32,000 nt of DNA, taken from Psychrobacter sp. DM4 (lineage in GTDB: Bacteria > Pseudomonadota > Gammaproteobacteria > Pseudomonadales > Moraxellaceae). The stretch is from NCBI RefSeq assembly GCF_051307035.1, contig NZ_CP195536.1:90001-122000 (forward strand), read 5' to 3'. Shown one piece after another: positions 1 to 32,000 of the stretch. The position numbers were made by a program, and so were the translations under genes. Positions within the stretch are counted from its first letter, which is position 1. The number at the start of each line of letters is the position of its first letter. The notes below the pieces were generated by a model, which had not been told where the DNA came from, made no database searches, and saw nothing but the letters and a program-made list of their open reading frames with translations.

Positions 1-2123
1 AAGCTCGCGAAGCACGTGAAAAAGAAGAGAATCGTCTGCGTGAAATCGAGACAGAAACTCGCCGCGTACAAGCTGAGGAGGCGCAAAAGCGTACCCTTGA
101 GCAAATGCGTAAAATGGCAGGTAAATACAACGACCGTGAGCCTGTCGCAGAAGTTCGTAAAGACGAGCCGTTAGCCGAAGGTCTGGTTGGAGATGCGTTG
201 GAGGAGTCGTTCGAAAAAGAACGTCGCGAAATCAAACGTGGCTCTAACAGCACAGGTGCTCGTGGTCGTCGTCGCAAAAACCAAGACGAGCGTGAGATTA
301 AGAACCGCAAAAATGGTTTAACCTCAACGCAAGCTTCACAGCATAAGTTTGAAAAGCCCGTCGAAAAAATCGTCTACGATGTCGAAATCAGTGAACAAAT
401 CGCGGTTTCAGACTTGGCTCAACGTATGGCAGTTAAAGCTCGCGAAGTCACCAAATTGCTCATGAAAATGGGCGAGATGGCACGCGAGTCTGACATGATA
501 GATCAAGCGACAGCGAGTCTAATCGTAGAAGAGATGGGTCATAATCCAGTACCCGTTAGTGATACTAAAGTTGAAGACGATCTACATGATGCGGTCGATG
601 AGCGTAGCAGTAACGTACAGACGCGTCCACCAGTCGTCACTATCATGGGTCATGTCGATCATGGTAAGACTTCACTACTCGATAAGATTCGTGAGACTAA
701 AGTCGCAACAGGCGAGGCAGGCGGTATCACCCAGCATATCGGTGCTTACCATGTTAAAACCGATCGCGGCGTTATTACTTTCCTCGATACCCCAGGTCAC
801 GCCGCCTTTAGTGCAATGCGTTCACGCGGCGCTCAGGCAACGGATATCGTCGTCTTAGTAGTCGCAGCTGACGATGGCATGATGCCGCAAACGGCAGAAG
901 CGATTGATCATGCCCGCGCGGCGGGTACGCCTATTATCGTCGCTATCAATAAGATGGATAAGCCAAGCGCTGATCCTGATCGCGTCCTCAATGAGCTGAC
1001 CGCAAAAGAAGTAGTGTCAGAAGATTGGGGCGGCGATACGCCAATGGCCCGTATATCTGCCAAAACAGGTGACGGCATTGATGAGCTTTTAGAGCTCATT
1101 AGCTTACAATCTGAATTGATGGAACTAGAAGCACCTTTAGACGGTGCAGCTCAAGGCGTCGTCATTGAATCAAGGCTAGAAAAAGGTCGTGGTCCTGTCG
1201 TCAGCGTACTGGTCAAAAAAGGTACATTGAAGCAAGGCGATCTAGTCCTAGCAGGCGAGCACTATGGTAAAGTGCGTGCGCTAACGGACGAGCATGGCAA
1301 GCGTGTTAAATCAGCAGGTCCTTCTATACCTGTTGAGATCTTAGGGTTACCTGAGACGCCAGCGGCTGGTAGTGAATTCTTAGTCGTGACTGACGAGAAA
1401 AAAGCCCGTGAAGTCGCTGACTTTAGAGCCAATCGCGAGCGTGAGCGTCAACTTGAACGTCAAAATGCCATGCGTCTAGAGAGCATGTTCGATCAGATGG
1501 AACAAGGCGATGTGTCTTTCTTAAATATCGTACTCAAGACTGATGTCCGCGGTTCTCTTGAAGCGCTCCTTTCAGCGCTTAACGAGCTATCTACTGACGA
1601 AGTTAAAGTCAGGGTTATCAGCTCAGGCGTCGGCCCGATCTCTGAATCTGACGTCACGCTTGCTGAATCTAGTGAAGCGGTACTATTAGGATTCAACGTC
1701 CGTGCAGATGCGACCGCACGCCGCAAAGCTGATAGCGCCGATATGGATATCCGCTACTACAGTGTCATCTATGGTCTAATCGACGATGTCAAAGCGGCCA
1801 TGAGTGGTATGCTCGCGCCTGAACATCGCGAGAAGATACTTGGTGTGGCTGATGTCCGCGAAGTGTTCCGCTCTAGTAAGTTTGGTGCAGCTGCCGGTTG
1901 TATGGTGGTTGAAGGTACTATTTATCGCAACAAACCCATTCGTGTACTACGTGATGACCAAGTTATCTTTACCGGTCAATTGCAATCGTTACGTCGTTAC
2001 AAAGAAGACGTTAATGAGGTGCGTACTGGTATGGAATGTGGTCTTGCGGTTCGTGGCTATGATGTCGAAGCGGGCGATAAAATTGAAGTCTTTGAGATTC
2101 AAGAGTTCGCACGTACTATCTAA
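1..2123 (+). CDS. infB: Translation initiation factor IF-2, 5'-truncated by the window edge
   Basis: Frame 3 is open from nt 3 to the TAA at 2121-2123, so the ATG at 105 in the ORF track is internal. The translation carries GTPase motifs [13 protein letters not shown] and NKMD, plus the conserved IF-2 C-terminal domain (…TGMECGLAV…). Confidence 0.97.
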
Positions 2124-2151
2124 GGCTACTGCTTGATAGTCAGCTACAACT

Positions 2152-2186
2152 AGGCCTAACAGGTGCATCCTGCTAGGCCTTTTTTA
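2152..2186 (+). terminator. Hairpin plus T-run after infB (terminator or attenuator)
   Basis: aggcctaacagg (2152-2163) pairs with cctgctaggcct (2169-2180) with one A.C mismatch. A run of 5-6 T follows at 2180-2185. Confidence 0.6.
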
Positions 2187-2302
2187 CCGTATAAAAATCT
2201 GTTCCAGTTTCGCTATATCTCTTTTGTTAAGACCTGTCTATATTAGTACTGGTCATAAATAAATTTTAAATATAAGAATTTTACTAAAGTAAGGTTAATA
2301 CT

Positions 2303-2731
2303 ATGAACCAACGTTTACAGCGTTTGTCTGACCAAATACAGCGTGAGCTTGCTGTTCTTATCCGTGATGAAGTCAATGATCCGCGTCTGACCGGTTTTGT
2401 GACTATCTCAAGCGTCAAAGTTAGCCCAGATTTAGGCTACGCTGATGTCTATGTCACTATCATGGAGCCTGAGCTCAATGATGCTATGGTCAAGACCAAC
2501 CACGAAGAGAGTGTCAAAGTCCTTAACAACGCGGCAGGGTTCTTGCGCACGGAACTAAGCCACAGCCTAAAAACACGTACGACTCCGCGCTTGCGTTTTC
2601 ATTACGATGAAGTGACCGCGCGTGGTAACTACATGATGGACTTGATCAGTCAAGCTGTCACCAAAACTGAGCAAAACGAAGACGACGTCGACAACAAAGA
2701 CAGTAGTGATAGCAGCGATAATGACCGTTAA
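2303..2731 (+). CDS. rbfA: Ribosome-binding factor A
   Basis: RbfA-like sequence (RLQRLSDQIQRELAVLIRDEVNDPRL…ISSVKVSPDLGYADVYV…RLRFHYD) with an acidic tail. It sits at the conserved position after infB, with an AAGG Shine-Dalgarno (SD) upstream. Confidence 0.93.
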   Translation: MNQRLQRLSDQIQRELAVLIRDEVNDPRLTGFVTISSVKVSPDLGYADVYVTIMEPELNDAMVKTNHEESVKVLNNAAGFLRTELSHSLKTRTTPRLRFHYDEVTARGNYMMDLISQAVTKTEQNEDDVDNKDSSDSSDNDR

Positions 2732-2735
2732 AAAC

Positions 2736-3755
2736 ATGAACAAACAAAGAGTCTCTGGCGTCATCTTGGTCGATAAACCTCAAGGCATGACCTCACAGCA
2801 AGTCGTGTCAAAGGTGAAGTATCTATTTAAGTCGCCAGTGCATGACAGCAAAAAAGCAGGTCATACAGGCACGCTTGATCCTATGGCGACAGGTCTTTTG
2901 CCTATTTGCTTGGGCGAGGCGACCAAGTTCAGCCATTATCAGCTCGATGCGGACAAGTCTTATCAAGCAACCATTTTGCTAGGCAGTCAAACCGATACGG
3001 GTGACGCTGACGGCAAAATCATTGCGACTGCTGAGGTGACTCAAATCGATCAGCCGTTACTAGAGCGTATCGCTCAGCAGTTCTTTGGTGCTCAGCAGCA
3101 AATTCCGCCTATGTACTCAGCGCTCAAAAAAGACGGCAAAAAGCTCTATGAATACGCGCGTGCGGGTATTGAGGTTGAACGTGCGCCGCGAGACATAGTG
3201 ATAAAAGCCATTGAGCTAATCGCTATTAATGATACTCAGTTGCAACTCACCGCGACGTGCACTAAGGGTACTTATATACGCGTGCTGGGAGAGGATATTG
3301 CCCAAGCGATAGGCACGCTCGGTCACCTAACCGCATTACGACGATTGCAAGTAGGCAGGTTTGCTATTGATGACTCGATAACCATACCAGAGCTTGAAGC
3401 ACTAGCACTTGATAAGCGCTTTGAGCAGTTGCTGCCAGTAGATGCTTGTATCGATATAAGCGCTACACTTATGCTGACAGAACAGCAAGTCGTACGCGTA
3501 CGGCAAGGTCAACGACTCAATGTTTCAGAACAGATGAGCGCTGATATTCAAAATTATGTCTCAAGCAGTATTGATACTCAAACGCACAATAATACTGTTA
3601 TTAGTAATAAGGGCACAGAGCCAAGTATTGAGCCGCCTCTACGCCATGAGATACCAGTAGATATACGTCTAATTGATGACCAAGGGCAGTTTATCGGTCT
3701 AGGGGCAGTTAGTTTAAACGGACGCTTGCAACCCAAAAAGCTCATCCACCTGTAA
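2736..3755 (+). CDS. truB: tRNA pseudouridine(55) synthase
   Basis: Catalytic-Asp motif GHTGTLDPMATGLLPICLGEATKF, N-terminus …GVILVDKPQGMTSQQV, and a PUA-like C-terminus. The ORF is open from a GTG at 2706. I chose ATG 2736 (MNKQRVSGV…) by similarity to TruB N-termini; ATG 2721 or GTG 2706 cannot be excluded. Confidence 0.92.
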   Translation: MNKQRVSGVILVDKPQGMTSQQVVSKVKYLFKSPVHDSKKAGHTGTLDPMATGLLPICLGEATKFSHYQLDADKSYQATILLGSQTDTGDADGKIIATAEVTQIDQPLLERIAQQFFGAQQQIPPMYSALKKDGKKLYEYARAGIEVERAPRDIVIKAIELIAINDTQLQLTATCTKGTYIRVLGEDIAQAIGTLGHLTALRRLQVGRFAIDDSITIPELEALALDKRFEQLLPVDACIDISATLMLTEQQVVRVRQGQRLNVSEQMSADIQNYVSSSIDTQTHNNTVISNKGTEPSIEPPLRHEIPVDIRLIDDQGQFIGLGAVSLNGRLQPKKLIHL

Positions 3756-3803
3756 ATCGTATTACCAGTGCATTACATTAATCACATATCGTCACATTTT
3801 ATT

Positions 3804-3837
3804 GCAGGTTACGTCTATAGCGTGACCTGCTTTTTTT
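3804..3837 (+). terminator. Rho-independent terminator after truB
   Basis: gcaggttacg (3804-3813) pairs with cgtgacctgc (3821-3830) with one G.U pair. T7 follows at 3831-3837. Confidence 0.75.
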
Positions 3838-3912
3838 ATAGACTAACCAGACCTACTAAAGACTAAATAAAAAAATGCTAGTAGGAATCAATAAAAATCG
3901 ACGAGGTAAACT

Positions 3913-4437
3913 ATGAAGACGATTGCTTTTTTGCTACATAATAATTTTGAACAAGCAGAATACGAAGAAGTCAACAACAAGCTTAAAGATAAAGGCTATA
4001 AAACGATTTTGATCACGACTAATGATAACAAAGAAGTCCAAGCGATGCAGCAGGACGTCAACAAAGCAGATACCTTTACCGCTGATATTTTTGCTAATGA
4101 AGCAAACGTTGCTGATTACGATGCTCTGGTATTGCCAGGTGGTACTGTCAATGCAGATACTATTCGTGGCAACGAAGAAGCACATAGCATTATTAATGCT
4201 ATCAACGATGCTGGCAAAACCTTAGCTGTTATCTGTCACGCACCTTGGGCACTTATTAATACAGGCATCGCCAAAGGCAAAACACTCACAGCTTATCACT
4301 CGTTACAAACTGATTTAGAGAATGCAGGTGCAAAATTTGTCGACAAGACCGTGCAAATAGATGGTAATCTAATTACTTCACGTAACCCTGATGATATCGA
4401 TAACTTCGTAGATGCCATAGACAACGCACTATCGTAA
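3913..4437 (+). CDS. DJ-1/PfpI family protein (type-1 glutamine amidotransferase-like; general-stress / deglycase-protease family)
   Basis: Nucleophile-elbow motif AVICHAPWALI (Cys-His), LVLPGG, and C-terminal ITSRNPDD, all typical of PfpI/YfkM-type proteins. GAGG SD lies 6 nt upstream. Confidence 0.85.
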   Translation: MKTIAFLLHNNFEQAEYEEVNNKLKDKGYKTILITTNDNKEVQAMQQDVNKADTFTADIFANEANVADYDALVLPGGTVNADTIRGNEEAHSIINAINDAGKTLAVICHAPWALINTGIAKGKTLTAYHSLQTDLENAGAKFVDKTVQIDGNLITSRNPDDIDNFVDAIDNALS

Positions 4438-4495
4438 TTCTACAAGCCATTTATATATTCAACTTGATTTGTTTAACTAACACTAAGGATCTACT

Positions 4496-4657
4496 ATGAC
4501 ACAGCCTAATCCAAACGATACCAAACTTGAACAGCAAAAATCTGATTCACAAACGGCATCACTGAAGAACCAGACTGAAAATAACTACAACGAAGAGTCT
4601 GAAGCCGCTGCCGATCGCATCGCTGACAATGTAGAGAACGCTAAAGACGATAAGTAA
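4496..4657 (+). CDS. Small acidic hydrophilic protein, 53 aa (not in ORF track)
   Basis: ATG 4496 is preceded by AAGGA (4484-4488). It translates as MTQPNPNDTKLEQQKSDSQTASLKNQTENNYNEESEAAADRIADNVENAKDDK, stops at TAA 4655-4657, and has its own hairpin plus T-run downstream. Confidence 0.5.
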   Translation: MTQPNPNDTKLEQQKSDSQTASLKNQTENNYNEESEAAADRIADNVENAKDDK

Positions 4658-4662
4658 TTTTG

Positions 4663-4702
4663 ATAATGGCTATCTTCAATATAGCAATAGTCATTATTTT
4701 TT
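4663..4702 (+). terminator. Terminator-like hairpin after first small ORF
   Basis: ataatg/cattat (4663-4668 / 4692-4697) encloses gctat/atagc. A T-run follows at 4697-4702. Confidence 0.5.
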
Positions 4703-4756
4703 AGTCTTTTGCATATAATATTATTATAAAAATAAACTCAAAATAGGAGAGTAACG

Positions 4757-4918
4757 ATGGATAAACAAGAAAAGAGTATTAATGAGCAATTCAAAGAGAT
4801 TAATCCGACAGACGAAGCGCCTGATAGCTTAGCAGAAGCAACGACTGCGCCGCTCGATGATAATGAGCTTGGTAAGCACGCTACAGAAGATGACGTCAAA
4901 AAGAACGACGATAAGTAA
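4757..4918 (+). CDS. Small acidic hydrophilic protein, 53 aa (not in ORF track)
   Basis: ATG 4757 is preceded by AGGAG (4745-4749). It translates as MDKQEKSINEQFKEINPTDEAPDSLAEATTAPLDDNELGKHATEDDVKKNDDK and stops at TAA 4916-4918. A terminator follows. The antisense 78-aa ORF in the track has no SD and a Ser/Leu/Cys-rich nonsense-like composition. Confidence 0.55.
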   Translation: MDKQEKSINEQFKEINPTDEAPDSLAEATTAPLDDNELGKHATEDDVKKNDDK

Positions 4919-4977
4919 TCTCTACAATGAGTTTGTGCATTGAAATCATCATGATATCGAATGTGTGAGCTCATAAT

Positions 4978-5006
4978 AAAAACTGCTGCTAATGTGGCAG
5001 TTTTTT
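4978..5006 (+). terminator. Rho-independent terminator after second small ORF
   Basis: aaaactgc…gcagtttttt: stem actgc/gcagt (4982-4986 / 4997-5001) flanked by an A-run and T6. Confidence 0.65.
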
Positions 5007-5277
5007 GTTATAATTGCCGCCGTATTATCAGTAGTCTTCATGCAAAGTTGTAGATACATTTTAAACATCCGAATAGATGATTAAAAGGTGTTGTTCATTG
5101 CACAAAGATTACTGTGTAATTACACTATTGAACCTATAGTGCTTAGCGTTCACTAGGTCAACTCTAGTAATGCAGGGTTGTCCTGAATGACGCATAAGCT
5201 ATTTTTTACTCTATTGTTCTATAAGTGCTCAAATGTTTGAGTAAGTTATAGAGCTTTTAGCATTGCTGGAGATATTT

Positions 5278-5544
5278 ATGCTAACGAATACTGATCGCGA
5301 ACAAATTATTGCTCAATACCAACGCGGCGAAAACGATACCGGTTCTCCTGAAGTTCAGGTTGCCCTATTGAGCGCACGTATTAACGATCTACAGAACCAT
5401 TTTAAAGAGCACAAAGGCGATCATCACAGCCGTCGTGGTCTTATCCGTATGGTAAACACGCGCCGTAAGCTTCTTGACTACCTAAAGGGCAAAGATCTTG
5501 GTCGCTATACCACACTGATCAGCCAATTGGGTCTACGTCGTTAA
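5278..5544 (+). CDS. rpsO: 30S ribosomal protein S15
   Basis: Translation …[51 protein letters not shown]…LGLRR is canonical S15. GGAG (5267-5270) precedes ATG 5278; the track start at 5263 is probably 5 codons too long. Confidence 0.95.
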
Positions 5545-5591
5545 TATCACATTTAATCATGTGATTATCGATAAGATATCTGAGTATTATA

Positions 5592-5625
5592 AAAGCGGTG
5601 TGGAATAGTTTCACGCCGTTTTTTT
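5592..5625 (+). terminator. Rho-independent terminator after rpsO
   Basis: cggtgtg (5596-5602) pairs with cacgccg (5612-5618) with one G.U pair. T7 follows at 5619-5625. Confidence 0.75.
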
Positions 5626-6046
5626 ATGGCTGATATTTGCTAGGTTGATCCATTTCTGCGATTAATTGGTCAAGGGCGACAAATCACTGTAAAATAACGC
5701 CTTGTGAATTTGTATAGTGGCCTAGCTATAGTCCTAAAACAAAGCACAAACAGATAAATATATTTAGAATAAGCTTAACTCTTAGCTTTGTAGAGATAAA
5801 AGCTTGAGTAATATAGAAAAAAGAATCCAGATAAGTAGTAATGGGAAGAATTTTGAATAAATAATTGAGTGGTCACAGCGATAGAGAAGGTCTCTTTGTT
5901 TATTTTAAGCTAAATGACTGATAGATAGACATATGAATGAGATGGTAATTTAGCACTTAGCATTCAAAACTTAGAACGCAAAAATTTAATGACTGATCAA
6001 AGACTCTTTATACGGATATTATCAGTCTCAATACTAGGAAACTTAT

Positions 6047-8170
6047 ATGACAATGTTTAATACAGTGAAGCGCGAATTTCAATATGGTAATCAGCAAGTC
6101 GTCATCGAGACAGGTCGCGTTGCCCGTCAAGCCAACTCGATTATGGTACATATGGGCGGCGTGACCGTACTGGTTGCCGCAGTCGTCAAGTCTGATCCAA
6201 AAGAGGGTCAAAACTTCTTCCCGCTAACCGTCAACTACCAAGAAAAAATGTACGCGGCAGGTAAGATCCCTGGTGCTTATGGCAAACGTGAAGGCCGCGC
6301 CAGTGAGTTTGAAACGCTAACCTCACGCTTGATTGACCGCCCAATCCGTCCATTATTCCCTGAAGGTTATGTGAACGAGATTCAGATTACGGCGACAGTT
6401 GTGTCATCAGACAAAACCCAATCTGCTGATATCGCAGCCCTCATCGGTGCGTCAGCAGCACTCGCAATCTCTGATGCGCCATTCAATGGCCCAGTCGCCG
6501 CAGCCCGTGTTGGTTTTATCGGTGGTGAATACGTCCTAAACCCAACGCTTGAGCAGCTCAAAGAAAGCGATCTTGATTTGGTCGTTGCTGGTACCAAATC
6601 TGCGGTATTAATGGTTGAATCTGAAGCCGCTGAGCTATCAGAAGATCAGATGCTAGGCGCAGTACTATACGGACATGAGCAACAGCAAATTGTCATCGAT
6701 AACATCGCTTCAATGGCAGAGGAAATCGGCACCGCTAAGCAGCAGTTTGAAACGCCAAAGGCAGACGCGTCGCTAGAGAGTAGCATGAAAGAGCAGTTCG
6801 GCGCGCAAGTCGCTAATGCTTATACCACTACAGACAAGCAAGAGCGCTATGCCAAGCTCGATGACGTTAAGCAAGCCGCTATCGATGCGCTAGCAGGCGA
6901 CAAAGAGTCAGAGGACTACAGCAGCAACGTCTCTAAGCTCAAGGACATCTACAATGATCTAAAATATCGTACCGTTCGTGACAACATCTTGTCAGGTAAG
7001 CCGCGTATCGATGGTCGTGATTTAGATACCGTTCGCGCCCTTGACGTGCAAGTTGGCGTATTACCATACACCCATGGTTCAGCGCTATTTACTCGCGGTG
7101 AGACGCAAGCTTTGGTCACGACGACGCTAGGTAACAGCCGTGATGTCAATATGATTGACTCACTAGGCGGCACTATCCGTGATCATTTCATGCTCCATTA
7201 TAACTTCCCGCATTTCTCAGTCGGTGAGACAGGTCGCGAGGGTATCCCAAAACGCCGCGAAATCGGTCATGGTCGCCTAGCTCGCCGCGGTGTGCAAGCG
7301 ATGCTGCCAGATAGCGACCGCTTCCCGTATGTCATCCGCGTGGTATCCGAGATTACTGAGTCAAACGGTTCGTCTTCTATGGCTTCTGTTTGCGGTGCAA
7401 GTTTGGCATTGATGGACGCAGGCGTACCCATCAAAGCCCCAGTCGCTGGTATTGCGATGGGTCTGGTCAAAGAAGGCGAGCGCTTTGCGGTACTATCAGA
7501 CATCCTAGGTGATGAAGATCATCTTGGCGATATGGACTTTAAAGTCGCGGGTTCTAAAGACGGTATCACTGCGCTACAGATGGATATCAAAATCGAAGGG
7601 ATTACCCCTGACATCATGGAGCAAGCGCTCAAGCAAGCTCATGCAGGCCGTATCCATATTTTAGATGCGATGAATAAAGTACTGCCTGAGAGCCGTACTG
7701 AAATCAACGCGCATGCGCCTAATTATGCTGTGATTGAGATCAATCCTGACAAAATCCGTGACGTCATCGGTAAAGGTGGTGCAATGATTCGTCAGCTAAC
7801 AGAAGAGACTGGCGCGGTTATCGATATCGATGATGGCGGTACTATTCGTATCTTTGGTGAAAACAAAGCGGCAACCAAAGCGGCTATCGGTAAAATCGAG
7901 GCGCTAACGGCTGAAGTTGAGGTCGGTAAAACTTACGAAGGTACGGTTGCTCGTATCGTTGACTTTGGCGCGTTCGTTAACGTCTTGCCAAACACGGATG
8001 GCCTAGTCCATATCTCGCAAATCGCAGAAGAGCGCGTCGAGAATGTCTCTGACTATCTAAAGGAAGGTCAAAAGGTCAATGTCTTCGTTCAAGACGTCGA
8101 CAACCGTGGTCGCATTAAGTTGACTATGAAAGGTATTGAGCAGAACGTAACGGCTGATACTGCTGAATAA
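6047..8170 (+). CDS. pnp: Polyribonucleotide nucleotidyltransferase (PNPase)
   Basis: Full-length architecture: two RNase PH domains, a KH domain ([20 protein letters not shown]) and an S1 domain ([33 protein letters not shown]). AGGAA SD lies 7 nt upstream. Confidence 0.97.
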
Positions 8171-8189
8171 GTACTTTTTCTTGATTTAG

Positions 8190-8227
8190 AAAAACCGCTC
8201 TAGCTTATTAGTTAGGGCGGTTTTTTT
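8190..8227 (+). terminator. Rho-independent terminator after pnp
   Basis: accgctcta (8194-8202) pairs with tagggcggt (8213-8221) with one G.U pair. T7 follows at 8221-8227. Confidence 0.8.
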
Positions 8228-8261
8228 GTGGAAACATTTTGGATATTAAGTTTTGGCGTAG

Positions 8262-8280
8262 GCTGGGCTTTTAGCCCAGC
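8262..8280. repeat. Short GC-rich palindromic hairpin (REP-like?)
   Basis: gctgggc-tttta-gcccagc is a perfect 7-bp stem. A second small GC palindrome, gtgcgc-tgg-gcgcac, lies at 8361-8375. Copy number in the genome is unknown. Confidence 0.3.
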
Positions 8281-8634
8281 GAATAGGAATGTAAGAAAAT
8301 AAATATAGTTTTTATTAGGTATGCTATGTGCACCACTGGATAAGTTATCGTGTTATATCGGTGCGCTGGGCGCACTCTACTTTTCTATAGCCTTACGTTA
8401 GTTAGACCATAGACCGCTTATAAATGTCATAGATTAAGGTAGAAATGAACAAATCCTGCAAATAACTTTATTCTGAAACCATAACGCTGAATTTTCCGCT
8501 ATTATTACTTGTCATCTATTAAGCGGAAACAAGCAAGTGGGGTATGTTCCGTGTTTTGTAAATCTAAATTATTAACCTGCAAAATATAAGCTATGGTCAC
8601 AACTCACTCTATCAAATATATTGGACAGTACACT

Positions 8635-9681
8635 ATGTACAACAAAAAAGTGAATATTAATAAGTGTCTAAACCCAATTTTATCTATATTGTCAGTTGCT
8701 GTACTTTCTACGCTGTCATCAATGGCAATCGCTCAAAGCACACCTAACCAGTCCTTTAACGTATCAAGCGTTACTAATAGCTCAAAAAAAAATATCTCAA
8801 GCTGTGACATCTATAATGAAATTGAACAGTCTGAAACACCCATTGATCTGAATAGTGTCACACAAACGCCAAATGGTATCGAAGTTCATTCTAATGACTT
8901 AGATATTCAAGTGGAAGACTTTCAACCATGCAAAGCCAGTAACCCATTCAGTAGTGACAAAGAAGCTATTGCGCTATATCAGCAACTTGAACACGATTTA
9001 GACAAAATAGCGGAGATAATTATTCGTGATGTACCAGAAGGCTTCTCTAAATATAAGGGTTTAGATAATGAAGAACTTGACCAAATAATTCAAAACGTAC
9101 AATTAGCAAAACAGCAAAAGCACAATCCAGAAAAGTTCGTAAACACATACATCTATATGGCGGTTTATAGTTATTTAGGCGAATTCGTACCTAAAGACGA
9201 TGCTAAAGCTGTGCAGTATATGAGCTATGTGGTTGACTACTATCAGTCTTTTAGCCCTAATGATGTATCGCCATTACTTAATTATATGGTTGCGGTAGCA
9301 ATTATGGAAAAGCAAAGACATATCAGTGATGACAATCCTATTAATTTACAGCATGAGACTGAGAGTAGTGTTGAAGCCGTGACTGCTTATTTGCTATCCA
9401 AAGCAGGGCACTTGGACACGAAGGCTATATTAGTAAAGAGTTACATCAATCGAATGAATAAAACGCTTGATGATTCCACAGTAGACAGGATTCACCAACT
9501 ATTTGACCCAAAACTTAGGGAGCTTGAACATCTTTCCGAGCAAGGAAGTTATGTTGCTACAAATGAATTGACAGAATTATATAAGGGGTTAAAGACCATT
9601 GATTTAGACTATGCAGAGCAAGCAAGACACTGGGGAGATCGAGTTGACACTTTGCTCCAGCCAGATACTAACTGGAATTAG
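8635..9681 (+). CDS. Secreted hypothetical protein (signal peptide; one possible degenerate Sel1-like repeat)
   Basis: Long ORF open from 8593. ATG 8635 gives MYNKKVNINKCLNPILSILSVAVLSTLSSMAIA|QS, a typical Sec signal with an AxA site. The segment YLGEFVPKDDAKAVQYM resembles a Sel1 repeat core. I recognise no family. Confidence 0.7.
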   Translation: MYNKKVNINKCLNPILSILSVAVLSTLSSMAIAQSTPNQSFNVSSVTNSSKKNISSCDIYNEIEQSETPIDLNSVTQTPNGIEVHSNDLDIQVEDFQPCKASNPFSSDKEAIALYQQLEHDLDKIAEIIIRDVPEGFSKYKGLDNEELDQIIQNVQLAKQQKHNPEKFVNTYIYMAVYSYLGEFVPKDDAKAVQYMSYVVDYYQSFSPNDVSPLLNYMVAVAIMEKQRHISDDNPINLQHETESSVEAVTAYLLSKAGHLDTKAILVKSYINRMNKTLDDSTVDRIHQLFDPKLRELEHLSEQGSYVATNELTELYKGLKTIDLDYAEQARHWGDRVDTLLQPDTNWN

Positions 9682-9938
9682 TTGATACACATTTTAAGTA
9701 TTTTTAGAAAATAAATAGCTTCTATTTAGGCAATGTATGCCTCAACGGAACCCGCCCTTTTTACACTTCAAACCTATTAATAGACCACTTGAAACAGACC
9801 ACTAGTATGGAGCCACTTATATCAGACTTTACTTATCCTGATACATAATAGCGAAATAAAATATTCCCCGCCTTATCCTCTCCAATTCAGTTAAAATCAT
9901 GCCTATTAAAAAATCAATAAAAACATGGCTATCCCTTT

Positions 9939-10869
9939 ATGATGCAACAAATTCTAGATGACATCGCCGCCCAAATGACAATCGAGACCGAGCGTGGAAA
10001 AGTAGCGGACTACATTCCGCAGCTGGCTCATGTCGATCCTAATCAATTTGGTATTGCCGTCGCGACTCCTGATGGGCAAGTCTATAGCGCAGGAGATGCC
10101 AGTACGCTGTTCTCCATACAAAGTATCTCTAAAGTATTTACGCTAACTATTGGTCTTAGCAAACTTGGCAGTACCCTGTGGAATCATGTCGGTCGTGAGC
10201 CCTCAGGCGACCCCTTTAACTCCATTACCATACTCGAGTATGAGTCGGGCAGGCCGCGTAATCCCTTTATCAATGCGGGCGCGATTGCGGTAGTCGATGC
10301 CATTACTATGGGACGCGAGCCAAAAGAGATATTGGATGAGATTATACAGTTTGTGCATTTTATAGCAGACGATGAGTCGATCTGCTTTGATTATAAAGTA
10401 GCAAGGTCTGAGATCGATCACGAGGATCGCAACGCCGCGCTCGCTCATTTTATGAAGTCTTTTGGTCATCTGCAACATGACGTCGATAAGATACTCAATA
10501 CTTACTTTCATCAATGCTCGATTGCCATTAGCTGTGAGCTGTGAGCAGTTAGCCCGTGCTGGTCTGTTTTTGGTCTCTAACGGTATCAATGAGCCCACAG
10601 GAGCAAAGGTGATCAGCCCGCAGCAATCTAAGCGGATTAATTCACTGATGATGATGTGTGGTCATTACGATGGCTCTGGCGAGTTTGCCTATCAGGTGGG
10701 TCTCCCAGGCAAAAGCGGCGTCGGTGGCGGCATTCTAACAATAGCACCGGGTAAGGGCGCAATCGCAGTATGGTCACCTGGCCTAAATCCAGTGGGTAAC
10801 TCAGAACTTGGCACAAAAGCATTAGAGCTACTGGTAGAAAAAACAGGATGGTCGGTATTTTCAAACTAA
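9939..10869 (+). pseudogene. glsA: Glutaminase A gene disrupted by a 7-bp tandem duplication (frameshift)
   Basis: Two overlapping ORFs (9939-10544 and 10462-10869) together cover a complete glutaminase (…FSIQSISKVFT… / …[12 protein letters not shown]…GKSGVGGGI…). At 10530-10546 the sequence reads agctgtg-agctgtg-agc. Deleting one 7-mer restores …[15 protein letters not shown]… and a 307-codon ORF. Confidence 0.85.
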
Positions 10870-10877
10870 AGAACAGT

Positions 10878-11032
10878 AGCTTATATAGTCAGTTCAATAT
10901 AAAAACGATACGGAGAGATTGAAATGGTTTTTCTGCGGCATCGAGCGGCGTAGGCACAGCACGCAAGAAAAAATTATTTCAATTTCGCGCCATAGTACGG
11001 CGTATCTGTTTTATTTGGTATTGACTATAGCT
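10878..11032. repeat. Long imperfect palindrome (~65-nt arms) between convergent genes; MITE/REP-like element or large terminator structure
   Basis: The left arm (10878-10937) is the imperfect reverse complement of the right arm (10962-11032). For example, agattgaaatggtttttctgcg pairs with cgcaagaaaaaattatttcaattt, and tatagtcagttcaatataaaaacgatacg pairs with cgtatctgttttatttggtattgactata. The right arm has a ~10-nt insertion. Confidence 0.6.
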
Positions 11033-11077
11033 AGATTAGACATATCGACATAAACATTTGCCAGTATGTTTAATCAA

Positions 11078-11126
11078 ACAAAAAAATCCAATGCCAAACG
11101 CTTAAATCAAACGCCTAACATTGGAT
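11078..11126 (-). terminator. Terminator for the minus-strand gene 11159-11788
   Basis: atccaatg (11086-11093) pairs with cattggat (11119-11126), a perfect 8-bp stem with a large loop. On the minus strand a T-run follows it (A-run 11078-11086 on the plus strand). Confidence 0.55.
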
Positions 11127-11158
11127 TAATTAAACTCTAAACTAACTATCTAGAGTGC

Positions 11159-11788
11159 TTATTCTTGATCTAACTTATCGATCATATCTTGATATTTCTC
11201 TTTTCTGCTAGCAATCTTACTACGCTCTTCTTCTACGTTAGCGATCAGCTTTTTGGCAACGTCTACGCTCTTATCAAAGGCGGCGAGTTCCATATCTACC
11301 ACAGCGATTAAGCGCTCTAAGGTCATGGCTGTGGCTTTTTCGGTGACCCCATTGGTCATGCCCATCGCTTCGGACATAAAGTCTTCTCTAAGCTTAGATG
11401 CCCATTGAAAGAGACCTGCCATTGACATATTAGGGTTGCTATCTTCGTCAGACTGCCCTTCTTTATCAGCGTCATTCTGTTCAGCGTCGTCTTTTTGCTC
11501 GGCTTTAGTTTCTTTGGCAGCAGACTTATTATTTTTACTAGATTTTTCTTCTTTATTAGTATCGTTAGCTTCGTTGGACTTATCATCTTTTTTAGCGGAT
11601 TGACCTTCTTTGGTAGCGCTATCTGCTTTCTTGTCATGAGCTTTGTCTTCTTGATAATGATGCTCGGCGTTATACTCCTCAAAATTGCCGTCTTCGGATA
11701 CTACGGTATCGTCTTTAACGACTTCTACGCCAGTAACCACTTTATTGTCGGCAGCTTTTTTTGAATCTTTGCCAGTGTTGTTTGACAT
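11159..11788 (-). CDS. Lys/Asp/Glu-rich low-complexity protein with a structured C-terminal ~90 aa (hypothetical)
   Basis: It is the longest ORF at this locus, with an AAGGA SD 9-13 nt upstream of the ATG and a terminator downstream. The N-terminal ~120 aa are K/D/E/N/S-rich. The C-terminus (…GLFQWASKLREDFMSEAMG…LIANVEEERSKIASRKEKYQDMIDKLDQE) looks helical. Confidence 0.7.
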   Translation of the reverse strand: MSNNTGKDSKKAADNKVVTGVEVVKDDTVVSEDGNFEEYNAEHHYQEDKAHDKKADSATKEGQSAKKDDKSNEANDTNKEEKSSKNNKSAAKETKAEQKDDAEQNDADKEGQSDEDSNPNMSMAGLFQWASKLREDFMSEAMGMTNGVTEKATAMTLERLIAVVDMELAAFDKSVDVAKKLIANVEEERSKIASRKEKYQDMIDKLDQE

Positions 11789-12035
11789 AGCTCATTATCC
11801 TTAGTTAAGTTTGAATGTAATAAATATTTACCTATAAGAGATATTAAGCCAAGCGTATTTTTTTATCAATATAGGGATATAAATATACTGTCCAATGCTT
11901 ACAGAAAGATACAGGTTGTCGTCTAAAACGCTAAGCGGTAAACGTTGTTTTGCAAGATATAGCGCAGTGGATAGTACCGATTAAAGGATATATTCACCGC
12001 GCATGTGCAAAATTTTATGGTCACTACTTTTAGTG

Positions 12036-12944
12036 TTAAGGGTTATCTGCTATAAAGGTGATCAAGAGCTCAGCTAGCGATTCCCCTTGATCTTCTTGTA
12101 AGAAATGACCACCCCCAGTGATGATCGTATGGGCTTGAGATTGAGTACCGGGTATCAGCTTTTGCATGATCTTATCACCGCCGCCCGTGACTGGATCAGA
12201 GTCACTAAATAAGGTGATAAACGGTTTGGTCCATTGACTTAAGATACCCCAAGCTGCGCGGTTATCCGCTGAGGCAGGGTCGTCGGGTGTGGTTGGTACC
12301 AGTATCGGAAACTGCCTTGCGCCTTCTTTGAACGACTCATCAGGGAAGGGCGCGTTATAGGCATCGATGATGTCTTGTGATAGCTCGGTTACGGTGCCGC
12401 TATTGATGATGCTGCCGACATGGAACTCTGGTGTATCCTGCGAAAATTGCTGCCATTTGCGAAAGCCCTCGCCAGGATCATGGTCGCCAGTAGGTAACAT
12501 AGTATTGCCAGCGGCTACTCGAGCAAATCGGTCTGGATTATCTGCGACCAAGCGCAGACCGATGAGTCCGCCCCAATCTTGACAAAACAGGGTTATATTC
12601 TGCAATTGTAACTGATCAACGACTGATTGCATCCAATCGACATGACGCCGGTAAGTATAGTCAGTACGAGCAGCAGGCTTGTCTGAGCGCCCAAAGCCTG
12701 GCAGATCTGGCGCAATGACGCGATGACCAGCAGCTACCAAAATCGGTATTATCTTGCGATACAGATAACACCACGATGGCTCTCCGTGCAGCAATAATAT
12801 GGGGTCGGCATCTTTGCGACCTTCGTCTAGATAGTGCACGCGCAGCTCGCCGCCCTCACTATCGTCAACCATTAGATAGTTCGGTGCAAAGTCAAAATCA
12901 GGTAGGTTCTCAAACTGCGTATCAGGGGTTCTAAGCGTCTTCAT
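12036..12944 (-). CDS. Haloalkane dehalogenase, HLD-I subfamily (alpha/beta hydrolase)
   Basis: It aligns by eye along its full length to DhlA-type enzymes: RTPDTQFENLPDFDFAPNY, HGEPSWCYLYRKIIP, nucleophile motif QDWGG, second halide-binding Trp in GFRKWQQF, and catalytic His in GGHFLQED. Confidence 0.88.
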   Translation of the reverse strand: MKTLRTPDTQFENLPDFDFAPNYLMVDDSEGGELRVHYLDEGRKDADPILLLHGEPSWCYLYRKIIPILVAAGHRVIAPDLPGFGRSDKPAARTDYTYRRHVDWMQSVVDQLQLQNITLFCQDWGGLIGLRLVADNPDRFARVAAGNTMLPTGDHDPGEGFRKWQQFSQDTPEFHVGSIINSGTVTELSQDIIDAYNAPFPDESFKEGARQFPILVPTTPDDPASADNRAAWGILSQWTKPFITLFSDSDPVTGGGDKIMQKLIPGTQSQAHTIITGGGHFLQEDQGESLAELLITFIADNP

Positions 12945-13109
12945 AATTCATCCTTGTATTGAAGTATCATCCATTTTAAACAACGGCTACTAGGTGTTGA
13001 GTATAGCATTGAGATTAATCAAATGTTTGCGATCACTAAATACGATGAAAAGGAGTTGCTTATGATGACTTTAGGCTCTCAATCGATATGTATTCAAAGC
13101 CTGTTGACG

Positions 13110-13691
13110 CTAAACAGTAATATGCTTTGGCACATGGATATCAATGCGTAGTTTAGGCAAACCTTGCAAGTGCTTTTTGATAAGCGGCAGCGTGACGTCA
13201 TGCCAGTCTAGAGGAAGGGGAGCTGCGGTATGCTCTCTTGCATGGTCTAAACTATCATGCTCTGCCTTATTAGAAGAATGTTCAAACAGTAGGGGGCGGG
13301 CGAGCATAGCAATTTTGCGTACGCCTTTGTAGCGTATAAGGGGCATAAGTTGTTTAGATAAGTCTGTGAGCGCTGCTGTCAACCAAGCGGTACGCGCTGG
13401 ATGATAAGGATGATCTGATATGACTAGATTAGCGATATAGCTTGGCTGATTGCTATGATTACTGATGCCAAGACCTGAGTGCTCACGTACGCGCTTGTGT
13501 ATCAAGCAGGTTCCAGTCTTTAAGCTGCCATCAATACAGGCTTTGCGATAGCGCTGGTAATTATCAGGATAAAGAATTTTGGTGCGGGCAAGGACAGGAT
13601 CTAATAACGTACCAGCAGTGTTCACGGGTAAAATAAGCAGCTGTACGCTGCTATTTAGGATAGGCGCATGCGTTAACTGTATGGTCGCCAT
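13110..13691 (-). CDS. Hypothetical protein, possibly macro-domain-like
   Basis: 193-aa ORF, last gene in the prlC-side string. The N-terminal pattern VQLLILPVNTAGTLLDPVLARTKILYPDNYQRYRKACIDGSLKTGTCL resembles the macro-domain layout (xxVN..G.....A..i...yP..y..Y). The functional call is weak. Confidence 0.5.
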   Translation of the reverse strand: MATIQLTHAPILNSSVQLLILPVNTAGTLLDPVLARTKILYPDNYQRYRKACIDGSLKTGTCLIHKRVREHSGLGISNHSNQPSYIANLVISDHPYHPARTAWLTAALTDLSKQLMPLIRYKGVRKIAMLARPLLFEHSSNKAEHDSLDHAREHTAAPLPLDWHDVTLPLIKKHLQGLPKLRIDIHVPKHITV

Positions 13692-13707
13692 ATTGCCTGC
13701 TCCAAGT

Positions 13708-14289
13708 TTATTCTATAATAGCTTTACGACGCTTTTGTGCCTCTAACTGAGCGATTTGTGCTTCTAGTAGCGCGATTTGTTCTGCTTTCATCTGGGTTAA
13801 TTGTTTTGTCATAGCGATTTGTTCCGCAGCCAGTCGCTCTTGTTCCGCAAAACGTTGCTTCTCATCGTTTAATCGGTCTATCTCTTCTTTGGCAAGACTG
13901 TCAGTTGCTGGTAGCGGTGCCTCTATGATTGTCTTAGGATTGGGGATATCGACCGTTTGAATACTGATACTGTCTTTATTATCTAAGGTGCTAGTAGCAG
14001 TATCGTCAAGATTATCAGTGCTATCGTTATTATCAATATCAATATCGCTAGCATCCGCTACTGGTATGATCGAAGCTGACTGAGCCATCTTACCTTGTTC
14101 TTCTACTGTCGATATGACGATAGTTGTTCCCTCATTATCTAGATCATCAGCGGTAGACTGTGACCAAAATAAGTAGGCCAAGATAATCAAGACAACTATT
14201 AGTGTGATAGCGATCCATAATAATGGAGCAGATCGGTGCTTGGGCTGTGCATATCGGTTAAAGGTAGGTCGCGGTTTCTTTGATTTCAT
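13708..14289 (-). CDS. Membrane-anchored protein with acidic linker and C-terminal coiled coil (hypothetical)
   Basis: Basic N-terminus, one TM helix (LLWIAITLIVVLIILAYLFW), a D/N/S/T-rich linker, and a heptad-like C-terminus (…AEQIALLEAQIAQLEAQKRRK). It lies 16 nt upstream of the next gene. Confidence 0.65.
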   Translation of the reverse strand: MKSKKPRPTFNRYAQPKHRSAPLLWIAITLIVVLIILAYLFWSQSTADDLDNEGTTIVISTVEEQGKMAQSASIIPVADASDIDIDNNDSTDNLDDTATSTLDNKDSISIQTVDIPNPKTIIEAPLPATDSLAKEEIDRLNDEKQRFAEQERLAAEQIAMTKQLTQMKAEQIALLEAQIAQLEAQKRRKAIIE

Positions 14290-14398
14290 ACCATCGTCAA
14301 TGGAGGTCGTGATTAATAAAAGCTATGATAGCAAACCCAAAATAAAAAACCTATCTAAGCTAGATAGACGGTAAAAGTAAACGCATTGATAGGGTGGA

Positions 14399-14656
14399 TC
14401 AAGGTTTAAACTTCACTGTACCACTCGTACCCGTTGTCATGGCGTTGCGTACGAGCTGATCTTGCGCATGGTTTTGTGCGCTGATTGCATCAGGGTCAGG
14501 GCGGTGTTCACTATGATCGCACTGCGTACACTCGATGTACTCATCAGGCTTTGGCGTGACGATATTGACCTGTACGATAGCATCAAGCGTCTGGCATTTA
14601 GGACAACGCACCCCTGCCAAAAACTGCCGCTTTGGACGAGTAGATTGATAGCGCAT
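14399..14656 (-). CDS. yheV: YheV-family zinc-ribbon protein
   Basis: KRQFLAGVRCPKCQTLD…YIECTQCDH matches the YheV pattern (two CxxC pairs). Its ATG directly abuts the prlC stop (…CAGGAGGCATAAATG…), and the SD lies inside the prlC 3' end. Confidence 0.8.
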   Translation of the reverse strand: MRYQSTRPKRQFLAGVRCPKCQTLDAIVQVNIVTPKPDEYIECTQCDHSEHRPDPDAISAQNHAQDQLVRNAMTTGTSGTVKFKP

Positions 14657-16843
14657 TTATGCCTCCTGACCTATCGTTTGAGCATCCAATGCCTCGTTCT
14701 CAGAGAAGCCACTATGGCGCAGTAGCGCCTCTATGCTCGCGCTACGACCACGGAAATTCTCAAAATTGGTCTTGGCAGGAAAACTACCGCCAACGGACAA
14801 AATAGTGTCGCGAAACGCTTTGCCCGTAGCAGGATTAAAGATACCGTCCTCTTCAAACTTGCTAAAAGCGTCCGCTGATAATAGCTCAGCCCACTTATAA
14901 GAGTAGTAGCCTGCAGCGTAGCCACCTGCAAAGATATGACTAAAGCCATTGGCAAAACGGTTATACTCAGGCGTCTGGGTAATGGCTATATCGTGACGTA
15001 CTTCGTTGAGTGTCGCTAATATACCGTCATAATCTAACGCTGGCGTATGCGCATGAATCAGTAAGTCAAACAATGAGAGCTCAACCTGACGCAAGGTTTG
15101 CATACCGCTTTGGAAGTTTTTGGCCGCAAGCAGAGCATCTAGCTTATCTTTTGGCAAAGGCTCGCCTGTATCTACATGGCTACTAATCAGCGCAATACCT
15201 TCACTATCCCACGCCCAGTTCTCCATAAACTGACTCGGTAGCTCGACCGCATCCCACTCAACACCATTAACCCCTGCAACATCGCCAACACTCACTTGCG
15301 TCAATAGATGATGCAAACCATGACCAAACTCATGGAACAAGGTTAGTACTTCGTTATGAGTCAATAGGCTCGGCTTACCGCCTAACGCTGGGGTAAAGTT
15401 GCCTACCATAAAGCAAACTGGCAGCTGCTCGTAGCCTTGCTCATCATGACTGTAGCGGGACTGAAAACCACTCATCCAAGCGCCGCCACGTTTGCCACTG
15501 CGGGTAAATAAGTCAAAATAAAACCCGCCAACTACGTTTTTGTCATTATCGAATAATTGATAAAAACGCACATCATCATGCCAGCGTGACGCTGCACCCG
15601 TAGCACTAGTATCAATATCTTGCTCTTTCACCGTAATACCGTATAAACGCTCTACAATAGCAAACAGACCATCGATGACTTTTGGTAAAGGAAAATACGG
15701 ACGTATCTCTTCTTGCGACAGACTAAATTTGTCTTGTTTGAGCTTTTCTGCGATATACGCCGTGTCCCAAGGTTGCAGATCAGTAATGCCGTTAGCACTT
15801 GCACAAACTTGCAACTGCGCCAAATCTTGCTCGGCAGTAGGAGTTGCTTGCGCTGCTAAATTGCGCAAAAAGGTGTCAACCTCTGCCACGCTGTCTGCCA
15901 TCTTAGTCGATAGCGATACTTCAGCGTAATTGTTAAAGCCTAATAGCCCAGCCTTTTGCTGACGCAACTTGAGTATCTGACTCATGACCTCAGCGTTATT
16001 GAGCGAGTCACCTTTTTTATCCGTATGAGTATCAAACTCCGAGGCGCGAGTCACGTAAGCGCGGTATAGAGTGGCACGCAAATCACGGTCGTCGGCGTGC
16101 GTCATAATCGCTAAATACACAGGGATATTGAGCGTCGCGACATAATACGGCGTTGGTAGCGCATCACTGTCTTCTTGAGTCAGACGACCTGCCTCTAATT
16201 CATGCGCTTTAAACTGCTCGCCTGCGTCCGCGAGTAAGGAGAGTCCGCTATCGGTCAAGCCCGCTAGTTGCTCTGCGGTTAGCGGTAGGGCATACGCTTG
16301 GGTGGCGTCCAAAATATGATCTGAGAACATCGCTGATAGTGTTGATAGCTTGCTTTGAATAGCGGCAAACTTATCTTGATCCGCTTTGGGCAGCGCAACG
16401 CCCGAGAGCTCAAATCGACGCACGGCAAGCTCAATGGCTCGTCTGCGAGCAGGTTCTAATGTCTCAAAAAATGAGCGATCATCAACAATAGCCTGATAGC
16501 GGTCGAATAGGGGCTGATGCTGACCCACTCTTGTGCCATAGGCAGATAACTTAGGCAACAGCTCATGATGCACATGACGAATCTCATCATTACTCATGAC
16601 GCCGTTCAAGTGCGAGAGCACACCCCAGCTACGATCCAAGCTCAAATTGATATGATCAAACTCTAATACATCACGCAGAGCAATATCTGCACTTATAGGG
16701 GTAAAGTCCTTGTCCTGAAAACTTGTCAGCGTATCCAAAAAATCATTGGCTTGTGCTATAGCTAGGTTAACTTGCGTCTGCAAAGTCGTAGGAGAGGCAT
16801 CCAAAAAGTTGACAAGGTTTAATCTGGGATCTAAAGATGTCAT
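14657..16843 (-). CDS. prlC: Oligopeptidase A (M3 family zinc metallopeptidase)
   Basis: HEFGH zinc motif (LFHEFGHGLHHLLT), downstream GVEWDAVELPSQFMENW, and full-length M3A similarity. Confidence 0.95.
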   Translation of the reverse strand: MTSLDPRLNLVNFLDASPTTLQTQVNLAIAQANDFLDTLTSFQDKDFTPISADIALRDVLEFDHINLSLDRSWGVLSHLNGVMSNDEIRHVHHELLPKLSAYGTRVGQHQPLFDRYQAIVDDRSFFETLEPARRRAIELAVRRFELSGVALPKADQDKFAAIQSKLSTLSAMFSDHILDATQAYALPLTAEQLAGLTDSGLSLLADAGEQFKAHELEAGRLTQEDSDALPTPYYVATLNIPVYLAIMTHADDRDLRATLYRAYVTRASEFDTHTDKKGDSLNNAEVMSQILKLRQQKAGLLGFNNYAEVSLSTKMADSVAEVDTFLRNLAAQATPTAEQDLAQLQVCASANGITDLQPWDTAYIAEKLKQDKFSLSQEEIRPYFPLPKVIDGLFAIVERLYGITVKEQDIDTSATGAASRWHDDVRFYQLFDNDKNVVGGFYFDLFTRSGKRGGAWMSGFQSRYSHDEQGYEQLPVCFMVGNFTPALGGKPSLLTHNEVLTLFHEFGHGLHHLLTQVSVGDVAGVNGVEWDAVELPSQFMENWAWDSEGIALISSHVDTGEPLPKDKLDALLAAKNFQSGMQTLRQVELSLFDLLIHAHTPALDYDGILATLNEVRHDIAITQTPEYNRFANGFSHIFAGGYAAGYYSYKWAELLSADAFSKFEEDGIFNPATGKAFRDTILSVGGSFPAKTNFENFRGRSASIEALLRHSGFSENEALDAQTIGQEA

Positions 16844-17254
16844 AGCGGTATCCGTTGCATAATGTCGTTATTATGAGTATTTGTTAAAATAGTATGCATT
16901 AAAGATGGGTATGTTTTGATGAAAATACAAGCCACTCAACGTAAACCCTATATCATCTGGCAGTAATGATAGTGGCGACGAGTTTGACCCATTCAAGCGT
17001 ATTTTAATCACATCAGCTGAATAATGGACTCAGCTTATAAGGACTTAGTGACCTCATCGTTATATCGCTTACAAAGGGTCATCATTTGCTTGCAAAGTAA
17101 CCATATATCTGAGAAGACGGTCTGATAGTATCAAAGGTAGTACTAAATCTAGTGCTAAGAAAAGACACACTACTAAAAAGTACGAGCACAAGCCTATAGT
17201 AAATTGTGCCAACATTAAAAATCTATTAATGATAATAAAATAAGGAATATATTC

Positions 17255-18367
17255 ATGAAAGCAACATTGAAGAGTTTACGTGAGACAAAAGCTAATCCTG
17301 CTGTCAGTATCTTTGTAAAGACCCATCGTGAGCATCCTGCTAATGAAAAAGATCCTATCGCCCTCAAAAATCAATTAAAGGTCGCAGAAGAGCGTCTAAA
17401 TAAAGAGTACGATAAGAACACGGCAACCACTATTATAGATAGTATTCATGCCAAGACCGATGAGCTCAATCATAATTATAACTTAGATACTTTAGCCATC
17501 TTTGCAAGTGTCAATGATGTACAGATTATTCGCATGCCATTAGATACAACAGAGCGCGTCGTAATCTCAGACAGCTTTGCAACCCGTGATCTAGTACGTG
17601 ACATGGCAAGCGCGGTACATTTTTATACCGTCGTATTGACTCGTGATATGGCCCGTTTAATTGAAGCCTCTAACGATCGCGTCGTTGCCGAATTTGACAA
17701 AGACGATGACAAGCAAAACAATATGGAAAACATTGCCTTTCCAGTTGAGAATAATGGTTTATATACTACCAGCGACGGCGGATCAGATCGCTCATCGAAC
17801 AACGAAAGTAGCCATCTAAAAGAATTCTTTAACCAAGTGGATAAAAGCGTTCAAGAGCTGTGGGGTGAGCACAAGATGCCACTCGTTATCGTTGGTGACG
17901 CCAAAAACATCGGCTACTACAAAGAGGTTTGTGATCGTCCAGACAATATTATCGCGACAGTCTCAAATGTGACCAACCTTGATGATGGTAATGCACAGCA
18001 TATCGTCGATGGCGTACAAGACGCCGTAGAGGAATACCGTGCCTCATTACATGAAGCGGCTATGGGAGAGATTGATAAAGCGCGCGGTGCAGATATGTTA
18101 CGTACGGACTTGCAAGAAGTCTATCGTGGTGCTTTTCAAGGTGCTGGTGAGACGTTATATGTCCGTCGTGGTTATATAAAGCCTGCTAAGATTGACGAAA
18201 AAGCGCAAACACTAACCCTAGCAGATGACGCTGCTGGTGAAGGCGTTACAGATGACGCGATTGGCGTCATCATTGAGCATGTCATTCACAACGGTGGTGA
18301 TGTGGTCTTTATGCCAGAGGAAATCATGGGCGAAGATCAACCTATTGCTCTAGTGACTCGTTATTAG
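17255..18367 (+). CDS. Bacterial aeRF1/Pelota-like protein (baeRF / Balon-type candidate ribosome hibernation factor)
   Basis: 370-aa ORF with AAGGA SD (17242-17246) and a strong terminator. The N-terminal baeRF-like pattern is LKSLRETKANPAVSIFVKTHREHP…IALKNQLKVAEERL. The domain-2-like strand is FYTVVLTRDMARLIEASND, and SDGGSDRS sits where eRF1 has GGQ. The domain-3 motif is GAGETLYV (cf. GAVETLLV) and the C-terminus is GGDVVFMPEE…PIALVTRY* (cf. GG.V..vs…GIAAILRY). Confidence 0.7.
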   Translation: MKATLKSLRETKANPAVSIFVKTHREHPANEKDPIALKNQLKVAEERLNKEYDKNTATTIIDSIHAKTDELNHNYNLDTLAIFASVNDVQIIRMPLDTTERVVISDSFATRDLVRDMASAVHFYTVVLTRDMARLIEASNDRVVAEFDKDDDKQNNMENIAFPVENNGLYTTSDGGSDRSSNNESSHLKEFFNQVDKSVQELWGEHKMPLVIVGDAKNIGYYKEVCDRPDNIIATVSNVTNLDDGNAQHIVDGVQDAVEEYRASLHEAAMGEIDKARGADMLRTDLQEVYRGAFQGAGETLYVRRGYIKPAKIDEKAQTLTLADDAAGEGVTDDAIGVIIEHVIHNGGDVVFMPEEIMGEDQPIALVTRY

Positions 18368-18429
18368 TCAGTAGTCTGGGTTAATTCAAAATAGTATTTG
18401 AATGAACTGAGCCTTATAAAAGCAAGATT

Positions 18430-18467
18430 AAAGAGCATTGGTTCATTATGAGTCAATGCTCTTTTTA
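18430..18467 (+). terminator. Rho-independent terminator after the aeRF1-like gene
   Basis: agagcattg (18432-18440) pairs with caatgctct (18454-18462), a perfect 9-bp stem. TTTTT follows. Confidence 0.8.
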
Positions 18468-18499
18468 GTTGATACCTATTGAATATTACCAAAGTTAGG

Positions 18500-19336
18500 A
18501 TGCACATTATGCTCATTCCAAACAATGACGTCGGTCATTTAGTCAAAAGTACGCAAGCCTTTGTCTCATTAGCGCTACGCGGTGGACGTGGGGTTATGGG
18601 TACAGGACAACCTATGCAACCTAAAAAGATGCTTGTTCTTTATGAGCATGAAGCCTGTCCTTACTCGCGCCGCGTACGTGAAGTCATGACCCGCCTAAAT
18701 TTAGATTACGAGAGTCGTCCTAGTCCGCACAAAGGTCACGTTTATCGTGATGAGCTAGAAGAGCTGACTGGCAAAACGCAAGTGCCCTTTATGATCGATG
18801 AGAACTTCGCTGAAGGGGAGGAGGGCCATCAAATATTGGACTCACAAGCCATCATCGATCATCTGTTCACACATTATTCTAAAAAAGGCTCAACGCCCCC
18901 TAAGTTTCAACGTGAGCATAAAAAAGACAATGCTTCGATAGTCAATAAAGCGGCTAGCATGGCCTCTATGATGCGCGGTGTGAGGGCAGTCCATCCTAAA
19001 AAGAATGAGGCGCGCGGCAAACCTGATGAGCCATTGCATCTATACGGATTTGAGGCTAGTCCCTTTTGCCGGCTAGTACGTGAGCGCTTAAGTGAATTAG
19101 AAGTCGGTTACATCAACCACAACGTCGCTCGTGAGCAGATAAAAGATATCGGTGCTTTTGGTTTTCACTTGACGCTAGGTGAGTATCAGCCTATCAAAGG
19201 CGGCAAACGTGATCAGCTTATGAATGGCGAGTTAAACGGTAAGCTGCTATTTCCTTATCTAGTCGATCCCAACACAGGGGCGCAGATGTACGAGTCGCAG
19301 GACATCATCAGTTATCTTAATGATATTTATGGCTAG
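18500..19336 (+). CDS. Tandem glutaredoxin-like / GST N-terminal (thioredoxin-fold) domain protein
   Basis: It has two Grx/GST-N-like modules. The first is MLVLYEHEACPYSRRVREVM…GKTQVPFMIDEN…ILDSQAIIDHL. The second is LHLYGFEASPFCRLVRERL…FPYLVDPNTGAQMYESQDIISYL. The ORF is open from TTG 18479; ATG 18500 is used here, but the start is uncertain. Confidence 0.8.
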   Translation: MHIMLIPNNDVGHLVKSTQAFVSLALRGGRGVMGTGQPMQPKKMLVLYEHEACPYSRRVREVMTRLNLDYESRPSPHKGHVYRDELEELTGKTQVPFMIDENFAEGEEGHQILDSQAIIDHLFTHYSKKGSTPPKFQREHKKDNASIVNKAASMASMMRGVRAVHPKKNEARGKPDEPLHLYGFEASPFCRLVRERLSELEVGYINHNVAREQIKDIGAFGFHLTLGEYQPIKGGKRDQLMNGELNGKLLFPYLVDPNTGAQMYESQDIISYLNDIYG

Positions 19337-19363
19337 TATTGAATAGTCAGATTAATATTGCAA

Positions 19364-19398
19364 AAAAGGTGATTAGCTTTGGCTATATCATCTTTTTT
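19364..19398 (+). terminator. Probable terminator after the Grx/GST-like gene
   Basis: A-run, then an imperfect hairpin (gattagc / gcta(t)atc), then T7 at 19392-19398. Confidence 0.5.
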
Positions 19399-19500
19399 TA
19401 TAAATTCTAGTTGTTAATGATTGACTTTATCAAAAGGTAATAACTATTTAGGGCAAAATGCTGATAAAAACCAATAACGTATGATGACCTAATTTACTTA

Positions 19501-19546
19501 TCTTGGTGCAAAATGTTCTACGATAGTGCGCTTTTTTGCACCAAGA
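19501..19546. repeat. Perfect 13-bp inverted repeat with 20-nt spacer
   Basis: tcttggtgcaaaa (19501-19513) is the exact reverse complement of ttttgcaccaaga (19534-19546). A T-rich stretch follows 4 nt later. Confidence 0.6.
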
Positions 19547-19829
19547 TATATTTTTTAAGGGTGTTTAGGCTATAGTAAGTCATTCAAATAAACTATCTAA
19601 ATTTTTCTAACTTATGAAATGAAATGAATTATTTATTCTATTATCCCTAATGACTTTATTTTTAGTTAATGACGTTTTAGGGTTAGCAGATATAGGGTGA
19701 GTCTTGTATAAAAGCGTTTTTAATATTAAAAACTTGTATGACCTTGAAGGCTCTACTCAAGATAAGTCGGATAAATTAGAGTGTTGTAATAGATTATGTT
19801 TTTGGACATAAGTAGGTTTGGCACATCAT

Positions 19830-19858
19830 TTGCAACCTTTAGAGGGTAAGTTTATATA
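19830..19858 (+). promoter_or_regulatory. Candidate sigma70 promoter for the riboswitch-led operon
   Basis: TTGCAA (19830-19835), a 17-bp spacer, then TATATA (19853-19858). The predicted start lies ~25-30 nt upstream of the riboswitch CTAGGG block. Confidence 0.4.
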
Positions 19859-19890
19859 TTCTTAATTTCAATTAAGAGCTAAAAAAAGCT

Positions 19891-20010
19891 GTCTAGGGTC
19901 CCGGTATAGCACGCACTAAAAGTTTGCAAATAACTTTTGCGCTATATGTCTGGTTCGAGAGATGGCGGTTCGCAAGAACTACACGGAGGGATAAAAGCCC
20001 GGGAGACTCT
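19891..20010 (+). promoter_or_regulatory. Guanidine-I riboswitch aptamer (ykkC-yxkD motif, subtype 1)
   Basis: All three conserved ykkC blocks are present in the correct order: CTAGGGTCCCGG (19893-19904), CTGGTTCGAGAG (19950-19961) and ACACGGAGGGATAAAAGCCCGGGAGA (19981-20006). An extended P1 arm lies between the first two, with a perfect inner hairpin aaaagtt/aactttt at 19918-19938. The element sits immediately 5' of a urea-carboxylase-type operon, the classic genomic context. Confidence 0.85.
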
Positions 20011-20053
20011 AAGTGACACTGATCACTTAAGCTCTGTAATCGTGGGAGTTTTT

Positions 20054-20902
20054 ATGTCAACGGATCCAAAAAACGCATCAAATTTGCCTAGTTTTGATGA
20101 CTCTAAAAGTCAAAATACTGACAACCAAAGCTCTGCTACTCAAAACCTTGATAGCCAAAATCTAGCCCTATTTCAAACGCTGATTCCCGGTGGTCATCAC
20201 TGGTGTGGTCGTATCAATAGACATCATACTTTGACACTCACCTCATTGGCTGACAACGCCAACTTGAGTCTATACGTCGTCAATGCTGACGAAAAACTCG
20301 AACGTTTCAACATGCCGGATAGCCTTAAAGCGCAGCATACGCTGTATCTATCGCAAGGCCATGTCCTGTACTCGGATATGGGTCGAGTGCTCGCTTCTAT
20401 TACTAGTGACGATCACGGCTGGAACGATGTGCTGTGCGGCGCTAGTAGTGCTACTACTATTGCCAATCAGTATGGCAAAAAAACCTTTCAAGAGGCGCGC
20501 AATGATCGCCATTTAAGCGGTGTTGATGGCTTGCTCACTGATATGGCAAAGTTTGCGCTAACGGCTGCTGACCTCACGGCAACGCTCAACCTATTCTCTA
20601 AAGTAGTGCCTGATAATGACGGTCAACTGTCCTACATCACCAGCGATAATACCAATCAAGCCATTACCTTACGCTTCGAGATGAATTGCTTAGTGTTCTT
20701 ATGCAATGCCCCGCATCCTCTAGACCCAGCAACTATTTATAATCCTGCCGATATTGAACTCAGCCTCAACCGCTCACAACCGATTGCTTCAATAAGTGAC
20801 AGCGATGTCTGCCGTGATTCCTGTGCGCAAAATCAGCGCGGCTTCGAAAACAACGCGCGTTACTTTGGTGATTATGTACCAGCGACCGCAGCATTAATTT
20901 GA
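20054..20902 (+). CDS. Urea-carboxylase-associated DUF1989 protein (putative carboxyguanidine deiminase subunit)
   Basis: DUF1989-like sequence (…LIPGGHHWCGRINRHHTLTLTSL…NMPDSLKAQHTLYLSQGHVLYSDMGRVLASIT…). GGGAG SD (20044-20048) lies 5 nt before ATG 20054. The track start at 19937 would translate the riboswitch. Confidence 0.85.
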   Translation: MSTDPKNASNLPSFDDSKSQNTDNQSSATQNLDSQNLALFQTLIPGGHHWCGRINRHHTLTLTSLADNANLSLYVVNADEKLERFNMPDSLKAQHTLYLSQGHVLYSDMGRVLASITSDDHGWNDVLCGASSATTIANQYGKKTFQEARNDRHLSGVDGLLTDMAKFALTAADLTATLNLFSKVVPDNDGQLSYITSDNTNQAITLRFEMNCLVFLCNAPHPLDPATIYNPADIELSLNRSQPIASISDSDVCRDSCAQNQRGFENNARYFGDYVPATAALI

Positions 20903-20956
20903 TGGTTTTAATCGTTTTGAGCTGAAAACCAATATTGATAGGTAGAGGATTATTAA

Positions 20957-21643
20957 ATGACTATTTTAAATGAAGAATTAAAGCAATCGAGTACGACAGT
21001 GAGCGAATTAACGATCGATTTAGACCGTGTAGTATCGCGTGAGGTTTGCGCAGCTGGCGCAGGCTGGATGGCAGAGGTTAAGCAAAATCAAACCTTAAGA
21101 ATTATAGATTTAGAGGGCAATCAAGCGGTAGACACCTTATTTATCAGCAGTGCTGATACTGACGAGCGTTATAGCGCTACCGATACTTTAGCGAATAACA
21201 AAAATGTCTATTTAGAAAAAGGAAGCGATCTATTTAGCAATCAAGGCCGCGTCATCGCGACTATCACCGATGACAATTGTGGTCGTCATGACACGCTAGG
21301 CGGCGCTTGTTCTTGTGAGAGTAATACTGTGCGTTATGCGCAGGATACTTATCCGATGCACAGCTGTCGCAACAATTTTATGTATAGCTTAGCGACGCAT
21401 CCTATCGCGCAGCAGTTCCAACTCAACGTGCGTCATATTGGCCCTAACATTAATTTCTTTATGAATGTTCCCGTGACAAGCGATGGTCAATTAGCTTTTG
21501 ACGACGGAATATCAGCGCCCGGTAAGTATGTCGATATCACCGCGCAGATGGATATGATCGTACTAATATCGAATTGCCCTCAGCTTAATAATCCTTGTAA
21601 TGCTTACAACCCGACGCCTATTGAATTAGTGATTTATGAATAA
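20957..21643 (+). CDS. Urea-carboxylase-associated DUF1989 protein, second paralogue (putative carboxyguanidine deiminase subunit)
   Basis: It is a paralogue of the preceding gene (…GAGWMAEVKQNQTLRIIDLEGNQAVDTLF…SNQGRVIATITDD…NPCNAYNPTPIELVIYE). Pairing of two DUF1989 genes next to the carboxylase is the usual arrangement. Confidence 0.9.
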   Translation: MTILNEELKQSSTTVSELTIDLDRVVSREVCAAGAGWMAEVKQNQTLRIIDLEGNQAVDTLFISSADTDERYSATDTLANNKNVYLEKGSDLFSNQGRVIATITDDNCGRHDTLGGACSCESNTVRYAQDTYPMHSCRNNFMYSLATHPIAQQFQLNVRHIGPNINFFMNVPVTSDGQLAFDDGISAPGKYVDITAQMDMIVLISNCPQLNNPCNAYNPTPIELVIYE

Positions 21644-21717
21644 GTTTAACGCTTAAAAAGGTCATTCATTATCAATAAATTGCTATAAAAACTGGCTACA
21701 GTATTAAGGATAAGATC

Positions 21718-24700
21718 ATGTTCAAAAAAGTATTAATCGCTAATCGTGGTGCCATTACTTGTCGCGTGATACGCACGTTGAAGCAGATGAACATCCTCTC
21801 TGTCGCGGTCTACACTGATGCGGATCGCGGCTCATTGCATGTCAGTGAAGCTGATGAAGCGATAAAAATAGGCTCAGGATCTGCCAGCGAGAGTTATCTC
21901 AATATCGATAAAGTCATACAGGCGGCACTAGAGTCAGGCGCTGAAGCTATTCATCCGGGTTATGGATTTTTATCAGAGAACGCTGAATTCTGTGCGCGTT
22001 GTACCGAGGCGGGCATTGCGTTTATGGGGCCAACGCCTGAGCAACTATTGAGCTTTGGCCTCAAACACACCGCGCGCGAGCTGGCAACGCAAAGCCAAGT
22101 GCCCCTGTTACCAGGTAGCGATCTATTACAGGATATAAACGAAGCGGTAAGCGAAGCTGAGCGTATCGGCTATCCCGTCATGCTCAAGAGCACCGCTGGC
22201 GGCGGCGGTATTGGCATGCGCTTGGTTGCCAATGAGATAGAGCTCATCGAGGCCTATGAAGCCGTTCATCATTTAGCACAAAATAACTTTAGTAATGCCG
22301 GACTCTATCTTGAGAAGTTTGTAGAAAACGCGCGGCATATCGAAGTCCAAGTATTCGGTGATGGTCACGGCAATATTATCACTTTAGGAGAGCGCGACTG
22401 TTCAATTCAACGCCGCAATCAAAAGGTCGTAGAAGAGACGCCTGCGCCGCTTTTATCTGATAGTCAAAGACAGCAGTTACAACAAGTATCTACTGCCCTA
22501 ATGCAACAAGTGAATTACCGCTCTGCTGGCACGGTAGAGTTTGTGATGGATGTCGCAACCCAGAACTTTTACTTTTTGGAGGTTAATACACGCCTGCAAG
22601 TGGAGCACGGCATCACCGAAGAGATTTATCAAGTTGATATCGTGCGCTGGATGATTGAGCTGGCGGCAGGTGAGTTTGTAGCGCCAACATTACCGCTAAA
22701 GCCTTCAGGACATTCTATTGAAGTGCGTCTATACGCTGAGGATCCAATAAAGAATTTTCAACCGAGTACGGGTTTATTCACTGACGTCTATTTTGATCCA
22801 GAGGCACGAGTCGAGACTTGGATAGAGACCGGTAGCAACATCTCCGCTTTTTATGATCCGATGATCGCCAAAATCATAGTGACGGCTCCTGATCGCGAGC
22901 AAGCACTGGCTAAGATGACTCAGACACTCGCGGTATCTCGTATAGCGGGCATCGAGACAAATTTAGAGTATTTACAGCAGATATTTACATCGCCTGTGTT
23001 CATCAAGGGCGAGCAAACGACAAAGCTGTTAAATAGCTTTAGCTGGTTAAGTCAAAAAATTGAAGTACTAGTATCAGGGGTACAGACAGCGGTTCAAGAT
23101 GTGGTAGGTCGCCAAGGATATTGGAATGTTGGGGTACCGCCATCAGGTGCTATTGATGCGTTAAGTCTCAATACTGCTAATCAGCTCTTGGGCAATGAGT
23201 TCAATAGCGCAGGTCTAGAATGTGTGGTCACTGGACCGACGCTACGCTTTCATTGCGACAGCCAGATTGCGATCACTGGTGGCGCGATGGTCTGCACTTT
23301 GGATGAGCAAGTTATTCCCATGTGGCAAAGCGTGACCGTGAAAAAAGGTCAAGTCTTAGAATGTGGCAACATCACCTCAGGCTGTCGAAGCTATATCGGT
23401 ATCAAAGGCGGTATGGTCATTCCTGAATATTTAGGGAGCCAAGCGACGTTTAGCTTAGGTAAGTTTGGCGGGCACGGTGGTAGAAACCTCATCGTTGGTG
23501 ACATGCTACCCATTCAACAATTCGCAGTAGAGACTAACACTCAAATCGTCACCCAACACTCAATTCAGTGCTTAGCTGATAAGCAAAGACCTGAATTTAA
23601 TGGCCTATGGCAGATAGCGGTCATCTATGGGCCACATGGCGCACCAGACTTTTTTACGGAGTCCGATGTAGCACAATTCTTTGAACACCAGTGGGACGTC
23701 CATCATAACTCTAGCCGTACAGGTATTCGTCTCGTTGGCCCCAAACCTGAGTGGGCACGCGAAGATGGCGGTGAGGCGGGTCTGCACCCCTCAAACATTC
23801 ATGACAATGCTTATGCGGTCGGCGCTATCGACTTCACAGGGGATATGCCTATTATTTTAGGCCCTGATGGCCCAAGTCTAGGCGGGTTTGTGTGTTTAAG
23901 CGTTATCGTTGCTAGCGAGCGCTGGAAGATGGGTCAGCTCAAAGCTGGTGATAAAGTACAGTTTGTTCCGATTAGCTCTGAGCAAGCCAATAACTTGCAC
24001 CAGCGCTACGAGACGATGCTCAAAGCTGACGATACTCAATTAGTAGATTACGCTCTGCCTATGACGGTTGAGCCCGCCACTTTATCGACCGCGATTCTCG
24101 ATTCAATATCTAGCAGCGCTGAGCTGGCTGATGACTGCCCAAAAGTGGTCTATCGTCCTGCTGGTGATTGCTACCTGTTGATCGAATACGGCGCGCAAAT
24201 ACTTGATTTGCAATTGCGTTTTCGCGTTCAGGCGCTGATGGAGTACCTGCAAGCTCAACAGATCGCCGCCTTTGTAGATTTGACCCCGGGCATTCGCTCC
24301 CTGCTTGTGCATTATCGTCCTCTAGAGCTTTCGAAAACTGAGCTGTTAGCTATTCTCAAGCGAGCTGAGCATGAGTTACCTGACATCAAAAACATGCAAG
24401 TACCTTCTAGAATTGTACATCTACCGATGGCTTGGGCCGACTCACAAACTGCGCTGGCAACTGAGAAGTATCAGCAGTTAGTGCGACCTGATGCGCCTTG
24501 GTGCCCTGACAATATTGAATTTATCAGACGCACTAATGGACTTAAGTCAGCACAAGCGGTCAAGGATATCGTCTATCAGGCCAGCTACTTAGTTATGGGT
24601 TTAGGTGATGTCTATTTAGGCGCCCCTGTCGCCACGCCACTTGACCCTAGACACCGATTGGTCACTACCAAATACAATCCTGCTCGAACGTGGACGCCAG

Positions 24701-25368
24701 AGAACGCTGTTGGTATCGGTGGTGCTTATCTGTGTGTCTATGGTATGGAAGGGCCCGGTGGCTATCAGTTCGTCGGTAGAACGATTCAGATATGGAATCG
24801 TTATCGCCCGCATCCAAGCTTTGAGCCTGATAAGCCTTGGCTGCTTAGATTCTTTGACCAGATCCGCTTTTATGAAGTCAGTGAAGATGAGCTGTTATCG
24901 ATGCGTGACTCATTCGAGGCGGGCGAATTAGCAGTTAAGATTGAAGATAGTGTGCTTAATTTAGCTGAATACTATCAGATGCTCAATGACAATAAGCAAG
25001 ATATTCAAAGCTTTAAACAGCAGCAGCAAACGAGCTTTGAGGCTGAGCGTCAACGCTGGCAGCAGCAGGGACTAGACAGCTATATCAATGACGAGATAAC
25101 AGTAGCTGAGGTGGAATCAGATATCGTGATTCCTGAAGGCGGCATGGTGGTGCAAGCACACATGATGGGCAGTATTTGGAAGATTAACTGCGCGGTAGGC
25201 GATGTGGTTAGTAAAGGACAAGTACTCGCTATCGTTGAAGCTATGAAAATTGAGCTCCCTATACTCTCGCCAGTAAATATGACGGTGGTCAGCATTGAGA
25301 CCGAAGTCGGTATGACGGTCAAAACCGAGCAGCCATTATTTGTACTAGCGCCAACAGCGGCTGAGTAA
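21718..25368 (+). CDS. Biotin-dependent urea carboxylase family enzyme, probably guanidine carboxylase
   Basis: The 1216-aa protein has an N-terminal biotin carboxylase/ATP-grasp domain (KVLIANRGAITCRVIRT, MLKSTAGGGGIGMRL, EVNTRLQVEH). Central allophanate-hydrolase-subunit-like (KipA/KipI-type) carboxyltransferase domains follow. The C-terminal biotinyl domain has the EAMKIE motif (Lys codon 25246-25248). Confidence 0.93.
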   Translation: MFKKVLIANRGAITCRVIRTLKQMNILSVAVYTDADRGSLHVSEADEAIKIGSGSASESYLNIDKVIQAALESGAEAIHPGYGFLSENAEFCARCTEAGIAFMGPTPEQLLSFGLKHTARELATQSQVPLLPGSDLLQDINEAVSEAERIGYPVMLKSTAGGGGIGMRLVANEIELIEAYEAVHHLAQNNFSNAGLYLEKFVENARHIEVQVFGDGHGNIITLGERDCSIQRRNQKVVEETPAPLLSDSQRQQLQQVSTALMQQVNYRSAGTVEFVMDVATQNFYFLEVNTRLQVEHGITEEIYQVDIVRWMIELAAGEFVAPTLPLKPSGHSIEVRLYAEDPIKNFQPSTGLFTDVYFDPEARVETWIETGSNISAFYDPMIAKIIVTAPDREQALAKMTQTLAVSRIAGIETNLEYLQQIFTSPVFIKGEQTTKLLNSFSWLSQKIEVLVSGVQTAVQDVVGRQGYWNVGVPPSGAIDALSLNTANQLLGNEFNSAGLECVVTGPTLRFHCDSQIAITGGAMVCTLDEQVIPMWQSVTVKKGQVLECGNITSGCRSYIGIKGGMVIPEYLGSQATFSLGKFGGHGGRNLIVGDMLPIQQFAVETNTQIVTQHSIQCLADKQRPEFNGLWQIAVIYGPHGAPDFFTESDVAQFFEHQWDVHHNSSRTGIRLVGPKPEWAREDGGEAGLHPSNIHDNAYAVGAIDFTGDMPIILGPDGPSLGGFVCLSVIVASERWKMGQLKAGDKVQFVPISSEQANNLHQRYETMLKADDTQLVDYALPMTVEPATLSTAILDSISSSAELADDCPKVVYRPAGDCYLLIEYGAQILDLQLRFRVQALMEYLQAQQIAAFVDLTPGIRSLLVHYRPLELSKTELLAILKRAEHELPDIKNMQVPSRIVHLPMAWADSQTALATEKYQQLVRPDAPWCPDNIEFIRRTNGLKSAQAVKDIVYQASYLVMGLGDVYLGAPVATPLDPRHRLVTTKYNPARTWTPENAVGIGGAYLCVYGMEGPGGYQFVGRTIQIWNRYRPHPSFEPDKPWLLRFFDQIRFYEVSEDELLSMRDSFEAGELAVKIEDSVLNLAEYYQMLNDNKQDIQSFKQQQQTSFEAERQRWQQQGLDSYINDEITVAEVESDIVIPEGGMVVQAHMMGSIWKINCAVGDVVSKGQVLAIVEAMKIELPILSPVNMTVVSIETEVGMTVKTEQPLFVLAPTAAE

Positions 25369-25410
25369 AGCGTCAAATTGCCTTAATGCTAATAAAAAAA
25401 GAGAAAAATT

Positions 25411-27222
25411 ATGCAAACGAATTGGACTATAGATGACTGGCAGCAAGCGTATGATCGAGGCGATTGTCAGTTGACTGATCTCATAGATTATGTCGCTCAG
25501 ATAAACAACGACAATAATGCTTGGATAGCGATAGCGACCGAGCAGCAACTTCATGAGCAAATTAAAGTTATCAGCGCTCAAAAGTCAGCTGATTTACCGC
25601 TATACGGTATTCCTTTTGGCGTCAAAGACAATATCGATGTCGCTGGATTTGATACCACAGCCGCTTGTCCCGCTAGTCTTTATGTCGCCGAAAAAGACGC
25701 TTATGTGGTCGCAAAGCTCAAAGCTGCCGGCGCAATCGTCATTGGTAAGACTAATCTTGATCAATTTGCCACGGGACTCGTCGGCACACGCTCGCCACAT
25801 GGGGCGGTCAGCAATAGCTTTGATGCTAAATACATCAGTGGTGGTTCAAGCTCAGGATCAGCGATCAGTGTAGCCAATGGCGTCGTGCCTTTTGCATTAG
25901 GGACAGATACCGCAGGTTCCGGGCGCGTTCCCGCTGGGCACAACAACATCGTTGGTCTTAAACCTACTAAGGGGTGGCTGTCAACAACAGGTCTGATTCC
26001 GGCTTGTCAGCTTCATGATGTCATTTCTATCTTTGCGCTTACTATCAAAGAGGCGTGGCAGGTCGCTAGCATTATGCAAGGTTATGATGAGCAAGACAGC
26101 TATAGTCGAACTCATCCCAAAACAGCGCCAGTCGCTTTTAGTTTGGGCAGAGTTGCTATTCCTAATAGCCTAGAGTTTTATGGTGATAATCATTCCACGC
26201 AAGCCTTTGAGCAAGCTATTGAACGCTTAGAGAAATTAGGTTATGACGTCTGTCCTATCGATTTTGACGTGTTTGATGAGTTAGCAGATGCACTTTATAA
26301 CGACAGCTGGGTCAGTGAACGCGCTTTTGCTATCGATAATCGAGTTAACCGCGATGCGCTGTTACCTATTACTCGTCAAATTATTAGCCAAGCAGACAAC
26401 TATAGCGCTGTAGATGCGATGGCAGCGGAGTACTCCAGAGCTAAGCTGAGTCGCCGCATCGATCAGATAATGACTCAGTTTGATGCGCTTATGGTACCGA
26501 CCGCGCCAACGATTTATACCATTGAAGAGTTAGAGGCCGATCCGCTGAGCAAAAACAGCCACATGGGCGCTTATACCAATTTTGTCAATTTGGCAGACTT
26601 ATCAGCGTTAGCGCTACCCAATGTAATAGCTGAAGACGGACTACCGCGTGGCGTTACTTTTATTGCCAAGGCTTGGCACGATGAAGCGCTAGCTAACTTT
26701 GGCCACCGGTGGCAGTTAGCGCTCGATATTCCACTAGGCACTTCTAATCAATCCTATCAATCTATAAGTAGTACCGAATCATCGGCGCTTATACCTTTAC
26801 AAGACACCCCGAACATAAATAGCAGCATCAAGTTAGCGGTAGTTGGCGCGCACTTGAGCGGTATGCCGCTTAACTATCAGCTAACCGATAGGGGCGGCGT
26901 ATTAGCACAAAAAACACAAACCGCAGACGGCTATAAGCTCTTTGCTTTATCGGGCTCAACACCTGCCAAACCCGGATTACAGTGTCATATTGAGGGCAGC
27001 GCTATCGAAGTCGAAGTTTGGCATATTCCAACCGCAAGATTTGGTGAGATTGTCAACGAAGTACCTGCGCCTTTAGGCATCGGTAACGTCGAGCTGAGTG
27101 ATGGCAGCTGGGTTAACAGCTTTATTTGCGAAGGGTATGTCTTTGAACCAGAGTTTAATGGCGGCACTGACATTACTGAATTTGGCGGCTGGCGCGCTTA
27201 TATCGCTACGCTAAATTCGTAA
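25411..27222 (+). CDS. Allophanate hydrolase (amidase-signature family)
   Basis: Amidase signature GGSSSGSAISVANG…GTDTAGSGRVPA, plus the extra C-terminal allophanate-hydrolase domain (…VGAHLSGMPLNYQL…), 603 aa in total. Confidence 0.92.
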   Translation: MQTNWTIDDWQQAYDRGDCQLTDLIDYVAQINNDNNAWIAIATEQQLHEQIKVISAQKSADLPLYGIPFGVKDNIDVAGFDTTAACPASLYVAEKDAYVVAKLKAAGAIVIGKTNLDQFATGLVGTRSPHGAVSNSFDAKYISGGSSSGSAISVANGVVPFALGTDTAGSGRVPAGHNNIVGLKPTKGWLSTTGLIPACQLHDVISIFALTIKEAWQVASIMQGYDEQDSYSRTHPKTAPVAFSLGRVAIPNSLEFYGDNHSTQAFEQAIERLEKLGYDVCPIDFDVFDELADALYNDSWVSERAFAIDNRVNRDALLPITRQIISQADNYSAVDAMAAEYSRAKLSRRIDQIMTQFDALMVPTAPTIYTIEELEADPLSKNSHMGAYTNFVNLADLSALALPNVIAEDGLPRGVTFIAKAWHDEALANFGHRWQLALDIPLGTSNQSYQSISSTESSALIPLQDTPNINSSIKLAVVGAHLSGMPLNYQLTDRGGVLAQKTQTADGYKLFALSGSTPAKPGLQCHIEGSAIEVEVWHIPTARFGEIVNEVPAPLGIGNVELSDGSWVNSFICEGYVFEPEFNGGTDITEFGGWRAYIATLNS

Positions 27223-27389
27223 ACTCTACTATTAAAGTAATTTTGTCTAAAACGACATCATTTTTATGAAACAGTGACACGACTTTGCTATGACATCAGC
27301 GCAATTATCAACCCAGTCATCAGCACAATTACAATTAGCATCATCAGACTTATCCACAAAGGAGAAGTCACACTCTAGGAGCAAGACTC

Positions 27390-28415
27390 ATGAACAGACG
27401 TCTATTTACCTTTGCTATTTTATCAAGCGTTATGTTATTCGGTTGCGATAACACCGCTACGGTAACCGCACCTGAGGGTGAAGTCGCCGCTACCGAAACT
27501 ACCGCTACCAACAGCGATCCGATATCCATCGGCTATAGCGACTGGCCAGGCTGGGTTGCTTGGCAAATCGCTATTGAAAAAGGCTGGTTTGAAGAGGCAG
27601 GTGTCAATGTTGAGTTTGAATGGTTTGATTATTCAGCCTCCTTGTCCGCTTTTGCCTCAAACCAACTCGATGCGATCTCAGTCACTAACGGCGACAACTT
27701 AGTCAATGCGGCAAGCGGCAGTGAAGGCATCATTATCTTAGTCAATGACTACTCTAACGGTAACGATCAAATCATTGCCAAGCCTGAGTTTGCAAGCATT
27801 GCCGATCTAAAAGGCAAATCTATTGGCGTTGAAAAAGGCCTAGTTGATCATCTACTACTCAACAGTGCGCTGGCAGATAACGGCATGACCGAGGCCGATG
27901 TGACATTGGTTAATGCGGCGACCAACGAGTTACCCCAAGTATTCGGTAGCGATACTATCAATGCGGTCGCGCTGTGGCAGCCAAATGCTAACCAAGCTTT
28001 GAGCAATGTCGCAGGCTCAAAGGCACTGTATACCTCAGCCGATAAGCCCGGTCTGATCTATGACACTTTAGCGGTTAGTCCAACGAGTCTGGCGGCGAAC
28101 CGAGCTGAATACGCCAAGATTCTACTCGTTTGGGACAAGATCGTCAGCTATATCAATGATCCTGCAACCAGAGATGATGCTATCAAAATCATGTCGACTC
28201 GAGTCAATGTACCCGCAGATCAATATAGCAACTTTTTAGATGGCACTAAGCTACTGAGCCTAGCGGATAACAAAGCGATCTTTGAAAAGTCTGACGACTT
28301 CACCTCTATCTACGGCTCAAGTTATCACGTCAATCGTTTTAACATTGACAATCAGATTTATAACCAAGAGCTTGATATTGATAAGTTAATTTATCCAGAT
28401 CTAATCAACCAGTAA
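27390..28415 (+). CDS. ABC transporter substrate-binding lipoprotein (NitT/TauT, NMT1-like family; urea-carboxylase-region type)
   Basis: Lipoprotein signal MNRRLFTFAILSSVMLFG|C (lipobox LFGC). NMT1/SsuA-like body (ISIGYSDWPGWVAWQIAIEKGWFEEAGVNVEF…). Confidence 0.88.
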   Translation: MNRRLFTFAILSSVMLFGCDNTATVTAPEGEVAATETTATNSDPISIGYSDWPGWVAWQIAIEKGWFEEAGVNVEFEWFDYSASLSAFASNQLDAISVTNGDNLVNAASGSEGIIILVNDYSNGNDQIIAKPEFASIADLKGKSIGVEKGLVDHLLLNSALADNGMTEADVTLVNAATNELPQVFGSDTINAVALWQPNANQALSNVAGSKALYTSADKPGLIYDTLAVSPTSLAANRAEYAKILLVWDKIVSYINDPATRDDAIKIMSTRVNVPADQYSNFLDGTKLLSLADNKAIFEKSDDFTSIYGSSYHVNRFNIDNQIYNQELDIDKLIYPDLINQ

Positions 28416-28422
28416 CTATTTG

Positions 28423-28455
28423 GCATAACTGGCTAAGTCGTTTAGCCAGTTATGC
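28423..28455 (+). other. Perfect 14-bp intercistronic stem-loop (no T-run)
   Basis: gcataactggctaa (28423-28436) pairs exactly with ttagccagttatgc (28442-28455) across a 5-nt loop. It starts 8 nt after the stop of the binding-protein gene. Confidence 0.55.
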
Positions 28456-28579
28456 TATAGCTCAAAAAAGTCGTGGCAAGCATAAAAGAAATAAAGCCTA
28501 GGCCTTTGCGCAGCGACTACCATATTTTATTACTCGTTGTTTATTAATGACTGTCATCAAGTCGCTAAGGGGTTGGCCT

Positions 28580-29521
28580 ATGAGTCAAACAAACCAGTAT
28601 TTAACCAAAAAAACCACCCTTGGGCTTAATGTGCTCTCGTTTTTGATACCTATTTTGTTATGGTGCGCCGTAAGCTATCTGCCTTTTATTTGGCATTCAG
28701 AGGTGCAGATTACTGACGCGGGTAGCATGACGTATTTGCAAGAAGGTAGCCGAATCGACAAGGAATTATTTTTTAGTGAAGCGCAAAGCGCGATGGCGGC
28801 AGGGGATGCACCGCCTCAAGGCAAGCTCGTCAATCCCATTTATCTGCCAGCGCCTCACGAAGTTGCCATAGCGACGTTCACCGCTTTTACCACGCCACCG
28901 GTACAAGAAGACGCGCCTTGGCTGCACGAGAGCTTGTGGCAGAGTATAAAGACCGTCTTTATTGCCTTTTTTATCTCCTCCATAGTCGGTATACCACTAG
29001 GCCTTATCTGCGGATTCTCTGAAAAGATCGCTCAAATTACCCAGCCTTTTGTGGAGTTTTTTCGGTATTTACCAGCACCTGCGTTTGGTCCGCTAGCGGT
29101 AGCCATTTTGGGTATTTACGATGGACCAAAGATTGCCATTATCGTCATCGGTACTTTATTTCAGCAGATTCTTATCATTGCCAATACTACTCGGACGATG
29201 GATGTCGGGCTGATTGAAGCCGGATATACCCTTGGGACTACTAAACTTAAAAGCTTCTATTATGTGTTACTACCAGCCGTTATACCTGACGTCTATCGTG
29301 ATTTGAGAGTGCTATTGGGGTGGGCTTGGACGTATCTAATCGTCGCCGAACTCATCGGTACGACCTCAGGTATTACTTGGTTCATTGTGCAACAAGCGCG
29401 TTATCAGCAATTTGACAATGTTTACGCCGGCATCTTGCTCATTGGTTTTGTGGGATTGGGCACAGATATTTTACTGTACCAATTAGGCAAAAAACTCTTT
29501 AAATGGAAAGCGAGAACGTAG
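28580..29521 (+). CDS. ABC transporter permease (NitT/TauT family)
   Basis: Multi-TM protein with the EAA-type loop IEAGYTLGTTKLKSFYYVLLPAVIP. The ORF is open from ATG 28547. ATG 28580 is preferred because AAGGGG lies 7 nt upstream. Confidence 0.88.
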   Translation: MSQTNQYLTKKTTLGLNVLSFLIPILLWCAVSYLPFIWHSEVQITDAGSMTYLQEGSRIDKELFFSEAQSAMAAGDAPPQGKLVNPIYLPAPHEVAIATFTAFTTPPVQEDAPWLHESLWQSIKTVFIAFFISSIVGIPLGLICGFSEKIAQITQPFVEFFRYLPAPAFGPLAVAILGIYDGPKIAIIVIGTLFQQILIIANTTRTMDVGLIEAGYTLGTTKLKSFYYVLLPAVIPDVYRDLRVLLGWAWTYLIVAELIGTTSGITWFIVQQARYQQFDNVYAGILLIGFVGLGTDILLYQLGKKLFKWKART

Positions 29522-30430
29522 ATGACCATACTCAATAAAGACTTGCCGTTAGTTAATAAAGAAATGGCATCTAGTGACGACTATTTTAAACAGCTTTATC
29601 AGCGTCCAGTAGTGCTAAAAGTGGATAAGCTCACGCAAAAATTTACTGATGGGAAGTCGCAAAAGACGATTCTAAAAGAGATTGATCTACAAATTCATAA
29701 GCGTGAGTTTGTTTGCGTGATTGGGCCTTCTGGCTGTGGTAAATCGACGCTCGGCCGTATCATTGCAGGTCTCGATAGTTATCCAAGTGGTCAGGTCATC
29801 GTCGATGATGAACCTGTCAAAGGGCCGAGTGCTACTAGGGGTATGGTGTTCCAAGGTTATACGCTATTTCCATGGAAAACGGTCAAAGAGAACATCATGT
29901 TTGGACCAATCATGAAAGGTCAAAGCCATTCAAGTGCTAATCGCAGTGCGCGTGAGTGGCTCGATATCGTTGGACTTACTAAGTATAAAAACCATTACCC
30001 GCATCAGCTCTCAGGCGGTATGAAACAACGCGTCGCTATTGCCCGTGCGCTCATTAACGAGCCCAAGGTATTGATAATGGATGAGCCTTTTGGGGCGCTA
30101 GATCCTTATACTCGGCAAAAAATGCAAAAGCATCTGCTTGATCTATGGCGCAATATTGACATTACCATCGTCTTTATTACTCATGATATGGATGAAGCGG
30201 TGCTGTTGTCAGATCGTATCTTAGTTCTCAAAGCCAATCCAGGTGAAATACAAGATATCATTGAGGTGCCATTAGCGCGACCGCGTACCCCTGAGATGAT
30301 GACTGATCCGCAGTTTTTAGAGATAAAATCCTATATTAATAGTGTGGTTCATAGCCCGCACATTGAGGTAGATCCGGCTTTGGTTGATTTGCCTGACATT
30401 CCAAGAATGATACCTCTGGATAAAAGCTAA
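29522..30430 (+). CDS. ABC transporter ATP-binding protein (NitT/TauT family)
   Basis: Walker A GPSGCGKST, signature LSGGMKQR, Walker B LIMDEPFGALD, and H-loop ITHD. Its ATG immediately follows the permease TAG (tagatg), which suggests translational coupling. Confidence 0.93.
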   Translation: MTILNKDLPLVNKEMASSDDYFKQLYQRPVVLKVDKLTQKFTDGKSQKTILKEIDLQIHKREFVCVIGPSGCGKSTLGRIIAGLDSYPSGQVIVDDEPVKGPSATRGMVFQGYTLFPWKTVKENIMFGPIMKGQSHSSANRSAREWLDIVGLTKYKNHYPHQLSGGMKQRVAIARALINEPKVLIMDEPFGALDPYTRQKMQKHLLDLWRNIDITIVFITHDMDEAVLLSDRILVLKANPGEIQDIIEVPLARPRTPEMMTDPQFLEIKSYINSVVHSPHIEVDPALVDLPDIPRMIPLDKS

Positions 30431-30547
30431 GCACGCAAAAATAAATAAGCGCTGATTACTAAACAACAGGTAACGAGTGTTTTACATACTTGGAGATAGT
30501 GACTGTTATACTCTGTCATATATTCATTCCCAACTTATGATCTATCT

Positions 30548-31303
30548 ATGACAACGACTTCATTTACAGTGACCAGCTACAACATTCATAAAGGCATGTC
30601 GCCCATGAATCGACAAGTCAAAATGCAAGGCATCGCGCAGGCGCTCGACACCATACGCGCAGATGTGATTTGCTTGCAAGAAGTTCAAGGCCAAAACCTC
30701 AAACGTAATATGCAATACAACGAGTATCCTGAGCAATCGCAGCACGAGTGGTTCGGTGAATTTTTGCAGTTAGAAAACAGCTATGGCAAAAATTCAGAGT
30801 ACCAAAACGGTCATCATGGTAATGCGGTTCTGAGCCGATTCCCATTAGATCCAAAACACAACGTCAATATTACCGTAAATCGATTAGAACAGCGCGGGGT
30901 CTTACATTGTGAAGTGCAGCCTATTGGTTGGGACATTCCTGTCGTCATCTTGTGTGCACATCTTAATCTGTTTGAGCGCGACCGTATCAAGCAGTATGAA
31001 GCCATCAGCGACTATGTACGTAACGAGATCGCCCCTGATCAGCCATTAATTTTGGCAGGTGATTTTAACGACTGGAAAAAGATGTCTTGCGACAAATTAG
31101 CGACCAACCTTGGGATGACAGAGGCGCTTAGGTGCTGTCACGGTAAGTTACTGCCGACGTTTCCAGCTAAGCTACCAGTCCTCAGCTTAGATCGTATTTA
31201 TGTGCGTAATTTGATGATCAAGGATGCTTGGGTACACACCGGTAAGCCGTGGTCGGCGCTATCAGATCATCTGCCTATCAGTGCGACGCTGGTGTTAACA
31301 TAG
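30548..31303 (+). CDS. Endonuclease/exonuclease/phosphatase (EEP) family protein
   Basis: EEP motifs: SYNIHKG, ADVICLQEV, GDFND and C-terminal SDHLPI. Confidence 0.85.
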   Translation: MTTTSFTVTSYNIHKGMSPMNRQVKMQGIAQALDTIRADVICLQEVQGQNLKRNMQYNEYPEQSQHEWFGEFLQLENSYGKNSEYQNGHHGNAVLSRFPLDPKHNVNITVNRLEQRGVLHCEVQPIGWDIPVVILCAHLNLFERDRIKQYEAISDYVRNEIAPDQPLILAGDFNDWKKMSCDKLATNLGMTEALRCCHGKLLPTFPAKLPVLSLDRIYVRNLMIKDAWVHTGKPWSALSDHLPISATLVLT

Positions 31304-31348
31304 TGCCTTTGAGGCGCAACGAATTGATTAGAAATATAGAGGTGGTCG

Positions 31349-32000
31349 ATGATGTCTACGCAAACTATACCCAAAACGCAGCACGCCGTACTTATCAATG
31401 AGTTTGGCGCGCCTGAGGTTATGTATTATCAGGAGGGCGTTTTAGTTCCTAAGCCAAAAGACAATCAAGTCCTTGTGAAAGTCGCTTACGCAGGTGTCAA
31501 CCCAGTCGATTACAAAACCTGTTAAGGTAGAGGCTGGAGCGCAAATACTATTCAACAGAATTAGTTTGATCATGACCGGCCTGCAATTTTAGGCTTTGAT
31601 TTGGCAGGAACGGTAGCTAAAAGTAATAGCGATACCTTTGCAGTCGGTGACAAGGTGGCAGCACTCAGCTTTAACGGACAATGCTATGCTGAGTACGTCG
31701 CCGTAGAAGCAGAATTACTTGCCAAAATACCCGAGTCTATTACTTTAGAGCAGGCAGGTGCGTTACCTTGTGTAGGACAAACGGCGTTACAGTTCGTTGA
31801 CTTCGCTGATATAAAAGCAGGCGAGCATGTGGTCATGAATGCACCTGCTGGTGGCGTTGGACAATTGGTCATCCAATTACTAATGGACAGAGTCATCAAG
31901 GATAGCCTCAAAATTACAGTTATCTGCTCACCTGATAAATACGACAAACTTGATCAGCTTATCGATAAAAACAAGCTCGCAGGTTGGATTGACTACACCA
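31349..32000 (+). pseudogene. MDR-superfamily NADPH:quinone oxidoreductase-like gene with two in-frame stop codons (3' end beyond window)
   Basis: A single frame reads MMSTQTIPKTQHAVLINEFGAPEVMYYQEGVLVPKPKDNQVLVKVAYAGVNPVDYKTC*GRGWSANTIQQN*FDHDRPAILGFDLAGTV…MNAPAGGVGQLVIQLL…. The stops are TAA 31523-31525 and TAG 31562-31564. The flanking sequence is typical Qor/zinc-ADH-like, including the AxxGxxG Rossmann motif. Confidence 0.75.

Follow-up and report, generated by a model that had tools for sequence, protein, structure and literature searches.

The locus examined here raises the question of what a stand-alone gene for a protein resembling archaeo-eukaryotic release factors (aeRF1) and Pelota does in a bacterium, Psychrobacter sp. 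DM4. Within the 32,000-nucleotide stretch of DNA that was analyzed (the window), a sequence-only reading had singled out an open reading frame at 17255..18367 (+) as encoding a candidate ribosome hibernation factor of the baeRF/Balon type. The frame starts with ATG, stops with TAG and codes for 370 amino acids; it is a real gene, and the purifying selection acting on it is strong, with a dN/dS of ~0.02-0.03 against four orthologs in a comparison in which synonymous sites were almost saturated. All peptides and coordinates quoted earlier were reproduced exactly, namely FYTVVLTRDMARLIEASND (residues 123-141), SDGGSDRS (residues 173-180) and GAGETLYV (nt 18140-18163), together with GGDVVFMPEE and, at the C-terminus, PIALVTRY. 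Equally, the remark that NIKS and GGQ are lacking holds for the whole protein, in which neither string was present. A Shine-Dalgarno sequence AAGGA, read from the sequence, is located at 17242..17246 (+), 8 nt before the ATG, and this block is kept among the orthologous loci.

Identity of the DM4 Protein

The 370-amino-acid protein is, with little room for doubt, the Balon ortholog of Psychrobacter sp. DM4, and its gene encodes a Balon-family ribosome hibernation factor according to reading frame, family profile, PDB match and dN/dS. The best sequence match in the PDB was chain B of 8RD8, 8RDV and 8RDW, which was aligned over the full length at ~82% identity (for 8RD8_B, E 3.3e-202 and a global identity of 303/370 residues). 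These entries are the published cryo-EM structures of Balon on the ribosome, Balon being AOC03_06830 of P. urativorans (PMC10901736), of which the DM4 gene is the positional ortholog. Moreover, the NCBIfam equivalog NF052287, titled "AOC03_06830 family ribosome hibernation factor", was matched with 514.7 bits, above its cut-off of 330, and residues 5-370 were aligned onto profile positions 1-361 of 361. Pfam PF18845 (baeRF_family3) was matched with an E-value of 1.7e-30 and 107 bits as compared to a gathering threshold of 31.5, with residues 122-296 covering profile positions 1-167 of 168. The length of 370 amino acids falls inside the range of 360-420 amino acids given for the Balon family in a preprint, and the absence of NIKS and GGQ is listed as a trait of this family (PMC10901736).

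The profile searches and the fold comparison that the sequence-only reading had suggested thus place the protein among baeRF/Balon-type aeRF1/Pelota-like proteins, as had been expected, through baeRF_family3, NF052287 and Balon in the PDB; Pfam eRF1_1, eRF1_2 and eRF1_3 gave zero matches at E <= 1, and the Pelota family was also unmatched in the Pfam search. The protein is not a new factor but an ortholog, 82% identical, of the founding member of the family. The Balon family has been described before, has cryo-EM structures and is recognized by name in current annotation models: its prediction, as the baeRF-1 clade, dates from 2019 and its structural and genetic characterization from 2024, and it is now an NCBIfam equivalog. 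Accordingly, the earlier statement that standard pipelines would call the protein hypothetical is out of date, since NF052287 and PF18845 name it. Older database records of Balon copies read hypothetical or, wrongly, methyl-accepting chemotaxis protein; many copies already bear the Balon family name. It can be noted as a matter of calibration that the raw sequence alone sufficed to recognize an aeRF1-like fold that is highly divergent, and to read it correctly as non-catalytic.

Fold, Domains, and the Middle-Domain Loop

Foldseek analysis of the predicted model ranked Balon first (chain B of 8RDW, 8RDV, and 8RD8, E ~1e-49), followed by the mycobacterial homologs Msmeg1130/Rv2629 (E 1e-14 to 5e-9), aRF1/eRF1 (E 1e-14 to 1e-8) and, below Balon and aRF1/eRF1, Pelota/Dom34 (E 6e-8 to 8e-5). 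The model itself is of moderate quality (pLDDT 69, pTM 0.56), with predicted disorder in the loops that are critical for function.

The N-terminal domain (residues 1-121, 17255..17617, +) is mixed alpha/beta in the model and shares 101 of 120 residues with 8RD8_B over residues 1-120; in Balon this domain binds the decoding centre (PMC10901736). His27-Pro28 (17333..17338, +), found in the context THREHPAN, probably corresponds to the 'HP motif' of the Balon paper, a mapping that we infer since the paper gives no residue numbers. Both residues are invariant in 81/81 Psychrobacter orthologs, and the surrounding region matches type Balon in 14 of 16 residues, THREHPAN being identical. Family-wide, conservation extends to P28 (98/109), T23 and D33 (93 each) as well as H24 and R25 (86 each).

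The middle domain (residues 122-296, 17618..18142, +) is the region covered by baeRF_family3 and has an RNase H fold like that of aeRF1 domain 2. Its topology in the model is in accordance with eRF1 domain 2: strands 124-128, 133-137 and 142-147 are followed by a long loop, helix 179-203 and strand 210-214. The loop (residues 148-182, 17696..17800, +) takes the position of the GGQ loop of aeRF1 and probably carries the lasso loop and/or the bL27 trap of Balon; 26 of its 35 residues match type Balon, and it was modelled at a pLDDT below 50. Inside it lies the tripeptide GGS (residues 175-177, 17777..17785, +), which had been read as a replaced GGQ. This claim stands as far as the loop is concerned, which, as in eRF1, connects the third middle-domain strand to the long helix, but is unsupported at the level of residues. 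Within Psychrobacter, GGS is well kept (G 70/81, G 80/81, S 78/81), whereas it is not conserved family-wide, the column of G175 being a gap in 70/109 sequences of the family-wide alignment. A Psychrobacter-only profile reached Balon alone in the PDB and yielded no alignment to human eRF1, and the sole residue-level alignment to human eRF1 that was obtained, at a non-significant E-value of 0.11, placed GGQ 3-5 residues N-terminal of GGS. GGS is a genus-specific feature and probably not a degenerate GGQ; a residue-by-residue correspondence of the two could not be demonstrated. For work on Balon, the conserved loop residues across the family are F162 (106/109 members) and P163 (107/109 members).

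The C-terminal domain (residues 297-370, 18143..18364, +) resembles domain 3 of Pelota/eRF1 and matches 8RD8_B in 57 of 74 residues; in Balon it binds EF-Tu (PMC10901736). Across the family, G296, G348, F352, and R369 are conserved to 90% or more, and Foldseek additionally matched isolated C-terminal domains of eRF1/Pelota and L30e. In the baeRF-1 clade, the Pelota domain was reported to contain an insert of two strands (PMC6514570), and a beta-hairpin insertion in the C-terminal domain is described in the Balon literature. The modelled strands 311-314 and 319-322 (18185..18220, +) presumably represent this hairpin, which is predicted to form the interface to EF-Tu·GDP; residues 305-325 match type Balon in 15 of 21 positions.

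Genomic Context and Transcriptional Signals

The gene prlC (oligopeptidase A), located at 14657-16843 on the - strand, is divergent to the Balon gene, and this arrangement was found in 80/80 Psychrobacter genomes, including that of P. urativorans; the closest genome is that of Psychrobacter sp. DM8 (94%). The upstream region, described earlier as private and ~410 bp long, measures 411 bp (16844-17254), but it is shared with prlC. The raiA gene, whose co-occurrence with Balon has been reported, was not found among the ORFs scanned in the 32-kb window. Four window ORFs, at 8593-9681, 11159-11788, 13110-13691, and 13708-14289, had no significant Pfam or NCBIfam match; a DarG-macrodomain-like match, below threshold, was the single exception to their lack of family hits.

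The layout of the Balon gene is that of a stand-alone transcription unit, and in this respect the sequence-only reading, which had called it monocistronic with a strong terminator, agrees with the data. Downstream, an intrinsic-terminator-like hairpin (18430..18466, +) consists of a 16-bp stem with a 3-nt loop running into TTTTT; the perfect hairpin spans 18430-18464 before the T5 run, the z-score of the region is -3.3, and all 80/80 orthologous loci have a downstream hairpin with a T-run and a dG <= -15 kcal/mol. The hairpin is A+T-rich and long-stemmed and was recovered by folding and conservation, whereas a scan of 16700-18700 for the simple G+C-rich consensus terminator came back empty. 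The sole Rfam match in 16700-18600 at E <= 1, Plastid-psbJ-3, scored 28 bits over the terminator region as compared to a gathering score of 61.7 and was regarded as a chance match.

Upstream, the core motif TCATTTGCTTGCAAA (17082..17096, +), in which the inverted repeat TTTGC-N2-GCAAA is contained, is conserved in the genus: with up to 2 mismatches it was present in 80/80 loci, 146-383 nt 5' of the Balon ATG. This motif is a candidate regulator binding site. It is followed at a fixed distance by TGATAGTAT (17123..17131, +), an extended -10-like element (TGnTAnnnT), the offset being 27 nt in 77 loci, and 26 nt both in one other locus and in the window; in the -10-like hexamer, positions A2 and T6 are conserved to 95% or more. 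Metagenome contigs were scanned for exact copies of the bipartite element, a search that would miss degenerate sites; of the 29 matches, 27 are in prlC-Balon intergenic regions and 2 are unrelated chance matches. The element occurs upstream of Balon in all 80 Psychrobacter genomes and, by this exact scan, essentially nowhere else.

The element was not assigned to a class of promoter. A sigma-70 scan did not call TGATAGTAT because a -35 match was missing, and by eye the sole -35-like hexamer, TTGCAA, is separated from the -10-like one by 30 nt. Likewise by eye, a sigma-54 promoter was rejected as other species do not conserve the GG of the would-be -24 box, and a sigma-32 promoter as CTTGCAA is too near the CCCTAyAG block. 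Rfam analysis of 16700-18600 at E <= 1 detected no riboswitch or thermosensor family in the 5' region, and folding of the putative leader (17138-17275) was not more stable than that of shuffled sequence (z = -0.9); an RNA thermometer is therefore unsupported. We tentatively propose, giving it somewhat less than even weight, that core motif and TGnTAnnnT together form a dedicated stress-responsive promoter and regulator site that times the production of Balon. If so, the element would be the transcriptional switch for Balon-type hibernation. This Balon-specific, rigidly spaced element is possibly the only new item at the locus, as no earlier description of it was found; together with the terminator, it delimits the stand-alone Psychrobacter Balon unit.

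Proposed Function and Alternative Explanations

The non-catalytic, A-site-occupying hibernation role proposed for the protein gains support through orthology, since its ortholog is the Balon of the ribosome-complex structures. Ribosome binding, EF-Tu interaction, and stress timing in DM4 are ascribed here on the basis of the ortholog literature: occupancy of the A site in cold shock and stationary phase comes from experiments on the ortholog of P. urativorans and on the homologs of mycobacteria, and mechanism and phenotype of Balon are described in the same work (PMC10901736). A non-catalytic A-site role of the baeRF-1 clade had been predicted earlier (PMC6514570). Following this, the DM4 protein would be a three-domain, aeRF1-like factor without release activity. 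The HP motif of its N-terminal domain would contact the decoding centre at A1492 of the 16S rRNA and A1913 of the 23S rRNA, leaving the mRNA untouched, while the lasso loop would encircle A2602 and a second loop would hold bL27 by its N-terminal tail. The catalytic site would remain inert and any nascent chain unreleased, and the C-terminal domain would bind EF-Tu in its GDP form. Such a protein could bind vacant ribosomes alongside RaiA as well as ribosomes with mRNA and peptidyl-tRNA. A knockout of Balon in P. arcticus showed a mild phenotype and unchanged rRNA stability (PMC10901736), so that the way in which Balon binds is better established than its benefit to the cell.

The sequence holds nothing that contradicts the assignment to Balon, and the alternatives have to be weighed against it. 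A non-catalytic rescue or splitting factor of the Pelota/Dom34 kind, which would recycle stalled ribosomes and not preserve dormant ones, is very unlikely. It would be in line with the similarity to the Pelota/Dom34 fold seen by Foldseek, with the Dom34-like relief of stalled ribosomes that Burroughs and Aravind considered for the baeRF-1 clade (PMC6514570) and with the finding of Balon also on ribosomes carrying mRNA and peptidyl-tRNA (PMC10901736). However, the ortholog keeps a distance of ~10 A to the mRNA channel, does not have loop A of Pelota, shares vacant ribosomes with RaiA and was found on nearly all stationary-phase ribosomes (PMC10901736). Moreover, aRF1/eRF1 outscored Pelota in the fold search. 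To our knowledge, bacteria possess no ABCE1-like splitting partner, which likewise counts against rescue.

Even less probable is an active peptidyl-tRNA hydrolase acting as alternative release or catalytic rescue factor. The superfamily fold is that of aeRF1, the genus-invariant Gln154 lies inside the long middle-domain loop, and a few baeRF-1 families that keep the catalytic glutamine were suggested to be active (PMC6514570). In the DM4 protein, by contrast, no glutamine occurs in a GGQ or GxuQ context, and across the family the loop shows poor conservation and differs in length, which is the pattern reported for inactive baeRF-1 families (PMC6514570). The molecule name of 8RD8_B and several UniRef/NCBI records say 'methyl-accepting chemotaxis protein', and the probability of this or another unrelated identity is close to nil: the fold is aeRF1-like, and the Pfam and NCBIfam searches left the MCP signalling, HAMP, and transmembrane families unmatched. 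With zero MCP domains, the MCP identity is refuted, and the label goes back to an old misannotation of AOC03_06830, the protein renamed Balon in 2024 (PMC10901736).

Comparison With Known Systems

The Balon assignment is in accordance with a comparison to the P. urativorans protein, which has 369 amino acids as compared to 370 in DM4 and shares the three-domain fold, THREHPAN and PIALVTRY. The loop sequence is nearly identical (LYTTSDGGSDRS in DM4, LYTTGDGGSDRS in P. urativorans Balon), and the gene occupies the same position, adjoined by divergent prlC and followed by a GST-N/glutaredoxin-like gene. As expected for another species, conservative substitutions are scattered along the protein, and a one-residue insertion is present in the hairpin region of the C-terminal domain (LADDAAGEG in DM4 as compared to MAD-AAADG); no functional difference is apparent. 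Msmeg1130/Rv2629 (PDB 8V9J, 8V9K, 8V9L) show the same fold at a TM-score of ~0.5-0.57 and ~13% identity, beyond the reach of the Psychrobacter sequence profile. They too are A-site binders without NIKS and GGQ, and their genes are located in hypoxia or drug-resistance operons (PMC10901736), whereas the DM4 gene stands alone.

With aRF1/eRF1 (PDB 4AF1, 1DT9), Balon has the three-domain architecture and A-site binding in common, and the DM4 protein additionally shares the C-terminal ..RY motif; its domain-3 motif GAGETLYV was paired with GAVEILIV of eRF1 by a non-significant hhalign run. Unlike aRF1/eRF1, the DM4 protein lacks NIKS and GGQ and possesses a longer, non-catalytic loop, and Balon pairs with the GDP form of EF-Tu instead of eRF3/aEF1-alpha in the GTP form and does not release the peptide (PMC10901736). 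The DM4 protein, with neither motif and with Pfam eRF1_1/2/3 unmatched, is not a classical aeRF1. Nor is it a member of Pelota/Dom34 (PDB 3WXM, 2VGN), which was not its best match: the aeRF1-superfamily fold and the role of an inactive A-site binder without GGQ are shared, but the structural match is weaker than that to aRF1/eRF1, and loop A of Pelota enters the empty mRNA channel, whereas Balon has no loop A and binds independently of mRNA (PMC10901736). RaiA/HPF/RMF belong to the same category as Balon in that they occupy active sites on idle ribosomes under stress, with folds and binding sites unrelated to those of Balon. On the small subunit, RaiA occupies the mRNA/tRNA sites, and its co-binding with Balon is possible (PMC10901736).

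Identity and predicted fold of the protein

The ATG-initiated ORF at 17255-18367 (+), preceded by the Shine-Dalgarno sequence AAGGA 8 nt 5' of the start codon, encodes a protein of 370 aa, and re-reading recovered all peptides named in the sequence-only reading exactly at their positions: FYTVVLTRDMARLIEASND (aa 123-141), SDGGSDRS (aa 173-180, GGS at nt 17777-17785) and GAGETLYV (nt 18140-18163), as well as GGDVVFMPEE and the C-terminal PIALVTRY. NIKS was absent from the protein as reported, and so was GGQ. The G+C content of the gene was 43.8%, that of the window 44.5% and that of the upstream region 34.5%. Purifying selection on the gene is strong, with dN/dS of about 0.02-0.03 at near saturation of synonymous sites.

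The aeRF1/Pelota-like, Balon-type interpretation was supported by library searches, fold ranking, motifs and synteny. The profile searches proposed for the baeRF and Balon families were positive for both: Pfam PF18845 (baeRF_family3) matched aa 122-296 (E 1.7e-30, 107 bits at a cut-off of 31.5), with weaker matches of sister baeRF families, and the NCBIfam full-length equivalog NF052287 ("AOC03_06830 family ribosome hibernation factor") scored 514.7 bits at a cut-off of 330. No match to eRF1_1/2/3 was found in the Pfam search of the protein at E ≤ 1. Among all PDB sequences, chain B of 8RD8/8RDV/8RDW was the only significant match, end-to-end with E 3.3e-202 and a global identity of 303/370 (82%). 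Thus, three independent libraries gave one concordant answer. AOC03_06830, renamed Balon, was described as the A-site protein in ribosomes of ice-treated P. urativorans, and 8RD8, 8RDV and 8RDW are Balon-ribosome complexes (Nature 2024, PMC10901736). The label methyl-accepting chemotaxis protein, carried by the PDB molecule, was rejected as a legacy misannotation; Pfam and NCBIfam detected no MCP domain. The Balon-family identity is already known: many database copies are named "AOC03_06830 family ribosome hibernation factor" or "baeRF3 domain-containing protein", hence the expectation that pipelines would call the protein hypothetical is outdated.

The AlphaFold2 model built from 34 orthologs was clearly three-domain despite its moderate quality (pLDDT 69, pTM 0.56). 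Foldseek comparison of this model with the PDB ranked Balon (8RDW/8RDV/8RD8) first with E about 1e-49, followed by M. smegmatis Msmeg1130 (E 1e-14), archaeal aRF1 (E 2e-14), eukaryotic eRF1 (E 1e-11 to 1e-8), Rv2629 (E 5e-9) and Pelota/Dom34 (E 6e-8 to 8e-5). For the predicted model this is the ranking expected of a Balon-family protein, and it confirmed the proposed three-domain aeRF1/Pelota layout.

Putative HP motif and the loop in the GGQ position

His27-Pro28 was invariant in 81 Psychrobacter sequences, and its context THREHPAN is unchanged in type Balon. In a family-wide alignment of 109 members, selected from 3,252 representatives with E ≤ 1e-3, the conserved N-domain positions were P28 (98/109), T23, H24, R25 and D33. 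The long loop at aa 148-182 (nt 17696-17800), which connects the third middle-domain strand to the long helix 179-203 and is disordered in the predicted model, corresponds in topology to the place of GGQ in eRF1 (...FTVDLPKKHGRGGQSALRF...; the eRF1 sequence used was verified to be identical to 1DT9_A). The claim that GGS replaces GGQ was therefore right as to the loop. However, GGS is well conserved only at the genus level, within Psychrobacter: family-wide, the G175 column was a gap in 70/109 sequences and the other two columns had no consensus. Moreover, the profile alignment to human eRF1, although collinear over 270 columns, was not significant (E 0.11) and aligned GGQ with Y170-T172, a few residues N-terminal to GGS, so that a residue-for-residue GGQ remnant is not demonstrable. 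The same alignment, weak as a whole, paired QGAGETLYV with eRF1 MGAVEILIV, which agrees with the suggested domain-3 signature. By contrast with GGS, Q154, M157, F162 and P163, invariant in the 34-sequence Psychrobacter alignment, are the better candidates for contacts under functional constraint, be it in the lasso loop or in the bL27 trap; F162-P163 was nearly invariant family-wide (106-107/109).

Genomic position and transcription unit

Scanning one genome per prokaryotic species yielded 80 orthologous loci, all from Psychrobacter, with identities of 82-94%; the closest was that of sp. DM8 (94%), and P. urativorans CCUG 4982 showed 86%. The M3 oligopeptidase gene (prlC-like, 14657-16843, -) lies divergently upstream in 80/80 loci, whereas the downstream GST-N/glutaredoxin-like gene (18479-19336, +) was present in only 10, P. 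urativorans included; the downstream flank is thus variable and the prlC flank fixed. Since P. urativorans shares both neighbours, the gene is the positional ortholog of type Balon, and its product is the ortholog of the family's founding member from a sister species at the matching genomic position. Balon was more conserved than prlC, e.g., 86% versus 78% against P. urativorans. The GST-N/glutaredoxin-like gene was noted in the window and in the orthologous loci L001, L063 and L072. In the window, the TTG listed as its start lies directly against the Balon terminator, and translation therefore probably begins at one of the ATGs a few codons later.

The description as monocistronic holds, with a divergent upstream gene, a downstream neighbour differing among species and a hairpin after the stop codon. 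The proposed terminator was found as a 16-bp hairpin running into TTTTT (18430-18464); a simple consensus scan did not call it, and an equivalent hairpin (dG ≤ -15 kcal/mol) was present in 80/80 loci. The upstream region, given as about 410 bp and private, indeed measures 411 bp but is common to the divergent prlC-like gene.

Conserved upstream element

A bipartite element spans 17066-17131 and comprises the core motif TCATTTGCTTGCAAA (17082-17096), which contains the inverted repeat TTTGC-N2-GCAAA, a spacing of 26-27 nt and an extended -10-like TGnTAnnnT (TGATAGTAT, 17123-17131). The core was found 5' of the Balon ATG in 80/80 Psychrobacter loci; its offset to TGnTAnnnT was 27 nt in 77 loci and 26 nt in L001 and in the window, while the distance from the core to the ATG varied between 146 and 383 nt. 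Exact matching against metagenome contigs returned 29 instances, 27 of them prlC-Balon intergenic and two unrelated chance matches. No Rfam family matched the upstream region, folding of the leader gave nothing unusual, and no sigma-factor class was assignable to the element, which is probably a Balon-specific promoter with a regulator site. A second conserved intergenic block, AAAGATGGGTATG (16896-16912), near the prlC start and just upstream of a minus-strand promoter-like site (TTAACA-17-CATTAT, 16887-16859), presumably belongs to prlC regulation.

Other features of the window

The left part holds a conserved translation/RNA-processing cluster (infB, rbfA, truB, a DJ-1/PfpI gene and pnp; 105-8170, +); between 4437 and 6047 (1.6 kb), no ORF reaches 110 aa. 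A glutaminase gene at 9939-10869 (+) is broken by a frameshift into two ORFs that overlap but differ in frame, covering positions 1-181 (9939-10544) and 175-286 (10462-10869) of the 286 of Pfam Glutaminase; the gene is a pseudogene, or else the sequence contains an error. The ORFs 8593-9681 (+, 362 aa) and 11159-11788 (-, 209 aa) had no significant Pfam or NCBIfam family. Adjoining prlC, two tandem 193-aa ORFs (13110-14289, -) belong to no Pfam family and are not similar to each other; the first gave a sub-threshold match to the DarG antitoxin N-terminal macrodomain (E 1.5e-9, 37.6 bits at a cut-off of 250). A Guanidine-I riboswitch (RF00442, 19882-20007, +; 73.7 bits at a gathering score of 63) precedes UAAP1/UAAP2 (DUF1989) genes, a urea carboxylase-type gene (21718-25368) and allophanate hydrolase (25411-27222), the known association of this riboswitch with guanidine/urea carboxylase operons. 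The TTG at 19937, assigned mechanically as the ORF start, falls in the aptamer region, and similarity to the protein family sets in only at aa 78; translation thus probably begins farther downstream.

Proposed mode of action and comparison with known systems

By analogy to what is described for its ortholog Balon, the protein of Psychrobacter sp. DM4 would bind the A site of vacant as well as mRNA- and peptidyl-tRNA-bearing ribosomes in cold shock and stationary phase. Its HP motif would touch A1492 and A1913 while the protein keeps about 10 Å from the mRNA channel, a distance that would make co-binding of RaiA possible. A lasso loop would surround A2602 and the protein would also trap the N-terminal tail of bL27, leaving the catalytic centre inert, and the C-domain hairpin would associate with EF-Tu in its GDP conformation. 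Mycobacterial Balon homologs inhibited in vitro translation, and deletion in P. arcticus slowed recovery after a three-month stationary phase with rRNA stability unchanged (PMC10901736). Glutamine-less baeRF-1 proteins were predicted to be non-catalytic A-site binders and linked to hibernation factors (Burroughs and Aravind, 2019, PMC6514570). As compared to catalytic aeRF1, the Psychrobacter protein lacks GGQ, NIKS and the eRF1 Pfam domains, and it likewise lacks the defining features of Pelota, whereas each of the Balon-family hallmarks that sequence and model could test is present in it.

Follow-up and report, generated by a model that had tools for sequence, protein, structure and literature searches.

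We consider it quite likely that the genes for guanidine assimilation found in the window, i.e. the whole 32-kb stretch of DNA analysed here, are preceded by a sigma-54 promoter and a guanidine-I aptamer, and that this aptamer works as an ON switch by masking the SD sequence of the first gene when guanidine is absent. The features on which this interpretation is built are listed in Table 1.

The cmsearch analysis of the window yielded a single Rfam match, to the Guanidine-I family RF00442, with 73.7 bits for a gathering score of 63 and an E-value of 1.6e-11. The match is full-length (model positions 1-107). The sequence-only reading had proposed a ykkC subtype-1 aptamer on the basis of three conserved blocks, CTAGGGTCCCGG (19893-19904), CTGGTTCGAGAG (19950-19961) and ACACGGAGGGATAAAAGCCCGGGAGA (19981-20006), and of a perfect inner 7-bp hairpin (AAAAGTT/AACTTTT). 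All of these coordinates are exact, and the score bears out the assignment. Of 37 related loci, 35 carry a homologous aptamer (74.8-90.7 bits) before the same gene: 33 of 35 loci in Moraxellaceae and two Pseudomonadales/Pseudomonadota MAGs. The P1b arm differs freely in length and sequence between these relatives, as expected of a variable arm, and harbours compensatory changes in an RNAalifold consensus of 13 sequences. The 3' end of the aptamer lies 46 nt upstream of the guanidine operon, whose first gene is that of the UAAP1-type protein. Sequence comparisons thus confirm this element as a genuine and ordinary guanidine-I riboswitch aptamer.

Table 1. Features of the guanidine-I locus, in window coordinates
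Feature	Position	Strand	Remarks
Conserved element TGGTGCA-N13-TAGTGCG, candidate enhancer (activator-binding) site	19504-19530	+	~300 bp upstream of the sigma-54 motif
Sigma-54 type promoter TGGCAC-ATCAT-TTGCA (TGGCACATCATTTGCA)	19819-19834	+	-24 GG, -12 GC, exact consensus spacing
Conserved 5' leader block TAAGAGCTAAAAAAA	19873-19887	+	Directly before P1; conserved between the window and Psychrobacter
Guanidine-I (ykkC subtype 1) aptamer	19882-20007	+	RF00442, homologues, compensatory changes in P1b
P1	19888-19893 / 19961-19966	+	
Conserved internal-loop strands	19893-19904 and 19950-19961	+	
U13 to C substitution	19900	+	Conserved internal loop (G11-U32-U13 base triple); T in 35/35 related aptamers
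P1a/P1b arm	19901-19953	+	
Distal 7-bp hairpin of P1b	19918-19938	+	Unusually long P1b arm, 30-nt insertion relative to the Rfam consensus
C33 to U substitution	19955	+	G10-C33 pair becomes G-U; C in 35/35 related aptamers
Discriminator adenine	19960	+	Part of the guanidinium pocket; mapped via CUAGGGUUC / GUCCGAGAG = C6-C14 / G31-G39 (PMC5340920)
P2	19967-19971 / 19976-19980	+	
Predicted anti-SD register B (P2 3' strand, junction, CACGG; AAGAACUACACGG)	19974-19986	+	Pairs with UCGUGGGAGUUUUU, 20040-20053
P3	19984-20005	+	GGG 19988-19990, A-loop 19991-19997, CCC 19998-20000
Predicted anti-SD register A (P3 A-loop and P3 3' strand; AUAAAAGCCC)	19991-20000	+	Pairs with G20045-U20055, GG(A)GUUUUUAU, A20047 bulged
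Constant hairpin	20010-20029	+	7 bp, loop CACUGA; extendable to 20003-20034 via GAG/CUC and CU/AG
Ribosome-binding site	20044-20056	+	SD GGGAG 20044-20048, U5 spacer, start codon ATG 20054-20056
UAAP1-type DUF1989 protein, carboxyguanidine deiminase subunit	20054-20902	+	282 aa from corrected start; PF09347; TIGR03425 259 bits, cutoff 206
UAAP2-type DUF1989 protein, second carboxyguanidine deiminase subunit	20957-21643	+	TIGR03424 305 bits, cutoff 285
Biotin-dependent guanidine carboxylase	21718-25368	+	Annotated family: urea carboxylase; TIGR02712 1808 bits
Allophanate hydrolase	25411-27222	+	TIGR02713 753 bits
ABC importer, presumed guanidine uptake	27390-30430	+	NMT1/SsuA-type binding protein 27390-28415, permease 28547-29521, ATPase 29522-30430

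Judging from family assignments, the genes downstream of the aptamer make up the canonical seven-gene guanidine carboxylase operon, by which guanidine would be broken down for nitrogen through the carboxyguanidine deiminase/guanidine carboxylase pathway; the association of guanidine-I riboswitches with that pathway is established (PMC11410670, PMC12186494). The first two genes code for neighbouring DUF1989 paralogues, one of the UAAP1 and one of the UAAP2 type, the arrangement by which a heteromeric carboxyguanidine deiminase is recognized. The closest relatives of the UAAP1 protein are from Psychrobacter, with 72-76% amino-acid identity. In an alignment to 3va7_A/5i8i_A, residues D705 and D964 of the carboxylase align with N1330 and D1584 of the Kluyveromyces lactis enzyme. 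Asp at both positions is the signature of guanidine carboxylases, whereas urea carboxylases have Asn at position 1330 (PMC11410670). The substrate of the ABC importer is presumed from the context to be guanidine (PMC12186494), and its binding protein scores 139 against the 'putative urea ABC' model TIGR03427, below the cutoff of 334. Apart from this match, the proteins of the operon exceed the curated cutoffs of their families. The 'urea' genes annotated here are better read as a guanidine assimilation pathway.

The sigma-54 motif upstream of the aptamer is the only one in the window, with 0.11 matches expected by chance. Of the 37 related loci, 36 carry this motif on the + strand, a short distance before the aptamer or the gene, and it is invariant in the alignment. 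An independent prediction of sigma-54 control exists for this gene family (PMC12316311). From the usual spacing to the -12 element, transcription most likely starts near position 19845. Scanning of the region 19300-20400 revealed no sigma-70-like site on the + strand. A sigma-70 candidate picked out by eye, TTGCAA-19-TATATT, was rejected: its spacing is off, it is absent from that scan and the TTGCA in its first box belongs to the conserved sigma-54 motif as its -12 element. In the candidate enhancer site further upstream, TGGTGCA and TAGTGC do not vary among the window and eight Psychrobacter loci; in the window, this element is embedded in a perfect inverted repeat of 15 bp (19499-19513 / 19534-19548). 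The element travels with the operon, since the window and a Psychrobacter locus (L004) have different neighbouring genes upstream. A search upstream of the sigma-54 motif gave no canonical NtrC palindrome, only everted TGGTGCA/TGCACCA half-sites and the TGGTGCA...TAGTGCG element, and the window contains neither rpoN nor an activator gene. The presence of a sigma-54 promoter before the aptamer suggests that expression would need both nitrogen limitation and guanidine.

We analysed the folding of the region between the aptamer and the first gene. The 7-bp hairpin noted there by the first reading (TAAGTGA/TCACTTA) is exact and has no T-run directly after it; among 15 Psychrobacter loci, its stem is invariant and its loop variable, and it forms in both modelled states. 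In the aptamer-forced folds, the leader sequence AGAGCU (19875-19880) pairs with the complementary AGCUCU (20030-20035). The alternative pairing that the earlier note had left unresolved would be supplied by one of two near-isoenergetic anti-SD registers. Register A is the MFE structure of the window leader, with the SD and the AUG paired with the A-loop and 3' strand of P3. It is extended by pairs of G19988/G19989 with C20058/U20057 and of C19984/G19985 with G20062/C20061, and is also seen in Psychrobacter. Register B corresponds to the RNAalifold consensus: all 13 sequences retain it, almost every cell is paired, and for 7 of 12 sequences it is also the MFE structure. In most of these 12 sequences the two registers are ~2-3 kcal/mol apart, they differ by up to ~6, and folding does not discriminate between them. 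The platform contains no true covariation because it is nearly invariant within the clade.

The predicted duplex between P3 and the ribosome-binding site (RBS) has an energy of -16.9 kcal/mol, versus -10.7 +/- 2.8 for shuffled sequences, of which 2.4% reach the window value. This is of moderate significance, as 2-30% of shuffles reach the corresponding value in Psychrobacter and one unrelated RBS of the window gives -16.6. In each of the 12 leaders, from the window and Psychrobacter, the RBS has hardly any pairing partner other than the 3' domain of the aptamer, and forcing P3 to form raises its mean unpaired probability from 0.22-0.35 to 0.46-0.61. For positions 20049-20055 of the window, that probability goes from ~0.05 to 0.4-0.6. 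The same modelling showed no P3-dependent opening of the RBS in Acinetobacter loci with the same aptamer, and the P3-RBS duplexes of Acinetobacter do not surpass those of shuffled sequences. The U-run cannot be taken as specific support for the anti-SD pairing, since one locus devoid of aptamer (L034) has a similar RBS, GAGGAUUUUUUAUG. From this modelling, we propose that the element is most likely a translational ON switch, whose RBS would be paired with the ligand-dependent 3' domain of the aptamer.

The operon would thus be controlled as follows. Transcription would start near the position predicted above; as the promoter is of the sigma-54 type, it would need an enhancer-binding activator, probably a nitrogen-status regulator. 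In the absence of guanidine, the ligand-dependent 3' domain would pair with the RBS in register A or B, either of which buries the SD and the AUG, so that UAAP1 would not be translated. Bound guanidinium would lock P3 and its A-loop onto P1, withdraw their nucleotides from these pairings and free the SD and the AUG, hence the ON logic. Translational control of the first cistron alone leaves the six downstream genes unexplained, and OFF-state silencing across the operon would require polarity, via Rho or mRNA decay.

To date, the guanidine-I riboswitches that have been characterized work through transcription terminators (PMC12186494, PMC12704784), and a translational platform is for this reason the less documented mode. 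An alternative is therefore that the OFF-state hairpin (19997-20049) and the following UUUUU (20049-20053) form an atypical intrinsic terminator, with SD sequestration secondary to termination or acting alongside it. The 5' strand of such a terminator would be the 3' strand of P3, as in the classical guanidine-I design, which an unrelated locus (L038) displays in canonical form on the same aptamer. Moreover, GGG(A)G, the pairing partner of the CCC of P3 (19998-20000), is immediately followed by a conserved stretch of five to seven U residues, and the stem is preceded by an A-tract (the A-loop), which is common in terminators. However, no terminator-like site was detected by the scan of positions 19300-20400 of the window or in locus L004, in keeping with the earlier statement that no obvious intrinsic terminator separates the aptamer from the SD. 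The only structure there is an irregular 51-nt hairpin with three or four closing pairs before the U5 spacer. The part of its stem beside the U-run consists of only 3-4 GC pairs with a bulge, is weaker in Psychrobacter (GG only) and lies across an asymmetric loop of 8 nt from the remainder of the hairpin, and the U-run is the SD-AUG spacer itself. We thus find a transcriptional switch unlikely. Translational control through access to the SD, which the sequence-only reading had favoured, agrees with both the terminator scans and the folding.

Another possibility is that the riboswitch is a decaying or weakened relic. The internal loop that receives the A-loop of P3 (CUAGGGUUC / GUCCGAGAG) matches at 16 of 18 positions, the exceptions being C19900 and T19955, which might impair docking of the A-loop or folding, so that expression would depend chiefly on the sigma-54 promoter. 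The 35 related aptamers, none of which scores as low as that of the window, show no variation at either position, and the double variant was not found in a scan of the metagenome collection. One Acinetobacter lineage (L027) has lost the aptamer and retains the sigma-54 motif, and a frameshifted glutaminase gene in the window points to some sequence damage or error. Nevertheless, the score still exceeds the gathering score by 10 bits, the replacement of a G-C by a G-U pair is conservative, and U13C also occurs in another above-threshold guanidine-I aptamer of 75.9 bits. The latter, the high-GC example L038, is the single case of U13C in the metagenome collection and was the sole result after relaxing position 33. 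In addition, all seven genes of the operon are full-length, the expression platform is almost base-for-base identical to that of Psychrobacter and the ligand-contacting nucleotides are all intact. A relic is thus less probable still than a terminator.

The ligand-contacting nucleotides also bear on the subtype. As ykkC subtypes share their overall fold, a covariance-model match alone is not exclusive (PMC5912903), and a subtype 2 variant sensing ppGpp, PRPP, a nucleoside diphosphate or an unknown ligand could in principle be recognized by RF00442. We mapped the residues through PMC5340920, PMC6031431 and PMC8457001, with the structural numbering of Battaglia 2017, Knappenberger 2018 and Trachman 2021. 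Position 19960, which corresponds to A38 of Dickeya dadantii, A46 of Sulfobacillus acidophilus and A55 of Burkholderia, is an adenine, in contrast with the pyrimidine found there in subtypes 2a and 2b (PMC6031431, PMC8457001). Position 19985 is a guanine (G67), whereas subtype 2 has a pyrimidine there as well (PMC5340920, PMC6031431). The remaining nucleotides of the pocket and S-turn are also present, i.e. G19986 (G68), C19982/G20002 (C64-G84), G20003 (G85), A20004 (A86) and C19984/G20005 (C66-G87). All separating nucleotides are therefore of the guanidine type, as the proposed subtype-1 identity implied, with none of the subtype 2 signature. No other Rfam family was found at E<=10 within 19780-20120; the subtype call is based on the discriminating nucleotides, not on this absence of ppGpp or PRPP model matches. 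Together with the neighbouring carboxylase and its Asp signature, these observations make a subtype 2 riboswitch very improbable.

The list of open reading frames starts the first gene at TTG 19937, 117 nt upstream of and in frame with ATG 20054, and therefore translates through the aptamer, as the earlier note pointed out. That note placed the real start at ATG 20054 preceded by GGGAG, and both positions are exact. The GGAG, the U-run and ATGTCA are kept in 15 of 15 Psychrobacter loci, the alignment with the UAAP1 model begins only at residue 39 and the 39 extra codons of the longer frame overlie conserved RNA. This supports ATG 20054 as the real start and, hence, the over-extension of the TTG 19937 frame. 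That the 321-residue frame is the real gene and its RNA similarity incidental is barely conceivable: it is open from 19937 and has an in-frame ATG at 19946, but neither codon is preceded by an SD, the extension sits over an RNA motif with the E-value given above, the shorter start is the one conserved in homologues and the protein family model starts at residue 39 of the short form. In the annotation, the first gene of the operon should begin at 20054.

The window aptamer has the same P1/P1a/P1b-P2-P3 architecture and, apart from the two internal-loop substitutions, the conserved blocks of known RF00442 members, such as those of D. dadantii, S. acidophilus, Burkholderia sp. TJI49 and Synechocystis gdmH. 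It also shares with the known members their pocket nucleotides (equivalents of G37/A38, G67, G68, G84 and G85) and their association with guanidine carboxylase pathway genes, and would be expected to act likewise as an ON switch whose switching sequence is the 3' part of P3. Unlike them, it has an unusually long P1b, the U13C and C33U substitutions, a sigma-54 promoter directly upstream and a platform devoid of terminator, in which the switching sequence is complementary to the SD, the spacer and the AUG. The ykkC subtypes 2a and 2b, which are also ON switches, have the same global fold and most of the conserved nucleotides, but they harbour an extra P0 helix and precede amino-acid or purine genes, in contrast with the A and G at the discriminating positions and the guanidine carboxylase context of the window. 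In guanidine-II (mini-ykkC) and guanidine-III riboswitches, guanidine has been proposed to free the SD and turn on translation of the same kinds of genes (PMC12186494, PMC5558903). Their folds, two kissing hairpins and a pseudoknot, respectively, are unrelated to that of the window RNA, which belongs to neither family.

With regard to gene content, the operons of Pseudomonas syringae, Raoultella terrigena and Klebsiella michiganensis code for the same set of enzymes (guanidine carboxylase, heteromeric carboxyguanidine deiminase and allophanate hydrolase) and an ABC importer under guanidine riboswitch control (PMC12186494, PMC11410670). In the window, all seven genes (deiminase, carboxylase, hydrolase and transporter, in that order) follow one guanidine-I element, whereas in the enterobacterial operons the genes are divided between one guanidine-I and one guanidine-II element. 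The gdmH gene of Synechocystis, with an NtcA-dependent promoter followed by a guanidine-I riboswitch, has the two-layer control in series by nitrogen status and guanidine that is proposed for the window (PMC12704784). It differs by its guanidinase pathway, its proposed transcriptional platform and its sigma factor and activator, sigma-54 being the factor predicted for the window.

These analyses leave the knowledge of the riboswitch class itself unchanged. They add a conserved Moraxellaceae example of a terminator-less guanidine-I aptamer, representing a little-documented mode in a class described as transcriptional. The apparent combination of a sigma-54 promoter and a riboswitch amounts to a two-input design responding to nitrogen limitation and guanidine, parallel to the NtcA-plus-riboswitch arrangement of cyanobacteria. 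We tentatively propose, with slightly less than even confidence, that in the Psychrobacter-like clade the guanidine-I riboswitch has exchanged its usual terminator for an expression platform that acts on translation only, in series with the sigma-54 promoter upstream and relying on polarity through Rho or mRNA decay; the two internal-loop substitutions of this genome might additionally retune its affinity. If so, the operon would be expressed only when nitrogen limitation and guanidine coincide.

A scan of the whole window against Rfam returned a single match, RF00442 (Guanidine-I), which covers the full length of the model and scores 73.7 bits against a gathering score of 63 (E 1.6e-11, computed for the whole window). 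A permissive scan of 19780-20120 yielded no second Rfam family at E<=10. The three conserved blocks that the sequence-only reading had placed at 19893-19904, 19950-19961 and 19981-20006 proved exact in coordinates and sequence, as did its perfect 7-bp hairpin at 19918-19938 and the 7-bp hairpin at 20010-20029. We numbered the window according to the D. dadantii structure of Battaglia et al., in which CUAGGGUUC, GUCCGAGAG and CACGGNGGGANAAAAGCCCGGGAG correspond to C6-C14, G31-G39 and C64-G87, respectively (PMC5340920). The position that discriminates guanidine-I from subtype 2 aptamers (A38 of D. dadantii, A46 of S. acidophilus, A55 of Burkholderia) is a pyrimidine in ppGpp/PRPP aptamers (PMC6031431, PMC8457001). 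It is an adenine in the window, A19960, and the subtype 2 signature nucleotides are absent. The element is thus almost certainly a guanidine-I aptamer.

Features of the riboswitch region, the operon and other genes of the window
Feature	Position	Strand	Remarks
Glutaminase gene	9939-10869	+	Split by a frameshift: ORF 9939-10544, model 4-200; ORF 10462-10869 (other frame), model 186-305
193-aa ORF	13110-13691	-	Weak match to DarG antitoxin macrodomain (NF048014, E 1.5e-9, far below cutoff)
193-aa ORF	13708-14289		Unannotated; adjoins the preceding ORF
Ribosome hibernation factor gene, baeRF family 3/AOC03_06830-type	17255-18367	+	NF052287, 515 bits; upstream of the operon
GST/glutaredoxin-like gene	18479-19336		Insertion relative to Psychrobacter locus L004
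Sigma-54 -24/-12 element	19819-19834	+	TGGCACATCATTTGCA = TGGCAC-ATCAT-TTGCA
Guanidine-I aptamer	19882-20007	+	RF00442
Long-range pair	C19982 + G20002		Guanidine type
Pocket floor	G19985		G67; guanidine type, pyrimidine in subtype 2
Pocket residue	G19986		G68; guanidine type
Pocket residue	G20003		G85; guanidine type
Remaining pocket residues	A20004 + G20005		Guanidine type
UAAP1	20054-20902	+	TIGR03425
UAAP2	20957-21643	+	TIGR03424
Biotin carboxylase, urea carboxylase family	21718-25368	+	1216 aa; TIGR02712, 1808 bits
Allophanate hydrolase	25411-27222	+
NMT1/SsuA-type ABC importer	27390-30430	+

Seven genes follow the aptamer in the same direction. Alignment of the carboxylase with 3va7/5i8i places its D705 and D964 at positions 1330 and 1584 of the K. 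lactis urea amidolyase; Asp at 1330 marks guanidine carboxylases, and urea carboxylases have Asn (PMC11410670; PMC12186494). The gene set is that of the established guanidine carboxylase pathway, with guanidine carboxylase, heteromeric carboxyguanidine deiminase and allophanate hydrolase; guanidine-I riboswitches are well known to control this pathway (PMC11410670, PMC12186494).

A search with UAAP1 of one genome per species gave 37 loci, comprising 15 from Psychrobacter (72-76% UAAP1 identity to the window), 20 from Acinetobacter or Moraxellaceae and two from Pseudomonadales/Pseudomonadota MAGs. In 35 loci RF00442 scores above the gathering threshold, upstream of the operon every time. These relatives place the window in a Psychrobacter-like member of Moraxellaceae. 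The Acinetobacter MAG locus L027 (1356-1430) retains both gene and sigma-54 motif without the aptamer, and the Moraxellaceae MAG locus L034 (2400-2630) has UAAP1 inside an operon, without an aptamer and with a similar ribosome-binding site (RBS), GAGGAUUUUUUAUG.

The ORF list starts UAAP1 at TTG 19937, in frame with ATG 20054, which the sequence-only reading had taken as the real start. Several lines of evidence agree with the latter. GGGAG (20044-20048) sits five bases before this ATG, GGAG, a U-run and ATGTCA occur at the matching place in all 15 Psychrobacter loci, the alignment to the UAAP1 model begins only at residue 39, and the 39 codons from the TTG traverse P1b, P1, P2 and P3 of the aptamer. 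Judged from these features, ATG 20054 is the true start.

A terminator scan detected no terminator-like site in the leader of the window, as had been noticed by eye, or in that of L004, and this, together with folding, supports the translational control through SD access that had been put forward. In the MFE fold of 19882-20075, P1, P1a/b and P2 are retained and P3 is open, and computed folding found two mutually exclusive anti-SD pairings. In register A, which is the pairing of this MFE fold, AUAAAAGCCC (19991-20000, the A-loop and 3' strand of P3) pairs with GG(A)GUUUUUAU (20045-20055), a stretch made up of SD, spacer and the AU of the start codon, with extensions of G19988/G19989 to C20058/U20057 and of C19984/G19985 to G20062/C20061. 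Imposing the ligand-bound P3 on the fold carries a nearest-neighbour cost of 8.2 kcal/mol, and 20049-20055 then has an unpaired probability of 0.4-0.6 instead of ~0.05. The P3-RBS duplex reaches -16.9 kcal/mol, compared with -10.7 +/- 2.8 for dinucleotide shuffles (2.4% as strong); among 25 further RBS regions of the window, one reaches -16.6 in the same scoring. Register B, preferred by RNAalifold on the window and 12 Psychrobacter leaders, pairs AAGAACU-A-CACGG (19974-19986; P2 3' strand, junction and first pocket bases) with UCGUG-GG-AGUUUUU (20040-20053). Its cells are nearly all paired, and the window differs from Psychrobacter only by pyrimidine swaps opposite G.

The two registers lie ~2-3 kcal/mol apart in most of 12 sequences (up to ~6), with A optimal in five, including the window, and B in seven. 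In every one of the 12 leaders, the aptamer 3' domain is almost the only pairing partner of the RBS, which opens once P3 is forced. Both registers predict an ON switch, because each would use up nucleotides that the bound aptamer requires. In the classical design, a terminator has the P3 3' strand as its 5' half (PMC5340920), and the modelled SD masking would be the translational counterpart of this design. The hairpin at 20010-20029, present in every modelled state and with an invariant stem and variable loop in Psychrobacter, would act as a constant spacer that places the RBS beside P3. On the basis of this modelling, we lean towards translational control through SD/AUG masking.

The platform is almost invariant across the clade, and hence there is no real covariation; nor is the U-run by itself evidence for register A, since the aptamer-less L034 has the GAGGAUUUUUUAUG RBS. 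Equivalent modelling of Acinetobacter loci with the same aptamer showed no P3-dependent RBS opening, and their switching is not accounted for by the window's model. The Acinetobacter loci (L016-L035) harbour a (U/A)AUCCG element 5-10 nt upstream of the SD, complementary to CGGA/GGAU of the P3 5' strand. The leader has a conserved block, TAAGAGCTAAAAAAA (19873-19887), directly before P1. It contains AGAGCU, the complement of AGCUCU (20030-20035) on the 3' side of the platform hairpin, and pairing of the two could enclose the entire element once ligand is bound. For the six genes behind UAAP1 to be controlled as well, polarity would be required. UAAP1 is rich in C and poor in G over its first 130 nt (C/G 2.0; 2.9 in 20100-20180), a composition compatible with a Rho loading site, without proving one.

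The window alone deviates from the consensus at two positions conserved in all 35 related aptamers, with C instead of T at 19900 (U13, a member of a base triple) and T instead of C at 19955, which turns the G10-C33 pair into G-U; no other aptamer in the set scores as low against RF00442. The metagenome collection contained no instance of the double variant and one of U13C without the second change, a high-GC guanidine-I aptamer (L038; 75.9 bits). L038 (1171-1310) differs from the window, whose platform lacks a terminator, in having a classical textbook terminator (CCCGGGAGA...UCUCGGG, then a U-run) that overlaps the 3' strand of P3. Both substitutions spare ligand-contacting bases, and aptamer function may be reduced or altered, as they lie within the receptor for the P3 A-loop.

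Upstream alignment also revealed a perfect sigma-54 element directly 5' of the riboswitch, the single match in the window (0.11 expected by chance). It recurs in 36 of the 37 loci (L001-L036), on the + strand and directly 5' of the aptamer or gene; the sequence of the 37th begins at the aptamer. This motif is likely the promoter, with transcription inferred to start ~10 nt before P1 in Acinetobacter and ~40-50 nt before it in the window and Psychrobacter. Sigma-54 control of proteobacterial COG3665 'urea carboxylase' genes has been predicted genome-wide (PMC12316311), and the operon thus seems to need, besides guanidine, a sigma-54 activator that presumably responds to nitrogen status. A parallel two-input control, by NtcA and a guanidine-I riboswitch, operates on Synechocystis gdmH (PMC12704784). 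Further upstream, TGGTGCA-N13-TAGTGCG (19504-19530) moves with the operon though the upstream gene differs, ~270-315 bp 5' of the sigma-54 motif in Psychrobacter loci, and may be an activator (enhancer) site; it does not match the canonical NtrC palindrome. The perfect 15-bp inverted repeat enclosing it (TATCTTGGTGCAAAA/TTTTGCACCAAGATA, 20-nt spacer, 19499-19548) is alternatively a possible terminator, as a T-run comes after it.

The hibernation factor gene is syntenic with the operon in L004 (1151-2263). The frameshift in the glutaminase gene either reflects a sequencing error or marks a pseudogene.

The riboswitch is a further member of a well-known class in a canonical genomic context, and its novelty is therefore low. 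Of some interest are the platform without a terminator, which is predicted to mask the SD and is conserved across the Psychrobacter clade, its arrangement in series with a putative sigma-54 promoter, and the pair of rare substitutions in the aptamer.

Follow-up and report, generated by a model that had tools for sequence, protein, structure and literature searches.

A probable sigma-54- and riboswitch-controlled operon for the use of guanidine as a nitrogen source in Psychrobacter sp. DM4

The 32,000-nt stretch of Psychrobacter sp. DM4 DNA that was analyzed here (the window) contains a run of seven same-strand genes, all intact by ORF analysis and spanning positions 20054-30430 (Table 1). Two DUF1989 genes are followed by genes for a biotin-dependent carboxylase, an allophanate hydrolase, and the three components of an ABC transporter, with intergenic gaps of 54, 74, 42, 167, 164 and 0 nt, the ATPase start codon directly abutting the permease stop codon. 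The gaps exactly reproduce those given in an earlier note made from the sequence alone, and the family assignments of that note have likewise been upheld by matches to Pfam and NCBIfam models. The base composition of the operon is that of its flanks, gene order and flanking synteny are identical across five Psychrobacter species, and the genes keep a fixed order in six genomes. The gaps between the seven genes, which are probably co-transcribed, hold no internal promoter-like or terminator-like sites.

Table 1. Positions of the genes and regulatory features of the locus, numbered along the window.
Feature	Position	Strand	Evidence
Perfect 14-15 bp hairpin, then ATATTTTTT	19500-19556 (arms 19500-19513, 19534-19547)	+	dG -26.2 kcal/mol, z = -5.6
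Conserved block TGGTGCAAAATGTTCTACGATAGTGCG with NtrC-like half-sites, candidate enhancer (UAS)	19504-19530	+	conservation
Sigma-54 type promoter TGGCAC-N5-TTGCA (-24, -12 boxes)	19819-19834	+	motif match
Guanidine-I riboswitch aptamer	19882-20007	+	RF00442, 73.7 bits
Expression-platform hairpin UAAGUGA-CACUGA-UCACUUA	20010-20029	+	predicted fold, conservation
Ribosome-binding site GGGAG, U5 spacer, AUG of gene 1	20044-20056	+	sequence, predicted fold
Gene 1, DUF1989 UAAP1 type	20054-20902	+	PF09347 153 bits; TIGR03425 259 vs cut-off 206
Gene 2, DUF1989 UAAP2 type	20957-21643	+	PF09347 207 bits; TIGR03424 305 vs cut-off 285
Predicted biotin-dependent guanidine carboxylase, 1216 aa	21718-25368	+	TIGR02712 and signature residues
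Allophanate hydrolase	25411-27222	+	NF006043, TIGR02713, AH_C domain
NitT/TauT-type substrate-binding lipoprotein	27390-28415	+	NMT1-type, lipobox
Perfect 15-bp intercistronic hairpin, without U tail	28422-28455	+	dG -24.9 kcal/mol, z = -6.0
ABC permease	28580-29521	+	BPD_transp_1
ABC ATPase	29522-30430	+	Walker A, signature motif
Endonuclease/exonuclease/phosphatase-family gene	30548-31303	+	family match

The riboswitch invoked by the earlier note does exist in cis, just outside the interval of 20054-30430 to which the note was confined. The aptamer match spans the whole model (1-107 of 107) and exceeds the RF00442 gathering score of 63 (E = 1.6e-11); at E values up to 5, the site hit nothing else in Rfam. 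Its variable P1b hairpin carries a 30-nt extension, and its core is invariant across the orthologous leaders of Psychrobacter and Acinetobacter. The genes 3' of the aptamer are those typical of subtype 1, and the element is a predicted guanidine binder of ykkC subtype 1 rather than a PRPP, ppGpp or other subtype-2 variant. The guanidine-I class is specific for guanidine, and the riboswitch pattern is held by 68 of 80 related loci. An internal guanidine-II riboswitch, e.g., before the carboxylase gene, is not present.

Further upstream, TGGCACATCATTTGCA, with its -24 GG and -12 GC boxes, is an exact match to TGGCAC-N5-TTGCW, the only one in the window, and places the predicted transcription start near 19845, approximately 37 nt 5' of the aptamer. 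Among the 80 related loci, 59 of 70 riboswitches have the motif at the same relative place on their 5' side, compared with a background expectation of 0.006 per 240-nt window. Together, promoter and riboswitch imply a dual control that would respond to both nitrogen status and guanidine. This promoter, missed by the earlier note, also provides independent backing for that note's proposal of nitrogen scavenging. Sigma-54 sites have been predicted earlier in front of COG3665 genes, and the “urea carboxylase” cluster of B. cenocepacia is NtrC-dependent. Because the promoter is of the sigma-54 type, an enhancer-binding activator would be needed, most likely NtrC acting under nitrogen limitation. 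The TGGTGCAAAATGTTCTACGATAGTGCG block, a candidate binding site, is present in five Psychrobacter loci about 275 nt 5' of the -24 box, within an otherwise unconserved spacer; Psychromonas (L057) has a similar block at -89, and NtrC-like hexamers cluster by position. Neither a classical NtrC dyad nor an IHF site was found. The candidate UAS, some 300 nt upstream, overlaps the 5' arm of a terminator-like hairpin, the probable intrinsic terminator of an upstream GST-like gene, which would keep read-through transcription out of the operon.

Called mechanically, the ORF of gene 1 opens at TTG 19937, within the riboswitch, and GGGAG precedes the ATG at 20054. In guanidine-I riboswitches, the expression platform is usually an intrinsic terminator overlapping P3, a feature typical of the class rather than strictly defining. 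No terminator-like site was found between 20007 and 20054. The hairpin predicted there can be extended by pairing of GGAG at the aptamer 3' end with CUCU, and in five Psychrobacter loci its stem is invariant and its loop variable. In the predicted ligand-free minimum-free-energy fold, the region of the ribosome-binding site and AUG pairs with the P3 loop and the 3' strand AUAAAAGCCC (19991-20000), a pairing with conserved aptamer bases that suggests translational control. The spacer is unpaired with a probability of 0.02-0.1 in the free fold versus 0.4-0.6 with P3 forced, and in this thermodynamic prediction the forcing opens the ribosome-binding site in part only. The paired bases are invariant and so leave no scope for covariation, and in four of the five Psychrobacter leaders the U run is predicted to pair with a 5' A run, not with the P3 loop.

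NCBIfam names the components of this locus “urea ...”, just as the earlier note had warned in speaking of an annotation trap, and automatic annotation mislabels the operon. The carboxylase matches TIGR02712, “urea carboxylase”, at 1808 bits (cut-off 1304; model positions 1-1200 of 1201), possesses BC, CT and BCCP domains with all Pfam domains present, including the carboxyltransferase A/B and C/D subdomains, and carries the biotinyl-lysine motif EAMKIE at K1177. A check of its pocket residues, which the earlier note had proposed, found both published guanidine-carboxylase signature residues. Asp705 aligns with Asn1330 of the K. lactis urea carboxylase (PDB 3va7, where chain position 737 equals residue 1330 by an offset of 593 derived from 5i8i), and Asp964, within GLGDV, aligns with Asp1584 of the same enzyme. 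The rule that Asp rather than Asn distinguishes guanidine from urea carboxylases has been used in PMC11410670 and summarized in PMC12186494. All 80 of the 80 related carboxylases have the Asp/Asp signature, and a predicted specificity for guanidine is supported.

The two DUF1989 paralogues are adjacent and represent one clade each, UAAP1 (gene 1, with a 38-aa low-complexity N-terminal tail) and UAAP2 (gene 2), both above their model cut-offs; this side-by-side placement is as expected for the heteromeric carboxyguanidine deiminase CgdAB, which they probably form. The allophanate hydrolase is complete, with the amidase signature GGSSSGS and an AH_C domain (PF21986), and scores well above cut-off with NF006043 (770 vs 487) and TIGR02713 (753 vs 511), as well as matching PDB 4gyr at E = 1.6e-150. 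By analogy with the chemistry of published homologues, the carboxylase would use ATP and bicarbonate to turn guanidine into carboxyguanidine, the DUF1989 pair would deiminate this to allophanate and ammonia, and the hydrolase would release two more ammonia and CO2.

The transporter genes encode a binding lipoprotein (lipobox LFGC, Cys19; Pfam NMT1 and NMT1_2 matches), followed by its partner permease and an ATPase with Walker A (GPSGCGKS) and signature (LSGG) motifs. For the permease, AAGGGG precedes the start at ATG 28580, whereas an alternative ATG further upstream, at 28547, lacks a ribosome-binding site. The binding protein falls below the TIGR03427 equivalog cut-off (139 vs 333.9 bits), whereas a Vibrio binding protein of the canonical arrangement reaches 549 bits, and identity between the window protein and the canonical type is 27%. 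By these sequence measures, it belongs to a second, unnamed NitT/TauT subfamily apart from TIGR03427. Its AlphaFold model (pLDDT 82.7) finds its best structural matches among SsuA and TauA folds, with TM values of 0.7-0.8. Conserved Trp and Asp motifs are common to the window and canonical types (64 proteins). GimA, a binding protein of the NitT/TauT type, has been shown to bind guanidine (Kd 97 nM; PMC12704784), through an aromatic cage and two Asp residues (W59, W62, F205, D135, D233). By residue spacing, W55, W58 (G-[W/F]-x-x-W), D126, W196 and D225 of the window protein parallel GimA W59, W62, D135, F205 and D233. Since the ABC system is binding-protein-dependent, it is taken to be an importer, and lipoprotein, permease and ATPase together would import guanidine.

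Directly 3' of the binding-protein stop codon lies a strong hairpin, which may serve as an mRNA stabilizer or as a partial attenuator favoring the binding protein over the membrane components. Together with the gaps of 167 and 164 nt, it could allow the transporter genes to be expressed separately or at different levels. The endonuclease/exonuclease/phosphatase-family gene, 117 nt 3' of the operon, is syntenic in Psychrobacter and probably lies outside the system, because it is absent from Acinetobacter and other guanidine loci. No terminator was found between the operon and this gene, so transcription may read through into it.

In the literature, operons with the same gene content from Raoultella, Klebsiella, V. 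boliviensis and P. syringae are guanidine-responsive and enable growth on the compound. Like the window, those of P. syringae DC3000, Raoultella terrigena, Klebsiella michiganensis and Vreelandella boliviensis possess a guanidine-I riboswitch, an ABC importer, CgdAB, an Asp-signature guanidine carboxylase and allophanate hydrolase. Their order, however, is transporter-cgdAB-gca-atzF, as it is in Vibrio, Methylophaga and Colwellia, whereas in the window it is inverted, with the enzymes first and the transporter last. Unlike the operons of those four species, the window has neither an internal guanidine-II riboswitch before the carboxylase nor a terminator in its expression platform, and its binding protein comes from a different subfamily. 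Another known system is that of Synechocystis sp. PCC 6803 (GimABC/GdmH), which shares with the window a NitT/TauT-type binding-protein-dependent importer, predicted to be for guanidine in the window, and the pairing of a nitrogen-status regulator (presumptive in the window) with a guanidine-I riboswitch. The cyanobacterium degrades guanidine by a Ni-dependent guanidinase and urease, whereas carboxylation is predicted here, and its nitrogen control operates through NtcA at a sigma-70 type promoter rather than a sigma-54 promoter.

The yeast urea amidolyase/urea carboxylase (K. lactis, PDB 3va7 and 5i8i) has the same domain architecture and fold family as the window enzyme, with which it aligns over residues 2-1183 at 1140 bits, but its residue 1330 is Asn, at the position of Asp705 in the window enzyme; it is also a fusion with allophanate hydrolase and has no DUF1989 partners or riboswitch. 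Another version of the locus is found in Acinetobacter (L006-L043), where the loci share the sigma-54 promoter, guanidine-I aptamer, cgdA, cgdB, the carboxylase (66% identity) and a binding protein of the window's subfamily (~60% identity). There, however, variable inserts of 0.8-7 kb after the carboxylase break up the locus (in A. lwoffii, for example, a Thoeris defence system), permease and ATPase are encoded on the opposite strand, additional genes of the SMR, 2OG-oxygenase and NikR-like kinds occur, and the expression platform differs.

A true urea route, comprising urea carboxylase, allophanate hydrolase, a urea ABC transporter and two accessory proteins, would agree with the NCBIfam names and with the end-to-end alignment of the carboxylase to the K. 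lactis enzyme. It is nevertheless highly improbable, as the cis aptamer is guanidine-I, Asp705 stands where the urea enzyme has Asn, two DUF1989 proteins would be needless, and the literature describes such clusters as misnamed. Every sequence-level test that was run supports guanidine over urea, and the substrate named by the earlier note is backed by the aptamer, Asp705/Asp964, the UAAP1 and UAAP2 pair, the complete allophanate hydrolase and the importer. It is also quite unlikely that the enzymes degrade guanidine mainly for detoxification of an internal or high-level supply rather than for nitrogen. Guanidine is toxic, exporters are the targets of most guanidine riboswitches in the literature, and an SMR-type exporter gene lies near related Acinetobacter loci, but a binding-protein-dependent importer within the operon makes little sense for detoxification alone, the conserved sigma-54 promoter is typical of nitrogen-regulated genes, and no exporter was found within the window. 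Detoxification and nitrogen scavenging are mutually compatible roles.

As for the transporter, which belongs to a second, uncharacterized subfamily, its substrate could be a substituted guanidine, or a different small cation, instead of free guanidine. The distance of its binding protein from the canonical type (139 bits against a cut-off of 334; 27% identity) and the extended operons for methylguanidine known from the literature are consistent with this idea, which we consider unlikely given the Trp and Asp motifs that both types have in common (64 proteins), the specificity of the riboswitch class, and the absence from the window of a demethylase or other trimming enzyme. Somewhat more credible, though still doubtful, is an arrangement in two units, with the enzyme genes under the riboswitch and the transporter genes under their own promoter in the 167-nt gap. 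Long gaps of 167 and 164 nt would accommodate it, the Synechocystis transporter genes gimABC have a separate NtcA promoter of their own, and in Acinetobacter the opposite strand carries the permease and ATPase. Against it, the gaps have no + strand promoter-like site, second sigma-54 motif or terminator, the gene order is fixed in six genomes, and the gap is poorly conserved except next to the ribosome-binding site.

In the favored model of a single guanidine operon, transcription would start at the sigma-54 promoter, and the 5' leader, as the covariance-model match shows, folds into the guanidine-I aptamer. As long as guanidine is absent, conserved aptamer bases would pair with the ribosome-binding site and AUG, and gene 1 would go untranslated; the untranslated message start, which is C-rich and G-poor, may let Rho halt transcription of the remainder. 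When guanidine is bound, P3 would form, the ribosome-binding site would be freed, and the whole message would be expressed.

Taken as a whole, the seven-gene unit is very likely a chromosomal operon of Psychrobacter-like Moraxellaceae for the use of guanidine as a nitrogen source under sigma-54 and riboswitch control. The core idea reportedly goes back to Nelson 2017, Schneider 2020 and Sinn 2021. The pathway is already published biology, dating from 2017 to 2025, and the locus is another instance of it, in Moraxellaceae. To the known picture it would add a sigma-54 promoter, a suggested translational control, the absence of a guanidine-II riboswitch, and a second subfamily of binding proteins.

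The seven plus-strand open reading frames described in an earlier note were recovered in place, and the reported gaps of 54, 74, 42, 167, 164 and 0 nt are reproduced when the ATG at 20054 is taken as the start of the first gene and that at 28580 as the start of the permease, both of which have a ribosome-binding site in front. Pfam and NCBIfam agree with the families that had been named and with their order, namely two DUF1989 genes (cgdA and cgdB), the carboxylase, the allophanate hydrolase and a NitT/TauT-type transporter, and the genes are intact by a motif check (EAMKIE at K1177, GGSSSGS, Walker A and LSGG). The cis riboswitch likewise proved to be real. The earlier observation is confirmed, and its guanidine interpretation is supported. 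The biology of guanidine carboxylase operons is already published; what is peculiar to this locus, and modestly interesting, is its inverted gene order, single riboswitch, terminator-less platform, conserved sigma-54 promoter and second binding-protein subfamily.

Coordinates of the features discussed, with family assignments and scores
Feature	Position	Strand	Assignment
Glutaminase, first ORF	9939-10544		Pfam Glutaminase, positions 1-181
Glutaminase, second ORF	10462-10869		Pfam Glutaminase, positions 175-286
eRF1-like gene	17255-18367		baeRF family 3 (PF18845)
27-bp block	19504-19530		Candidate enhancer (tentative)
GTAATAG/A box	19786-19792
Sigma-54 motif	19819-19834		Exact consensus
Predicted transcription start	near 19845
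Riboswitch	19882-20007	+	Rfam Guanidine-I, full model; 73.7 bits, above gathering score 63
P3 loop and 3' strand	19991-20000	+	Part of aptamer stem P3
GGGAG-UUUUU-AU	20045-20055	+	Ribosome-binding site and spacer
cgdA (gene 1)	20054-20902	+	DUF1989, TIGR03425; 259 bits, cut-off 206
N-terminal tail of gene 1	20054-20170	+	38 aa, low complexity
cgdB (gene 2)	20957-21643	+	DUF1989, TIGR03424; 305 bits, cut-off 285
Carboxylase (gene 3)	21718-25368	+	TIGR02712, 1216 aa; 1808, cut-off 1304; full biotin-carboxylase, carboxyltransferase and BCCP domain set
Allophanate hydrolase (gene 4)	25411-27222	+	770, cut-off 487; AH_C domain
Small hairpin	27347-27369
Binding protein (gene 5)	27390-28415	+	NMT1-type, lipobox LFGC (Pfam, NCBIfam)
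15-bp hairpin	28422-28455
Permease (gene 6)	28580-29521	+	BPD_transp_1
ATPase (gene 7)	29522-30430	+	ABC ATPase (Pfam/NCBIfam)
EEP-family gene	30548-31303		Endonuclease/exonuclease/phosphatase family
ORF after EEP-family gene	~31349-31600		Start resembles zinc-type or quinone oxidoreductase (by eye only)

Guanidine carboxylases carry Asp at the equivalents of K. lactis positions 1584 and 1330 (Palatinszky et al., PMC11410670), and urea carboxylases carry Asn at position 1330 (PMC11410670; the same point is summarised in PMC12186494). This Asn is chain residue 737 of K. lactis 3va7, which equals 1330 through an offset of 593 taken from comparison with the full-length chain 5i8i; phmmer aligns Asp705 of the window carboxylase there, and the GLGD motif places Asp964 at the 1584 position, which fits the guanidine-carboxylase rule. 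Asp occupies both signature positions in all 80 of the 80 related carboxylases. Operons of this type are induced by guanidine and allow growth on it (PMC11410670, PMC12186494). Guanidine as the predicted substrate, as had been claimed, agrees with these residues, with the aptamer in cis, with the DUF1989 pair from two clades and with the published operons. The rival reading that the operon serves plain urea degradation is very unlikely.

The transporter depends on a binding protein and is therefore an importer. This binding protein falls outside the canonical TIGR03427 type: its score is 139 bits where the cut-off is 334, and a Vibrio protein of the canonical arrangement reaches 549; the binding proteins of Acinetobacter and Coraliomargarita behave like the window protein against this model. 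The canonical and window types are 27% identical, and an alignment of 64 binding proteins reveals motifs common to both, including G-[W/F]-x-x-W (W55, W58), N100-x-D102, D120-x-S-x-G-N-D126, W196-x-P198, P-G-x-I-x-D225 and W248. GimA, a NitT/TauT binding protein of Synechocystis, binds guanidine with a Kd of 97 nM by ITC, and W59, W62, D135, F205 and D233 are its proposed guanidine residues (PMC12704784). Window residues W55, W58, D126, W196 and D225 are spaced in parallel (offsets of 3, 68-71, 138-141 and 167-170 versus 3, 73-76, 143-146 and 171-174 in GimA), a suggestive likeness of sequence spacing rather than a direct alignment. An AlphaFold model of the binding protein (pLDDT 82.7) matches SsuA and TauA with TM of 0.7-0.8 at 16-18% identity, and a PDB search with the protein returned SsuA/TauA-type folds only, with no closer solved structure; its best match in a large sequence collection is 95% identical. 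Some Acinetobacter loci (L007, 15239-16255; L029, 21677-22684) hold a second paralogue of the window subfamily, 46-52% identical.

Upstream of the riboswitch, TGGCACATCATTTGCA matches the sigma-54 consensus exactly and is the sole such site in the window. A single match means little by itself; related loci contain 70 riboswitches, however, and the motif stands in the same relative place 5' of 59 of them, against a background expectation of 0.006 per 240-nt window, and covers essentially all Moraxellaceae loci together with Vibrio, Colwellia, Psychromonas and one Devosia. A transcript from the predicted start would carry the aptamer at its 5' end. Farther upstream, the 27-bp block TGGTGCA-AA-ATGTTCTACGATAGTGCG contains NtrC-like half-sites and is kept in the five Psychrobacter loci within a spacer that is otherwise unconserved, with a similar block in one Psychromonas locus; in the window, its 5' part doubles as an arm of a terminator-like hairpin. 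The block is put forward as a candidate enhancer on sequence grounds, and tentatively, because neither a classical NtrC dyad (GCAC-N9-GTGC and similar) nor an IHF site was found 5' of the window promoter. In Acinetobacter loci L006, L008, L014, L020 and L035, two GTAWTAC boxes 21 nt apart stand directly 5' of the sigma-54 -24 box (e.g., AGTATTACGAATGCGAAAAATCGTAATACT), and one GTAATAG/A box is retained there in the window and in Psychrobacter; these boxes may be a protein-binding site.

Two published studies agree with a sigma-54 promoter here. A “urea carboxylase” cluster of B. cenocepacia showed lower expression in an ntrC mutant, with no guanidine link drawn (PMC5491218), and 102 COG3665 (DUF1989) genes have sigma-54 sites predicted in front of them in a comparative study, again without a connection to guanidine (PMC12316311). 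In the literature searched, no paper joins NtrC or sigma-54 to a guanidine riboswitch; the published case that comes nearest is cyanobacterial, with NtcA and a guanidine-I riboswitch.

No terminator was found after the aptamer in the plus-strand leader, and a permissive Rfam scan of 19300-31400 gave no other credible RNA family, with neither a guanidine-II before the carboxylase nor a guanidine-III; weak matches to mir-2059 and speF were dismissed as chance. In the minimum-free-energy fold, GGGAG-UUUUU-AU is paired with the loop and 3' strand of the aptamer stem P3, AUAAAAGCCC, and the unpaired probability of the spacer rises from 0.02-0.1 to 0.4-0.6 when P3 is forced. GGAG-U6-AUG is retained in all five of the Psychrobacter leaders. 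Of six Psychrobacter-group leaders, two have the ribosome-binding site paired with P3 at minimum free energy; in the other four the U-run pairs with a 5' A-run that is conserved in the aptamer, and in six of the seven analysable Acinetobacter leaders few or no bases of the ribosome-binding site and AUG are paired with the P3 segment. Since the predicted fold differs among relatives, the exact pairing partner is uncertain. With that partner left unfixed, the modelled folds point to a translational ON switch, for and against which the chances seem evenly poised. To control the six genes that follow gene 1, such a switch would need Rho-dependent polarity. Gene 1 is C-rich and G-poor over its first 230 nt (C/G 1.4-1.8, approximately the 75th-95th percentile of the operon), a composition that lends weak support to Rho loading. 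Gene 1 also encodes a 38-aa N-terminal tail that is lacking in Acinetobacter and variable among Psychrobacter relatives; the tail RNA, itself C-rich and G-poor, might be a loading region for Rho instead of having a role as protein.

Within the operon, nothing resembling a terminator or a promoter lies in the intergenic gaps on the plus strand. The perfect 15-bp hairpin directly 3' of the binding-protein stop codon (dG -24.9 kcal/mol, z = -6) has no U tail on either strand, and the approximately 130 nt that hold it are missing from Psychrobacter loci; it may increase the amount of binding protein relative to membrane components. The gap between hydrolase and binding protein is unconserved save for the small hairpin approximately 20 nt before the ribosome-binding site, whose stem retains complementarity as GACUU/AAGUC in the window versus AGACA/UGUCU in Psychrobacter. 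No terminator was found between the operon and the EEP-family gene, which is syntenic within Psychrobacter only and probably unrelated to the operon. The ORF that follows has an apparent in-frame stop before a PAILGFD-like motif.

Species-representative genomes contain 594 relatives of the carboxylase, headed by Psychrobacter (80% identity) and then Acinetobacter (66%). When the window proteins were mapped onto 80 fetched related loci, the order riboswitch, cgdA, cgdB, carboxylase, hydrolase, binding protein, permease, ATPase, EEP-family gene was identical in five Psychrobacter species, whereas Vibrio, Neptuniibacter, Colwellia, Psychromonas, Methylophaga and others have the literature-type order of riboswitch, transporter, cgdAB, carboxylase and hydrolase, and Acinetobacter has a fragmented version of the locus. 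The gap between carboxylase and hydrolase ranges from 0.8 to 7 kb in Acinetobacter species; in Acinetobacter lwoffii (L020, 13627-16091 and 17163-22874), a Thoeris-like defence module (ThsB-TIR, SIR2-STALD, TIR) is inserted between the two genes, with a NikR-like gene, an SMR (Gdx-like) exporter and a 2OG-Fe(II) oxygenase nearby. The window flanks comprise infB-rbfA-truB-rpsO-pnp and other housekeeping genes, Psychrobacter synteny extends on both sides of the operon, and the operon matches its flanks in base composition; on these grounds it is a resident part of the chromosome of a Psychrobacter-like organism and not an island, and horizontal acquisition was rejected. Elsewhere in the window, the upstream eRF1-like gene is 86-88% identical in Psychrobacter, and a glutaminase gene is split into two overlapping ORFs through a frameshift, pseudogene formation or a sequencing error.

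Considered together, these features could be read, at roughly an even prospect, as a two-input AND gate in Moraxellaceae and many other Gammaproteobacteria. The sigma-54 promoter would read nitrogen limitation through an NtrC-type activator, and the guanidine-I riboswitch would read the substrate, acting in this locus on translation initiation, probably with Rho-mediated polarity, and not through a terminator; uptake would proceed through a second, unnamed NitT/TauT binding-protein subfamily specific for guanidine. No solved structure or curated model exists for that subfamily, a candidate high-affinity receptor for guanidine. While the known picture of guanidine metabolism is unchanged, the analysis corrects a systematic “urea” mis-annotation in Psychrobacter and Acinetobacter genomes and predicts guanidine as a usable nitrogen source for these cold-adapted and host-associated bacteria, and the conserved sigma-54 promoter would offer a simple explanation of how ATP-costly guanidine breakdown is avoided when ammonium is plentiful.
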